DNA of 64,000 bases from Haplodiscus bocki (Eukaryota). Shown one piece after another: positions 1-64,000 of the stretch. The first letter of the stretch is position 1. Each line of letters begins with the position of its first letter. The stretch covers positions 58,528,001-58,592,000 of the forward strand of contig OZ296650.1 of the NCBI GenBank assembly GCA_965655095.1, written 5' to 3'. The position numbers and the translations under genes were made by a program. Below the pieces are notes generated by a model. That model did no database searches, was not told the origin of the DNA, and saw only the letters and a program-made list of their open reading frames with translations.

Positions 1-178
1 TTGCATTTGCACAGGCAACAGTGTCAATTAATGCTTTCCTTTGTTGGTTGTTAGGGAACTTCAATGGAACATAAGATAGGACATCACCTTCAAGAGAGAT
101 GCATGCAGTTATTTCATTTTGCTCATTTTTCGTCTTCCGTGGCTGTTCTTCTTACTGGCGTGGCTTTACTTGTTTTTT
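1..178 (-). pseudogene. pol: pol N-terminus, aspartic protease (inactivated)
   Basis: The -1 frame reads KQVKPRQ*EEQ...LSYVPLKFPNNQQRKALIDTVACANA; the catalytic DTG appears as DTV, with an in-frame TAA at 152-154. Confidence 0.75.
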
Positions 179-1319
179 GGTGCGGTTTGATATGGTATTT
201 GTTGATTTCTATTCGCTGGTCTCCTTTGATTGCAATCTCGTGCGTAGTGATTGGGGTAGGCACAAATATAACATACCTGTTCAGAATATGTTTTTTCTGC
301 GATATGTTCTTGGTTCATCGATTCTTGAATTTGTGGTGTGTTATAGTTGGAGTAAGAGCTGTAGTTATTTTTTGGTTTGATTTCCAGTGAAGTAGCTTCT
401 GTTGTTTATTGAAGCGTCCTCTTCCTCTATCATTGGCATATCCTCGTCCTCTAAATCCTCGTGAGTTGATGAATCTGTTATTCCCTCTAGAGTACTGTGT
501 TTGGTTGGACCTCTGATAAATCGGATTCGTTGGCGGGCTGACGTTTAATGTACTGATTCGGTTTGAAAAATCATTTTGTTGTTGTTTCAGCTCGTCTTGT
601 TGTTGTGTAATTTTTGTTAGTGCTCCGACCCAGTTTTCTGAGAGTGAAGAGCTCACCTCATTAAATGCGTCCCTTGACCAATCGTCACTTGGGCATAGCT
701 CAAAAAATACCATTTGTCGTCTAGCCACTGTACATAGGTCTTGTACTGTCGCTGCGTCATTTTGGTCAAGCAGTTTACTTTTGATGAAGTTGGGCATTGC
801 ATTTGTGAAGATTTCTTTTATCCTTCTGTTTCTTTCGTTCACAGCGTTGTTAAGTATCACTTGGTTTGCTGCTTGAGCTGCTGCAACTCTGTCTATTTCA
901 CCTTGGTCGCCAAGTGGATTTGCTCGTGGAATTGGGGCAAATACCGGGCCCGGATACGCTTGGGTTGCTTTGATTTGTACTTGAACCAAAAAGTCTTCTG
1001 GGTTACCAGTTTTGTGGTCGAACTTTAAGTTTTGGAGTTGCAATTTATGGAGTTCCCTAAGGTTAGGGTTGCAGTAATGATTTCTAAGAGCTGTAATTGG
1101 TAGTTCGAAGTTGTCTCTAGTTGCTTGGGGTAAGGTTCTGAAGAATTGTAGCGCTTGGTCAAGTAGGTGTAGTTGTAGGAATTGTGGTTGGTTTGCTGCT
1201 GCAATATTACCAACCTTGATTTGGCTTCTGAGAAAACTCTCGAAGTCTGGCCAGTTTTCATCTGCCCTTCCGCGGAATGGGTTCAAATTAATATGTGGTT
1301 GTGGGTTTGCCGCTGCCAT
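166..1319 (-). CDS. gag: Retrotransposon Gag, frameshifted at ~365-410 before the zinc knuckle
   Basis: ORF 315-1319 (LNPFRGRADENWPDFE...LHLLDQALQFFRTL, RG-rich tail); zinc knuckle CYICAYPNHYARDC at 232-273 in a shifted frame that ends PKNK*. Confidence 0.8.
172..178 (-). promoter_or_regulatory. Candidate -1 programmed ribosomal frameshift heptamer A AAA AAC
   Basis: gca ccA AAA AAC aag taa at the end of gag; a -1 slip enters the frame carrying the protease motif. Confidence 0.65.
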
Positions 1320-1924
1320 TATTCTTGAATAGGTGTTTGCCTCACGTCCTCCTGGTCATCATTTGAAATTTTTTGGGGTTTTCTTTTGTTTGAATATGGG
1401 TTTCAGTCCTTTATTAGTTGGAAGGCTTTGATTTATTTTTTAGTGGCTATCTTCAGTGCGTGGTTTGAGGAGGAAAATTCTGTTGAAACATTGAAGAATT
1501 AATTTCAAGCATACAGGCAACTATTTAGTAGCAATTCCTGAAGAGCTCTCCCAATCTATTCTTTACAGCTTTATGATTTTTTTAATCTCTTTTTTTGTTA
1601 TCATGCGGAAATTAGAATTCAATACAAGTTTATTCTTCAATATGTCTTCTTTGCATTTAATTTCCATGCGGTTATTAGATGTTTATTTTTTGCCCACTGG
1701 TTTATTAGTTGTTTATTTTTCCGGATAATATTATTTCCGGTTAGGGGAGGGTTTGTTGTCAAGAAAAGATACGTCAATTAATTTAATAGCGCCAAGATTT
1801 AATGATTCAAAAATTGATTAGGTTGAGATCATGCTTTCCCACATTGTATGATTTAATTAATTTCAAAATATTCGTCAGAATTATACAACTAGGTATGGTG
1901 GTAATATTTTCTGCTGTGCCACAT

Positions 1925-2269
1925 TGTAGAACAGCAAGACGAGCGTCAATTATTGCCTATTAGGCTAATTCATTTTTAAAAGTATGATTTGAGCATTCTC
2001 AGATTCGCACGGAAGGTCAGCCTTGCCATAGTGCCCAGCGACGTATAAAAAAATGTAGTGAAATAGGAGGTGAGGTTTAGGTTTCCTACCTCAGCCTTTT
2101 GTTTGCGCGTTACTTTCAATGTGACTATTTCGTCCGTATAAAATTTTGGTTGGTATTTTGTTGGGCGAATCCCAGTTGCCTCCATCGTCTGCTCTGAGGT
2201 AAGAATTCGGAAAGTGACTTGACGTTTTCGCAGAGCTGTGCTGACAACCTTTTCACGAACGCAATCACA
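1925..2269 (-). repeat. Candidate 5' LTR (~345 bp) of the Gypsy element
   Basis: Minus strand TGTGATTGC...TTCTACA termini, followed 3 nt later by TGGCACAGCAG (PBS-like, 1911-1921); the partner LTR is not in the window. Confidence 0.55.
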
Positions 2270-4130
2270 TTCAGAATTCTTGGAACGAGTTTCAATTCGC
2301 TAAGTTGATAACCTCAGAAACTTATCGACCAATCCACATTGATGTTTTGTAAAACCTAAAGTTCCAGTTGCTCAATAGTTCCCTCTGGACAAAAAAAGCA
2401 GGAGCCAACCACGAAAAATCCAAGTCACATCGTTCTGTCCCACAGGAGTCCGGGACCATATACTCCCGAACGTAAACATTTCATGAACTTCAATCCATTG
2501 GATTTTCAAATTTTGAAAAATGAATCCCCATCAAATGAAATTCTTCTCGAATAGATAGTACTCGGTTAGCAGCTAAGTTTGTTTAATAGCTCGGTGGGGC
2601 TTTAACATGGTTGAAAACGTTGGTGCGCTCCCTTCCAGCTGTTTTTGCATGCATGACCAAGTTGATTTCGTGGATGACCTCATTTTATCAATTCAGAGCC
2701 GAGTATGGTAACACGTATCTGTAGCCAGGGAATCCGCTGCGTCTTAGCTTTTGACGTGAGCATGAATATAGCAACATTCCACTCCCATAGCTCATTGTGA
2801 ACTTTCACAAAGATAAGGGGATCTACAACATCTGAAGCATTGCAAAAGACATGCAACGTAACTTGATAGATTTTTTTGCCTACCAGCACAAGCCTTTTCA
2901 ACTGAGTTTTCCATAAAACATTAGCTTGGACCTTCGTTCCAACAAAAACCAAAATTTTAACCCACTGAACTTATAAATTTTAGAGTGATTGCATATTATG
3001 TTGCGCCTTGTGTTGACAGCAGATAAACTATCGAGCGAAATAAAAATTTCGCAAATTTGTTCAAAACCTTCCACCAAATCAGAAGCTTTCTGGAGAAATT
3101 TCAAAACAAACAAGGGTAGGACTTCAAAAGTTGTAAAGTTATGATTGAAAGACTTTCTTCTAACAGCAGAAGTTATTATCTTAAAATTAAAGCAACGGCT
3201 AATTGATTTTAGCAATGCTACAAATTTACTTTATCCTGATAAGTTTAGAAAATGGACCGTTCCACTGGAGTCCCAGATACTAGAGTTTCCAGGTATCAAT
3301 ACCTCATAAACTTGGATCCAGAGGATTCTCTTGTGTTGAGCTTTGACTTCAACTAAATTGCGTATCTTCCTTGATACGCGATACAAAGTTAGCACCCAAG
3401 TGCTTACAAGAGCCGGACCCGGCATTACAGCAATAAATCCGATTGTTGAGAAAGTACCGGCATGTCGTGCAGGGATGACGATTCTATGGGCTGTCAGCCA
3501 ACTAGGGCAACACACATCCGTAGACTAAGTATCGGTTACATTTTTGGGCTTGCAACCTTCGACTTCCGCGTGTGCAAGGCAGCACTCTGTCTGGGCAGCT
3601 CATTCCTAGCTTTTACAAAGAGAGATGCGGCGTCGCCAAGCTCTGAGGTGTCACAAAACACATGCAAACTTACATGATATGTTTTGTGCTTGCAAGAAGT
3701 TTTAACAACTGAGCCCCGTTAACTCATATATCTTGAACCACTGTTACAAAAATGTCTACATTTTGCTATCTCGGTCGACCTCTTTTTGTCACAATGATTA
3801 CATAATATGTTCCGAATTGTTGTGACAGCAGAAATGCAGTCCAAGCAAAACAAGAAAGTGCGATGTCAACCAAAGCCTTGCATCCAACCAAGATGTTTTT
3901 ACAAAAATCAGAGTCCGTTGGTAGAAAAATGAACAAAAGCGAGTCAAAGCAGAGACTGCAAACAATCATCGAGTTTTGATTGCGTGAAGTTGTCTGAAAA
4001 AGTCGAGATTCTCTGTTAACTTCACAGAAAGGCGACTGCAAAGTTTTTTCAACAAAGCCAAAGATCCCTTCACGCAGTACAGGGGAACAATTTTCAGCGT
4101 TGCGAAAAAACCACTCCATAGTTTTTGCCT
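2270..4130 (-). pseudogene. BEL/Pao retrotransposon gag-pol remnant (RT and RNase H/Peptidase_A17 region)
   Basis: LHVFCNASDV...LTSKAK...IPWLQI..LGSELIK (~LHVFCDAS/KARVAP/IPRLEL) in ORF 2680-2952; RIVIPA...MPGPAL...RILW (~RIVFDAS/GPNL/RFLW) in ORF 3231-3515. Confidence 0.75.
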
Positions 4131-4139
4131 CCTTTGACG

Positions 4140-4840
4140 ACGCACCGGTAGGTATGTTGTATATGAAGTTTTGACTAATGATTTTACGTCTATTGGGACT
4201 TAAATTAGATTAGCATAGCAGTATTGACAGTGAAGTATTCAAGTGGCTTTGGTATAGGATCCTTCATGTATGAATGTGCGCTATAGGCTCGGAGAAACGA
4301 AATGTGGGCAAAATGGATGACAAAAGGTTAAGGTTCCTTCTCGCGTCCTATGTTAAAATGTTGGGTCAATGTATTAAGTAAAGGTTTGGGCATGCATCTG
4401 GCGGCGGCCAGACAAGGCAGAAAGGTAGGCGAGTGGAGGCGTGTGCGTTCGGCATCTATTGAGATAGGAATTGGTATTCCGCTCCAGTAGTATAAATGGG
4501 AGCTTGACAGCCAACAAGTGAAGACCATAATGTATTGAGACAAGTAATCGGAGCCGAAACTCGAGAAGTTTCTTCTCAATTTTTTTTGGCTGGCCTGGTT
4601 GCTGGTCATTTTCGGCGAAAATGACATTTTAGGAAACAACTCTTAATTCTTCCAAGGCCCCTGCAGATAAACAAAATGGCACCAAACTTTTTACGATGCA
4701 CGAGATTAATTTTCATGAAGACAGGCATTCAAAGCGCCTGAGATTAAATCTAACGCGTGTGGTTGAACAATTCCCCTGGGGATAGTTTTTCCCATTGCGG
4801 TTAGATGTCATGGTTACTACTGTGACATGATGCTTTGCAA
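4140..4840 (-). pseudogene. Polinton/adintovirus packaging ATPase (A32/FtsK-like) remnant, probably with an internal insertion
   Basis: Lies directly downstream of pPolB; degenerate Walker A (..NGK) at ~4790, FNIGREKE (~FDDSCEE) at ~4345, ILYQS and LI*FKS..DV (~IVLFKSPRDV) at ~4190-4260. Confidence 0.45.
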
Positions 4841-4919
4841 AACATTCTCTTATGGCTTTAACAAATTAACGAGATTGTTTTCAAACGAACACATTGTGCC
4901 GAAAAATAAAGTAAACATT

Positions 4920-7900
4920 ATAACGGTATGGTATGAGCACCAACTCTCTTCACTATGTTCTTTCAGTGAAAACTAAAACAAACAATTTTGGTCGGCTCAT
5001 AGGCCACCACACTGTTATTCTTCCTTTCAATTTCGCACTTTATGGATGCCAGAATTTCTGTTTCTCCCAAGAATTTCCGACAATTGGCCAGGGGACCATC
5101 TCGACTGCTTTCAAGTGTTCGTCCGTTCAGTCTTGTGTTAATGAAATTATACTTGTTGGAGCAGGAGTTGTGAAAGCAACACGCTTCACTTCATAAACAC
5201 AACAGTCCAGTGAAACGAAGTTCCTTCCCGAAAATTCCATGCACTCTCCTTCATCTTGTTTCGTTGTCGACACGTTCGAGAAAAAAAATTACGGTAAGCT
5301 TCTGCAGTGGAAGTATCGTCAGATTTTTTTCTTTGCAGCAATTCTTCATCTTGCCTTTTTTTATTCTGGAACAATACTATACAAGACTTTTTTGAGAGTG
5401 CTACACAGAAACAGTCTCTACCCATTCCCATCTCTTCGTATTTGTTTGTGTCGCACAATATTCAAAAAAGTTGAATAGAAATAATTCAATCTCAGTTTTG
5501 TTCACTGTATTTTTGGAAAAACCTTGAATTTTTGGCGCTTTTTGTTCAATCTGTGACTTCAACGGTTCCATTTCTTAGAGATGATTGTCCATATGAGCTG
5601 GACTTTTGAGTAAATTTTTGTTGATCGCTGCGTGTTTCTTCGGTCCATTCTGGTATTTTTGTGACAGAATAAAGACTATGATCCATGATTCGTTAACCTT
5701 GGGATATGTCAGCAATCATTTTTTTGTCTATGCTGCAATACTCGAATTGAGATTTTCGTATTTTTGTCATCGAGCAAAAATAACAGATTGCACAAATCGT
5801 TGGAAACTTTTGTTTGAGTCTGGTCAACGAATCGATACATTGTTGCGCATACGAGACCCAATTCCAAAATGAACCAAAATAATGGTTACTGATGGTGCAA
5901 TACTTTAGCTGAAAGGTTGAGAATGTCATTAGTCGCAGATGGCTCACGAGTCCTTCTTTCTTCGTATGTTTTTGCTCTAGAGAAATAAAATCTTTTTTGC
6001 ATAGGTTGTTATATCCAGAAAAGGAAAAGAAGTCAGTTAATTGTTCTTTCAGATCTGCGGGACTTGAAAATCAAACTCTACATAACCAAAAAACAAAATC
6101 TTTTTTTTTCAGAAACAGTTGTTCTTCTTTCTAGACAGATAACGACTCTCTCAATTGTTGCTTTACTCAATCATCTGTTCTTTAAAGTGACCACCACTGA
6201 CATTACCACATCTCCACACTATCTTAGCGTCTCTTTTTGAGCTAGCGCTTTCGCATTTCCTCCAATTGACACTTTTTCATTTTGGCGTTCAATATCTTCT
6301 TTTGTTAGAGAAAATTATACTTCCTGGCATGAAAAACAATGCGCAAGACACCCCATTGTTTAAAAACGGTATTGCAATGCCGTCAAAACCCAACTACACT
6401 CAAACAATCAATCGAATTCTGAGTTCTCTTGGTGTAGAAGACCTTGAGTTTTCTCTCGGTTCTGATTTGCTGATAACAAGACAAGGCCATGGTTTCATAG
6501 CTTCTTGTTTGTTTTTTTTTGTATTTGAATCTTCTAACTTTTCATCCAATTCATATCTGGTATAAAATTTTGTAGGAATGGTCTGACATGTCAGAAAAAT
6601 TTATAGTACAATGAGTGATGATGTGTTGTTTGTGGTTCATGTACCCAGGTCATTTTTGCTTCTTTCAAAGTTTCACTCAACTGCTCCTTCAGGAGTTTTC
6701 ATTCGGACACTGAATAAACACCAGTGAATTTCTCATCAACAGATTTTTTGTGCTGTACAGCTTGTTGAAATTCAACTGAAATGTGTCAAACTCCTAACAT
6801 TCAGTCAGAAATCTAATTGAATGAGATGACCACGACGCTACTGCTCAAGTTATTGCGTATGTATCCATTGACTGGGAGCGCTTAGCCTCAAGAACTGTTG
6901 AAAATTCTTCAGCGTTCAACCGTGCCATTTTGTTGATAAATGTTGTTTTGTCGGTGGAGAGTTCATTTTGAACAATTTAAATCAAGAAAGTGTGCGAATG
7001 AGGACCTATTGAAGCTTTAGACCTTATCGACATTTTTTTCTTGCATTTGGTTAGACAAAATGCATAGTGGTTTACGCACTTGCAGCGAAAATTCTTGTTC
7101 CCGCAATCTTTTCTAATTACGAAGTGATGAAGCAAGTGGAAACCCGGAAAGTCATACACATCCAGTAGTTGGAATTTGTTCCAGATGTAGAATTTCTTTG
7201 GAATGTTCAATGCTGACCACCTTTCAAGCGGAGATTCACTGAGGCGGAAACTTCCTTCCACATTTGTGAACTTTGCTTTCATTGCGTTTGCGCTTCGCCG
7301 AAACTAATTCCTTCTTTCAAAGGTATATGGCCAAGTAGCTATCCTCTGTCAATACACTCCTGTGTTGTGAAATCGAAACGTTGTCCGCTGCCACGATTTT
7401 CAGTCGTTAATTGAGTTGTCTCTGACACAATTTCAAGTTCCTGGAACTATGAAAGTGATTAATCTTAGTCCACATTTATTTCTAATATCTTATATGTATG
7501 CTAACGCTAAATTTAGAGGCGTAAGTTCTTGGACCACAATCTAACCATTTAAAAAGGGCATCTGGGTCGTTTAGACCAGTTTTTCAGCCGAGTCTGACAA
7601 ACTTGTTTGAGCTTTATCTATCCCAGTTGTGAGGAGTTTTAAAAGTGGGTTGGCCTGAATCAAGGTTGTTTACACTTCTCATTCGAGGAAAGTCAACTTT
7701 TTTTGTTGATCAATGCAATTGAATACTGCGGTGGGATGTGTTGAGTGACGTCAACTAAACCGTTCACTTCATAACCGCGAAAACTTCATAAGGCATCAGA
7801 GATTGGGTAGAGCCCATGTTAGTGAAGTCGACTAGATGTGTTTTCGAAGTTAAACTTTAGGACTCAGCGTTGCGTTCTGAAAACAAATGGGTTTTGCGCC

Positions 7901-9490
7901 AGAACACCAGCCAATTCGAAACTTTACGGGGCTTCTTTTAATTGATCCCATTTAGAAGCAAGTGCAATAAAGAGTAGTGCTCTGTTGATCTTGTGGTCGG
8001 CAATGAAGTGTTTAGTGGTACACGCTCTACTTGAATCCCTGTTTTAGGAGTTTTTGTTAAATTTAGGCTCTTTACTTCTTTCCTCCTGACGAATCTCAGG
8101 CGCATTTTGACGCTCCCAAGGTCAATGATCTAGGAAAATGGTGCTTCATTTAACGTTCAAGACACCTGAACTTTGAGAAACGTAGATTTTTTGAGAGCCC
8201 ACTGTGGAAACATTGGAACCAGAGCTTCTCCTTGTCTAGAAATTGGTGTCTGTCCGAAAGTGCCAATATTTTGAATTGAGGACATGCACATCGGCAATTG
8301 TCGCATGATATATAAGAGATAGGGTACTTTTGAACACGTGTTTATGTGTTTTGGTTGCTTTGGGTATTACAATCATTGCACTTGCTTTCAGTTTGATTTT
8401 CACGGCCCCCATTTTGAGTAAAAGGCTTCTTATTTCCCAACATTTACACAGTGCGCCTAGGATAGTACACTAGTTACTCAATAGTCCATTTTCCATTGCT
8501 TTCGTGACTCTGGGTACACCTTCTTCCACAAAAAAAAAACAGGATTGAATGCCATTGTTGAATGGGGTATGTTGAGTTCAGTTGGCAATCTAAAATAGTC
8601 TTTTGTAGATTTTAACAATTTTTGCAGATCTACTGATGATTCCAACTTCAGTGGTGCTAGTCTCCGGATGCAGCCGATAACAACTTTGATTACTCACATT
8701 TGTATTTCATGATTGTCATTGAAATGTTCTTGTTGGAATCAGTTTTTGAAATTGACCTGATATACTGGGCGCTTCATCTTTAACGCTTCCGTATTTTTCA
8801 CAAAAGGAGGATTGTGAAGTAGACTTAGGTGACACAATGAATACTTCCGGAAAATTCGACCATGTGTGTAGAAATCTACTAAATTTAGTAACTCTAGCTT
8901 CGGTAGCTTTATTTAACTCGAACAAGACAAAAGTGATTACCTGGGTCTGTTTCCGCATTTGTCCGAATGTTTCCGCATTTGTTACATTTATCAATCGGTT
9001 GTGACAGACAACTTTTTGTAATGCTAGTGAAAACATGAAATTCAGTTTATTGTTCTAGCTCATATATTAGTTCATCTTTATCGTCAGCACATGTCAATGG
9101 ACATGTGCATGGACATGTCAACATCAGCATCAAATCTAAGTATTTTGCTGAAAATATGGCTTCCAATGAAGCTTCAACTTTCGAAAGTTTACTTGGTGTG
9201 TCTATTACCCCCGCAGTGAACTCATTGACAATTTGTTGTAATCTAGTGAAGACACCGTTGTACCGCTTCTGCCTCTGCATGTGTTTTGTTTTCAGTGGCA
9301 AGATATATAGCGTCAGCGGTTTTTGTATCCTTGGTGTTGACATGAGTACCGCCAATTTGAACGGACAATTCGGTAAACTAGAAATGTTTTCATGTGTGTT
9401 CTTATTACTTCGGTTAGGCTTCCGCTGAGCGAATTGTCAAGTGACCACCAGGAACGTAGCTCAAAGAACGATAAATCTGCATTTCATTTA
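4920..9490 (-). pseudogene. pPolB: Protein-primed DNA polymerase B #1 (adintovirus-type Polinton), heavily disrupted
   Basis: Motif C CDTNKYEEMGMGRDCFCVAL (~EMDTDSLYLAL); AYRNFFSRTC; motif B KKMIADISQG*RIMDHS (~KLLANSSYGYQIMDRS); CQTIPTKFYTRY (~MCQPMPTGLYTRW); DCLSVVGF*RHCNTVF; C-terminal NNSVVAYEPTK...GAHTIPL. Confidence 0.85.
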
Positions 9491-9554
9491 AACTTTTGTC
9501 GATGTCTGTTTCTCTTGCTTCCGTATTTTCTGAATTGTGTCTTGTTGGAACGTC

Positions 9555-9920
9555 TCATGAATGATTCAACAAAAAGTCTTCAAATTGACTGCGTTGGTGC
9601 TCCAAGACTTTGAGGTGAAACTGCAGTTTGAGTTCATAGCGTTGATGCAGCTCATCGTATTCGTTTTGGAGGGAAATGTCAAGTTTTGTTTTATACGTTA
9701 CATAACTAAATTTTACTTTTCGGTATGCCAAATGAGAGCGGATCACCGGGTTACCCACAGTACACCAATGCTGCATTTAGCGATTTCTGCTTCAGAAGAC
9801 TCTCAGCTAATTTTTGCCGAGAATGGGGTGCGGTTGTTTGCGTGATGTGTTGTAACGGACTTGTTGAACAAGTTGTTCCAATTCAAAAGGTTGTTACTTC
9901 CTTTAGGTTGCTCTGACTCC
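9555..9920 (-). pseudogene. Small Polinton accessory ORF upstream of pPolB (possibly PC4-like ssDNA-binding)
   Basis: Position immediately 5' of pPolB on the same strand; only weak motif resemblance. Confidence 0.3.
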
Positions 9921-10419
9921 GGAAAATACAAAAATAAACAATTGGAGCGGTTCATCTGGATTCATCTTAGACGATTGTTTGTTTAAGCATGCTTCCAAAC
10001 TTTAAGCCGACAGAATGTTGATTATGGTTTGAAAGGCGTCATATTTTGAAAAACCAGCTGTTTTGTGCTTTTCCTCTGAGAAAAAAGGCTAATCTTGTTG
10101 ACCAAAAAAACTGAGAAACAAATAGTCAGCTCAAAAATGTCAATTTGAAATAACCTGAACCAAATAGTGATTATCTAATTGGAAAATAAAACTTTTTATA
10201 GGGACCAATGTCGTCAGAATGCAACGAATTAGTTCTCAAAAAAGACAATCTTTACCATTTCAAACCAAAAATTTCAAAAGAAGACAATTCTAGACTAAAA
10301 GCAAAAATGTGTAATTTTCAATCAAATAATGTATAGTCCTTTGATAAAATTCGCTAGAGAGATCGGACATTATCGACGTATTTTTCGAATTACTTAATTT
10401 AACGTTCGTTACTTAAGTG

Positions 10420-11830
10420 TCCAAGGAACCTAGCTTGGCAGGTCAACAAATTGCAATAGACGAACAACCGTCCAAAATTAACAAGAGAGACATCAGAATA
10501 TAATGGATGTTGTCGTTCCCCGAAAATGATGGAATCTTCAAGCATCAACGAAAAATCTTGGATCTTTGGCTACAGAGCCATCAAATTAGTATTTTCAAAA
10601 CTAAACTTTTAGAGACTTCATGCTTAACTCTTTCGAGGCTCTGGCAAAAACACAACTCTCAGTTTCCCCAAACGGTTGCAGAAGACATCATACCCCTGAA
10701 TATCAGAATAGGCCTGATGGATGCCGCTGGAATACCGGTTTTCAAACTGGTGGCATCTAGGTCGACTTTGAGATCTCAGAAACCCAGGAAGACCCTTGAA
10801 GCAACATTTTTGCAAGCTGTGGACCACCAGAGCACATCCTACTGCGCCAACAAATAACATGTTTTTCATTCCAAATTACTGTGCACATGTTCTGGATGCA
10901 ATTCCACAACCGGCAATAAAGGCGTCTAAACTACAAAGGCTACCAAAGCTGACCGAAGAACAGGAGGACCATTGTGCCCAAAAACAGTCCGAGGCTAAGC
11001 TCACTGCTACCTTCATCAGTAAGATGCCTCTTTCCGCCAAAACCTGAACATAAAACCAGACACCCGACGTCGCTAAAGACAGTTAAAAACACTATGAGGG
11101 CTCTATGTTCGTTGCCAACACCTGCTATTCACAAAAGCCCAAGGAGGTCGTTCAAAAACAGCTCTGAGTGCGACAATGGTGTTTGGACCTCGAAAATAAT
11201 GTTTGGAAAACGGAACACACCTACCTGAAAACCTAGAACCGTCCATACCCTACCATACAGATCAGAGTTTTTGTCGTTTCTTTGCTATGGAACAACGCTC
11301 TTCTATTAGTCCCAGAAGGTTCAACCGATATAAGTTGAACCGATAAAAGTTCAACCGATACCAATTACTGTTGATCATATCCTAAAGATGCGCTCTACGT
11401 CTCTTTCCTTAAGTTTGAAGCATCAAGTTTGCTAGACTTTTTGCTACGGGTACTTTTTGCCAACGATTATGGAATGTCACTGTTGCCACCGTTTGTCAAA
11501 ATCGGCAATTTTTCAGACCGCTTGTCAACCAAACGCATGATCAGTAAACTGGTCACTTTTTGTGGTCCCAGGGAGAGACCATACAGGTAAACATGACAAT
11601 GGAATGAGAGAAGGCCGCTGAAAGAAGACGATCTGCCAGCCACAACAAATTTTTCGGTGTGTCGCCACCTGGATTCATAGAATGGATTACTTGTTTCCCG
11701 AAAAACTTTGTGAAGTTTGAGGGATACTACAGCCAACATTGTTTTTGCGGTCACGGCCTGCCATTCCAAAGCTGCAGGTCAAAATGGAAAGACTCAGTCC
11801 GCAACAACTAGCCTAATTCGCCTTCTTGGC
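10420..11830 (+). pseudogene. BEL/Pao integrase and C-terminal domain remnants
   Basis: IGLMDAAG (~GLDYAGP), CGPPEHI (~RGxPxxIxSDN), WKTEH (~WxxEYL), WNERRPLKEDDL (~KW..LKxGDLV). Confidence 0.6.
11319..11360. repeat. Tandem repeat, 3 copies of a 15-bp unit GTT(C/G)AACCGATA(T/A)AA
   Basis: gttcaaccgatataa gttgaaccgataaaa gttcaaccgata. Confidence 0.9.
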
Positions 11831-12499
11831 TGCACAACTGAAATTTATCGTGTTGCAATTCTCAGAATTCACCAATCAAATGACGACTTTTGAGTTGACA
11901 GCGTTTGCTTTTGGAACGGAAAAAGGACGATGTTGCAAAGAACAGAGAAAAGATAATGCCATCTTCCCGTCCAGAAAATAGTACGCGAGAAGACGCTTGC
12001 GACAGAAGTTCCGCGTGTCGTGATATCTAGATGAATGTGGATGTCGAAATTGTAGAATGATGCACTAACTACACCTTGGCAAAAGTAACTGAACTGACAT
12101 AATCACACCGTAATTGCTGATTACGTTCCATGAGGGCACAACTCTAGCAGTTGAGGTAAAAAGAACGGTCGCCTAGATGAAAAGGCATCAGCGCATGTGT
12201 TAAACTATCTTAGGTATGTTAGCTGGCAAACTATACGTGGATGACAAGAATTTCATAACTTTGCTAGAATGTAGCTGGAACCCCGACCTTTGTGAAGAAA
12301 CCTACGACTTGACAGAAACTGAAAACGACATCTAGCAGGTCTCCCTGATGAATTGCGGCCTAGTTAAACTCGTGGCTATGTGACTTTCGTAAAGCGCCAG
12401 TATGTTTCTAGGACCGACTATATTTCTGCTCATGCAACTGCTCCTATTCCTGACTCGCGCTGGTTTCAGCAAAGTTGTCCATGAAAAATATTTTTTTGC

Positions 12500-12950
12500 A
12501 CGTTTTTGCTTGGAGAATCGAAGTTATTGCCGATGCTTTTCAAAAAGTGCGTTTATATTATGATAACTTAGTCAGTTTTGATTATCTGTTGGAAAAATCC
12601 ACTACAAATGTGTGACTCTGTAAAATATAACGTTGTCTGTCTTATGCACTTTCATATTTTTCATAACACGCATTTACCAATAGGCTACTCGAAAAAAAGA
12701 CCTGAAACTGTTGGTTGAAATCTGCGCTCCTTGTGTTGCATATACCTTTTCACATCGTGAACTAAACAGATTTTAGATTTTGGAAGAATGTGTTTCTTTT
12801 TTCTATACTCCGGAAAGAGGAATCGCGACTGGGTGCGACGTAGAAGCGTTTTGCCCAAAACAAAGAATTTTTTTCTACTGAGGGCCATTAATTTTCCTGG
12901 AAACACCGGTAATCGCTGAAAAATTTGTTACGAGTTGCCTGGCAGGTTTC
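12500..12950 (-). pseudogene. Adintovirus-type penton/minor capsid N-terminal remnant
   Basis: Follows the integrase; LVTNFS..VFPGK resembles the ELVSNAS..FPxN start of adintovirus penton-like ORFs. Confidence 0.4.
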
Positions 12951-13700
12951 TTTCTCTTTTAAGCTACCTCTGCACCCCTATCGTTGCTAATTTTCAGACA
13001 AAAAGCTTGAACCAGGTACCATCATGCACCTAGAGTAAAAGCGCGGTTAATCCAGACGTCAACTTTAGTTGCCAATGTTTCAGAAATGTCATACTTTTCG
13101 GGTCAAGTGTTTTTAAAATAACTTCTGTCTTTGATCATGATGTTGTGCCAATGTGTCAGTAGACGCTGGCAACCACTAGATTCCTTTCTTTATCAAGTTT
13201 GAAAACGACGTTGATAAAATGGGGTTTTGCCCAGTCTCGAAATTGATATATCTTACTAACCTACCTCCCTTTTGGTACTCTACAACAAATTGTGACTGGT
13301 GTTAACAAGCTTTCTATACCTTCGTTTCGAATAACAGATCAGAAAAAAACTGGTAATTTCAGTACCGCTGGCATAACCCACACTTTTTGTATAGCCCTAT
13401 CGAGGCCTTGTTCAAGTGAAATCTTTTCGAGCCATACAACTTTCATCATTCTTCAAAGGATCCAGAACTCAGTGACTGTAGGTTTATTTTGTCAACTGAT
13501 ATATTCTTCTTCGGTCCTCGGCCATAAAGACGGATTAACTCTACATAGATTTTCAGATTCTTCATTCAGGTGCACAATATCCATTTTTATTATTTAGGAT
13601 GCTTTCAATTTTCCCGAGAAGTTATTTCGTCTCAATTGAGTACTTCTATTTTGGTTTTCCAATCATCAGGTATTGTTGACGCAAAGCATTTAAAAGCTTG
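12950..13700 (-). pseudogene. Polinton rve integrase #1 remnant
   Basis: QKVWV..GTEIT (~KKIWVDKGTEF) at ~13360-13390; N-terminal ISVDKI; C-terminal RKYDxSE (~SKYDLPFRKG). Confidence 0.65.
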
Positions 13701-13779
13701 TACTCGCTTGAACCTTTCAGTTTAACCTTGCGTGTGTGTTTTATTTCTTCAAAATCATTATAACTTCTTCCTTGTTTTT

Positions 13780-14220
13780 TTTTGAGTTTCGATTCCCATT
13801 TTTTTTTGCTTTTTCACTGAACCAGTTACTTTAAGCTTTTAAGACCATCACCTGTTGTTGCAAATAGAAATGTAAAAAATGCATATCTGATGTTGTTGAT
13901 ATCCAACCCATTCATCTTTACACCGTCCACTCCGTCAGTACATCTTATAAACTCCCTGTCGTGTCGGAATTTGTGGAATAGGAAGCTTGCAAAAAAAAGA
14001 CTGTCCCTTTGTCTCACTCCCTTTTAAACCGGAATTGCTCGAAAAATTGATTTTGTTTTCAGAATACGGCTGTGTGGCTAAAACAAAGTCCTTGCTTTTA
14101 ATTCAATTCTTTGTTCATAGAGTCTCGGTTGCTCAATTTTCGAGGAAGACCCAGTGTTCTACTGGATCAGAAGCCTTGCTTCAGTCCATCAAGCAAAAGT
14201 AAATCTTGACGGTCATCTCA
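13780..14220 (-). pseudogene. Conserved adintovirus ORF upstream of the integrase
   Basis: DGVD...NIRYAFFTFLFATTG resembles the LDGVET...DIYFTLLDAAG family recalled from adintovirus-like Polintons. Confidence 0.35.
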
Positions 14221-14278
14221 CTGCAACTTTCTGCTACCGTCTCTTAAATACCAACCATATTGGCTTTCAGTGACCGAA

Positions 14279-14335
14279 TTTTAATGAGTAGAATGAGTAG
14301 AACTTTTTACTCATTTTAATGAGTAGAATTTTTTA
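14279..14335. repeat. Short AATGAGTAGAA direct/inverted repeat cluster with palindrome TACTCAT-TTTA-ATGAGTA
   Basis: Read directly from the sequence. Confidence 0.7.
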
Positions 14336-15384
14336 ACTTTTTGATGGAGGTTCGTTGTATCGCTCATGTGTCTTATGGTTCGAGACTCCTTACAATCTTG
14401 TGCTTTAGGTTTCTTAGTTAAGGATAACTTTAGCAGTATAAAGTCAGAAGGAAATGAACAAGAAAACACCGTGTTGATGTATGTATTTCGTTAACCCAGA
14501 AAACTGAAAAATTACAAGTAAAAGAACTAATGTGCCAAATTTTCATTGAAAGGACAAAGAGGCGGGAAAAATTTTCTTCCACCTTCATGGGGAAGAAAGT
14601 AAAATTTTCACCAAAAAAAAATCAGTAAACCGAAATCGACACTTATACATGAAGTGCAATTTGATTAATCGTTGGGCTCAAAAATGCGATTGCAAGAATT
14701 CAAAGCGTTCTAATTTTGACACCCAATCAACGGGTGCTAAAGTGATCACATAATGAACTATAACTGTAGCTAAATAGCAACCATTTCGGACACAACAACA
14801 GTCTGCAGTCAGTGATTTTTGACTTGCGCTACACACAATTGTCCTGTACAATAAATAGGTTGCTCAATTTTACCTTGACTTCATAAATAACATATTCTTC
14901 ACTTTTCTAATGAATTTCATGAACTGAAGTCAATATCATAATCAAGCCAAATTCCTTATTCCACACGTTTTTGTGTATCACTGATTTTCTTTCTAAACTC
15001 ATTTGTCATAAAAACACTTTGGTAGGGCTGAAGCAAACAGAATTCCCATCAGGCACGTAACTCTGATTGAAGATTCCAGTTGTTTGGGTGAGTCTTGTGG
15101 TGATGGAAAAAAGAAATCTCCGCTCACAATTGCTCGGATGAATAACAGTATCAAGCAACGTCGACAGGGAAATTGAGGCCATAATTGAACCGTTGTCATC
15201 CCTGTTGGAAGTAATGATAAGGTCCAATAAAAAACTTACTGAAAAAAATTCTGCTCATTCGAGCATAGAGAATACTGCCTCAGAATGGTCAGCCTCCCCA
15301 AGCCGACGTTCCCTCACCTCTTAAAGGTCCTTAATTTAAGGATTCGAAAATCGAAAGTCATTTTGCGAGTCGAACTTTTTACGT

Positions 15385-16050
15385 GAGCCGCCGTTATTTT
15401 TCCAAATTTGCCCATATTTCCGCCTTTACCGCCGCCATGATTCTAAGATTCGCCGATATTCCCTTGCAGTAGCACATTTTTGGAAAAAATTAAGATCGGT
15501 GGTTTGTTGTGAAGATGCGCCGGTAGTGTCGCCTATGCCTTAGAAAAAGAATTTATGATAACGTGGTCTAAGTGTCATTTTTCAAAATATTATCCGGACG
15601 GAATCCTATGAACATCGAAGATTCTTTACGATAGAAATTCAATCGACTCGATGTACTTTCAAAGATTTTATACCAGAAATTTGTGGATGAATTTTGTCTC
15701 GAAACAAGCAAAAAGCACTTTTTGCTCGAAAGACCGTTATCTTCTTGTTGTTTATCATTTTGGGAACTGAACAGATTTTTTAATCAGAAGGTTGAATCTC
15801 TGAACTTTTCCAGATTCAACTTCTTTTTCAATTTGCAATGTCTGAAAAGTGGTATCTTGGCTATTGTTGGGTTCCACCCAGAAATGTAAAACACATCCTG
15901 GAAACACCTTTTGAACAATAATAAAATCACCATAAAAAGTCTGTTTACGGCGGAGTTTTTGGTACGAAAGTCCAGTAACCGCCGCTAATTTTTCCACAAA
16001 ACGCCGGTAACCGCGGCAATTTTTCCACGAAATGCGGATTTCAGCCACTA
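15385..16050 (-). repeat. GC-rich repeat with a ~31-bp unit (GCGGCGGTxAxxGGCG...GGAAAAA)
   Basis: gtaaccgccgctaatttttccacaaaacgccg / gtaaccgcggcaatttttccacgaaatgcgg at 15975-16037, plus a related motif at 15388-15437. Confidence 0.6.
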
Positions 16051-16375
16051 TTTGCTACGAATTACCGGGATCGTTCGTCTTTTTTCGTCCGCCTAAGCAG
16101 CTTTATCGTAAAAAAAATTAGGGAAGTAAATTTGGCCCGTGAAAAAAAAACCGAAAACAGTTAGCTTCGGAACTGTATCTTCGATTATACTTCTGTAATC
16201 GAGGGTCTTTAAATTCAAATGCAAGTGGAGAACCTAAAATGTTTTCTTCGATTGTGTCAACAAGGTTTTTTCCATATCCAGTATGCAGATATATTGAAAG
16301 AAGTTCGGAAACTTGCCATTTTTTGATGAAATTATTGCTTAACAGTGATATTTACAATGTGTTTTTCAGCTGAAA

Positions 16376-16984
16376 TCATTGAAGGACTGTGACCAACATG
16401 TCCACGAGGACAGTGGCTGTGTGATTAGTGTGTGTTTGCCAGTCAAAGCGTGTTTTTGGGACCGACAACTCACTTACCTCGTGCTGAATGTTATTTCGAG
16501 TCTCATCATTTACATTTGATACATGTAGTACATTGTTGTTTCCAGATATGTTTTGAAAAGAAGCATTAATCCCTACATGTTCCCTGCGTTCTGAATTTGC
16601 TGTAACACTGGTCGCATTTTGTCCCGGAGACGCCTTTTTTGACCTCATTGCCAATTCAATCATTGGAGCAACAATGCTTTCGGTAGCGGTCAAAACTGCG
16701 TTCTGGATTCTGTGTTCAACAGTATCAACAATAATGCTCATATCTCTGTCAATCCTTTCATTAAAGCATCTTTCCAAGGTTTTCAATTTCACTCTATTTT
16801 CATTAGTCGCTGAATTATCACTAGGGGTACCCACGGTAAAATCTTGGTCACCAATACCTTCATTGACTATAATGTTTTCTTGTCTTTCACTAGCAGCATT
16901 GCCAAAAATGATATCCCGATCGAAGTCATCTAATTGGCTAAGCAGCCATCTGGTTGACTGTCCTTTCTTGCGAGTAGAAACCAT
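16376..16984 (-). CDS. 202-aa ORF starting inside the LTR (putative Gag N-terminus), read through into flank
   Basis: MVSTRKK...LSQLDDFD...RIQNAVLTA..IVAPMIELAMRS...QTHTNH stays open to the LTR end at 16420; the last ~14 codons are flanking DNA. Confidence 0.55.
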   Translation of the reverse strand: MVSTRKKGQSTRWLLSQLDDFDRDIIFGNAASERQENIIVNEGIGDQDFTVGTPSDNSATNENRVKLKTLERCFNERIDRDMSIIVDTVEHRIQNAVLTATESIVAPMIELAMRSKKASPGQNATSVTANSERREHVGINASFQNISGNNNVLHVSNVNDETRNNIQHEVSELSVPKTRFDWQTHTNHTATVLVDMLVTVLQ

Positions 16985-17293
16985 GTTTGCTTCAATAACT
17001 CAATTGTACTTGAGACTGCAACATTAACAATAACACAAGAACGTGATGATAAATTAAAATACAAAACTCTTGAGAGTTTTAATAAGTCAAAAATGAGGGT
17101 TGGAAGTTTGAATGAATGGTTGAGTAAACTGTCTTTCAGAATAATATTTTTCTTCTGATTTCGGCTTTTGGTCAGTCGTGGGTCACCCTTTCCTTCTTTT
17201 GACCTCATATTCGTTGACCAATTGGGTGGCCCAATCCACTGACGTCATATCTGCAACTCTATTTTTAGTTAGAACTTCGAAGGGCTCATCACA
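16420..17293 (-). mobile_element. Solo LTR (~874 bp) of a Gypsy-like family
   Basis: Terminal inverted TGTGA...TCACA; a CCAAT box and a perfect CRE (TGACGTCA, 17240-17247) in the U3-like end; no PBS follows; no clear TSD. Confidence 0.65.
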
Positions 17294-17883
17294 TTGTGTC
17301 ATCACGACATCATATTGAAAATAGCATAAAAGTAAACATCAAGGGGGGGAGATTTCGAAAAATGATGACAAGGAAAAAAATAATACGAAAATATGGATAC
17401 ATACTGAAAGTCAACAAAAGCATGTTTGCATGTCAGATTTACATCATGGAAATCCTGGTTCAGGGGTTTTAATCTTCCTTGCTGCCTTTGGTTCGAGTGA
17501 CGGAGGTGTAGGTGGTCATGCATGAAAGAGGAATTTTTAATATTACAATATAATCTGAGGCTTCATTATGTGGTCAATTTGTCGTTATAATGTACTAATA
17601 AAGACAGAAATGCTGTTATCAGACTTCATGCACAGGATTGGCTTCACGTTGATGTATGGTGAAAACATGGTCACTATGACTGTCTTCTGACCGAATAATG
17701 ATTTCACTTGGAATTCGGTGGTTATGAGTTCTGGATAATTTTGCATCACATATTAAGTAATTTTATACTTTATATATTACATAGCGGCGTCTTTTATTTA
17801 ACCACTGTCATACTTTTGTATTTGCCGCTTCATTTTGCCGTAGTTCGCTCTTTGTTCAGAATCGACCGCTTGCTTTCAGCAAA

Positions 17884-17981
17884 GTGGTCAAAAGTAGGTC
17901 TTTGTCACCAACTTTTGACTACCCTCCAGCAGTGCAGTTGTTTGGTCAAAATTTTGACAAAGCTACTTCTTTTGACCAATC
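17884..17981. repeat. Double hairpin of GGTCAAAA/TTTTGAC(C/T) inverted repeats (MITE-like)
   Basis: gtggtcaaaagt...acttttgactac and ttggtcaaaa...ttttgaccaa. Confidence 0.55.
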
Positions 17982-17999
17982 AGAATTGAGTAAAAGATT

Positions 18000-18199
18000 N
18001 NNNNNNNNNNNNNNNNNNNNNNNNNNNNNNNNNNNNNNNNNNNNNNNNNNNNNNNNNNNNNNNNNNNNNNNNNNNNNNNNNNNNNNNNNNNNNNNNNNNN
18101 NNNNNNNNNNNNNNNNNNNNNNNNNNNNNNNNNNNNNNNNNNNNNNNNNNNNNNNNNNNNNNNNNNNNNNNNNNNNNNNNNNNNNNNNNNNNNNNNNNN
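18000..18199. other. Assembly gap (200 N)
   Basis: N run. Confidence 1.
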
Positions 18200-18263
18200 A
18201 ATAGAGGACCAGGCTCACAAATAACTGCTTGGTTCTTCTTCTACTCCTTGCCATTTTTAACTG

Positions 18264-18330
18264 ATCTGAGTTAACTTTACTACGGAAAGATCAACGACAT
18301 ATTAAGTTTTCACATTCACATTTCGAAATT
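18264..18330 (+). repeat. Dispersed repeat, copy 1 (copy 2 at 20622-20690)
   Basis: gatc(a/t)acgacatattaagttttcacattcacatttc is shared by 18289-18324 and 20648-20683. Confidence 0.85.
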
Positions 18331-19784
18331 CATTTTTTGATGAAAAACAGGCATATCGTTTTCTAATGGGAGCTGGCTAAAAGCAAGGTCAACTGCTGCA
18401 CCAGTTGTTAGTTCGTTTATAGTGAATAGACGGAAGAAAAAGAGGCCTGAAGAATCATCTCACCAAGAATTTTTTAAATCAAATGCTTCATTTTCTCAAG
18501 TTGAATTAAACCTACGAAATGCGGCAAGGAACGTTTCTAATTTTTGGGCAGTGCGAATTATTTTTTCCTTCGTTTTAAGGAAATCATGACACCAACGCTT
18601 TCTAATTTTAAATCAACTGTCCCTCAATCTCAATTGTAGAAAGTGCGCATCGCGAAAGTACATTTAATTTTTTTGGGCTCAATAGTTCAAAAAATATGCA
18701 ATTTGTGCAAGTTTGCGCAAGGGGAGAGCTAGTGTTCTGCTCTGAAACATCGACAACGTTATGAAACTAAAACATTGGCCTCTCCTACCAAGAGAAAACC
18801 ACTGCTGATTTTGTATCTTCTGGTTCATGATGAGCAACACTTTTAGCGCCGTGCTTTTTCTGGTTGCTTTCCATTGCTATCGCTCAATTCCTTTGTTTGC
18901 GCAGGTGCACGCATTTTTTTCATGAAGCAAAAAAATCCCATTATCGATTCTTTTCTTTGTCCAACCGTTTCCCTCAGGTATTGAAAAAGGGAATGTCGTT
19001 GTGCCTCCCTCTCCTCTGCCGTTTTTGTGACGTCATAAGACTGCTTCTTATTTGAAGTTTTCCTCAGAATTGAGATAAAATTTTGTATTGGATGACCTAG
19101 CTAAGTATTCTTCTTAGACCGATGATGCCTTGATGTAAATAAACAGCAGTTCATTTATTTTGGATGCTTACGTCACGCAAACACACGGAAAAATGAGTTG
19201 CACTGAAACGAAACCTTGCAAAAACTCTGAACAAATATTAATTGGCAGTTATTGGTTTTCACACATACCTGTTATTTTGACGTTATTATAAATTTACAAG
19301 CAGCAATACAGTGATTAGAATCTCAGTGACTAGCGGCTCAGCCGGGTAGGTGGGGAAATTTATTGGAACATTTTCAGAATTATTGATCTAAACAAGTGAA
19401 TGTACTAAAATATGGATGTACCCTGATCGGAGAAGCATACAAATTTTGAATGTTACATGCATGCAGCCAGCCAAAATATTTTTTTTTATAAAAGAAGGAA
19501 AATTCTACAAAATCTTGTAAAAGTTTGAGACCAATTTCTAACGTATGGATGGAAAAAATTGAAAGCAACATGGACACTTTAGTGAGAATTTTCATGTTTG
19601 AAAATGGTCGCTTCTAGAGGAAATCTCGATGTATCTTGCAACTGGGAATCTAGAATCTTCGCATCTTGCATTCTTGAAATAATCTTAGGATTCTAGAATG
19701 ATCACTTGGTTATAACATCAGCTTAAGGCTGGAAAATCCAAATGACGCTACACCATCAGAAATGAAACTCCTCGTTTGAACCTT

Positions 19785-20389
19785 TTAGTTATTGATAATT
19801 TTATTATTTTTCGCACTATATATAATATACAAGAAAAATTATTCATTCAGTACAGTGTACAGTGGGGTCAATTTTTTTTATCTGACCAAAACTGCCAACT
19901 CTTTTTATTCAAAAATAAATGAGAGCAGTATGGTTAGGACAACAGCGTTCTCAAGCAGTAGGTTATGGGTTCGAGTCTCTGTCGTGCCAAATATTTTTAC
20001 GACTCATCCTTATCATTTTTGACGCCCCAAATTAGTGAAACACTAAAGGGTTCCTTTACGAAGTTTTTCGGCACTGTGAGACAAAAAATTTCGACGGAAA
20101 ATCTTGATACCCCCTCCCCCCTCCCCCTCTCTGATGCATAAAAGTTTTCGCTATCCGAAATTTTCTGATACACCGAAGTGTTCCCCAACAAAATTTTTCG
20201 GTACTGTGAGACAAAAAATTTGAACGAAAAGTCGTGCATAGAATATAGAAATCAGTGGTGGAATTGATGTTTGTAGAAAACTTTCGCAAACTAGATTTTA
20301 AACAGTAGTCTCGTTTTTAACTGTGGGCAAATGTTGAAATATTTCTATTCCTGCGAAAAATATGCCGGTGCTAGCCGGCCATCTTGTTT
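19785..20389 (+). mobile_element. Non-autonomous Helentron/DINE-like element with an internal tRNA-like segment and minisatellite
   Basis: TT-flanked 5' TTAGTT; 3' hairpin GCCGG-tgctag-CCGGC (20364-20379) followed by CTTGTT; ~130-bp internal duplication (ttttcgg.actgtgagacaaaaaattt at 20064 and 20194). Confidence 0.55.
19918..19989 (+). ncRNA. Degenerate tRNA-derived sequence (Glu-CTC-like), not a functional tRNA
   Basis: TGGTTAGGA D-loop-like motif, TTCTCAA loop, B-box GGTTCGAGTC (19968-19977), 3' CCA; the acceptor stem does not pair. Confidence 0.5.
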
Positions 20390-20688
20390 GAGTATTTTCT
20401 ACAAAAATCGATGAAAACATTTCTTGGTATCGGTCAGCATCGACAAACATCTTCTCTTATCTTTAAGCCGCTAATTTTGACAATGAAAAATCTTTACAGG
20501 CAAAAATATCGTGAAAACTCGGCCATACGTGTCGCTCAATCAGACCCTCGAGTAAATTGATAACTGAAGCACCGAATTTTCACTTTGGGTCTGCATTGGC
20601 TAATAGTTAGTTGATTGAAGGGATCCCATTAAATCTTACAACCGAATGATCTACGACATATTAAGTTTTCACATTCACATTTCTGAAA

Positions 20689-22768
20689 TTTTTTTGCTCC
20701 GAAATCTTTTGTAAATTTACAAAGCAGCTGTTTTTGCGGAAATTTCATGTCAAAAAATGATGGAAAAACCAAAAAATGATCAAAAACTCATGTGACGAAA
20801 CAATTCGCATCAAAATTCAATTTGTGGTGAAAGCCACTAACGCTCACTTTCGACAAAACAAAATTCCTAAAACACCCAATGTTTGCCGCAACAAAGTTTC
20901 GGAAAATCAAAAGCAGTGTTGAAGGGGCTTCTTTTGGCTCATTGTTATCATGAGGGTGCGTAAAAAAGCGTGTTGCATTAATCATAACGCATTTTGCATT
21001 ACAATTTCAGTGCAAAATAAACAAGTCGGCTCTCCATTAGTTTCCGGTATTTTTGAGTGGAGTCCACGAAATAAAAAGAACCGTCAACAATTACTTGGAG
21101 CCCCCAAAAGATTTCCCAATTGGATTGCAACTTTTCACTTAAATACACTTCGCTGGATTTTCTACTTGTGTCATTTTTTCAAGTGCATCATGAAAGAAAA
21201 ACCTTAAATGGAAAATTTCTACAAAAACAGTTTCAGTTTTTTTCAATCAAATAAAACGATATGCTTCCCAGGTTGAGCATCCATTCATAATCATCCAAAA
21301 CCTATCAATGGCTCAAAGCTCGCAGTTGTATGTAGAACCACTATATAGATCAAGGCCCAAAAAAGTTCGTCTTTTAAAAATTTAGGAATTTCATGCCAAT
21401 TGAAACGAACTAAGTGATATAGTAAACGCCCCGAAAAATTTACTGGAAAAGTTGAACCCACAAGCGTTGTTTTTCAGATTGTAGTGTAAAAAATATAAAA
21501 ATGAAGTCTAATGAAAAAGAGTTTCAAATGAAAAACTAATGGTCGTGCTTATGGCAAAAAACATGCTGGTTATTATAAAATGTTTTCAATTGCTTTCAAT
21601 TGTGAAAAAAAGTGTGGTATTGTTTGTTGTTATATCTTCAACACGTGGCGGCTTGCAACAATAGATTAAAAAGTTAGTTGATACGCCTAAAATTTTTTTC
21701 CTTCTATATGAAAAGTAACACCCATGGTATCATCTCAATGGATGAACAACAATAAAATTTTCCTAATGAAAAATTTGTTTTGAATTATTAACAAGAACCC
21801 AGTCGGACAGTGATTTTTTCCGTCAGAGGGGCACAAAACGATTGATCAAACATTCATAAAAAACAAATTGGACTTTTGACTATGGGGAAAAATCCTCAAA
21901 ACAACACTTTAAGTCACATGAACCCCAAAAAACAACCAAAAACAGCAAATAAACACCAAAAACCATTAGAAACAAAATCTACTCAATATTATTACTCCCA
22001 AAAAACAATGAAAAACGCCACACAAACTTGAAACCCAGCTTGACGCCCTATGCCCTAATTTCAACGTTTACAGGTGACTCAAAACTTTCGAAAACTTCCA
22101 AAATCACGCTAATACTTGAAATGAAACCAAAAAAGAATAACTTCATTTTGCCGAAAGCAAAAAAAATGACGTGTTTTTAGTGCATTGTTTCTCTTTGCAT
22201 TAAATGCAAAATATCGCTTCCATTTTTAACTAAAAGCGTATATACACACGCTTTATACCAATAGAAGAAATCAATCCAAACCAAAACAATTAGTGTTTTA
22301 AATACAGCGAAGACCACACTTCAAGCGAGCCCATTTAAGAGTGAAAAGAATAGTGGTTTTTTTCTCTGCAAAAAAAACATCGGTTGCGCTGGTTAAGAGT
22401 AAAAGCATACATACATTTTCAACCACTCCAGTGTTGCCTCCTATAGCATAGATGTAATGTCCTTGACTGAAGTTAGGCCTTTGGCTGGATAGTTTGTGGT
22501 TTCCATCCTGGGAGAGTCCTTTGAGCTGTCTGAGTGTCCCATTGTTTTTGTCTTATGCGCTTGCTGTAAGAGGAAAATCATCAAGCCTAATGTTCCTAAA
22601 AAAACATGATCACTGCTGAAAAGATATAAGTAGAACGGACTCCCAATGGGCTCATATCTCCTGTTTTTGTTTGGAAAACTGACTTGGCAGGAACCAAAAA
22701 ATTATCTATAGTTTTAAAGATAGTTTTTTGCTGGCGAACCAAACATCTGTCTGTAAAACAATTTTCAT
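20689..22768 (+). repeat. Left arm of a ~2.1-kb inverted repeat
   Basis: Reverse complement of 29598-31768; coordinates sum to 52378 in the core; twin 85-aa ORFs at 20950-21207(+) and 31171-31428(-). Confidence 0.97.
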
Positions 22769-22989
22769 AAAAACCTCTAAAGTCCAGCTAAATTATAAAC
22801 TTCATAAAAAATCTGAATACAAAAGTGTGAAAAATCATTTCATAGAAAATTTTTATAGAGAGTATATAACTTGTACAGCTTGTGGCTGACAGCATGAACG
22901 GTCTAATGATATTAACCAAAGAGTAACCAACAGGCATCTGGCAAGAAGTAGAGAACACTTTTGCCAACAATGTATAAGAACTGTAATAT

Positions 22990-25900
22990 TGCCGGTTAAA
23001 AAAGATCATTTAGAATCTGATGAACAAAAAATTACAAAAAAATGTTGTATTGTGAAGCCTGCGAAAAAAATTAATTACTCTAATCCTTCTCAAATCAAAT
23101 CTACTGCTCCTTCGAAAAAAATATCGACTTTAGAAAAACTGACGAACACACTGATAGAAAGTTTATATTTGATGATCTAGTTGTTTACCAATTAGATAGC
23201 ATAGTTTAAGAAACTATTGAATATTGTATGAAAAACTCCTACAGATTCAAATGCAAATAAAAAGTTAAAGTAAAATTTGCTCTAGGATAAAATGGAGAAG
23301 ACCAAGTTTAATATACGATAGTAAATAGTTGTAGAAAATTACACGAACCAAACGATGAAAAAAAATAAATTAGATGTCAAATCCATAGTTATGAACAAGG
23401 AAAAATGGTTTTAGTTTTGATAGTGTAATAAAATTCGCAACAAAGTGGTTTAAAATCCTTGGTAAAAGAGCTTTTAGTTATTGCATATTACCTATGCCAT
23501 ATTCTAATTCAACATCTGTTATCCCGTAAACATCCGTAATACAGCAGAAAAATACTGTTTCTGGTGCTGTATTGTAGCTTATTTTCATGAAGTAAAGTAT
23601 ACGTTTTGAACGAGTGCCACTTTACAAAAAACACTATACAAAACTTACCCTAAGGAACATACAAACCCCAATGAAAAACGAAGATGAACCAAAATTTGAG
23701 AAATTAATTAAACTCAACAACAAAATTTTGAAGTACCATCATTCAGAATTTTTACTAATATACATAAACAAAAAACTAATGTGAAACACAAACAGATCAA
23801 GTAACGTACAGAAACCATTATTGTTTGATAATAAAACTTACAAAACTTTTGTTAGATAAACAATTTGTAAGCGTTTTTTGTAGTTGATGAATAAAAACAT
23901 ATGCAGGCCAATCGCAACTAGAAAACCATGTGCAACACGTGTTGAACAAGAAATTTGTACCACATCATACTCGAAGCCTAACTAGTAGAAAGTTTTTTCG
24001 ATTGGCATATGAAAGTAGACCCACCAATATGAATAGCTGCTGTTTTCGAATGTAGAAAGATTCCAATGCACGATCCACTTCAGAACATATTATTTGTGAA
24101 AAAAACCATTAGAAGTAGGTTACAACATAGTAAAAAAGTCATAATATGAAAACTTCAAATTGGAAAAACGAGGTTTTCTAAAGTTTTGTGAAGAAGTTGA
24201 TGTTGAATGGATTCCAAGTGAAATGCTATAAACAAAGACGAATATGAAGCACTAATTTGAAAATAGGTTTAAATTATTACCCATTACAATGCCTAATAGT
24301 GAATATGAAAAAAACCTATGTTGGTTATGTGAGAAAGAGCTTTAGAAACGAAAACAGAAACAAAAGTCCAGTTTATTACAGTCAACGTCATCTAATAGGT
24401 AAATTTAGAAGATTAGCACAGAATAAATTTAATCTAAAAACACGAAATAAAATATGCTTCAATTGTACGAATTTTTCCTTTTTTTTCATCATAAGATTGC
24501 CATCTCAGTTTTGAAAACTTGGAAAAATTGCAAGAGAAAAAGATATTGAGATAAAAGGAGATAATAAGATGGCTAAATCATCAGAAAACTACTTATCTGT
24601 CAAATTATGATGTTTAAACATCTTAGATTCTTATAGAGTTTTGAATGCTGGCTTCGATGAATTATCTGCAACAATAACATCAATCACAACTTTAGATGAG
24701 AATGGATTGGAGGATGAGTTATTTCATAAAAAAAGCCTTCCCCTTCGAAGAATTTTAAATTCATGAATAGTTTTATGAGCCAAAGAATTTGGAAGAAAAG
24801 ATTCCTTCTCAGCTTCAGAACAATGTACACCAGATGATGAGTAAACAACAAAGACTCAAACTATGTATGAAAATTATAATATCACCAACGGCAAAGATCT
24901 AACGATGATGTATCTGAAAAACGATGTGTTATTGTAAGCAGATATATTCCAAATTTTTTTGAATACATATAAACCTGCATATGGTAATAATCCACTTTTT
25001 TCATACACTACTCATAGTTTCACATAGAGAGCTGGTTTAAATTGATTTGGACTATAATTAGATTAAATAACGGACGATCAACTCAGCACTTTACCTGAAA
25101 AAAAAATATGAAGGGTGGCCCTGTTTCGATAATGGGAAATCGATATGTAGGACCAAGTGGGAGAAAAAAATACAATTTTGGCTTTTGAAAATATTACATG
25201 GAACAAGTATGTGTCACTACTTACCAAAAGGAAACTTTGATGAAACTGAAATCACTGAGAAAAAAATTTTTTGAGATCAGGTATACACACTAAAGCTGAG
25301 CAAAAACATGATAATTTATAGAATGTGATTTAAAAAATCCACCACGAATACAAAGAAAAATTCCATTCAAGTGAGAGAAAAAAAAATCAAATCAAAAGAT
25401 TTTTCAGAATATATGATGAAAACAAAATCAAAACAACCCAGCACAAAATTGACTACGGATCGAAGGATTGGCCAAAAGTATCTATTACAGTATAGAAACT
25501 TCTAGGTTTATAAAAAAAATGGAAGCAAAATTACAAAAATCTGAATTGTTTTTCATATAAAACAATCACCATGGCTAGCGAAACTTATATAAAATAGTGA
25601 AGATCCAAAAAATAAGGCGAAATCCAAATCTGAAATTGTCTTTCGCAAAAATACTGACTAATGCTCTCTAGAGAAAAGTAAAAAGGAAAATAGATAAACG
25701 TATAAACGTTGATTTGCTAACTAAAAGGGATATAAAAAGAAGTAAACAGACAATCAAAATAACATTTAACGTTATATTTGGAAAATTTGAGATTTTTAAT
25801 TTCCCTGATTTGATAGAGGAAAAGTTTTTTCAGCCAAACCTATTTAGGAAGGGTCTTTTGTTAGAGTCATCCAAATGAGTATCTGTGGTAATCAAAGAAC

Positions 25901-26400
25901 TTCCTTGTTTTGCAGGAGATAACATGGAGTTACATTAAAACGGATACGAAATCATTTTTATTTTCCTTATTGCCCAATTGAAGTCCTATGCAGTGGGTTG
26001 AAAGATTTCATTAAACGTTTGGGATTATTGAATTAAAACAATCACATTAACTATGTTCAGAAAATAACTTTAACCAATTTTTAAAAAGGAAATATGAATC
26101 ACCCCAGAAACTGAATTATATGAAGCAGTGTTTATGGAGAGTAGGTCTTTAGTTTTTGAAAAAACTATCAAATTCAAATGAATCAAATCACAAAAAAACA
26201 CAATCACACAGTATATTAACTTTGAAAGAAAATAAAAAGTGTTTAAGAAGCACGAAACCAATTGGGAAGCTATTTATTCTTTCAGAAGTGAAAAGCATGA
26301 ACAATTATTGGTAAAACAATCAAAGGCAGTCTGGGATACAATCGATGAAATTTAATCTTAATATAAAGATGAAAGTCTACCATGGGATGATTGTGAATAT
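22990..26400 (+). pseudogene. pPolB: Protein-primed DNA polymerase B #2 (Maverick-type, with endonuclease-VII-like insert)
   Basis: IAAVFEC (Exo I, ~ADFE); CWLCEK...QRHLIGKFRRLAQNKFNL (~DHCHLTGKFRGLAHNxCNL); LDSYRVL; YLKNDVLL*ADIF; MKGG; KQSPWLA; KILTNAL* (motif B); KPI; TDT (motif C); terminal PWD. Confidence 0.85.
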
Positions 26401-26429
26401 CGCGATGAGTTTAATCCATGAAATAGTCA

Positions 26430-27230
26430 AGGGAACCAGCAGCATTTTTTGAATGAAATTTATGCCAAACCTCCAAAAGAGATATATACTACCAACAAAG
26501 TTTTTGTATACTACATAGATGATATTTTGAGTATGGATTTATTTGACCTACTTGAAAAACGTCCAGAAAATAAAAAAGCTTTTAGATAAACTTTTATACC
26601 ATTTGACAGTTCCTCAAAGATTGGATAAAAATTTCATTTATTAAAAACGCTCGAAAAACAAAAAAAATCAATCGAGAACATCCTTAAGAACTCAAAAAAG
26701 TTCCCAAGTTTATTTGAAGCCGATGATGGAGTTGAATCTGTCAACAAAATTTTCTACTGATTTTTTTTCAAAAAAACATTATTAACAGATATAGTTGCCA
26801 CACATCGGAAGGAATACGTTTCGCTGAACGATTTAACAGTGCTCTGGAAAATCTTTTCAAAACGCCTGTTTTTGAAAAAAGTGATGCCAATTGGACAGAT
26901 GAAAGGAATGCAGTAACAAAACAAGGTAAAAATGAAAAAAACTGTCTTCAACTAAATTAAAACTAATTGAATCATCTTTAGGCAAAAAGAAGAAACAAGA
27001 ACCGAATAGGAAGTTTATGTGGAACTGCAGACAAAAAATTGTTTTTCCAAAGGTGACAAAACAGATTGGTCTCAACGGTTGTCTACAATCCATGAGGATT
27101 TTGATGTTACAGTACCAACTCATCAGATAAAAAACATGCCCGAAATATGTAACGAAGCATTGCCAAGGAAATCAGATTCTACAACGGAATAAGAAACATT
27201 GCGTTGAAAAAGTTCGAAAGAGATTAGGTC
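26430..27230 (+). pseudogene. Polinton rve integrase #2 remnant
   Basis: NEIYAKPPK..YTTNK; YIDDILSMDLFDL; LFEADDGVE (~IETDDGKEF); FAERFNS; FEKSDANW; FSKGDKTDWS; CNEAL. Confidence 0.85.
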
Positions 27231-27239
27231 AATAAATCT

Positions 27240-28115
27240 TTAAGCATCACTACTCAATAATATTGTCTTGTTTGTGAATACGAGAATAAAACCAGTTAAT
27301 TGTACATCAGGTGCAATTACGGGTCTAAAATCGAATTTTATTTTTCCGGATTGAGGAGAAGAAGATTCGTTTTGGTAACTTTTATCAAAACCAAAAAAAA
27401 ATTCTTTTTCCTGAGATTTAGAGAAATCTTGTGTTTCATAAAGATGAAGGATCTTATCCTCAGTCAAAAGTCTGAAACACCATATATTTTTACACCACAA
27501 GTTAAAAAAATTTTCAATTCGGTTATCACAACTCATACTCGCGTTTGGATCTTTTACAATTGCAACATTACCTCTAGTTTTTGAAACAGTAGGCCAAAAG
27601 AAAACAACATTATTCGCTTTTTGGTAGGCTAAACGATTTCCTCCTGGGAAACCTACTATGACCAAAAAGTAACCTTAATTCTGTTTTTTACCGAACTCAA
27701 AAATCCCATATATTCAGTATATACATCTTCACTATAGACTCATCTTTCAATGTAAGAAAATCTTGTTGGTGCTCTTACTATAGGGTGGAGTGTAATGTTG
27801 GACAAACCAACTAACATCATTTGTTTTACTTCTTCCTTTTTTAGAATGTTTTCTATCATTATTTACATCTTGAGGAATCCCAATTGCAGCCCGGTTAGCG
27901 AATGCATGGCTTAAAACACTATCATCACTTTTTCAAGTTTTTGGTAATATATAGCCCAAACCATAAAGACGGCTTTCCTGGTGCTTAGCATACCCAAAGA
28001 CAATTTTTAGGAATATTTTAACATGAAATCTACCCTTGTTTGCTGCATCATTAAATTTTTTCAATTCTCCTTTACGTTTCTGATTACTTCAATCAAATCC
28101 GTTTGAAATATCACT
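27240..28115 (-). pseudogene. Polinton major capsid protein, C-terminal part
   Basis: FGYAKHQE..YGLGY; VIVGF...FWPTVSK..KDP; CFRLLTEDKIL; FD.SYQ; GFILVFTNK.I..SSD. Confidence 0.65.
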
Positions 28116-28480
28116 GCTGTCTTTGGTACTTGTTAAAAATTAGTACATTAGGCGTACAACAAAGCATATTCTATGCGTTCCAAAAGTTTCCCACTACTAT
28201 TAATCAGCTTATACTCAGAAAAAAACAGTTTCCATTTCTTTTGAAGATGAAAGCAGATAATAGTTTTCGTGGCGTGCAACCATATAAAACAAAATAATTT
28301 TGTTTATGTATGTCACCCAATGTGCGGTTTTCGTGGGGTAAAGATTAACAGCGGCATATTCTGATGAAAATTTACTGTCTCTCACGTAAATTTTTTGTAT
28401 TTGACACTTTTTTTCGTAATTTATTTTTTTCCTAATTGATGTTGCTCAATTTTCCAATTTATTTTTTTTTGAAATTCAGT
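28115..28480 (-). pseudogene. Adenain-type (C5) cysteine protease #1 remnant
   Basis: RDSKFSSEYAAVNLYPTKTAHWVTYI (~GxHWV), then YGCTP (~FDSYGxxP) and SEYK.I. Confidence 0.7.
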
Positions 28481-29500
28481 GGAAAACAGTGTCAATACAT
28501 TTCACTCAGTTCTGTTGCTCTTCTTTGTCATTTTTCAAAAGTAAAAAAATCCTCAAAGATCTCGTATTTGTTATCATGTCTATCAAGGAAGCAAACATCA
28601 TAAAGTATTCGCTTTTGCTTCATTTTTTTTTCAATCCTCCCAAAAGAATATCAACTCCTTTTTCATCGCTCACGGAGTTCTTTATTTTTTCAAACGAAAT
28701 TTCGATAATGATAAAAAGGTTCCTATCTAAAACTAGACTGATCTTCTCTGATGTTAGATTGATTTTCGCCATGGTTTTCAGAGTTTCATTTCGGTTCATA
28801 AAAACAGTAGTTTTTAATATTTAGAGCACGATGCACCTTTGTCCTTTTTTGGAGGAGTTCATTACTAGTACGGTATAGAAAACCACAAATTCTACAAATT
28901 TCGTACACTTAATAAATCTTATCTTTTCAATTGGAATGATACTTCAAATTGGATTTCAAGTCAAGTTCGCTTTCGGTTCCCAATTCTTCATTATCACAAA
29001 CAATACTATCTTGATTTTAAAGTTAGAATTTAAAAATTCCATCTTCATCATCACATATTCTTGGATTTCTGTGATTAATGAAGTCTGGTGTGGATGATTT
29101 GTGAACTTTATAACCTTGTTCAGGAATATCTTTTTTATTAATTTCACAAAAAAAAATCAAAATCATTATCTCCTTCAAAGTTTATATTAAAGCTCTCCAG
29201 ATCATATTTATATTGGATAACTTTTTTGCTGTTACAAAATTATTGATGACCTTCAATATTTAAAAAAAAACAAAAATTGACAAATTGCACAAAAACACTT
29301 TTTGTCTCTTCTCTTTCTAACTTCACCTGGTTAATGTTCTCTCGTGTGTTGGCTTTGCAATCGGTCGGATTTGTTGGCATTTTTTCTGTTTTTTCACAAA
29401 CCTGCAACAAAAACCTCCCTAAAATACAACCAGTTTTTCTATTGAAAACAGCCCTAAGCATTTTTCGTTCAATTGTAAAGTTACTATTTCACAAGGTTTG
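28480..29500 (-). pseudogene. Conserved Polinton ORF(s) of unknown function
   Basis: EICRICG.YRTS and DILLG....ASLID motifs upstream of the protease. Confidence 0.4.
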
Positions 29501-29597
29501 TATTTCATTTATTTAGGACTTCATCATTTGAATATTTTTTAAAATTTCTAAAATGCAAATGTAAAAGTTCTGTTTTAAATTAAGTTCAAACGTTCCA

Positions 29598-31768
29598 ATG
29601 AAAATTTTTTTGGAGACCGATGTTTAGGTCGCAAGCAAAAAATTATCTTTAAAAATAAAGACAAAAGTTTGGTACCTCCCAAGTCAGTTTTTCAAACAAA
29701 AACAGGAGATATGAGCCCATTGGAAGTCCGTTCCTTTTAAAACTTCACAAAACTGAGCAAGTTTCTTTAACAATCATGAGTTTGGTGACTATCTTTCTAC
29801 AGCAAGTGCTAATGACAAAAACAGGGAGACGTTCAGAGAGCTCAAAGAACTCTCCTAAGATGGATGCACAAACGTTTCGGACAAGGCCTTAACTTTAGTA
29901 ATTACAGTACCACTACGCTATCTGGTGCAAAAATGAGGCGGTTGAAAACGTATATATGTCTTTACTCCCGACAGGCGCGAAGGACGTTTTGTTATGCAGG
30001 GACAAACAACACTATTTTTTACTCTTAAATAGGTTCGCTTGAACAGTGATGTTCGCTGTATTTTCATGTCGGGTAAAAACAATAAATGTTTTGGTTTGGA
30101 TGGCATTTTTCCATTCGTATAATCCGTCTGTATTTAAGCTTCTGGTTGAAAATGGAAACGACCTTTTGCATTTATTGCAAGGAAAAACAATGCAGTAAAA
30201 ACCCGTCTTTACTTTTTTCGTTTTCGGCAATATGAAGTTCTTCTTTTCTGGTTTCATTTCAAGTATTAGCGTGATTTTGGAGGTTTTCGAAAGTTTTGAG
30301 TCACCTGTAAACGTTGAAATTAGGGCATAGGGCGTCAAGCTGGGTTTCAAGTTTGTGTGGCGTTTTTAATTGTTTTTTGGGAGTAATAATATTGAGGAGA
30401 TTTTGTTTCTAATGGTTTTTGGTGTTTATTTGCTGTTTTTGGTTGTTTTTTGGGGTTCATGTGACTTAAAGTGTTGTTTTGAGGATTTTTCCCCATAGTC
30501 AAAAGTCCAATTTGTTTTTTATGAATGTTTGATCAATCGTTTTGTGCCCCTCTGACGGAAAAAATCACTGTCCGACTGGGTTCTTGTTAATAATTCAAAA
30601 CAAATTTTTCATTAGGAAAATTTTATTGTTGTTCATCCATTGAGATGATACCATGGGTGTTACTTTTCATATAGAAGGAAAAAAATTTTAGGCGTATCAA
30701 CTAACTTTTTAATCTATTGTTGCAAGCCGCCACGTGTTGAAGATATAACAACAAACAATACCACACTTTTTTTCACAATTGAAAGCAATTGAAAACATTT
30801 TATAATAACCAGCATGTTTTTTGCCATAAGCACGACCATTAGTTTTTCATTTGAAACTCTTTTTCATTAGACTTCATTTTTATATTTTTTACACTACAAT
30901 CTGAAAAACAACGCTTGTGGGTTCAACTTTTCCAGTAAATTTTTCGGGGCGTTTACTATATCACTTAGTTCGTTTCAATTGGCATGAAATTCCTAAATTT
31001 TTAAAAGACGAACTTTTTTGGGCCTTGATCTATATAGTGGTTCTACATACAACTGCGAGCTTTGAGCCATTGATAGGTTTTGGATGATTATGAATGGATG
31101 CTCAACCTGGGAAGCATATCGTTTTATTTGATTGAAAAAAACTGAAACTGTTTTTGTAGAAATTTTCCATTTAAGGTTTTTCTTTCATGATGCACTTGAA
31201 AAAATGACACAAGTAGAAAATCCAGCGAAGTGTATTTAAGTGAAAAGTTGCAATCCAATTGGGAAATCTTTTGGGGGCTCCAAGTAATTGTTGACGGTTC
31301 TTTTTATTTCGTGGACTCCACTCAAAAATACCGGAAACTAATGGAGAGCCGACTTGTTTATTTTGCACTGAAATTGTAATGAAAAATGCGTTATGAGTAA
31401 AGCAGCACGCTTTTTTACGCACCCTCATGATAACAAGGAGCCAAAAGAAGCCCTTTCAACACTGCTTTTGATTTTCTGAAACTTTGTTGGGGAAAACATT
31501 GGGTGTTTTAGGAATTTTTGTTTTTTGTCAAAAGTGAGCGTTAGTATCTACTTTACATAACCTGAAACTGATGTAACTATTGACCTGGTTTTCAGTGCAG
31601 ATATATTCGAAACGATGTGGCTGGCTTTCACCAGAAATTGAATTTTGATAAGAATTGTTTCGCTACATGAGTTTCTGATCAATTTTTGGTTTTTCCATTG
31701 CCTTGTGACATTCAATTTCTGCAAAAACAGTGTTTTGTAGACTTACAGAAGCTTTTGCAGCAAAAAAA
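29598..31768 (-). repeat. Right arm of the ~2.1-kb inverted repeat, with 77 extra bp at 31546-31622
   Basis: 30398-31381 is the exact reverse complement of 20997-21980. Confidence 0.97.
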
Positions 31769-32299
31769 GTTTACAAACAATTTCTTAAAAACAAGTCTAG
31801 CAATAAATCAGAGCAATAAATTTTTAGCTTTTGAGAATGATAGGTTTGAAAATCGACAAAATAACAAAAGAAGTGCTTTCTGTGATTTTTGGGCCTGGTA
31901 TGAAAATTCTGTTGCTTGTGCAAATGTCAGAAAACCTCAATTGAATGTCCAATCTACAGACGGAAGGTTATTGATTATTACCTTGATAGAAGAAGTCAAG
32001 ATAACAATTGTGAAGAAGTGTGAATTCGAAAGTCGGGTTATATCAAAAATAGTTTGGTTCTTTCACCCTTTTGGACCATCCTTATTCCGACGCTGAGACA
32101 GCGATCCCTATTTTTCTATTGAATTGTCATTCTCAGGTCTAGGTCTAGAGAGGTCGGTTGAGCCTATAATGAAAAAATTCCAGAAGGTACTTTGTAAGAA
32201 TTTTGTGTTTGGAAACCCAGTTCTGTGGTTGTTAAAAACATTTCTATCATTTTGGCTCGACAGCATTCGGACCCACTGAAAAAAAACTTCCAGGAAATC

Positions 32300-32900
32300 T
32301 TTCATCAGTGATGAGGAGTTACCTGATTAGTTTTTGGGGAGGATTGAAGCAGGTAGTGTGGAAAAAAATGAAACTGAATGTGAAGACAGATTTAAACTAT
32401 CAGCATTTTCTTAGAATTTTCAGAGTGTCAAGATTCCGACAGAAAACAATAAACCAAAATGTTTACAATCATAGTCCTCCAAATGTTAGGAATATTTTTT
32501 CGGAAGCTTCTCGGAAGGAGTTAGCTCAAAGCAATTGAAACAAATAAATTTGACAATCAAGAGTTGTGAAAATTGACAACACGTTTGCAGTCTTGCCATT
32601 AATAAGAGTTAGACGGTAGGATGAAAATTGAACACTTTTCTACATACAGGTGGTCTTCAGGTGAAGAGCTGTCGATTGAATTCCTCATGCAAAAAGTCAA
32701 GCTGGTATATTTTGTAAAAATTTGAAAACCAATATTCGAAGTTTTTCCCATTCATTTTCGGAATATTCGACCTGCCAGGATTGGGAGTTAAAAATTCATT
32801 ACTTTTTCAAAGGATCTCTTAATTTAAGGGGCTGCCGACCGAGGACCTGGTTAAAAAATTGATATAGTTTCTTTCACAAAAAAGTGAGTTTGATAAGACA
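32300..32900 (+). pseudogene. Superfamily 3 helicase resembling densovirus/parvovirus NS1 C-terminal domain
   Basis: FLRIF...KTINQNVYNHSPPNVRNIF (Walker A region, ~SPPSAGKNFF); AINK....*DE (~APNKRVLLWNE); SGEELSIE (~GGD.xxV); LKTN (motif C). Confidence 0.6.
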
Positions 32901-35049
32901 TATCACAGCATGAGGTTTTCCAGCATCAAATGTTTTTGAGGTTCCTTTGCTTTTCTGGTTCCCGAGGTTCCCAGGTAGTGAACAAGACAATACCAGGAGA
33001 CATAAAAACACGCGAATTTTTATTCATTTTAAAATTTTCAAATAACGTTCCATTGTTTTTTCTGTTTGTTTGAAGAGTTTGGTGTTGTGAAAACTGCATT
33101 CCTGTGGTCCAGAGGAAAAACTGGAGCGGAAGTTTGTACAGAAGCTTTCCAAAACTTCAAGTTATTTTCCAGCTTTGACCAACAGGTTGAGCACTGAAAT
33201 TAACAAAACTGCTTTTCACCAGTTCAAACGAATCAATTTGGGGAAACAATTTGAAAAAAAAAACTAAATATGATAATTTTGTTGGTCTTTGAACGAAAGA
33301 TTTTTAGACTGGGCGGAGGCTTTTCGACAGGGTTTTAAAAGCTGAATTTTATGTATTCAGAAGTAAATTCTTAGCGTCAAAGATTCTTTTTGAAGTCAGG
33401 CAGCTAAAATAGCCCCAACCAGCAAATCTTGAGAAAAAAGACTACATAGTGTGGAAACGAGTTTCCTTCCGGAAGTTAATACGAAGTAAGGTTTTTTGTT
33501 TGCTTTCAAAAGATTAGAATCAATGCTAAGAATCAACATACTACAGAAATCAAAGAAATGAAAAACTTTAGAATCACATGAAAAAACAGTGTTGATCAAA
33601 GACCTGAAAAAAGAAAAAGAAACAAACAAACTGATTGAAACCTTTCAGAATTGAAATATAATTGATTCTATTCTACAAAATGTTTCAGAAAATCAAAATC
33701 TGTCAAGTGAGGAGATCGGTTCAGTTTTAGTAAAGGCCAGATTTTTCGATCATAATATTAAACATTTGAATGACGTTTGAATCGAAACTGTTAGTTTTGT
33801 ACAGATGTACAGCAAGTCTTCATTATACTGAAGAAAAGAAAAAACTAGTGAAGCAATATGTTTTGTACAGAAAACTACTCGCTTAAATAACCGACAAAAA
33901 ATTCAAACCAATTTAGTACAGCAGAAGTAGAAATTTTATTGAAAACAGAAAAGTTTTGAAAGATATTGAATTCGGTCGAGCAAACCAAGAATGATAAAGA
34001 GGAAAGTAATCCAATGTTTTATAACAAAGCTGTGTTTCATACCTTCACAAAAACTCTCAAGCACCTGGGCAAAACTTAACATTCGCATACGATTATCTTC
34101 CAACGAAACATGGGATTGGCCTTAGTTTTTCTGTTGTTGAAGGTTATGCTTCAGACCTGAAGTAAACACCAAAAGAAAATTTCTTGAAGGCTTTTGAAAC
34201 CCACCTTGACAAAATTAGAGTTGATATGCGATAGCAAGTGAAATTAGGAGATGCTACAATAAAATTTTCCTTAGAATAGTTTTTCAGGTTCTATAGAAGA
34301 CTAACTCAAAAGCAATGCCTTTGTAAGCAAAAAAAATCATCCCTCTAGAATTATAGTAACGAAATCTTTGAAAACATCCAACACAAATGTTTTCCTAGTA
34401 ACCAAAAAATTAATCAAAAGTTTAAAAACGTAATATGAACCTATTACTTTTTCCGACGAGTTAATGAGAACGAATTTAGAAATTCTAAACAAAAATACAA
34501 GAACAACCTACTGAAATTTTTTAATACAAGTGCAAACGGTTGTTTAGTAGACATAAGAACAGTTTCAAGTGCTGTACCACTTAGTGTACCTGGTTTTGGT
34601 CTGATTGTCATTCCAAGAAATTCTGGAGTTTGTTGTGCGACAGATTGTGGTGTCGAACTTTTTACGCAGTCTCTGATAGAGACATCTAAAGCCTATATAA
34701 AAAAAATATGGCGTTAAAATGTATAAATCATAGCAGCAAATTAATCCTCAATAGTTCAGAAGATAATAAAAGATGTCCATGGGAAAAGATTACCAATACT
34801 TGCTTGTACCAAGTATTACAAATTGAGTGCCAAAAGAAGCAACCAATCAAGCTTCCTAGAAGATTGTCTGCAAAGTCACCTCGATGAAGTTTAATTTAAA
34901 ATGCAAGAAACTCTTTCAAATAAGTTTTTTTTGGGCAAAAAAACTAAAAGTTCTTAGTAACATTGAAAGTTATCTGATGTAGTAATCCGAAAAACAGCTT
35001 TATTGAAGTGAAAGGTTTTCAAGAAGGCAAATTTGTAAAGATTCCAAAA

Positions 35050-35460
35050 TGGGGAATACAGAAGATTTCAGACTTTCAAACACACAGAATGAGCAATCGT
35101 TTATCAGTGTACAAAAATCAGTTCGCTCACGTTTTTTTTTGTAGAATGTTAAGAAAACACACTGATGTGGATATATATAAGTACGGAATTCAAAAATAAA
35201 CTGAAGAACACTATATGGATTCAAAATCAAACGGTAATTTTTGTCATGAAATCTCATTTGAATATTGATCATATTATTTAACTTGCGGGGTTGACCAAAA
35301 AGTGCTCTACACCACACCACTCCCATGTTCGGTTCTTTTTCTTTTTTTTTTGCTTCAAAAAAATTCTTTGAAATATCTTTTGGGAATATACATTTTTTCA
35401 TCAAACAATATGAACTACTGTACTTTCGAATTATGCAGTTCATTTGTTTGAGGCTTTTCA
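35050..35460 (-). pseudogene. Adenain-type cysteine protease #2 remnant
   Basis: FGQP (~DSFGxP) followed by LQFIF..RTYIY (~Q..S..CGxYC) in ORF 35000-35461. Confidence 0.4.
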
Positions 35461-35989
35461 TAAATCACAACACATGAGGAGTGTAAACTCTTTTCAAAAA
35501 ATTAAATCGATAATTTTCCGGAAGCTTATTCAAATTAGGCCCTCCAAAATAATCAGGCCATCTCAATAACCTCAAACAAAAAAAGAAGGGAGATTCTATT
35601 GTATTGTTTGTCGAAAAAACATCTTGGATAAAATGGGAAACTTTCGAGCTGAAACTCAAAGAATAAACTCTAAACTTTTACCTGCACCTGTTTTCAAACC
35701 GCATACCGACCATTCGGGTAGGTTATCGCGAAGGTAAAAACCCAGTAAAAAATCTAAACATAGATACACGTTTCATTCGAACACAAATAAGTACGCTTGA
35801 CCATGTTAATCCTGGATCCGTTAGTGGACAAGTACGAAATCAAAAATTGTTTCTACGATAATAGTACCAAACACCTATTTGTGCCAAATTGCCAAATACA
35901 AAAAAAAACAACAAAAAGTTAACTCATTGCATGGAAATCTTGAGGAAGTATTTTTTCTTGTTACTTTTCTAAAATTGATAACAACAACT

Positions 35990-38280
35990 TTTTGCCATTA
36001 TTATGATACGCCCCAAACAACTGAAGATCTCAACCATCATATTGATGATGCTTAATAGGAAGGATTCGATTTCATCCTTAAAGAAAACTTCGAGGAAAAA
36101 AGTTAGAAATCAAAAAAGTACAAGATTTATTGCCTTCCAAGAAGATATATAAAATACTTTTTCTACAGACATAATGAAGATCAGTTTTGTTTACTCTGCT
36201 GGTCTAGAATACTTTTATTTCTATTTGACAAAGTTCAATATTGCACTAGTAATTAGTCAACACATATAAATGGTCAAGTAACCTTCATTTTACGAGGCCT
36301 GAAGTTCTTTATGCAAGTAGGATGGGCCCTAAGATTGGAAAAGTAAAACCAGAAATCATTCTATATGAAGAAAAACCAATTAAATCTGCTGATGGAAAAT
36401 TAACTCCTGTGTAAAATCAAAAATGTTTCATCACTTTTTACCGCTGTATGAATATCACTATAGTTAAATATCAATATTACAAGCCCTAGTGTTAAAAAAT
36501 TCACAAGTGAAACACACTCAAGGAAATTGTTCAACTTGTTTTTCAACAATATGTACCCTAGACTATCATTTACGAAGATGTATGAGACACGATCCTACAA
36601 AGAATTTTTTTCCCGTTTGATGACACGACAAAATTCAAAAATTTTTACAAAAAGAAAGATGTATCAAATACGGCGTATGTTGACGATGAAAGCTTGAAAA
36701 TCAATGAAAATTTCTAGCCTGTTGGGACTGTGAAGACTCTCATCCCGTCGAAGAACCTGAAGTGAAGTCTTCAGAAACACGATTTGAACAGAAGCCAATA
36801 GTAGCGTGATGCAAAACAGAAAGCTTGAACAGAATTGTGTTTCAACTTTCTGACTTCATTCTGTTGAACCGACGCTCAATCTGGAAAAAAGGCTTTTCAA
36901 AACGCTAAAGCAAGTCAAAATACTAACCATGACACTTGAAGAAAAACAAAAACAACAAAACTTTTCAGGGTTGTGCGAAAAACTTTTGAAATTTCATGTT
37001 GGAAAGTCTATTTATTGCGTACAGAGGGATACCATAACCTCGTGGAAGGCGCAAACAAGGGAACAGGTCACAAGGTTTGTAAAGTTAGATGTAAGTAAAA
37101 GTCGTCGATTTTTTGCCCAAAAATTTTCAAAGTCTTCCTCGTCATGATAACCGTCTGTTCTCTGAATTTTTTTTTCACAAGCTGATAATGAACGACATCT
37201 GGAACCCCAAATAATTCCATGCAGTAAGGAGAATTTGTTGGAGAAAAAGTTATCCATGTTATCTAAGGTATTCAGATCGTTCTACTACTTTGAATAGGAG
37301 TTAACGTAAGCTTTCTGAATCGTTGAAACCGCTTCCTCATATGGATAGCCAACAATAGCAAAACAAATCGCTCTAAGATCCAGTTCCTCAGAAGATATTA
37401 GTATGTACCATCAAGAAGTTTAACTCGAAAGATCTGGAAAAATTTGTATCCTAAACTGAAGACGATCATTGGTCAACTCTAAAACAAAAAGTAAACTAAA
37501 CAAGAAGAAAAATGCCGTACAATTGAAATTAAAAAACAAGTTAGTAAAATAACAGAAAAAAGTAACAAATCTCTATCTAAAAATCATTATTACTGTACTA
37601 GCAGATACATTAAAAAGTTTTTCGAGAACATCTGAGTTAAATTGCAAAAGAAACTTTTGAAGATATAGTACCCCTGGGTAACCTTGGAACGCTGGTTTGA
37701 GACACATCCTTTCAAAAAATAAATGTCTGCTTTTGGTAGTGGTGAACAAAAGGGAAAAGTGCCTTTAAAATGTAAGAGGAGATCGCAATGAGGAAGATAG
37801 GAATAGCACAAATTTGGTGTATAATATTCCAAAAAAAATAAATTTTGGTTGGGCAGTTAGTAAGTATCATCCAATAAGATTTCTTCAATGCTTTATCTCG
37901 ACTAGCAAAATAAGTTCTGAAAACCAACTTCTATCTTATAATATAAACATTCTTTAAATTAACGAGTGGGGTTTCTCCTTAAGGAAAGTGATGTTGAGTA
38001 TGCATTCATTATATAAAAAAGTAGAAAGTCAATCTTTACAACTTTATCAAAAATCTGAACTAAACGAAAATACTCCATCTAAGAAACAAATCCAAACTTA
38101 CTTTGTGATCTATTCAAAAAATATAAAGGTATGATACACCATGATATTTTGAAGCTATATTTAGGACAAGGCAAGAAAACAGTTCGAGCACACACAAAGA
38201 AAACCCGATAAATCGAATCCGGTTGGTTAACAGTTTAGATAGACTTTTTTGAAAAACGAGACGGAAAACAAAAACAGGTT
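35990..38280 (+). pseudogene. pPolB: Protein-primed DNA polymerase B #3 (Maverick-type), 3'-truncated before motif B
   Basis: NEDQFCLLC; AYVDDES (Exo I); RD.HN.VEGANKGTGHKVC (endo VII); HDNR (~YDxH); LYLK....LAD; PG..WNAGL; GWAVSKY; ESDVEY. Confidence 0.7.
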
Positions 38281-39199
38281 TGAATAGGACCTATATCAAT
38301 CAAAAGACAATATTAAGGGAAAACGGAGAAGAATACAAGAGACCCTACCAATTTAGCTATCATTCAACACATCCAATAGGATTGGGTAAAAAAGACCAGA
38401 AGAATCATCCTTTGGTGCTTTTTTCAATTTTTTTACCTCTTGTGCTTTTGAATACAAAAAAGAAGTAAAAAACTGACAAACCAAATCACTGGGGTGATAA
38501 AGTACAAAAATTTAGCTTACTTTTAACGTATAAGTTTCACTCTGCAACTTTGCAATTATATTGGGGAGAAACCAATTTGAAATTGGAGTGTTTGTATTCA
38601 TTCATTCTGAGGATAAATTTTTTTTCTGTGAACTGGACCAGTTCAATGAAACTTTCAATTCAGTGATCTTAACAGGGAACACCCTTTGTAGAATCCCGTT
38701 GAAAAAAAATCATTGGCACAAGGCAGAAAAACAGTTTCACCACCAAATTCAAATGATACAGAGAAATCTTCCCTTTGTCTCTTGCATTCAAGTCTCTCCC
38801 CCCCCCCCCAAAAAAAAAGTTTTTTTTTCGAAGCAGAAAGTAGTTCAAAAACCCACGTATTATTTTTTTCCCAATCTCGTTTTTTAAAATCTCAGTAACA
38901 CGTGCTGATAAGCAGTCTCTGGGTAAGAAAAATTACCAACTGAGTGCTGAGAAGTATAATGAGCTTTGGTCAAAGACAATAAAACATTATGAAAAAGATG
39001 AGAGGAAAACAGTACCAAGAGATTTATGTCTCCGACAATGTAATTGCCCATGTTTTTTCTGTACTAAGCTTGTAGGTTTTAATGTACTTGTTCAACTGAT
39101 TTCAGAGTTTGACACATTAGCGTTAATTCAAGAAAATAGAAACAACCAAAAGCAGATGGAACAAAAAGGGTAACTCTAGAAAGAATATTTTCAATCAGT

Positions 39200-40520
39200 G
39201 AAGTTTGTTTTATTTCTTTTTGTAATCAGGAGAAAGTTCTATGTGAAAAACTAACCGCACAGTCATTTCTAAATGAAGTCAATTTTAAGCTCAGTTGGTC
39301 AGAGAACATCAGATAAGGTCAAACTGAGGTTATCCATCAGAACTGAAACTGACAGATTTGATTGTTAGTAACGCGGTAAAGCTCTGTTCTGGAATCTAGT
39401 TTTTTTAAACATTGAGTTGCAAGGTGATTGACTGTGTGAATCTATGTTTCATCTGTTGGCGCAAACAAAATGACTCTACTCTTTCCGAATCGATGGAAAT
39501 TAAAAACTTTTTTTTCGGAGACAAACTCTGCTCCCCCCTTCAAAAATCCTTCCTGAAAATTATCTCAGGTATAAGCAGAAAAAAACTACCGTCAGAACTT
39601 ATTCAAAATGCCCATGAGAAGTGGAGTTGCTCAAACGAACTATTCTCAAAGGTTTCACTACCACACTTGGTATTCACGCGTAAATCCAACTAAACCCATA
39701 TGGAAAAGGATCTCCAATAACAAACAAATGAAACGTTGAAAAATTGTTTTCCCTTACATCCTTTGAAAACATTATGCATTGAACATGAATGAACTCTCTT
39801 AAGTTTCTGCTCAGTTTGAGGAAAACAATTGATAATTATTGTCCAGGCTTGGAATGAAATGCTTTACATACCAATCAGAATTTTTTAAATCATATTTGCC
39901 GTAACGGTACCAGCTTTGTGAATGTTAACTTCAATATTGTTGTTCCTCCTCAGGGCGAAACTGTAGCCCAAGCAATATGTTGTTTTTTCTTGGCCAGCAA
40001 AATCATATTTATCTAACCGCGTAATCCGCGAAAAGTTTTCCTTTTTCATGCCTGTGTGTTGTCAACTGTAGTCGTGCACATGTTTGAGTATCAAATGGAA
40101 CTCTTACAACTTTTGTATCTTCACAGTTTACTATTATCCTGTGCATTAGTGTTATACTGTGAAGATTGTTCACTTTCTAAAAGTGTATACCCGAACTTGA
40201 AAAAACATTTGCATTGCTAAAAAAAGCCCTAGCCCCATTAGCACTAAACTAAACACGCTACCATCAGCGTTAATTGTATCTTCAGTAATTTTTCGAACCA
40301 CATATTACTTTGCCACGAAAGTTTTGTATCGACTAGTTTAGGTGTCTTCACCAAATATTTTAATACTGACGTTTGTGCGCTTTATTGTTCACAGTTGAAA
40401 CACTACGTGGGAGTATCATATTGAATCGCCTTTGTAAGGTGAATTCGAGGAACAAATTTTTACTTTCCAAAGCAAATTTTCAGGAAAGTACTCATTTTAA
40501 AAAATTTTATCGAAAAAAAT
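39200..40520 (-). pseudogene. Probable major capsid (hexon-like) remnant
   Basis: Scattered motifs (SKNLFLEF, VRVPFD, terminal FDL) and Polinton context; very degenerate. Confidence 0.3.
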
Positions 40521-40639
40521 TCAACATCAAGTACAAAAGTTGTTTTCCAGATTTGCCTTTTATATATTTTACGTTTCAGAACCTTTTTCATCCGACAGAA
40601 AGAAAAGCTGCTTTTTTGGCTACTTTTTGACGTAGCAAA

Positions 40640-41560
40640 AGCAATTTATAAGATAGAAGAAAACACTAATTATAGACAACAAGAATGTTTAGAGTGTAAA
40701 ATGAACAGATACACTTGCAAAATCAGCTTTGAACAACAAATAGAACCCAAAGAAGAATGGATGAAGGGTGTCAACTGGTCAGAAACATATAACACCATTT
40801 AAAAAGTCAGAGAAAAAATATCCAGTGTGTTTTCGATAGGATTCACAAGTTTGAGCTAAAAGTCCCTCAACAGTGTTACAACAAATTGTTCTATTGTTTC
40901 AAGGTCAATCATCTTCACTCTTTTCATGAAAAAATTTTCAAAAATTGGGCAAAAACTCAAAATCTAGAAAAATTTGCAAGAAAGGTGAAATTAATTTCGA
41001 AGACGTTTTTATGGTAATTGAGAAGACACAATATAAAATTGATTCAATAGGTCTTAAAGACACCTCCTGTGATAATGAAGAAGATTATCAGGGGATGGAA
41101 CAACCACCAGGAACATATGAACTAGTTGATATGAACAATACCATTGTATCTCTGAAAGTATATGATAAATAACGATTCACAAAACTTCTCGCAGAATTTG
41201 TTCTTACAAGAATTTGATTACAAGCACATCTATTTTGAATGAAATCCGGAAAAATCACAACCTGTTGCACTCAATATTTCGCTCCCATCTCAAAAAATGG
41301 AAGTGAGAACAACCGCCCAATGCAGAAGGTTTTCTCACACAAAAAATGCTAATTGATAATGTGCGATTGATAATCGACGGCGACTATTTGCTCATTTTCT
41401 GAATGGGAATTATTCAGTGAATAGCAGCAAAATTGCCGTAAAACACGACTGAAGTAGTATGATTTCTCAAAATGTACAAAGTGTGAATTTTCAAGGCTTT
41501 TTGATAAAATGACATTAACTTTGTTTCAAAATCGCCATAGGTAGCAAATTTGCTCACAAT
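40640..41560 (+). pseudogene. Polinton penton/minor-capsid-like remnant
   Basis: FEQQIEPKEEWMKGV...ETYNTI (~F.PPI...WMxGL..LEVYNS); PPGTYELVDMNNTI. Confidence 0.55.
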
Positions 41561-42099
41561 GCGTACCAAAAGGTTTTGTTTGATGAAATTGTCTTTTCCA
41601 CACTACTAATGAGTTTTAGGCTAATCTTTGAAACAAAGGAAACAAAACAACCACTAGATAAATTGTTTCCGAACACTCATTCCTGATAAAATAGTTGCAG
41701 CAACAAATAAGTCCCATTCAAACGCTAAAACATTTTCAACCGTGATCTGGTCTCCGATTGGTTATTCATATTAGGCAAAAAGTTTAGTTTTCTCACGCCG
41801 GTTCCCAACGATCTGGTTGACCGTCTACAGTTACGGTGAAAAAACAGTTGTCTGGGAACGAAGATGAAGTAGTTGACCAAGAGGTAACAGCATTTACTGG
41901 CAAGTTACTGTAGTATAAAGGTAACCCAAAGGAACAACATGGAATTTTTATTCTGGGTTCAGATAATTTCGTGTTCAGCTAAAACTGAGCAAAATTAAGC
42001 TGAGTTCACTTTGGTTGAGTGAAAACTAAATCTTTCTTTCAAAAAACTTCCTTTCAGAAAGTTTTTTTTCAGTAAAGTTCTTTTAAAAACTTTCCTTTT

Positions 42100-42720
42100 G
42101 CAAAAATCTCATTTCGGGAGAGCTTCTTTTTGTAGATTATAATAATTCAACTAACCTTGATTTCCCAAAGAAAGAACATTTTCATAAAATTTTTTCGGAA
42201 GGCAGCTCAAGTGAAACAATTTCTTTTGAAGAAGTTTCATATGAATTTTTCTCGAACAAAGTGCTTAGAAGTTATAGACAAGAACTTCTACATCCACAAC
42301 TCACAATTCGATGCCAGACCTGCCCCAAAGAAGGTCTCCTAGGCCAGTTCACGAATTGCGAAAAGAAGTTTACGACTTTTGAAAATAATGATTGAACCAA
42401 GAGATGCATTTTGAATAGGAATTCCTAATATTGACATGTGCTGAAAAAAAATCAGATGATGTTTCTTACTTTTTTTAACAACTGAGAGAAGAATTGGTTA
42501 CTGATCATAACACATTAGGATAGGAAATGGATAAAATTGAAAGGAACTTGTTCCAGGAGTGCATACTTCAAATTGTTATAACACTAATTTTAAACTGCAA
42601 ATTTGTTGTTCAATTTATCTTTTGGTCGGTCTACTTCAAATCAATCTTTGTTCCTTCAATGTTTTCTCTACAGAAGTTTTTGAACTCTCCATAGCATATC
42701 TCAAAACAAGGTAAACCTTC
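42100..42720 (-). pseudogene. Possible second packaging ATPase remnant
   Basis: KSKKHH (~GRH) and SIIIFKS (~IVLFKS) in expected spacing. Confidence 0.35.
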
Positions 42721-43289
42721 ATGAAGGATTTCAATTTTTGTTGGCGATTGTTGAATTAAATAAAAGGTCCACTATTAGTCCCGATAGTTCATTTAGGGGG
42801 ATCAAAACATGACCCAGTTGAGTATTAAACAGTTGAATCTTCATCACTAAACCTTTTTTCAATAAACTTGAATCTCATGAATTCTGATTGAAATCAAGCA
42901 TATCCACTCAGATAACTAAAGAGCTTCTGCTTTCAGGGTCATTAAAATCATCTACGCCCCTTCTTTTACGTTTTTTTATAGAGATTGAAAAAAAACTACT
43001 TTGTGAGAGAACCTATTATCTTCCACTGTATCTTTTGTAAACGGTTCTGGAGATCATATTTTTTTCTTGATTGCTGTTAGGGTTTTTTAGCCTCCATTAG
43101 TGGTTGTCTGTTCATCAACAAAAAGTTTCAATAGCAAGTATGAACCATCGAATTTCTGTAAAACTTTTCATCTTTTCCTTTTTCTTCTTTTTTTTTTCTT
43201 ATTTTTGAACGAAAGCATCCACTTTCTGATAGATTTTCATTTAGAAAACGTGAAATAGATTCTCCAATTTATTAAATTTTCCTCCGCAA

Positions 43290-43870
43290 AAAAATCTTTA
43301 GTACGTGGCTATGAAAAAATGTTCAATTGATATGTGAAAAAAAATCACATTAAATCTTTTCCTTGAAAAACCTCAAAAATCACATTAAAACTAAAAAGTT
43401 CATTGGTAGCCTGAGCTTTGAAAGTTTTCGTTCCAGCAGTACATATCCTAAACGTTTCCCATTCAGCGCAAATCTCTCCAGGTATATCACAGCACAAAAA
43501 AGTACTATTTCACAGGAATTATTTTAGTGTCGTCTTTAGTGATCATTTGGCTTATAAGTGTTCAGTATGATTCTATACATCGCATCACCAAATTATTAAA
43601 AGAGACTAAATAAAAAAAGTAATGTAAGCCCTCTGAACTCTTGAACACTTAAAAATAAAGACAGAAATCTTTACCATAAAAAAATTTACTGTTTTGAAAT
43701 TGCTCTCAGTGAATTTACAAAATTTCTGATGCTCAGCGGTTAAAAAGAGCAAAGACTTTTTTCAAGTTTTCTTTTGAAGTTTTCCTGACCCCAAGTAAAA
43801 CTTACTACAAAAGTGATCGCAATCCAGATCTTCTCATTGATAGACTATTTTTCAGTTTGTATACTGAATG
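43290..43870 (-). pseudogene. Polinton rve integrase #3 remnant
   Basis: SFTWGQENF (~S.GG...L), W*CD, TKTFKA and HSHVLKIF-like DRGxEF region in integrase order. Confidence 0.4.
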
Positions 43871-45729
43871 ACACGTTTTCTTTCAGAAAAGTGGACAAAA
43901 ACACTAAATATGCATGGACTTTACACATTCGAGACAAACATCGAGACACGAATCAAGAAAAAACTAACACATCAAAGTAAGAGCCAGATAAAACTTGATC
44001 AGATGGAGGCTAAACAACTTCTATTGTTATCCGTTATCTTCCAAGATTTTCCCACGAAAATTCTTCTCTACAAAACGTGATCTTAAAGCTGTTGGCGTTG
44101 AAAATTCCAATACATTCGCTTTGGAACCTAAAAGAACTGATGTACATGCAAGGGGAAGCACGCTGGTTGTATCATACCGGCAAGGATGTCCTTGACTGGG
44201 TATAACGAAAATATGAACAGCATTAAAAAAATCACTCGGCTGAAACATCGAATGAATAGTAGAAAGGACAGAAGAAAACAAGTCACAAAACGCTGAATCA
44301 GAAAGCACACAAACAGAAACATCATATTTTTTTTTCGTCTGTTCCTTCTGCTCTTGGTTTGTCTATGCGTGACTATGTTAGCGTTTCTGAAAAACTTATT
44401 CTGTACAGCAAAGCTTGTACAAAAAAGTGGAACCGCAAAAAAACCAACCAAACCCCAGTAACATATATTAGAAGATAAAAACAAAGAAGTAATTCACGGA
44501 AGCAATCATCAACAAGGAATCTCGGGGATATGTTTTGATTTTACAACGAAAAACAAAGAAGTAGAAAGTATGCACACTTTTCACAGCATAGAATAATAGA
44601 AACCATTAGGGACCTTTGCCTAAATTTCACTAAAACAACTGGGATTTTCTTACTGTATCTTCTCTTTTACTTGCAATTTACAGTGGATAGGTTTTTGGTG
44701 TTTCGTTTTCTGCTTTGTTGTTTTGTTTTTCGTTCTGTGATGATTTCAGATTCCAGATCTGTTGCAAAAATCGTTAAACATGCTTTTTTTTCTCAGTTAC
44801 TGGGATTGCAATTTAATAACACAAATTTCGAACCGGTCTTTCAAAACCTATGAGCTGTGGAAAGCAAAGAATACACGTGAACAAAATGAGACATACAATC
44901 TTTCTAAGTGACTCAGATTTTTTGAGTTCGGTTCTCTCAATAAATGAACCTTCCAAAGATGATTTTGGTTTGATTAAGTTTGGGAAAGGGTGGTGGACAT
45001 CCATTTGAATTAGAAATGAAATTGATTGTGTGTAAAAACTAATATTTTTCTTTTGTTTGATGCAAAAAACCACCAAACAAGTAGGTGAAGAACTGTCATT
45101 TCATATATGAATGCCACATTTGACATCTAGTTCATCTATACCTTCTTGTGTTCTCAGATCTAAGGTGGCTCGCTCTTTATATTTATAATTTTTAAAAAAT
45201 TTTGTGGGGACCTCCTTGCTTATTTTTCATCTAGAAAACCCATTTTTTAATCTCAACACTTCTCATTGGATAGCTTTAATTGTAATTTCCTTCACTGAGA
45301 CTCGAAGCTGAATCTTGAATCAAAACAAAATATTGAGCCAACCGTTCCTGGATTTTAATTTGATTTTCTTGCTTTGATCTACTTTAACAATCCAAATGTT
45401 CGCTTCCACTGGTCTGGTTTATCAATCAGTGTTCTGAAAACAACTTCACTGTTCCATTCGATAACATTTTTCGTTGGACTAAAGTTTTTCATTTTGAACA
45501 CGCACAGAAACTCCTTCCAAGAAGTTAGGTTTTTAATGTTAAAAGTAGAACTGTTCCGGATTTAGTCTTTTCGGTGATCTTTTAAGGGCTTTCGCAATAA
45601 CGCTCAGTTTTTTCTCAAGTAAAATGATTTTTTCAAAACGCTAAATTTCGAAATTCTTAGGGCCTTGCGATAGCGAGGGATTGTTTGTTTCAGGTGTTGG
45701 AGGGCTTGTTTCTGGTTTCTTGTTTCTTT

Positions 45730-45975
45730 TATGAGGGTGCGTTAAAAATTTGTGGCTTCACTCACTACGCGTTACACAATTTGAATTACGGAATTTGAAC
45801 TAGACGTTTTGATTTAAAACTTCAGCGCAAACTATACAAGTTGGTTCTCCATGAGATCCCGGTTTTTTTGGAGGAACTTCACAAAGTTAAAGAAAAAACG
45901 TGAACAATTACTTGGAGGTTTCAAAAAACTTCCCAACTGGACTGAAGCGTTTAATATACATATGCTTTGCTGCCC
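45730..45975 (+). repeat. Third, diverged homolog of the inverted-arm sequence (20949-21155)
   Basis: atgagggtgcgt..., ctccat.ag..tccggt.ttttt, aacaattacttggag....caaaa.a.ttcccaa.tgga are shared. Confidence 0.8.
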
Positions 45976-46059
45976 GGTTCGAAATTTTGGCCCAAACCTT
46001 TCCGGTAAAAGGGCGTTAACGGTCAAAATTAGCCACTGTATCTGTAACTAACAGGAAGA

Positions 46060-46160
46060 AGAGCGGCGATAACAGCGTTTAACCGGAAAAACATTAGCCT
46101 GAACGGCGTTCAAACTGAAAAATAGCGGCGCTAAGGGTGTTTAACCGGAAAAACGGGGCG
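46060..46160 (+). repeat. GC-rich ~31-bp minisatellite related to 15975-16037, in opposite orientation
   Basis: agcggcgataacagcgtttaaccggaaaaac / agcggcgctaagggtgtttaaccggaaaaac, spaced 62 bp. Confidence 0.7.
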
Positions 46161-47664
46161 TATTTTCAGAAAAGTCCAATCTGGGTGGTTCTTCCCCTAG
46201 TGCCATTATTTGTTATGATGCTCAGTTCACAATAAACTTTGAATAACACAATTTTAGCAAAAAGAGCTTCATATTTGACTAACTTATCGAAATGGTAGGT
46301 TTTCTAGGCTGAGCTAACTTCGAAAATCATCCACGATGCGTCCATGGCTCATAGCTTGGCTTGCCAAGAAACATTCCATGATCAAAGAAATGTACCCGAG
46401 AGCCATGGTTCATCTTGGATCACATTCAATGAATCATGGATTATGATCATGGACCGTTCTCAAACTAAGATCCCCAACCTTTGTCACAATTGCGATTTCA
46501 CATCAATTTCCAGTGAGGTTTGTATCAACTTTGAGCTAATAGAAAGACAGCATTTCAGTGGTTACTGAAACAGTTATGCTGAATAACCACACTGTTACCG
46601 TTGCATTATTCAATCCCTTTAGAAGTTTGTCCTATCAGCTTAAAAATTGTTGCAAAGGAGACCTCAAGGTGATACATTTGCAACACGCGTCTCAGAAATT
46701 GAAGACGTTTGCATTGGTTAAAAAATCTGAAGTGACCAAACATGGAATTTTGAGACATGCTGAGAACAACGCGTAAAAACATAAAAGCGGTCAAGTCCGA
46801 GCCCGGGCTCCCTTCAAAGAGACTAGACGGATAAAATTGGGGATAGTCAGTAGCTAAGCCCCAAAAATATAAAACATCATCCCGCCATCTTTTGATATTG
46901 AGTTCTTTCGACGTTATTTTACCCTATCCTCAAGAAAAAGCGTTTTCCAGTCAAGAATAAACCTTCAGTGATGCAGGGGAAGAGGTCAGGAGCATTCTTA
47001 CGTAATAAATTTAGGTCCCTCTAACTTAGAGGTTAAGCTTGATAGTCAAATCATGATACTATTAAAAATCTTGAACATTTAGCACTCCTCTATGGAACCC
47101 GAAACGGAAAGCCAGACACCTAATTTGCGGAACTAACGCAACTGAGATTTTTCCGTTCCCCAGAAGTAGATTGTTTGTCGTTCCCAACTGTTAAGAGTTT
47201 GCTGTGGGTTTCTATATCAACAATATTTTTTTTTGGCGACCACAGATGCATCAGAGAGTAGCCCTGACCCGGAAGTGGATTATGGAAGACCGTGGATTTT
47301 TCCTTAGAGAACTTGGAACTTAGTATTGGAGACTGTTATCCCATTTTTGAGGTTCTGAGGTCGCGAAAACTTTACTGATTATCTCGTTGCACACATTTTG
47401 GTGGCTGAGAAAGAAATCAAACTTTTTTTGAAGACAAGTTTGAAAAAATTTCCACCGCTTTCGATACTTTCAGAGTGTTTTCTTTTTTCGGGAACCGTTT
47501 TTGTCTTGAAAATACACAATTATCGCTAAATAAATTGAATTAATTTTATTTCTTTAAGGTGGGTGTCCCCTTGCCAACAGACTTAGTCCCTCAGCAATCT
47601 AGTTCAACTATAGTGTTGTTGAATGGAGTACATAGTTGGACATACATACATAAAAAGCACTCCA

Positions 47665-47850
47665 ATGCGTTCCTACTGCCTGTAATTCTGGTACAAATCT
47701 GTAGGAGACCACAGAAACTCATATGATTCAATTACCTGCCAGTCCAGTTGAAACGGAATCTGATGCGTTCCTATTGCCTGTATTTCTGGTACAAATCTGT
47801 AGGACCCCAATCAAACTCTTTAGATTCAATTAGCTGCCTGTCCAGTTAAG
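47665..47850. repeat. 98-bp tandem duplication, possibly within an LTR
   Basis: atgcgttccta.tgcctgta.ttctggtacaaatctgtagga... at 47665 and 47763. Confidence 0.9.
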
Positions 47851-48199
47851 TGCTCATCGCCAAAGGAAGTATCAGTATCCACCTAAATAGTTCTCATTTC
47901 TTCTATGAAAACTAACCGCAGGACTTTTGAGGTCACAGCGAGTAACAGGAAAAACGGAAGGCCAAAATAGAGTTGAAATTAACAAAAACAGCCAAAAAAT
48001 TGCTGAGAAATAAATATCACAATGAAGAAATTTTGCAAGAAACTTAAAACCGTCCCATTGAACGCAAAACTTGGCAGTTCAAGCGTCCCAAGCAGGCCTT
48101 GGCGAAACTTCAGTACCCTGAAAATTCTCCGCACAAGTCATATTAAGAGTTCTTTTCCGCTAAATTCTTTTTTTTTCAGTTCATGTTCTTCCCAATTAA

Positions 48200-50980
48200 C
48201 TTTTCAATTTTGATGCCATTATCCGGACATCCATTCAGCGGTTTCCGCTTTTTCTCCGATCCTCCGGACTCTTTGCCACCCGTGTTTGGCTAACGAATTG
48301 AATTTGAGCAGTTTTTAGGATGCAAAACGTAGCAAAACTAGCCAGTCCATGAAAGTTTTCTAGAGATCGAGGGGTTACAGGACTGGGTTTGAAAAAGATG
48401 TTCAGACCCAGCAAAGGATAGATCAAACTTCAAAGGATTGCCAATCAAACGCTTCCCATGAAATTTTCAGAACAAATGTACCATTCCCTGACAAATTAGA
48501 TTCAATTATGTTGAAATACAGCCTTCTAAGAGGTTCGAGACAGCTAGAATGAATTATCAAACCAAAGTCTTTCTGGAGACGAATTCCCGCAATCTCAGAT
48601 ACTTTTCACCTGGAACACCAAATTTCGAGCTTGTACTGTAATTTTCACTCAAAATGAACAACTATTTGACAACTTTGCAATCAATTTTCAACAGTTTAGA
48701 AGTTTAGAGAGCCGCATGTTGAAGCATCCATTCGGCGATTTGGTTGAGCACAACGGCCTATTTTCAGACTCTAGCACCAACTCATTTAACTTGGATCAGA
48801 ACTTGATTGTTTGATTCACAAAAACAGGGAAAGCGTCTCACTAATCGAGCATTTCCCTACCTAGAAAAAGTTGAAATACCTCAAAAACTAACCAATTCTC
48901 GCTTCAACTTTTCAAATGTAGTTTTCCGGAACGAAAAAAAGCAACCACTGCCGTTTGAGCGAAAGATTGCTCAGCCAAAACTGGGTGCCAATGCTGAGCT
49001 TGCACACCATTATGCACGCCATGTGGAGTAGCTCTGACGAACTTTGTGGTGTTATCAGTAACTTTACCATCCTCCTTGTTAATTTCCAAACTGTGTCAGC
49101 AAAAGTGAAATGTAGATTTATCTCTGAGGCGCCCTCAGCTTACCCATCATCATAACTATGCTACCCTCGGCTATTGTTTTCAAACATTCTTGAACCCAAA
49201 AACCCACTCAGAAAGAGTGAATTGCCAAAAGCTTAGTTAACAATGCCCTCTTTTGAACCTTTCGATATCACCGATTTCAATGAAAAAAGTCAATGAGAGA
49301 ATTGAGAATTGAGTGAACCAAAATCACCGAGGGTTTGTCAACCTGAAGCGTTCTCTTCGGGCTATTTTGAGCTAGATCGCAGCAATATTCACACCCATTG
49401 GTGATTTAATATGAATTTTTATCAAACATCAGCCATTTGTCAACATTTCGAGCACCGGATGAGAAGCCATTTCTCCGGAAGGTCTCAAAAGGCGTAGTTT
49501 CTGAATTTAATCTGCTACCACAAGACAATTACCTTTTGGTCAGCATTCAACCAATGGAAGCGATTCGTGATTGTGTAAAACTTCATTGACCAGAGGTATC
49601 AAAGTCAGTGAAATTGGCCCAAAGTTCAAAAAAGCTTTCGTTAGTGGATCTCCGCCGTCATTTTGTAGTCAAAGCTACTAATAAAAGGTAACAACACCGA
49701 GCTCCGGAGTTCTTGGTTGCCAAAAACGAGCAGAACAACAACAAGCGGGCGATGCTCTAAGAGTTTTACACGTAAATTTGGCAGCTTTGCCAACCTCATT
49801 TCAAATGAGGGAGCATTAAGACCAAATTTAGGAACACATCATTTACCTTCAACAGGTCAAGAAGCACAAGCTGCAAGCTCTAGTAAACATCAGGCGTACT
49901 TTACGGAGATTTTGGGACACAAGATTGAGAACTAAAGTCAAAAGTGTCAACGTCATCCTTTATATGGTCTTCACTCTGTCAATACACATTTTCGGAAGTA
50001 AATTCAAGACCCTAACCTATGCCACATTATGCCGTGGTGGAACAAAAATCCAATGGCAGGCGAAAACAGAAGGAACTCAAGGCTCAACTGTTGACACTTT
50101 TTCACCTTTGGTTTCCATCATGAGAAGTTAGAAGATGATCAGGGCGTCTCAAAAAGGAACCAAACAATTCAACTTGTCAATAGACTACCAAATTTTTAGT
50201 GCGAACAGGAATACGCCAACGCGGATACGCACAGGTTTGCTACCAACTGCAACAAAATTCGGACTGACGAGCTTTGTAGGACAATCAAGAGAAGTCTTGA
50301 TTGTCTTCTAAAAAGAAGTGGCTTGAAACTTCAACCCACGGCTATCCAAGAAACCCAATGTGGAAAAGGAGGAATTTAATACAGACAAGAAACAGGTCAC
50401 CAGAATTCTCCAACCGCCTGGCGATCACAAAGTTAAAATGTGTATAGTGATCAATTATTGGGCAGATGAATAGAGAGACTTCGTTTTGAACAAATCCGAA
50501 ACATGATCAAAGAGCCCGAATAAATCCTCCAACTTTCGATATGAAAGCTGAGAGTTGGTGCCAGCCGAAAGCAAAAGAAAAACTCTTCAGCCCCTCAAGG
50601 GTTAGGATTTGGAGAATCCATTGCACATACTTGAAGGATTGTTGAGGGGACTAGAGAAAAAAGGGTACCGGGGATGAGAACTAGAAATTGGTCGCCAAGA
50701 AAAACTGTAGAAACATGGCGGGAGTCCAAAACGAGGACCTGCACCGGATCTTTGCAATCAAACAAGTTGAAGAACGCTACCTGGAAAACCAACTTGCAGT
50801 AAAAATCTCGAGATACTTTGCTCAGGAGGTCCTTAACAGAAAGAATACACAGAGAGAGCAACAAAACCTCTGCGCTACAATGCCAAACAACCAGCAACTA
50901 GGGCTCTTAACAAAGCAACACCCGAAGCCTGAGCTGGAGCCAATCAAGCATCCAGACAATTTTGAAAAGTATGCGATCTG
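48200..50980 (+). pseudogene. Decayed Gypsy pol (RT-RNase H-integrase)
   Basis: LAHHYA (~P.LAHY); RFISEA (~SRFLxxAE); ALRPNLGT (~IRTDxGT); RNTP...TGLLP...FG (~RxTP..TGxSP..FGR). Confidence 0.6.
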
Positions 50981-52299
50981 ACTTGTATTTTAGATCAAAT
51001 GCTAGTATGCCTTTAAGTTGAAAGTATCGCGAGGTTGCAAGCAACCTCGCACGTACAGCAAGCTGCCAAAGTGTTCCAATGTTTTCAATGCTGTGAGTGG
51101 CTTGGAAGTTAAATGAAACTCTGACAATAAGGAAGGAGAACAGAACGACAAAAGGGTCTTTGCCCACCAGGTTCAAAAAAAGTTAGCCATTTGAGCTCTG
51201 CTTCTACCAATTTTCCTCTGGACTACACAGAAACGATGCGAGCTCCGTAACAGAAAGGAAATGAAAGTGTCCACGAAATGCCACGTGCGGAAAACAACTA
51301 GAAACAAATATCAATTTTCATAACTGTTCAGAATGATCCCGTGTAAATTTGCTGGACTTGGAGTTGCATTGAACTAAACAAAGTGCTCCTTTCATTAGCA
51401 TATGGTTGCAACATTTCCATGGCTTTGAAGACGTCCTCTGAACGTCAATTGGCAGCCCGACTTACACGTCTACAACTAGAGAAACCAGAAAAAAAAATGA
51501 ATTTACATCCTCACAAGATCATGACTGAAGGGCAACAGAGGCCTCCACTGAGAGTGGCTGTCTTAGTGCGAGTATTGTAGTTATCAGGGCTTAAAACAGA
51601 ATCTATGGTGGGCGCAAGGCCACCTATAACAAGGAAATGAATCCAATATAAAAACAGTTATGTCGCTGGAGTTTCCAGATTTCAGATTTGCATCTCGAAA
51701 TTTCTCACAATGACCATGATCCAACATTCACAATGAATTTCTCAAAAAATCATCAACCCGTCGCTTTGCATTGTGTGATCGAAACTGGAGCTGTAGCATC
51801 AAAGAGAACGATCCTTTTTGATAGCAACTAGCATATAATGGCCCATACAACACCACATCTCAACATCGCAGCAGCTTTCCAATTTAGCATTCGCACCCTG
51901 AGAGTGGCGAAATGAGGATGGCTGTGGTGGCTGGAATTATACTACAAGCTGACTGTGTCATGATGGACAGCTTACTGTCAAGTGACCTCATTCTGGCAAG
52001 ATCACTGCTCAGACAATACGACGTAGGCAGACTTGAAAACAAGCAGTTGATCAGCAAGGTTCTTCATCTGGTATTCCATGTGGGACATACAAGAGCAGCA
52101 TTGTGTCCGTTCACGATCTTGTGGAGCATCGAACTTCAACAAAGAGAATCCAAAATAGGTAAAATGAAAGTGAAAACTAATCCATATTGAACTCATGTAC
52201 ATGAACTGATCCTAGGTACCAAGGGTGAACGCTTTGCTGAACATATTTTTGTTTTAACTCTTACTGTTCAGTTCAAACAATCAAAGTTTAGTTTGATTA

Positions 52300-53750
52300 G
52301 AAACGACACGAATGAGAAGAAAATCTAAGTTGTTGTTGTCAAGGGAGATGCCCCGTTATTCGAACCACACAACTCGAATACCAAATGAACTTGTGACGGC
52401 GATTGAAACCTTGTTTGTGATTTTGAATGACAAGCTCTCAATGTGGTTTTCATCGGAAAGCGAGCTTTTGTCAGGAACTGATTGTCCGGTTTTTGAGTAT
52501 TCTGTTTTCCGAGAAAAAAAATAGCCACAGAGCTTCACTAGAACACATCACCGTAACAAAGTGCATTCCAGTAACCAGTGTATGAGGGGAGGAAACCAAA
52601 AAGACCTCTTCAAATGCTGGGGGAAGACTCAGTTTTTGTCAACAGGCAAAAGTTATCTAAAGAGATGTCTTTTGTAGAGACATGGAATAAAACTAGTTCG
52701 TAACGCCGCTTTCTATCAATATTGGACATGTAGAGTGGCCTGAGGTGAGCAAGTTCAAGCCAGTAAGAAATGCGTTCTTTCTCAGCCTTGCGCATGACAG
52801 CATCATCTTGAGCAAATTGAGCAGAAGGTGTTGTTTTGGTGAAGAAAAAGAAGGGGGAAACGAATTTCTGTTGTTCTTCTCTGAGCAATTCAATGATACC
52901 TTTGTCAGGCAGGCCTACCCTCCGAATAGGATCGCCGGAAGTTCATCAAAATTAGGCAAAGCAAAACATCGTAACAGTTAAGATCTTATTTCAGCACTTT
53001 TGCCAAGTCCAATGAAGAGACAAAATGAAGTGAAAATCGATTATGGATGCAAACTTGGATTGCTTGCAGTGAACAAGACTTTAGCAAAAACTGACATTGG
53101 AAGGGGTAGCATGGTTATGTGGTACTTCTTGGATATCATCATTGCCACTGGAATCATTGAAAACCATTTGGCCGATTTGGGGAAAATCTTCCATTCAGTT
53201 AGAGCAGCCGCATCCAATGGTATATCAGATTTACGACAACTTGAAAGATTTTTAAGAAGTACGATTTTTTGTGAGTAGGAGCTACACCTGGGAAGATCGA
53301 CCCCCGCGGATACTTTGATGCCCGATAAGTGCGTTGTCAATAAAAAACAATATTGGACAACTTGACAGAACAAGGGCTAAGTTGTCAGATTCGTAGACTA
53401 TGTCGAATATTACAATGAGTTCATCGAAAATTGTGCCAGCAAAATTCCTCTCATGTGAGCTTCCACTATTTTGGTGACGCTCAGTGTGTAATTGAACAAT
53501 TCAGTGATGTATTGTTTAACTCAGTAAGTAGAATTACTTGAGGATGAAAGACTCTTCGTCTTGAAAGCAAATGCCAAAATTGTTTGTTTGAGAGGCATTC
53601 TAGCAAATGGATAAAGAGGGAACCGTGCGAAAATGCTACGTCCTGTGTTATTCATAGGCGACACCTTGAGCCCCACGCTCACGAAACAAGGAGCGCTTAA
53701 ACTGGATATATTCGTCTCCATTACATTCATCAGGAAGTTCCTCTCCTAAT
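52300..53750 (-). pseudogene. Decayed Gypsy RT/RNase H
   Basis: LYPFARMPL (~GLYxFxRMPFG); FDELIV (~YLDDxIV); HLSGIKVSAG; WKIFPKSA (~KFIPxxA). Confidence 0.6.
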
Positions 53751-54349
53751 TGGCCCCAGGAAAAATGACTGGGAGAACAAACAACCTAGCGTGGTCATTG
53801 CTAAAGAAATAGTCACTGAAAATCATCCAAGAAAGGATCACAACACTAGCTTTTTACCGTGCACAATAAGCAAAAAGCAAAGGCAACGCATGAAGAAAAG
53901 TAAGAGCAAAATTTTTTATGACTGCTCCAACGGGCCACTTGAATCAGTCACGTAGGATTCAGTAGAATTAAATTCCTCCTTTCTTCCAGTGAAAAAAATG
54001 GATTGTTTTCCCTCTTCACTGTGATAGACAAACAAAGCAACAACAAACACTGTCTTGGAGTCTCAAAACCCAGTACCCCAGGTGTAACGACAAAAAACAG
54101 GAAGAAGAAATAGAAGCCCGGGGAGTATCGTCCCATACCAGATTACTCCAACCTCCTGCACGGTGTATGGAAGCAAGAACGCTTTGATGAGGCTCCAACA
54201 ACACTTTTGTGCTTGGTTTGAGCACGGACACAGCCACTTGAACCGGAAAGCAACCAATGTTATAGTCGTCGGCCGTGATCAGAAACCCCAACGCCCTCAA
54301 GTTCACATTACTGCAACAGTTTTGACATTAAAAACAAGCTAGGAAAAAC

Positions 54350-55400
54350 TGCTAAGTGATGGTTTTTAACAGTGTTCAACAATCAGAGATCTTTTTTCAA
54401 ACAATACGCTCGCTAAAGGAGATGTCAATTGAAAATCTAGCAATCAGTTCCTTGTTATGGAATAGTCCGAAAAACAGAAAAAATTATATGCTTCTAGAAG
54501 ATCAAGACATTTTTTGTTCTAGAAGGCCTCAGGAGCAACCAGCAGACTGGTGTATTCAAATCCCGATGGTGATTCTTCAGAAGATTCACTCCGATGTAAT
54601 TTAAAATAATCCCTGTAAAATCAGTAAAAATTGATGATAAAAAAGCTGTGATGTCAAATCATCAAGTACATGACTGGCCAGGCTTTCAAAACGAAACAAA
54701 AGCCTGGATCACTGTCTGCCCATATTTTCAAGAAGAGGTAAACCACAAGGATCCACAAGGATGCCGGACGCTTTGCATTTTATATTTTGGCAGTGGTAAT
54801 TCTATTGACCTGAAACATATGGATCATCTCAGTCTCCTAAAAGACTTACGCAGCTCAAGCGAAACTCCCGTTTATTATGAACTAATTGACTATGCACGCA
54901 GAAGCAGTGACCTCAAAGGCCGAAAAGTACACAGAACAGGTGAAAAAAAATCAACTTTTAACACTTTGGTTTACCGGTCACGGTACCTCATCTAAGCTGC
55001 ATTTCACTCCAGAACCCAAATCAGCGGTGAAGTGAATTATCAAATCATCCCATTATCTCTTGTGCATCATGTGTTTTCCGTCATTACCCACGCTTAGAAA
55101 ATTACTCAGTTCACTTTCTGTCTGTACATTCGAGAAACGATTGAATGGGATATGAAAGAATTCTTTCGATCCGACATTAGCACTCGTCAGAAATGAACGA
55201 GAATCTTGCCATTAAAGCTGATGAAACGAAAGGATAAATCGCTGATACTCGCTTACTTGTCCACGGAAATTGACTCAATGGAGCGAAACTCTCAACAGAG
55301 TGTGATGCTCACCTTTTGGGAAAACAGCAAAAGCTCCATCAGCTAGCTCACCGAAACCTATATCAAGCCCAGCTCAGACCAAAAAGGTCAATTTGATAAG
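54350..55400 (+). pseudogene. Decayed Gypsy integrase (HHCC zinc domain and core)
   Basis: IPMVILQKIHSD...WPGFQNETKAWITVCPYFQ...IDYA...SRY. Confidence 0.6.
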
Positions 55401-55899
55401 CGCGTCAAGGAAAAAGCTTCCGCCCGAGGAGACACTGGCATGGTATTTTTCAAGCTGTTTTCGAAAAAAAACCCCACGTAACGCGTCAAAGTTAATCCAA
55501 TGCAGATAGAGAAGGAGCAAAGGTTTATCAGGCGCCAGTAGAGGTTGATTTGGTCGTCAGACGTAAGCAAATACGGACAAAATTGACCATGACCGTTACA
55601 AATGGAGAAAAAAGGAGAAACAAAACATTACAACGGGTTTTAATGGCTTTTTCTCTGGCCGACAAACTTTACTAGAAACGACTGACCAGCTACCACTTCC
55701 TTCTATGTGGTCAACCATCACTCAAGTAATTGCCTTTCAAAACATCTCTTCGGTGCAATGCGCCGTGTTGGCAATCATCAAAACGATGTTAAAAATTTTG
55801 ACCCGCGAGCGCAAATCCGATTGGAAATAAGTTGACAAGAATAAAGGCTCCCCCGGTCCAATGCAGGATGAACAACAGTTTTGTCTTTTCTGTAGAATA

Positions 55900-58800
55900 T
55901 GCTACCGTTGATTCTTAGGCTGCAAACATTCAGAATTTCAAGTCACAAAAAAACAAAAACGCCAAATTTTTTGAAAGGAGGTTTGCCAGTCCGGCAAAAA
56001 AGTACCATAAGAAAACTGGACATTAGAATTGCATTCTGTATATGTCCATGCATTGGTTTCATTGATTCCTTCCCTTAAAAAACCATCTTGTCCTCTAAAT
56101 GGGTCCATCCCACCGATGAACATTTGAAACCGGGAAAAATGTAATTTTTTTTGTTGAAAAGGACTTTGGAGTCATATTGAGGTCTTTCGCCGTAGATTAT
56201 TTTGAACAAATCGACAACATACTTTTGACAAAAGGAAAACTGAAAGACTTTGACACAATAGCAGGCAAATTGCAATAACCACTTAAAACCGTTTTGCAAA
56301 TTATATACTGTTAAGCATTGTTTAGCAGGAAAACCGTCACATGAGGAAGTTTCCTGTACATGCCAAAAGAGGCAGGGGTCGAAAATTCAGCACGAGTTTG
56401 ACCGGTTTTTCTTGAGATCGCAGTCTTTCCTAATTTTTTTCTAGCTTGAACAGGAGATACAGCAAACCAATGGCAAGCCGCGCGCGCGATTCATTTGGTT
56501 GATATAAAAAATCCAACATCTAGACAATGAAGGCGGCCTGATTGAACAACGCTTATAACTCAGACACTTTGAGTGCAACCGAATGTATATGTGTGTCCTC
56601 AGGAAAAAAATATACCGAAACTGCTTCGACCGGAAGTGTATCAGGAGTGCAGCAGAAAACAATATTGTCATAGCCGCCGAAGAGGTTGAATGGTGTCGGC
56701 AACGGGCAAATTTGTGCGCTGATGCCCCACAATTAAGCAGTTTTTTTTTTAAAAAAAAAATTGGTCCAATTTGTCATGTAAGGGGCAAAACACCATCTAA
56801 TGGACTATAATTCAGCTGAAGTTACAAAGAAGTAACGAAGTTGAAACATTTTGACAGGTAGCAGTTGGCTTTGATTTACTTGCCAGGTGCAAGCAAATCT
56901 GCGCATTATCTCAACTTATCAATAACAAAACGAAAACAATTTGAAAAAAGAAAAACCTAACGTGCTTGAGCTGCTTTTCCAGTCTTCTAATGGTAACAGA
57001 AGTGTTTGGGCAATCAAGAATTCCGTTTCTCTGTGCAGATACTACTTCAGGTACTGCTGTCAACAAAAATTCTTTAATTTTAAACATGTAACCTCCAGGT
57101 TCATACTCCCATATAACGGTTAAAATGTCCGAGTGGCAGATGATACCAATGAAAAACAAAAGTGCTCAAAAGCAGTATGGCAAACCAACCGAACAAACTG
57201 CAAAAGTCAAAACCCTTTTGGTAACCATACAGCAAGTTTCGGACAAATTTTTTCCAACAAAAACCAATTAAATCTCACTTTCCAAGAGAGGAGGGTAGCA
57301 ACCCGGTCTTATCACGAGTTAAAATCCATTTGTAATACTGTATAACATGTTGGAATCAAGCAAATTGCTCCTATGATTACTTGGTACGAAGGACTGTGGT
57401 GCCCGAACTGACTTTTGTTGACCGGGGCGTGGAAACCCGAGGACGATTAGCGTGGCGAACAAAAAAACCCCATCAACAACTGTAGCATGGTCAATATTTC
57501 TCCAGATCATTTAGTACCCACTGAACTTTTTTCTTACGGCGCAATTATTCAGTTTTTGAACTAACTAATAACATAAGAGCCAAGAACTTCCCAGAAAAAG
57601 GCAATGTTTACACTTCATAGAAGGAATCCTTAAAAAAGTTCGGCATTAGAACTACATTCAGTGTTATGTTGATACAAGCAATCTGATGACTCCTTCACGT
57701 CACGAACAAAATTGACCTCCATTCCGGCTCTAGTCCTGGGGCATAAAAAGAGGTTAAATGTTTTGTCAAACAGGTCGGAGGAGTCCAGTGAATTTCTCGA
57801 TTTTAGAACAGAAGCGAATTTCTTTCAAAGGTTAACTCTCTTTCATGAAGGAAGTTTTAGTTAAAAAAGCGTCAACAGTAAAATTTTTCGTTTTCACTAA
57901 CCAATGTTGCTGCCAAAAGTCCATTACAGGTTTAACGAATTTTTTTTGAAGTCTCACTCTTCTTGGTCTTTGTCATAGCTGAAAGAAGAAATATATAAAA
58001 ATCGCGCTGGTGGTACACTACTTACGCGCGCAATTCGTTTGGCTGGTTAGAAGGAACCCGGCGAGATTTCCAGACGAAGTATTGCTGCACAACAAATACC
58101 TGTAATAGATTAGTATACACAATTGGTCCAGAGTTTGGAGGCGTTTCGACAACCGGTAATAGAGGATCTATTTGAGCCGGTTGCATCTTTCCAGTTTGAA
58201 TTTCCAAAGGCTCAGCTTACACTACCGTCAACCAAACATACACTCGAAACTAACCCAAAGACAGCCACACGGACTGACACTTTCTTAACAAACCTGAACG
58301 AGAAGAGAAGAAGTTTACAAAATCCAAAGACTTCAAACACAAGACGGCAGAGGAAGAAATCAAACTCATGGACGTGGATGCAATAGACTGCTAACAGTTG
58401 CCTCTAAGAACAAACTGAGAAACCCATTTGACAGAAAGACTCCTGACAAGCAGCTTGCTGCTTTTCAATAGTGCCTACAACAAAGACGCGTGCGAAAACC
58501 AGGAAAGCAAATCAAAATCGTTTCGTGGAAACCCCTTCTTGTGAAAACCTCGAGAGGATAGGAAATTAAAGAAGACACCATACATGACCCCATGCAGGTA
58601 GAGGTTGTTTTCACAGTCTCGAACATGACACGCATGATTTCCCCACGTCGATCTCGATGGGTTGAGGTGACTGAACACAGATGAGATTGAAACTTTCCGA
58701 ATTCTAATTATCACTGTTTCCGTTTTCATAGCAGGCAAAATACAATGTTGTTTCAGAAATCGTATTGTGTCTAGCGGTTTGCTGGTTTTGTGAAGCATTT

Positions 58801-60700
58801 GGAGGACGTGATAATCAAGATACACTCCAATGGGTCCCCGGAACGAATTGTTTTTCCTCCTGTTGTGATTGGTTGCATTTCCTTGAACCATCTACAGCGC
58901 AGGAGAGACTGAAATGACCTCAATTAATGTTGCAGAGGCTATTACATGACATGGATGATTCGATCCAGTTTTTGGCAGAAATTTACTCTGAATTGATCAA
59001 AAGTTTCAAAAAAAACAGGAACATAAACAAAATCCGTTTCATTTCCTTAATTCGTCAATGGCTTCCTTGTTTCCAAAAGTTTTTTTTAGTTACTGTTAGA
59101 GATCGTGTTAGAGAACCGGCTTGCAGCAGTTTAAAAGAACACCAATCAATTCGTCCATCAGTCCTGGTAGATTACCTCCTCAGGAAGAAATTACTCAGCA
59201 TTCTTCGCCACTTTTTGAACAATTCACTGCAACTGACGAAATTCATCAACTTCATCATACCATATCTGATTCTCTCGTAATTGACCGTGATAGCAAAATG
59301 TGTTCAATCTTAGTGGAACAACGCTGAGCACCCAGGGAAAATATTGTATCGAAAAACAGGAGCCGCCTCCCAAGAAACCGGAACTTTACAGGGGAAATGG
59401 CAACCGGAAGTGTTAGCCCTAGTTCTATTTTATAGAAATTGAATCAAAAATATTCTAACTTGGTTACTTTCCCTGAGCCAAACTGATGCAACCAGCAGTC
59501 ACATCTTTAGGAGTGAGAGTCATCACATCTCAAGCCAAAAGGTTTGGTGCAGCGGTGAGCACTAAGGCTTTCACCTATCCTCGTACCGGCACATGCAGGA
59601 TCTAGCCAAAAAAGGTCGGCCAAAATAATAGTAGTAGGCATAGCCGAGATGGTGAGATTGTTAAAGGGGGTAATGGAAAGCAGATGGCATGGACAGTGCA
59701 TGGCTCATTGCAGCCCAGCTGAATTTTAGGAAATGCGCCGTGCGTGTTCTGAGGATGTTTGATTGCATTGATCAGTAGCTTTAATAAACCAGCAGGCAAC
59801 TTCTGGCAAGACTCTTTATGTCCTTCTGATCATTTTATAATCCGAAGGCCGAAACCTACCTTTAGCATATGTATGGATAATTTTTGACAAACAAAGGTTT
59901 TTAGAACTAGAATTGAACTTGAAATGGAGAGAGAGGCAGAGCAACCTATGTGCTATTGGGTAAACTCCTACATGGTTTAAGAAACAGGAGTACTGAATGT
60001 GGCCAAAACAAGAGCACATCATGGAGCGTTACCGGGGTTCAGGGCGCTGTCCCAAAATTTTGAAACTATGAACGTGGACCTGGAAGTTTTCAGGCCTGAT
60101 TTCGGTCCCGCAATGTTTCGCATCCTTGGATCTGTGGCAAAATCGAAATTTCCCACGAGAACTTCACGACTTGCCGTGATTAACGGTAAGTGTAATTTGC
60201 TTTCTGAAGTCTTAAACCACGGAAGCCCGAGTCTAGAATGTCGTTGAAACTGCCAGCAGATTGATAAAGTAATATGAGGCCTAATGACACGATAGTATAT
60301 CATTAACGAGGGCGAGAAGCATACTTACGTGGGCAGTTGCAGGTTAACCGAACAGTGACTGAACTCCTATAGTAACCGAATGCCTTGGAAAAGCTGACGA
60401 GAACCTGGAATCCTGACAATAACAAATCCTGTTCTTCAGCCGCTGCCACAATCAACGATGCTTTGGTCAGACTAACCATGAGAAATGAAAAACCTCCACA
60501 GATGGTTTCCATCTAGAAAAGAGGCTCAACCACTGAGAAATGTTACCTGTAGAATGAACAACAATGACAGCTCAACCACACTTGGCTTGCAGGCGAAGAC
60601 ACTTGACGAAAAAGCTGATCTTAAGTCATAGATGTGCGAATGCTTGTCAATAGAGATGTCTATCACCTCAGCTGCTCAAGTCTTCGTGACAAAAAAGTAG
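55900..60700. mobile_element. Mosaic of highly eroded LTR-retrotransposon fragments
   Basis: Isolated RT-like fragments (RQWLP, LVDYLL; WAIKNS); no long ORF; families unresolved. Confidence 0.35.
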
Positions 60701-61139
60701 TAAAATAAAATCAATTGAATTTGCTTTATGGCACGGCAGGCAGTCAACTTCGGTGGTGATTTTGCCCTAATTTATCAAGTTGAGAAATTTTAGTGTTCGT
60801 TCAGCTGAGAGATGTCCGATACATTTTTCGTTCACAAGACTTTGCTCAAACAAATTTGACTAGATGTTGCAGATAGAAAAATCTGGCAATTGCTTCCCAG
60901 CTGAACAAACTTATTGCTGAACCAGGAAATTTTTGAACGAGCCAAACGTGGCAGAATTAATTTGAAAATGCTCAATTCCTAAAAGTTTTTAACACATCCT
61001 TGTATTAGAAAAGGCAAAAAGACTTAAAACCTGGAGTATCTTTATCTACTAACGGTTTTCACCTCATATGACAGTCGAAAAAAAATAGGAAGGAAGACCA
61101 GTCTCATCAGGGACGGATGACAATAAAGGCGGCATGAAA

Positions 61140-61295
61140 GGGAAAATTTGGGGAAAAAATGCGAAAAGAAGAATGAAGCAAGTAATAGAATCTAAGTAAA
61201 TAGAAATTAAAACAACACAAGAAAGAGTGAATGAATCAATGACAGAAAGAAAGAAGGAAAGGGAGTGAAAAGAAGAGAAAGAGGCACAGAGAGAA
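61140..61295. repeat. Purine-rich (A/G) low-complexity tract leading into a gap
   Basis: gaaagaaagaaggaaagggagtgaaaagaagagaaagagg. Confidence 0.8.
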
Positions 61296-61487
61296 NNNNN
61301 NNNNNNNNNNNNNNNNNNNNNNNNNNNNNNNNNNNNNNNNNNNNNNNNNNNNNNNNNNNNNNNNNNNNNNNNNNNNNNNNNNNNNNNNNNNNNNNNNNNN
61401 NNNNNNNNNNNNNNNNNNNNNNNNNNNNNNNNNNNNNNNNNNNNNNNNNNNNNNNNNNNNNNNNNNNNNNNNNNNNNNNNNNNNNNN
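61296..61487. other. Assembly gap (192 N)
   Basis: N run. Confidence 1.
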
Positions 61488-62799
61488 GTGGTGTTAATGT
61501 TTCTTGACCACTGAACCTAAATTAATTTTAGCAAAAAAACTTGATACGATGCAGTAAATTGACTACAGTTCGTGGTCATTATGTCATAAAAATTCCTAAG
61601 CAAACTGAATGTGATTTTTGAACCGATTTGATACCACTTGTTCATCAATCCACCCAGTTTTTACAACGTTGTGCAGCTGATCATCCGCCTGCTCCTAGCC
61701 CTCGTACTTTCGAAATGTTTGCCATATGTTTCCAACTCAACTGGTTTGATACAGATGACAAAAAAACTTAACCTTTCCTAGCTTGCTCCGCTGGAACACC
61801 AAAAGACTTGTTGTTCAACATCAATCATCCTCCCCGTCATCGACGACGTCCACGGCTTGTTCGGGGATTTATGTAGAGTAAGCCTCAAGGATAAGAAGTT
61901 GCAGCATGAATTTTTCAAACCTCAAGATTTTCACGTTGACTAGGTTAGTCTAAGTGGCCATGTCTAGAGTTTTGCAACTTGCTGGGCTGGCAAAAGAACA
62001 ACATGGAACCTCAACAGCGGGAAAACCAAAAATCGGGCCCCTTTCCAAGGGGAAAGGGAGGAATTGAAAATAGAAGGAGAAAACAAAAAAAAGGATAGAC
62101 AGTAATTAGTCCCCGAAAAACTAGATGTTTACACTGAGTTGTGGTTATTATATATCTAAGCTATTTTATGATGAGTTTTCTGGTATCGATAATTCCCACT
62201 CCTTGGGAAGCTATGTTTTCCATTTGTGAGGGAACTTTCACTCACCACCGGCATTAGGCCAGGAACAATTTTACATGGTGGCTTTAGGTCTTTAGAAGGT
62301 CGAGGTTAAGCCATAGATTCTAATTGATCATTTTACTCTCCGCTCTGGAGCACGACATGGATAGTCAGAAACATATTTTCAGGCAGTCAGGGCAATCGAG
62401 GCTTTTTGGTGGTCAAGAAGTGGGTTGTGTGCCGTTCTCAATTGTGTCAATAGAACTTTTAGTAGGTTTCTATTACATGCTGGAAACTTGTAAGTTGAAA
62501 GATGCAAACTCTAGAAACTATCTCTGGAAGCGTATTCCCTAAAGAATACCTGGTGAAAAGCCATGGATAGAAATGACAAACTAAAATAGTTCCCAAATAT
62601 GTTTGTACTTTTTTCTCCAAATAGTGGCCGATTTTTTTCTAATTTCCGTTTTCAACTTACTAGAATCAGTCGATATCGCTGGCGTTTCATTTCTTGAAAA
62701 ATTCTTAGTTTGATTTTGGTTCAACATTTCAGCTCTATAAAACGCGGCTGAATACGATGGCTTTTTTTCTGCCGCTGAACGTTGAGAAACACGGATTTT

Positions 62800-62987
62800 T
62801 TATGGATGAATAATGGATGTATCACGAATGATGTATGGATGATTATCTATGGTGATTATGTAACGGAACATGGATTTTCATTGATGAATCGTAAATGGAT
62901 GATTTTCGATGAACGGAAACGTGGTCACAAGTAATTCCATGGTCATGGCTAAGTTTCCATGAAAGCACATGTGTAGTCAAACTGGGT
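62800..62987. repeat. ATGGA/CATGG-rich degenerate repeat ending AACTGGGT (MITE-like; related tract at 46330-46470)
   Basis: Recurrent tggatga/catgg words. Confidence 0.4.
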
Positions 62988-64000
62988 TTTCACGAAACGT
63001 AACTTGTATTTAGTGAGCGCTTTATTAAGGATTTAACTGTTGTATTAATTTTTTACGATCAAATCGAATTGGCCCATTTGGATGGATCTACAGAAACGTA
63101 TAAAACCTATCATTTCTCAAGTCTATAAGAAAAGCAAAACAAACAATGGTGGGTGCCCCAATGAAATTTCAGGCTTTATGAGGAAAATTTATTTACTATC
63201 AAAAATCGAAATTTCTTTTTTCGTTAGAATCAAATTTTGCGCTCACCCTATTAGCTTTTTATTCCGCCGAATCACAATGAAATGCCAAGAATCAAATAGA
63301 ACGAACGTTACTCTTATTATTTTTTGTCATAATATTATCCACTCTTCAAGAATCACGAAGATTGAACAAAAGTATAAAAGATATGTTTTGATTACTAACT
63401 AATAATAGATAACTAACAGCTAAGAACTAAATATATATTTTATCATCTCAAGTCTAATCTAAGCTATGGCTGTATCACCTTATGTTCGCAGGTGCGTAAG
63501 CCTATAAATATGAGTAAATGGCGAAGATCCAAGTTGAGTTTTAGTCTATTAGTAGTAGACAGTTCATTTAATGAGTTCCTAATTTAACCGCACTAAGATT
63601 CAAATCACTGTGAAATTCGATTGATTTCAGCAGGAAAGTGCTCTTTTTTGTGATGTACAGAACAATTATGATTTGGACTGCAGTTCTCGTACATGTTTTG
63701 GGTCAGAAGTCAACACAAAATTGCAGTTAGTTAATTTTAATTTATTAAGCAAGCAGCTGTTGGGAATGTTTAGAGCTAACTCCAAAGCGAAATTTTAGCC
63801 CGTTTTGGGTGGAATTTATAAAATGCCAGATGAAGTTAAAAACTGAACAAACTGATGTTTAAAACTACCAATGACTATTGACTGACTGTATTTTACACTT
63901 AGATTCAAATGGTTTCATGGTTTTCTCTCAAATTATCGAACTATTTAATAATGTTCCAGATAGCAACACCTTTGTTTTGTGGTATGATATCATCATTGAA

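Follow-up and report, generated by a model that had tools for sequence, protein, structure and literature searches.

The locus lies in a window of 64,000 nucleotides of Haplodiscus bocki (assembly GCA_965655095.1, contig OZ296650.1, positions 58,528,001 to 58,592,000 of the forward strand), which is the whole stretch of DNA analysed here. It consists of a decayed repeat (20680..22768, plus strand), referred to as the left arm, and its inverted copy (29598..31777, minus strand), the right arm, which together enclose Polinton-type DNA. The length of 2.1 kb given for the arms in the initial annotation agrees with the limits obtained, i.e., 20680/31777 on the outer side and, on the inner side, 22768/29598 by pairwise alignment or 22793/29573 by nhmmer, and the whole inverted unit has 11,098 bp. 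The interior, previously put at about 7-8 kb, measures 6,829 bp from arm to arm and 8,417 bp between the perfectly identical cores that the arms contain. A 77-bp indel was also confirmed outside the core, at 20835|20836 of the left arm, where the right arm retains the missing piece (31622-31546); this piece is also present in a further relic of the arm sequence at 18.3 kb, and it is the left arm that has lost it.

The interior contains a dead DNA polymerase gene of the Polinton type (pPolB; 22869..25968, plus strand), whose homology begins about 100 bp beyond the inner end of the left arm. In the homolog search, 7 of the 278 candidates scored, the best with an E value of 2.4e-45 and 53% identity, and the Pfam family PF03175 was present in three of these seven. 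The relic, which is 53% identical to intact PF03175 proteins, is broken by 22 stops in 619 in-frame codons and by at least eight frame changes, and its decay is estimated at 0.12-0.4 per site. Two polymerase relics can scarcely be aligned with one another as DNA (score 58, against a shuffled maximum of 53).

The other genes that the annotation had listed as broken, i.e., integrase, MCP and protease, were recognised by eye only, through their resemblance to motifs which we take to be those of integrase, major capsid and protease, so that the claim holds for pPolB, while the tools were negative for the rest. A possible integrase relic lies on the plus strand at approximately 26410..27230, and possible relics of capsid, protease and accessory genes lie on the minus strand at approximately 27240..29570. 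Pfam and PDB searches gave no relevant match for the integrase-like frame, nor did Pfam, homolog and PDB searches for the capsid- and protease-like frames (Atlas leads were all below 0.9), and none of 89 candidates scored in the homolog search with the capsid-like ORF. Pfam runs on six-frame or natural translations of the arms and of the integrase, capsid and protease frames returned nothing for 12 proteins and irrelevant weak matches for 2 of 24, and 5 of 48 long ORFs (those of the 51 in the window that do not span N runs) had matches, all sub-threshold. A packaging ATPase and a minor capsid gene were not seen in the 6.8-kb interior, and the Polinton genes as a whole are some 20-25% decayed.

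Nature of the arm sequence

The arms belong to a dispersed repeat, of which at least four relics occur in the 64 kb. The third relic (45444..46362) is older and internally inverted, with pieces at 45694-45973 (plus strand, 73.8% identity), 46163-46362 (plus, 62.4%) and 45679-45444 (minus, 63.1%), and the fourth (18257..18468, plus strand) matches the outer arm sequence at 71-75% identity, its homology to the left arm running outward to about 20616. The two arms end at almost identical points and their flanking sequences are unrelated, as expected of one duplication; across nine comparisons, which covered homology between the arm flanks and extension of the third relic in both directions, no score exceeded the shuffled maximum.

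The left arm carries a pair of motifs similar to those of reverse transcriptases (22445..22654, plus strand), S-x-D-V-x-S-L followed by G-x-P-M-G-S 62 codons past the D, of which the second is also found in the right arm (29729, minus strand) and the first is absent from it. The pair occurs once in the window and in none of 400 whole-window shuffles or 5,000 arm shuffles, with patterns that were chosen post hoc, once the sequence had been seen. The spacing between RT3(A) and RT4(B) is 61-63 in the Penelope and Poseidon rows of Fig. S1 in PMC8557442. Given this, the arms probably derive from the 5' portion of a Penelope-like retroelement, cut inside the reverse transcriptase, and work like a relic of this family. 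Profile and sequence searches of the heavily decayed frames found no reverse transcriptase family, and the PDB nothing relevant; the homolog search with the arm alignment (0 of 2,088), a phmmer search of 1.84 billion proteins with a single frame of the left arm and the Rfam scan were likewise without matches. No catalytic DD, GIY-YIG endonuclease, pseudo-LTR or hammerhead ribozyme was found in or beside the arms, and the literature search produced nothing linking Penelope with PMGS. The arm ends about where the DD motif would start. A reading of the outer arm, on its minus strand, as a zinc-finger DNA transposon was dropped, given that coding bias appeared in no frame.

Stepwise identity along the arms

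The identity between the arms changes in steps and is highest in the middle of the arm, where 20997-21980 and the reverse complement of 30398-31381 agree at all 984 positions, as the annotation had it; the longest run produced by 10,000 permutations of the arm differences was 146 bp. From the outer end inward, the identity is 83.9% at 20680-20835 (25 of 155 positions mismatched), 93.2% in the outer step, 20836-20996 (11/161), which has the 77-bp indel as its boundary, 100% in the core (0/984), 98.0% in the inner step, 21981-22129 (3/149), and 79.3% in the oldest stratum, 22130-22768 (131/632, with 10 gap events). The inner step pairs with 30397-30249 and is probably an older conversion tract, the mismatches nearest the core on this side being 21981, 22010, 22096 and 22130. 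The sequence of a few SNPs to about 22128 followed by clear divergence to 22768 was thus described correctly in the annotation, except that it was placed outward of the core, whereas 21981-22768 is the inner side.

With boundaries picked from the data, the inner step differs from the oldest stratum (p=5e-11) and from the core (p=0.002), and the outer step from the outermost stratum (p=0.025). By BIC, on the other hand, a model of three segments (992.7), in which the core and the inner step are merged, is preferred over one of four (995.8), which makes the number of events uncertain. The differences between the arms show no coding bias, with 42, 40 and 33 mismatches at the three codon positions of 22130-22681 and thus no excess at the third.

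That the core is much younger than both the element and the remainder of the arms is supported, as its divergence has a 95% upper bound of 0.3%, whereas the corrected value for the oldest stretch of the arms is 24%. The core is itself decayed, with 14-22 stops per frame in all six frames and stop-free stretches of at most 69 codons, and it is collinear with the older, 74%-identical relic across its outer edge, from which it follows that its identity postdates the decay. For the same reasons, a young insert is ruled out, and the refutation through a separate young element, which the annotation had named, fails within the window. Recent mobilisation with perfect termini is also ruled out, as the arm ends have the lowest identity, and so is GC-biased conversion, as the GC content of the core (0.327) is below that of the flanking strata (0.35-0.36).

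Origin of the perfect core

These observations are reasonably well explained, and probably so, by the inverted duplication of a dead retroelement, re-homogenised by gene conversion from arm to arm and without function. A retroelement fragment, already dead, would have been copied locally, in inverted orientation, to both sides of the 6.8-kb Polinton remnant, for example through a staggered-break inversion, and the copies would then have drifted neutrally to about 79% identity. Given the proximity of the arms, the repair of double-strand breaks may have overwritten one arm from the other more than once, leaving tracts with putative ages of about 0.036, about 0.01 and less than 0.0015 substitutions per site per arm, with the 984-bp core as the youngest, and long indels and dense mismatches may have halted these tracts. 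A crossover within the core could in principle flip the interior, and its inversion through pairing of the arms, as the annotation had proposed, is mechanically possible.

The annotation had also invoked repeated intrachromosomal conversion, of which copying between the arms stands as the best explanation, with weaker support for its steady repetition. The observed profile appeared in none of 2,080 runs of a steady-conversion simulation, and in 16 of 1,920 runs (5 of 48 settings) of a second one, in which the flank threshold was lowered from 15% to 12% and indel barriers were added. As steady conversion seldom yields the profile, a few large copying events fit equally well. No such case appeared among the papers found on Polinton TIRs and gene conversion, as far as titles and the openings of abstracts show.

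Among the alternatives, the perfection of the core may derive from assembly or polishing, with copies truly 93-99% alike being collapsed to a single consensus, which is unlikely. The steps beside the core, of 149 and 161 bp, leave roughly the length of one short read to diagnostic sequence, the three inner differences are all confined to the 149 bp next to one end (chance 0.005), and the profile is one that steady-conversion simulations seldom produce. However, the 11,098-bp unit can be spanned by single long reads, and there is a 200-N gap near the unit, which we take, by convention, to suggest a scaffolded long-read assembly. Paired short reads would presumably have found anchorage in the core several hundred bases past the differences, a fold-back chimera would lack diverged homologous flanks on both sides, and a tract closer than its 79% flanks would still require a real, older homogenisation.

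It is quite improbable that the arms are true, unusually long TIRs, later converted from arm to arm, of a Polinton that underwent internal deletion and may have captured a piece of a retroelement. The position of the polymerase homology, some 100 bp inside the inner end of the left arm, and the Polinton-like genes of the interior would suit such termini, as would the oldest arm divergence (0.24-0.31), which meets the low end of twice the polymerase decay. A perfect 6-bp direct repeat (20679-20684 and 31780-31785), found with three sets of ends tried, would also agree, but it is out of register by 7 bp, and 1,569 of 20,000 random end pairs (7.8%) yield one. The AG or AGT motifs of Polinton/Maverick ends (PMC8097293) are absent at the in-register arm ends, although decay could have removed them, and the arms, at 2.1 kb, are longer than the range of 46-1,447 bp given for vertebrate Mavericks (PMC8097293). 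Moreover, identity is minimal at the arm ends, the homology of the left arm to the fourth relic continues beyond the supposed end, and the arm relics are still 62-75% alike, in contrast to the scarcely alignable polymerase relics. Given the mid-arm peak of identity, the missing end motifs, the arm relics elsewhere and the Penelope-type motif pair, the arms are unlikely to be the terminal repeats of a Polinton.

It is very unlikely that the arms belong to a young family with many copies in other parts of the genome, or were overwritten from one, whether as third donor or as non-autonomous element of decayed sequence; the arm sequence is indeed dispersed, but two events would have to share their tract limits, and the core has neither element-like ends nor flanking duplications, with homology crossing its edges.

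There is, finally, only a slim chance that selection keeps the arms identical, as a source of hairpin small RNAs or a switchable inversion, since the compatible geometry, the RNA pairing of Polinton-derived repeats described at eri-6/7 of C. elegans in the excerpted text of PMC11414722 and the rarity with which steady conversion alone maintains such a core are set against searches that revealed neither a host gene nor an RNA family within the unit or close to it (Rfam, no matches; Pfam on 48 long ORFs, sub-threshold only), the lack of a visible recombinase gene, and the decay of both stem and loop, which would leave them a poor match to active elements. The small RNAs directed against Polintons that the annotation had envisaged are unsupported, as the stem consists of retroelement-like arm sequence and would miss the Polinton genes, which stay unpaired in the loop. 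An actively maintained and transcribed fold-back or flip-flop locus derived from the retroelement relic, whose small RNAs act against that family or which toggles the Polinton remnant, is just as doubtful.

If the duplication and conversion of dead repeats is the true history, the locus is a clean natural case of non-allelic gene conversion in such DNA. Most likely it represents conversion between repeat copies, which is an already known process, with no function seen here, and it would gain in importance only with the discovery of small RNAs or of both orientations. A Polinton remnant may be flanked by near-perfect inverted repeats that are not its termini and that do not prove recent activity, so that dating by repeat identity would be misleading here. 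If the core is confirmed, a genome-wide tally of such cores could gauge the conversion rates of the lineage.

Comparison with known systems

The eri-6/7 repeats of C. elegans, as far as the excerpts of PMC11414722 describe them, also lie beside Polinton remnants and are tied to inversions and RNA pairing, but, probably unlike the present arms, they are proven Polinton termini of 744 bp with a rescued host gene. The Penelope-like elements in the available parts of PMC8557442 share the RT3(A)-RT4(B) motifs and their spacing, and inverted structures are frequent in them, although inverted copies there are truncated at the 5' side and lie next to each other, whereas the present arms are 3'-cut and 6.8 kb apart.

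For the duplication, the inversion breakpoints of Drosophila (PMC1885836, in part) offer inverted duplicates of up to about 1.9 kb and about 88% identity around a segment; those, however, were demonstrated with outgroups and are mostly unique sequence, while here the duplication is deduced and involves a repeat relic. Long inverted repeats of Caenorhabditis whose similarity is maintained by gene conversion (PMC1803023, in part) likewise combine local inverted duplication with arms too similar for their age, and perfect stretches beside diverged ones indicate partial preservation. They differ in that the arms carry paralogous host genes, the spacers measure 126-414 bp and the evidence extends across species, as opposed to the dead repeat DNA and 6.8-kb spacer of the present case.

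In the Y-chromosome palindrome P6, according to the portions consulted of PMC3723533, conversion between arms also leaves kilobase tracts (mean 2,068 bp) and inversion by crossover is rare, but the arms are far larger and above 99.9% identity throughout, in contrast to arms of 2.1 kb of which about half is homogenised. Finally, the intra-element conversion of plant LTRs described in the excerpts of PMC5751070, where 5-34% of the pairs have perfectly identical conversion segments, concerns direct repeats made by the element, whereas the present pair is inverted and probably arose by rearrangement; both present functionless perfect tracts in aged repeats a few kb apart.

Identity profile of the arms

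Self-BLAST recovered one large inverted repeat in the window, and pairwise alignment placed its arms at 20680-22768 and 31777-29598. They differ by a 77-bp indel on the outer side of the core, i.e., the longest perfect run (984 bp, 20997-21980 against 31381-30398), which confirms the identical core described in the initial annotation. From outside to inside, the arm-to-arm identity is stepped (83.9%, 93.2%, 100%, 98.0%, and 79.3%), and random placement of the 183 difference events yielded a longest perfect run of 146 bp in 10,000 permutations. The core is also far younger than the rest of the arms and, as had been claimed, than the element, with a divergence of less than 0.3% (95% bound) against a corrected divergence of 0.24 in the oldest stratum (22130-22768 of the left arm).

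A change-point fit slightly preferred three segments over four (BIC 992.7 vs 995.8), where the three-segment fit merges the core with the inner step (21981-22129) into a segment with 3 differences in 1,133 positions, which are bunched at one end (chance ~0.005). Given that the arm-to-arm differences by codon position (42/40/33) present no third-position excess, the arms appear to have diverged as dead DNA. The core itself has 14-22 stops per frame, and its longest stop-free stretch is at most 69 codons, so two perfect copies of a ruined sequence imply that the copying happened after the ruin.

The arm sequence and the elements around it

The window is crowded with decayed mobile elements: the Pfam matches of 48 long ORFs were all sub-threshold, Rfam gave no match, and the AT content of the block at ~18-46 kb exceeds that of the sequence on either side. 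The kinds of repeat present suggest an animal host. The longest ORF (315-1355, minus strand, 346 aa) has a weak, below-cutoff match to DUF1759 (E 0.0014), a family known from BEL/Pao retrotransposons, and an open frame of 207 codons at 16376-16999 (minus strand), with no Pfam match, resembles the beginning of a gag-like repeat protein. Next to the left arm, on its outer side, 20029-20236 holds two 77%-identical copies, 130 bp apart, of a ~78-bp unit that resembles a common dispersed repeat. There are also old direct repeat pairs of 57-60% identity (2672-3908; 46891-47215 with 62164-62473; 55798-56095 with 57418-57719) and a 98-bp tandem duplication of 85% (47665-47847).

In the interior, a search with the frame at 24557-25072 picked out 7 of 278 candidates as relatives (best E 2.4e-45, 53% identity), 3 of which carry Pfam DNA_pol_B_2, and these 7 mapped a pPolB relic to 22869-25968 (plus strand). 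This relic presents at least 8 frame changes among tiles, 22 stops in 619 codons over ten confidently in-frame stretches, and a rough decay of ~0.2-0.25 substitutions per site (range 0.12-0.4), estimated against random codons of local composition, from which it follows that the Polinton is long dead. The initial annotation extended such decay to integrase, capsid (MCP), and protease genes; candidate relics of these resemble known motifs by eye, but had no match in any search. A second, more distant pPolB relic (37263-38038, plus strand, 26-30% to intact relatives) sits outside the arms in an AT-rich block at ~33-46 kb, which may be another Polinton remnant.

Within the window, nhmmer found two older relics of the arm sequence, one at 45444-46362 (62-74% identical, internally inverted) and the other at 18257-18468 (71-75%). 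In the former, the 5' part is inverted relative to the 3' part, with ~13 bp missing at the turn, and an insertion holds a 31-bp tandem repeat (46049-46154). Twin-primed retrotransposition gives an inverted 5' part relative to the 3' part, and this layout fits what would be expected of that process or of a small local inversion. Comparison with the latter relic indicates that it was the left arm that lost the 77 bp of the indel, and the homology of this arm to the relic extends outward to ~20616. A piece of ~127 bp (20683-20810), common to both arms, is missing from that relic, and the left edge of this piece is the outer end of the homology of the right arm.

The oldest stratum of the left arm encodes S-x-D-V-x-S-L followed, 62 codons past the D and in the same frame, by G-x-P-M-G-S, and this pair is spaced by 61-63 residues in Penelope and Poseidon, as counted from Fig. 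S1 of PMC8557442. The pattern drawn from that figure, picked with the sequence already in view, had 1 match in the window, 0 in 400 window shuffles, and 0 in 5,000 arm shuffles. The right arm retains the second motif only, no catalytic or endonuclease motif was found after the pair, and database searches for the retroelement identity of the arms returned no match. Judged from sequence, the arms are probably a retroelement relic.

Origin of the arms and homogenisation of the core

Because both arms end at nearly the same two positions, with flanks that are unrelated, they would have arisen in a single local inverted duplication, possibly through a staggered-break inversion, a process reported to leave inverted pairs of up to ~1.9 kb (PMC1885836). 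Later arm-to-arm repair then probably overwrote nested tracts. Gene conversion is described as more likely between close repeats of high identity that share perfect stretches of ~200 bp, and as rare below 80% identity (PMC3924818), and, given this dependence, an existing core would feed itself while flanks behind indels escape.

The repeated conversion initially proposed agrees with the stepped identity and the perfect core, but steady conversion seldom reproduced them. A simple simulation reached the target profile (a perfect run of at least 900 bp with a flank diverged by 15%) in 0 of 2,080 runs, and one with indel barriers and a 12% flank threshold in 16 of 1,920. These 16 runs fell into 5 of the 48 settings, close to the tipping point, chiefly where initiation was 10-30 times as frequent as mutation. 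Time was fixed at 0.12 per arm, and the counts are therefore conservative. This rarity suggests a transient state or the product of a few large template-switch events, and a scan that looks for extremes could well pick out such a locus.

The perfect core may, less probably, be an assembly artefact, given that both intermediate steps (20836-20996 and the inner step) are about one short read long, but the 11,098-bp unit can be spanned by long reads and 79%-identical sequence should not be merged by any assembler, so that some real homogenisation is needed either way. A gap of exactly 200 N lies at 18000-18199, 2.5 kb from the left arm, and a second N run (192) close to the window's right end.

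It is improbable that the arms are the terminal inverted repeats of the Polinton: Polinton-like genes start directly inside both arms and the dating is compatible, but the arm ends have no end motif in register, the arm-to-arm identity is lowest there, and the sole 6-bp direct repeat nearby is out of register, one being found in 1,569 of 20,000 random end pairs. Vertebrate Mavericks are described as having repeats of 46-1,447 bp, with AG or AGT as end motifs and target duplications of 6 bp (PMC8097293). That the core is a separate young element inserted twice is ruled out within the window by its decay and by the older relic at 45444-46362, whose collinearity with the arm continues across the outer edge of the core, interrupted only by a 35-bp insertion of its own at that point.

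Inversion, fold-back RNA, and known systems

Besides arm-to-arm gene conversion, an invertible interior and anti-Polinton small RNAs had been proposed. If a crossover took place in the core, 8,417 bp would be inverted; such inversion happens between IS terminal repeats (PMC3004938), and in palindrome P6 inversions are reported as rare relative to conversions (PMC3723533). The stem of a fold-back RNA would be arm sequence only, with the Polinton genes in the loop, and anti-Polinton small RNAs thus do not follow.

In the literature covered, mostly outside subscription papers, no case of a Polinton with gene conversion and terminal inverted repeats appeared. At eri-6/7, repeats beside Polinton remnants are described as co-opted, with a host gene that depends on them (PMC11414722), whereas no such gene was found at this locus, and the avian immunoglobulin system, as presented in a preprint (10.64898/2026.09.05.749481), has functional donors and so is not a close match. 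Gene conversion between repeats has been described (PMC5751070), and the kind of structure is already known, i.e., a conversion-maintained inverted repeat, of which earlier cases are on record (PMC1803023).
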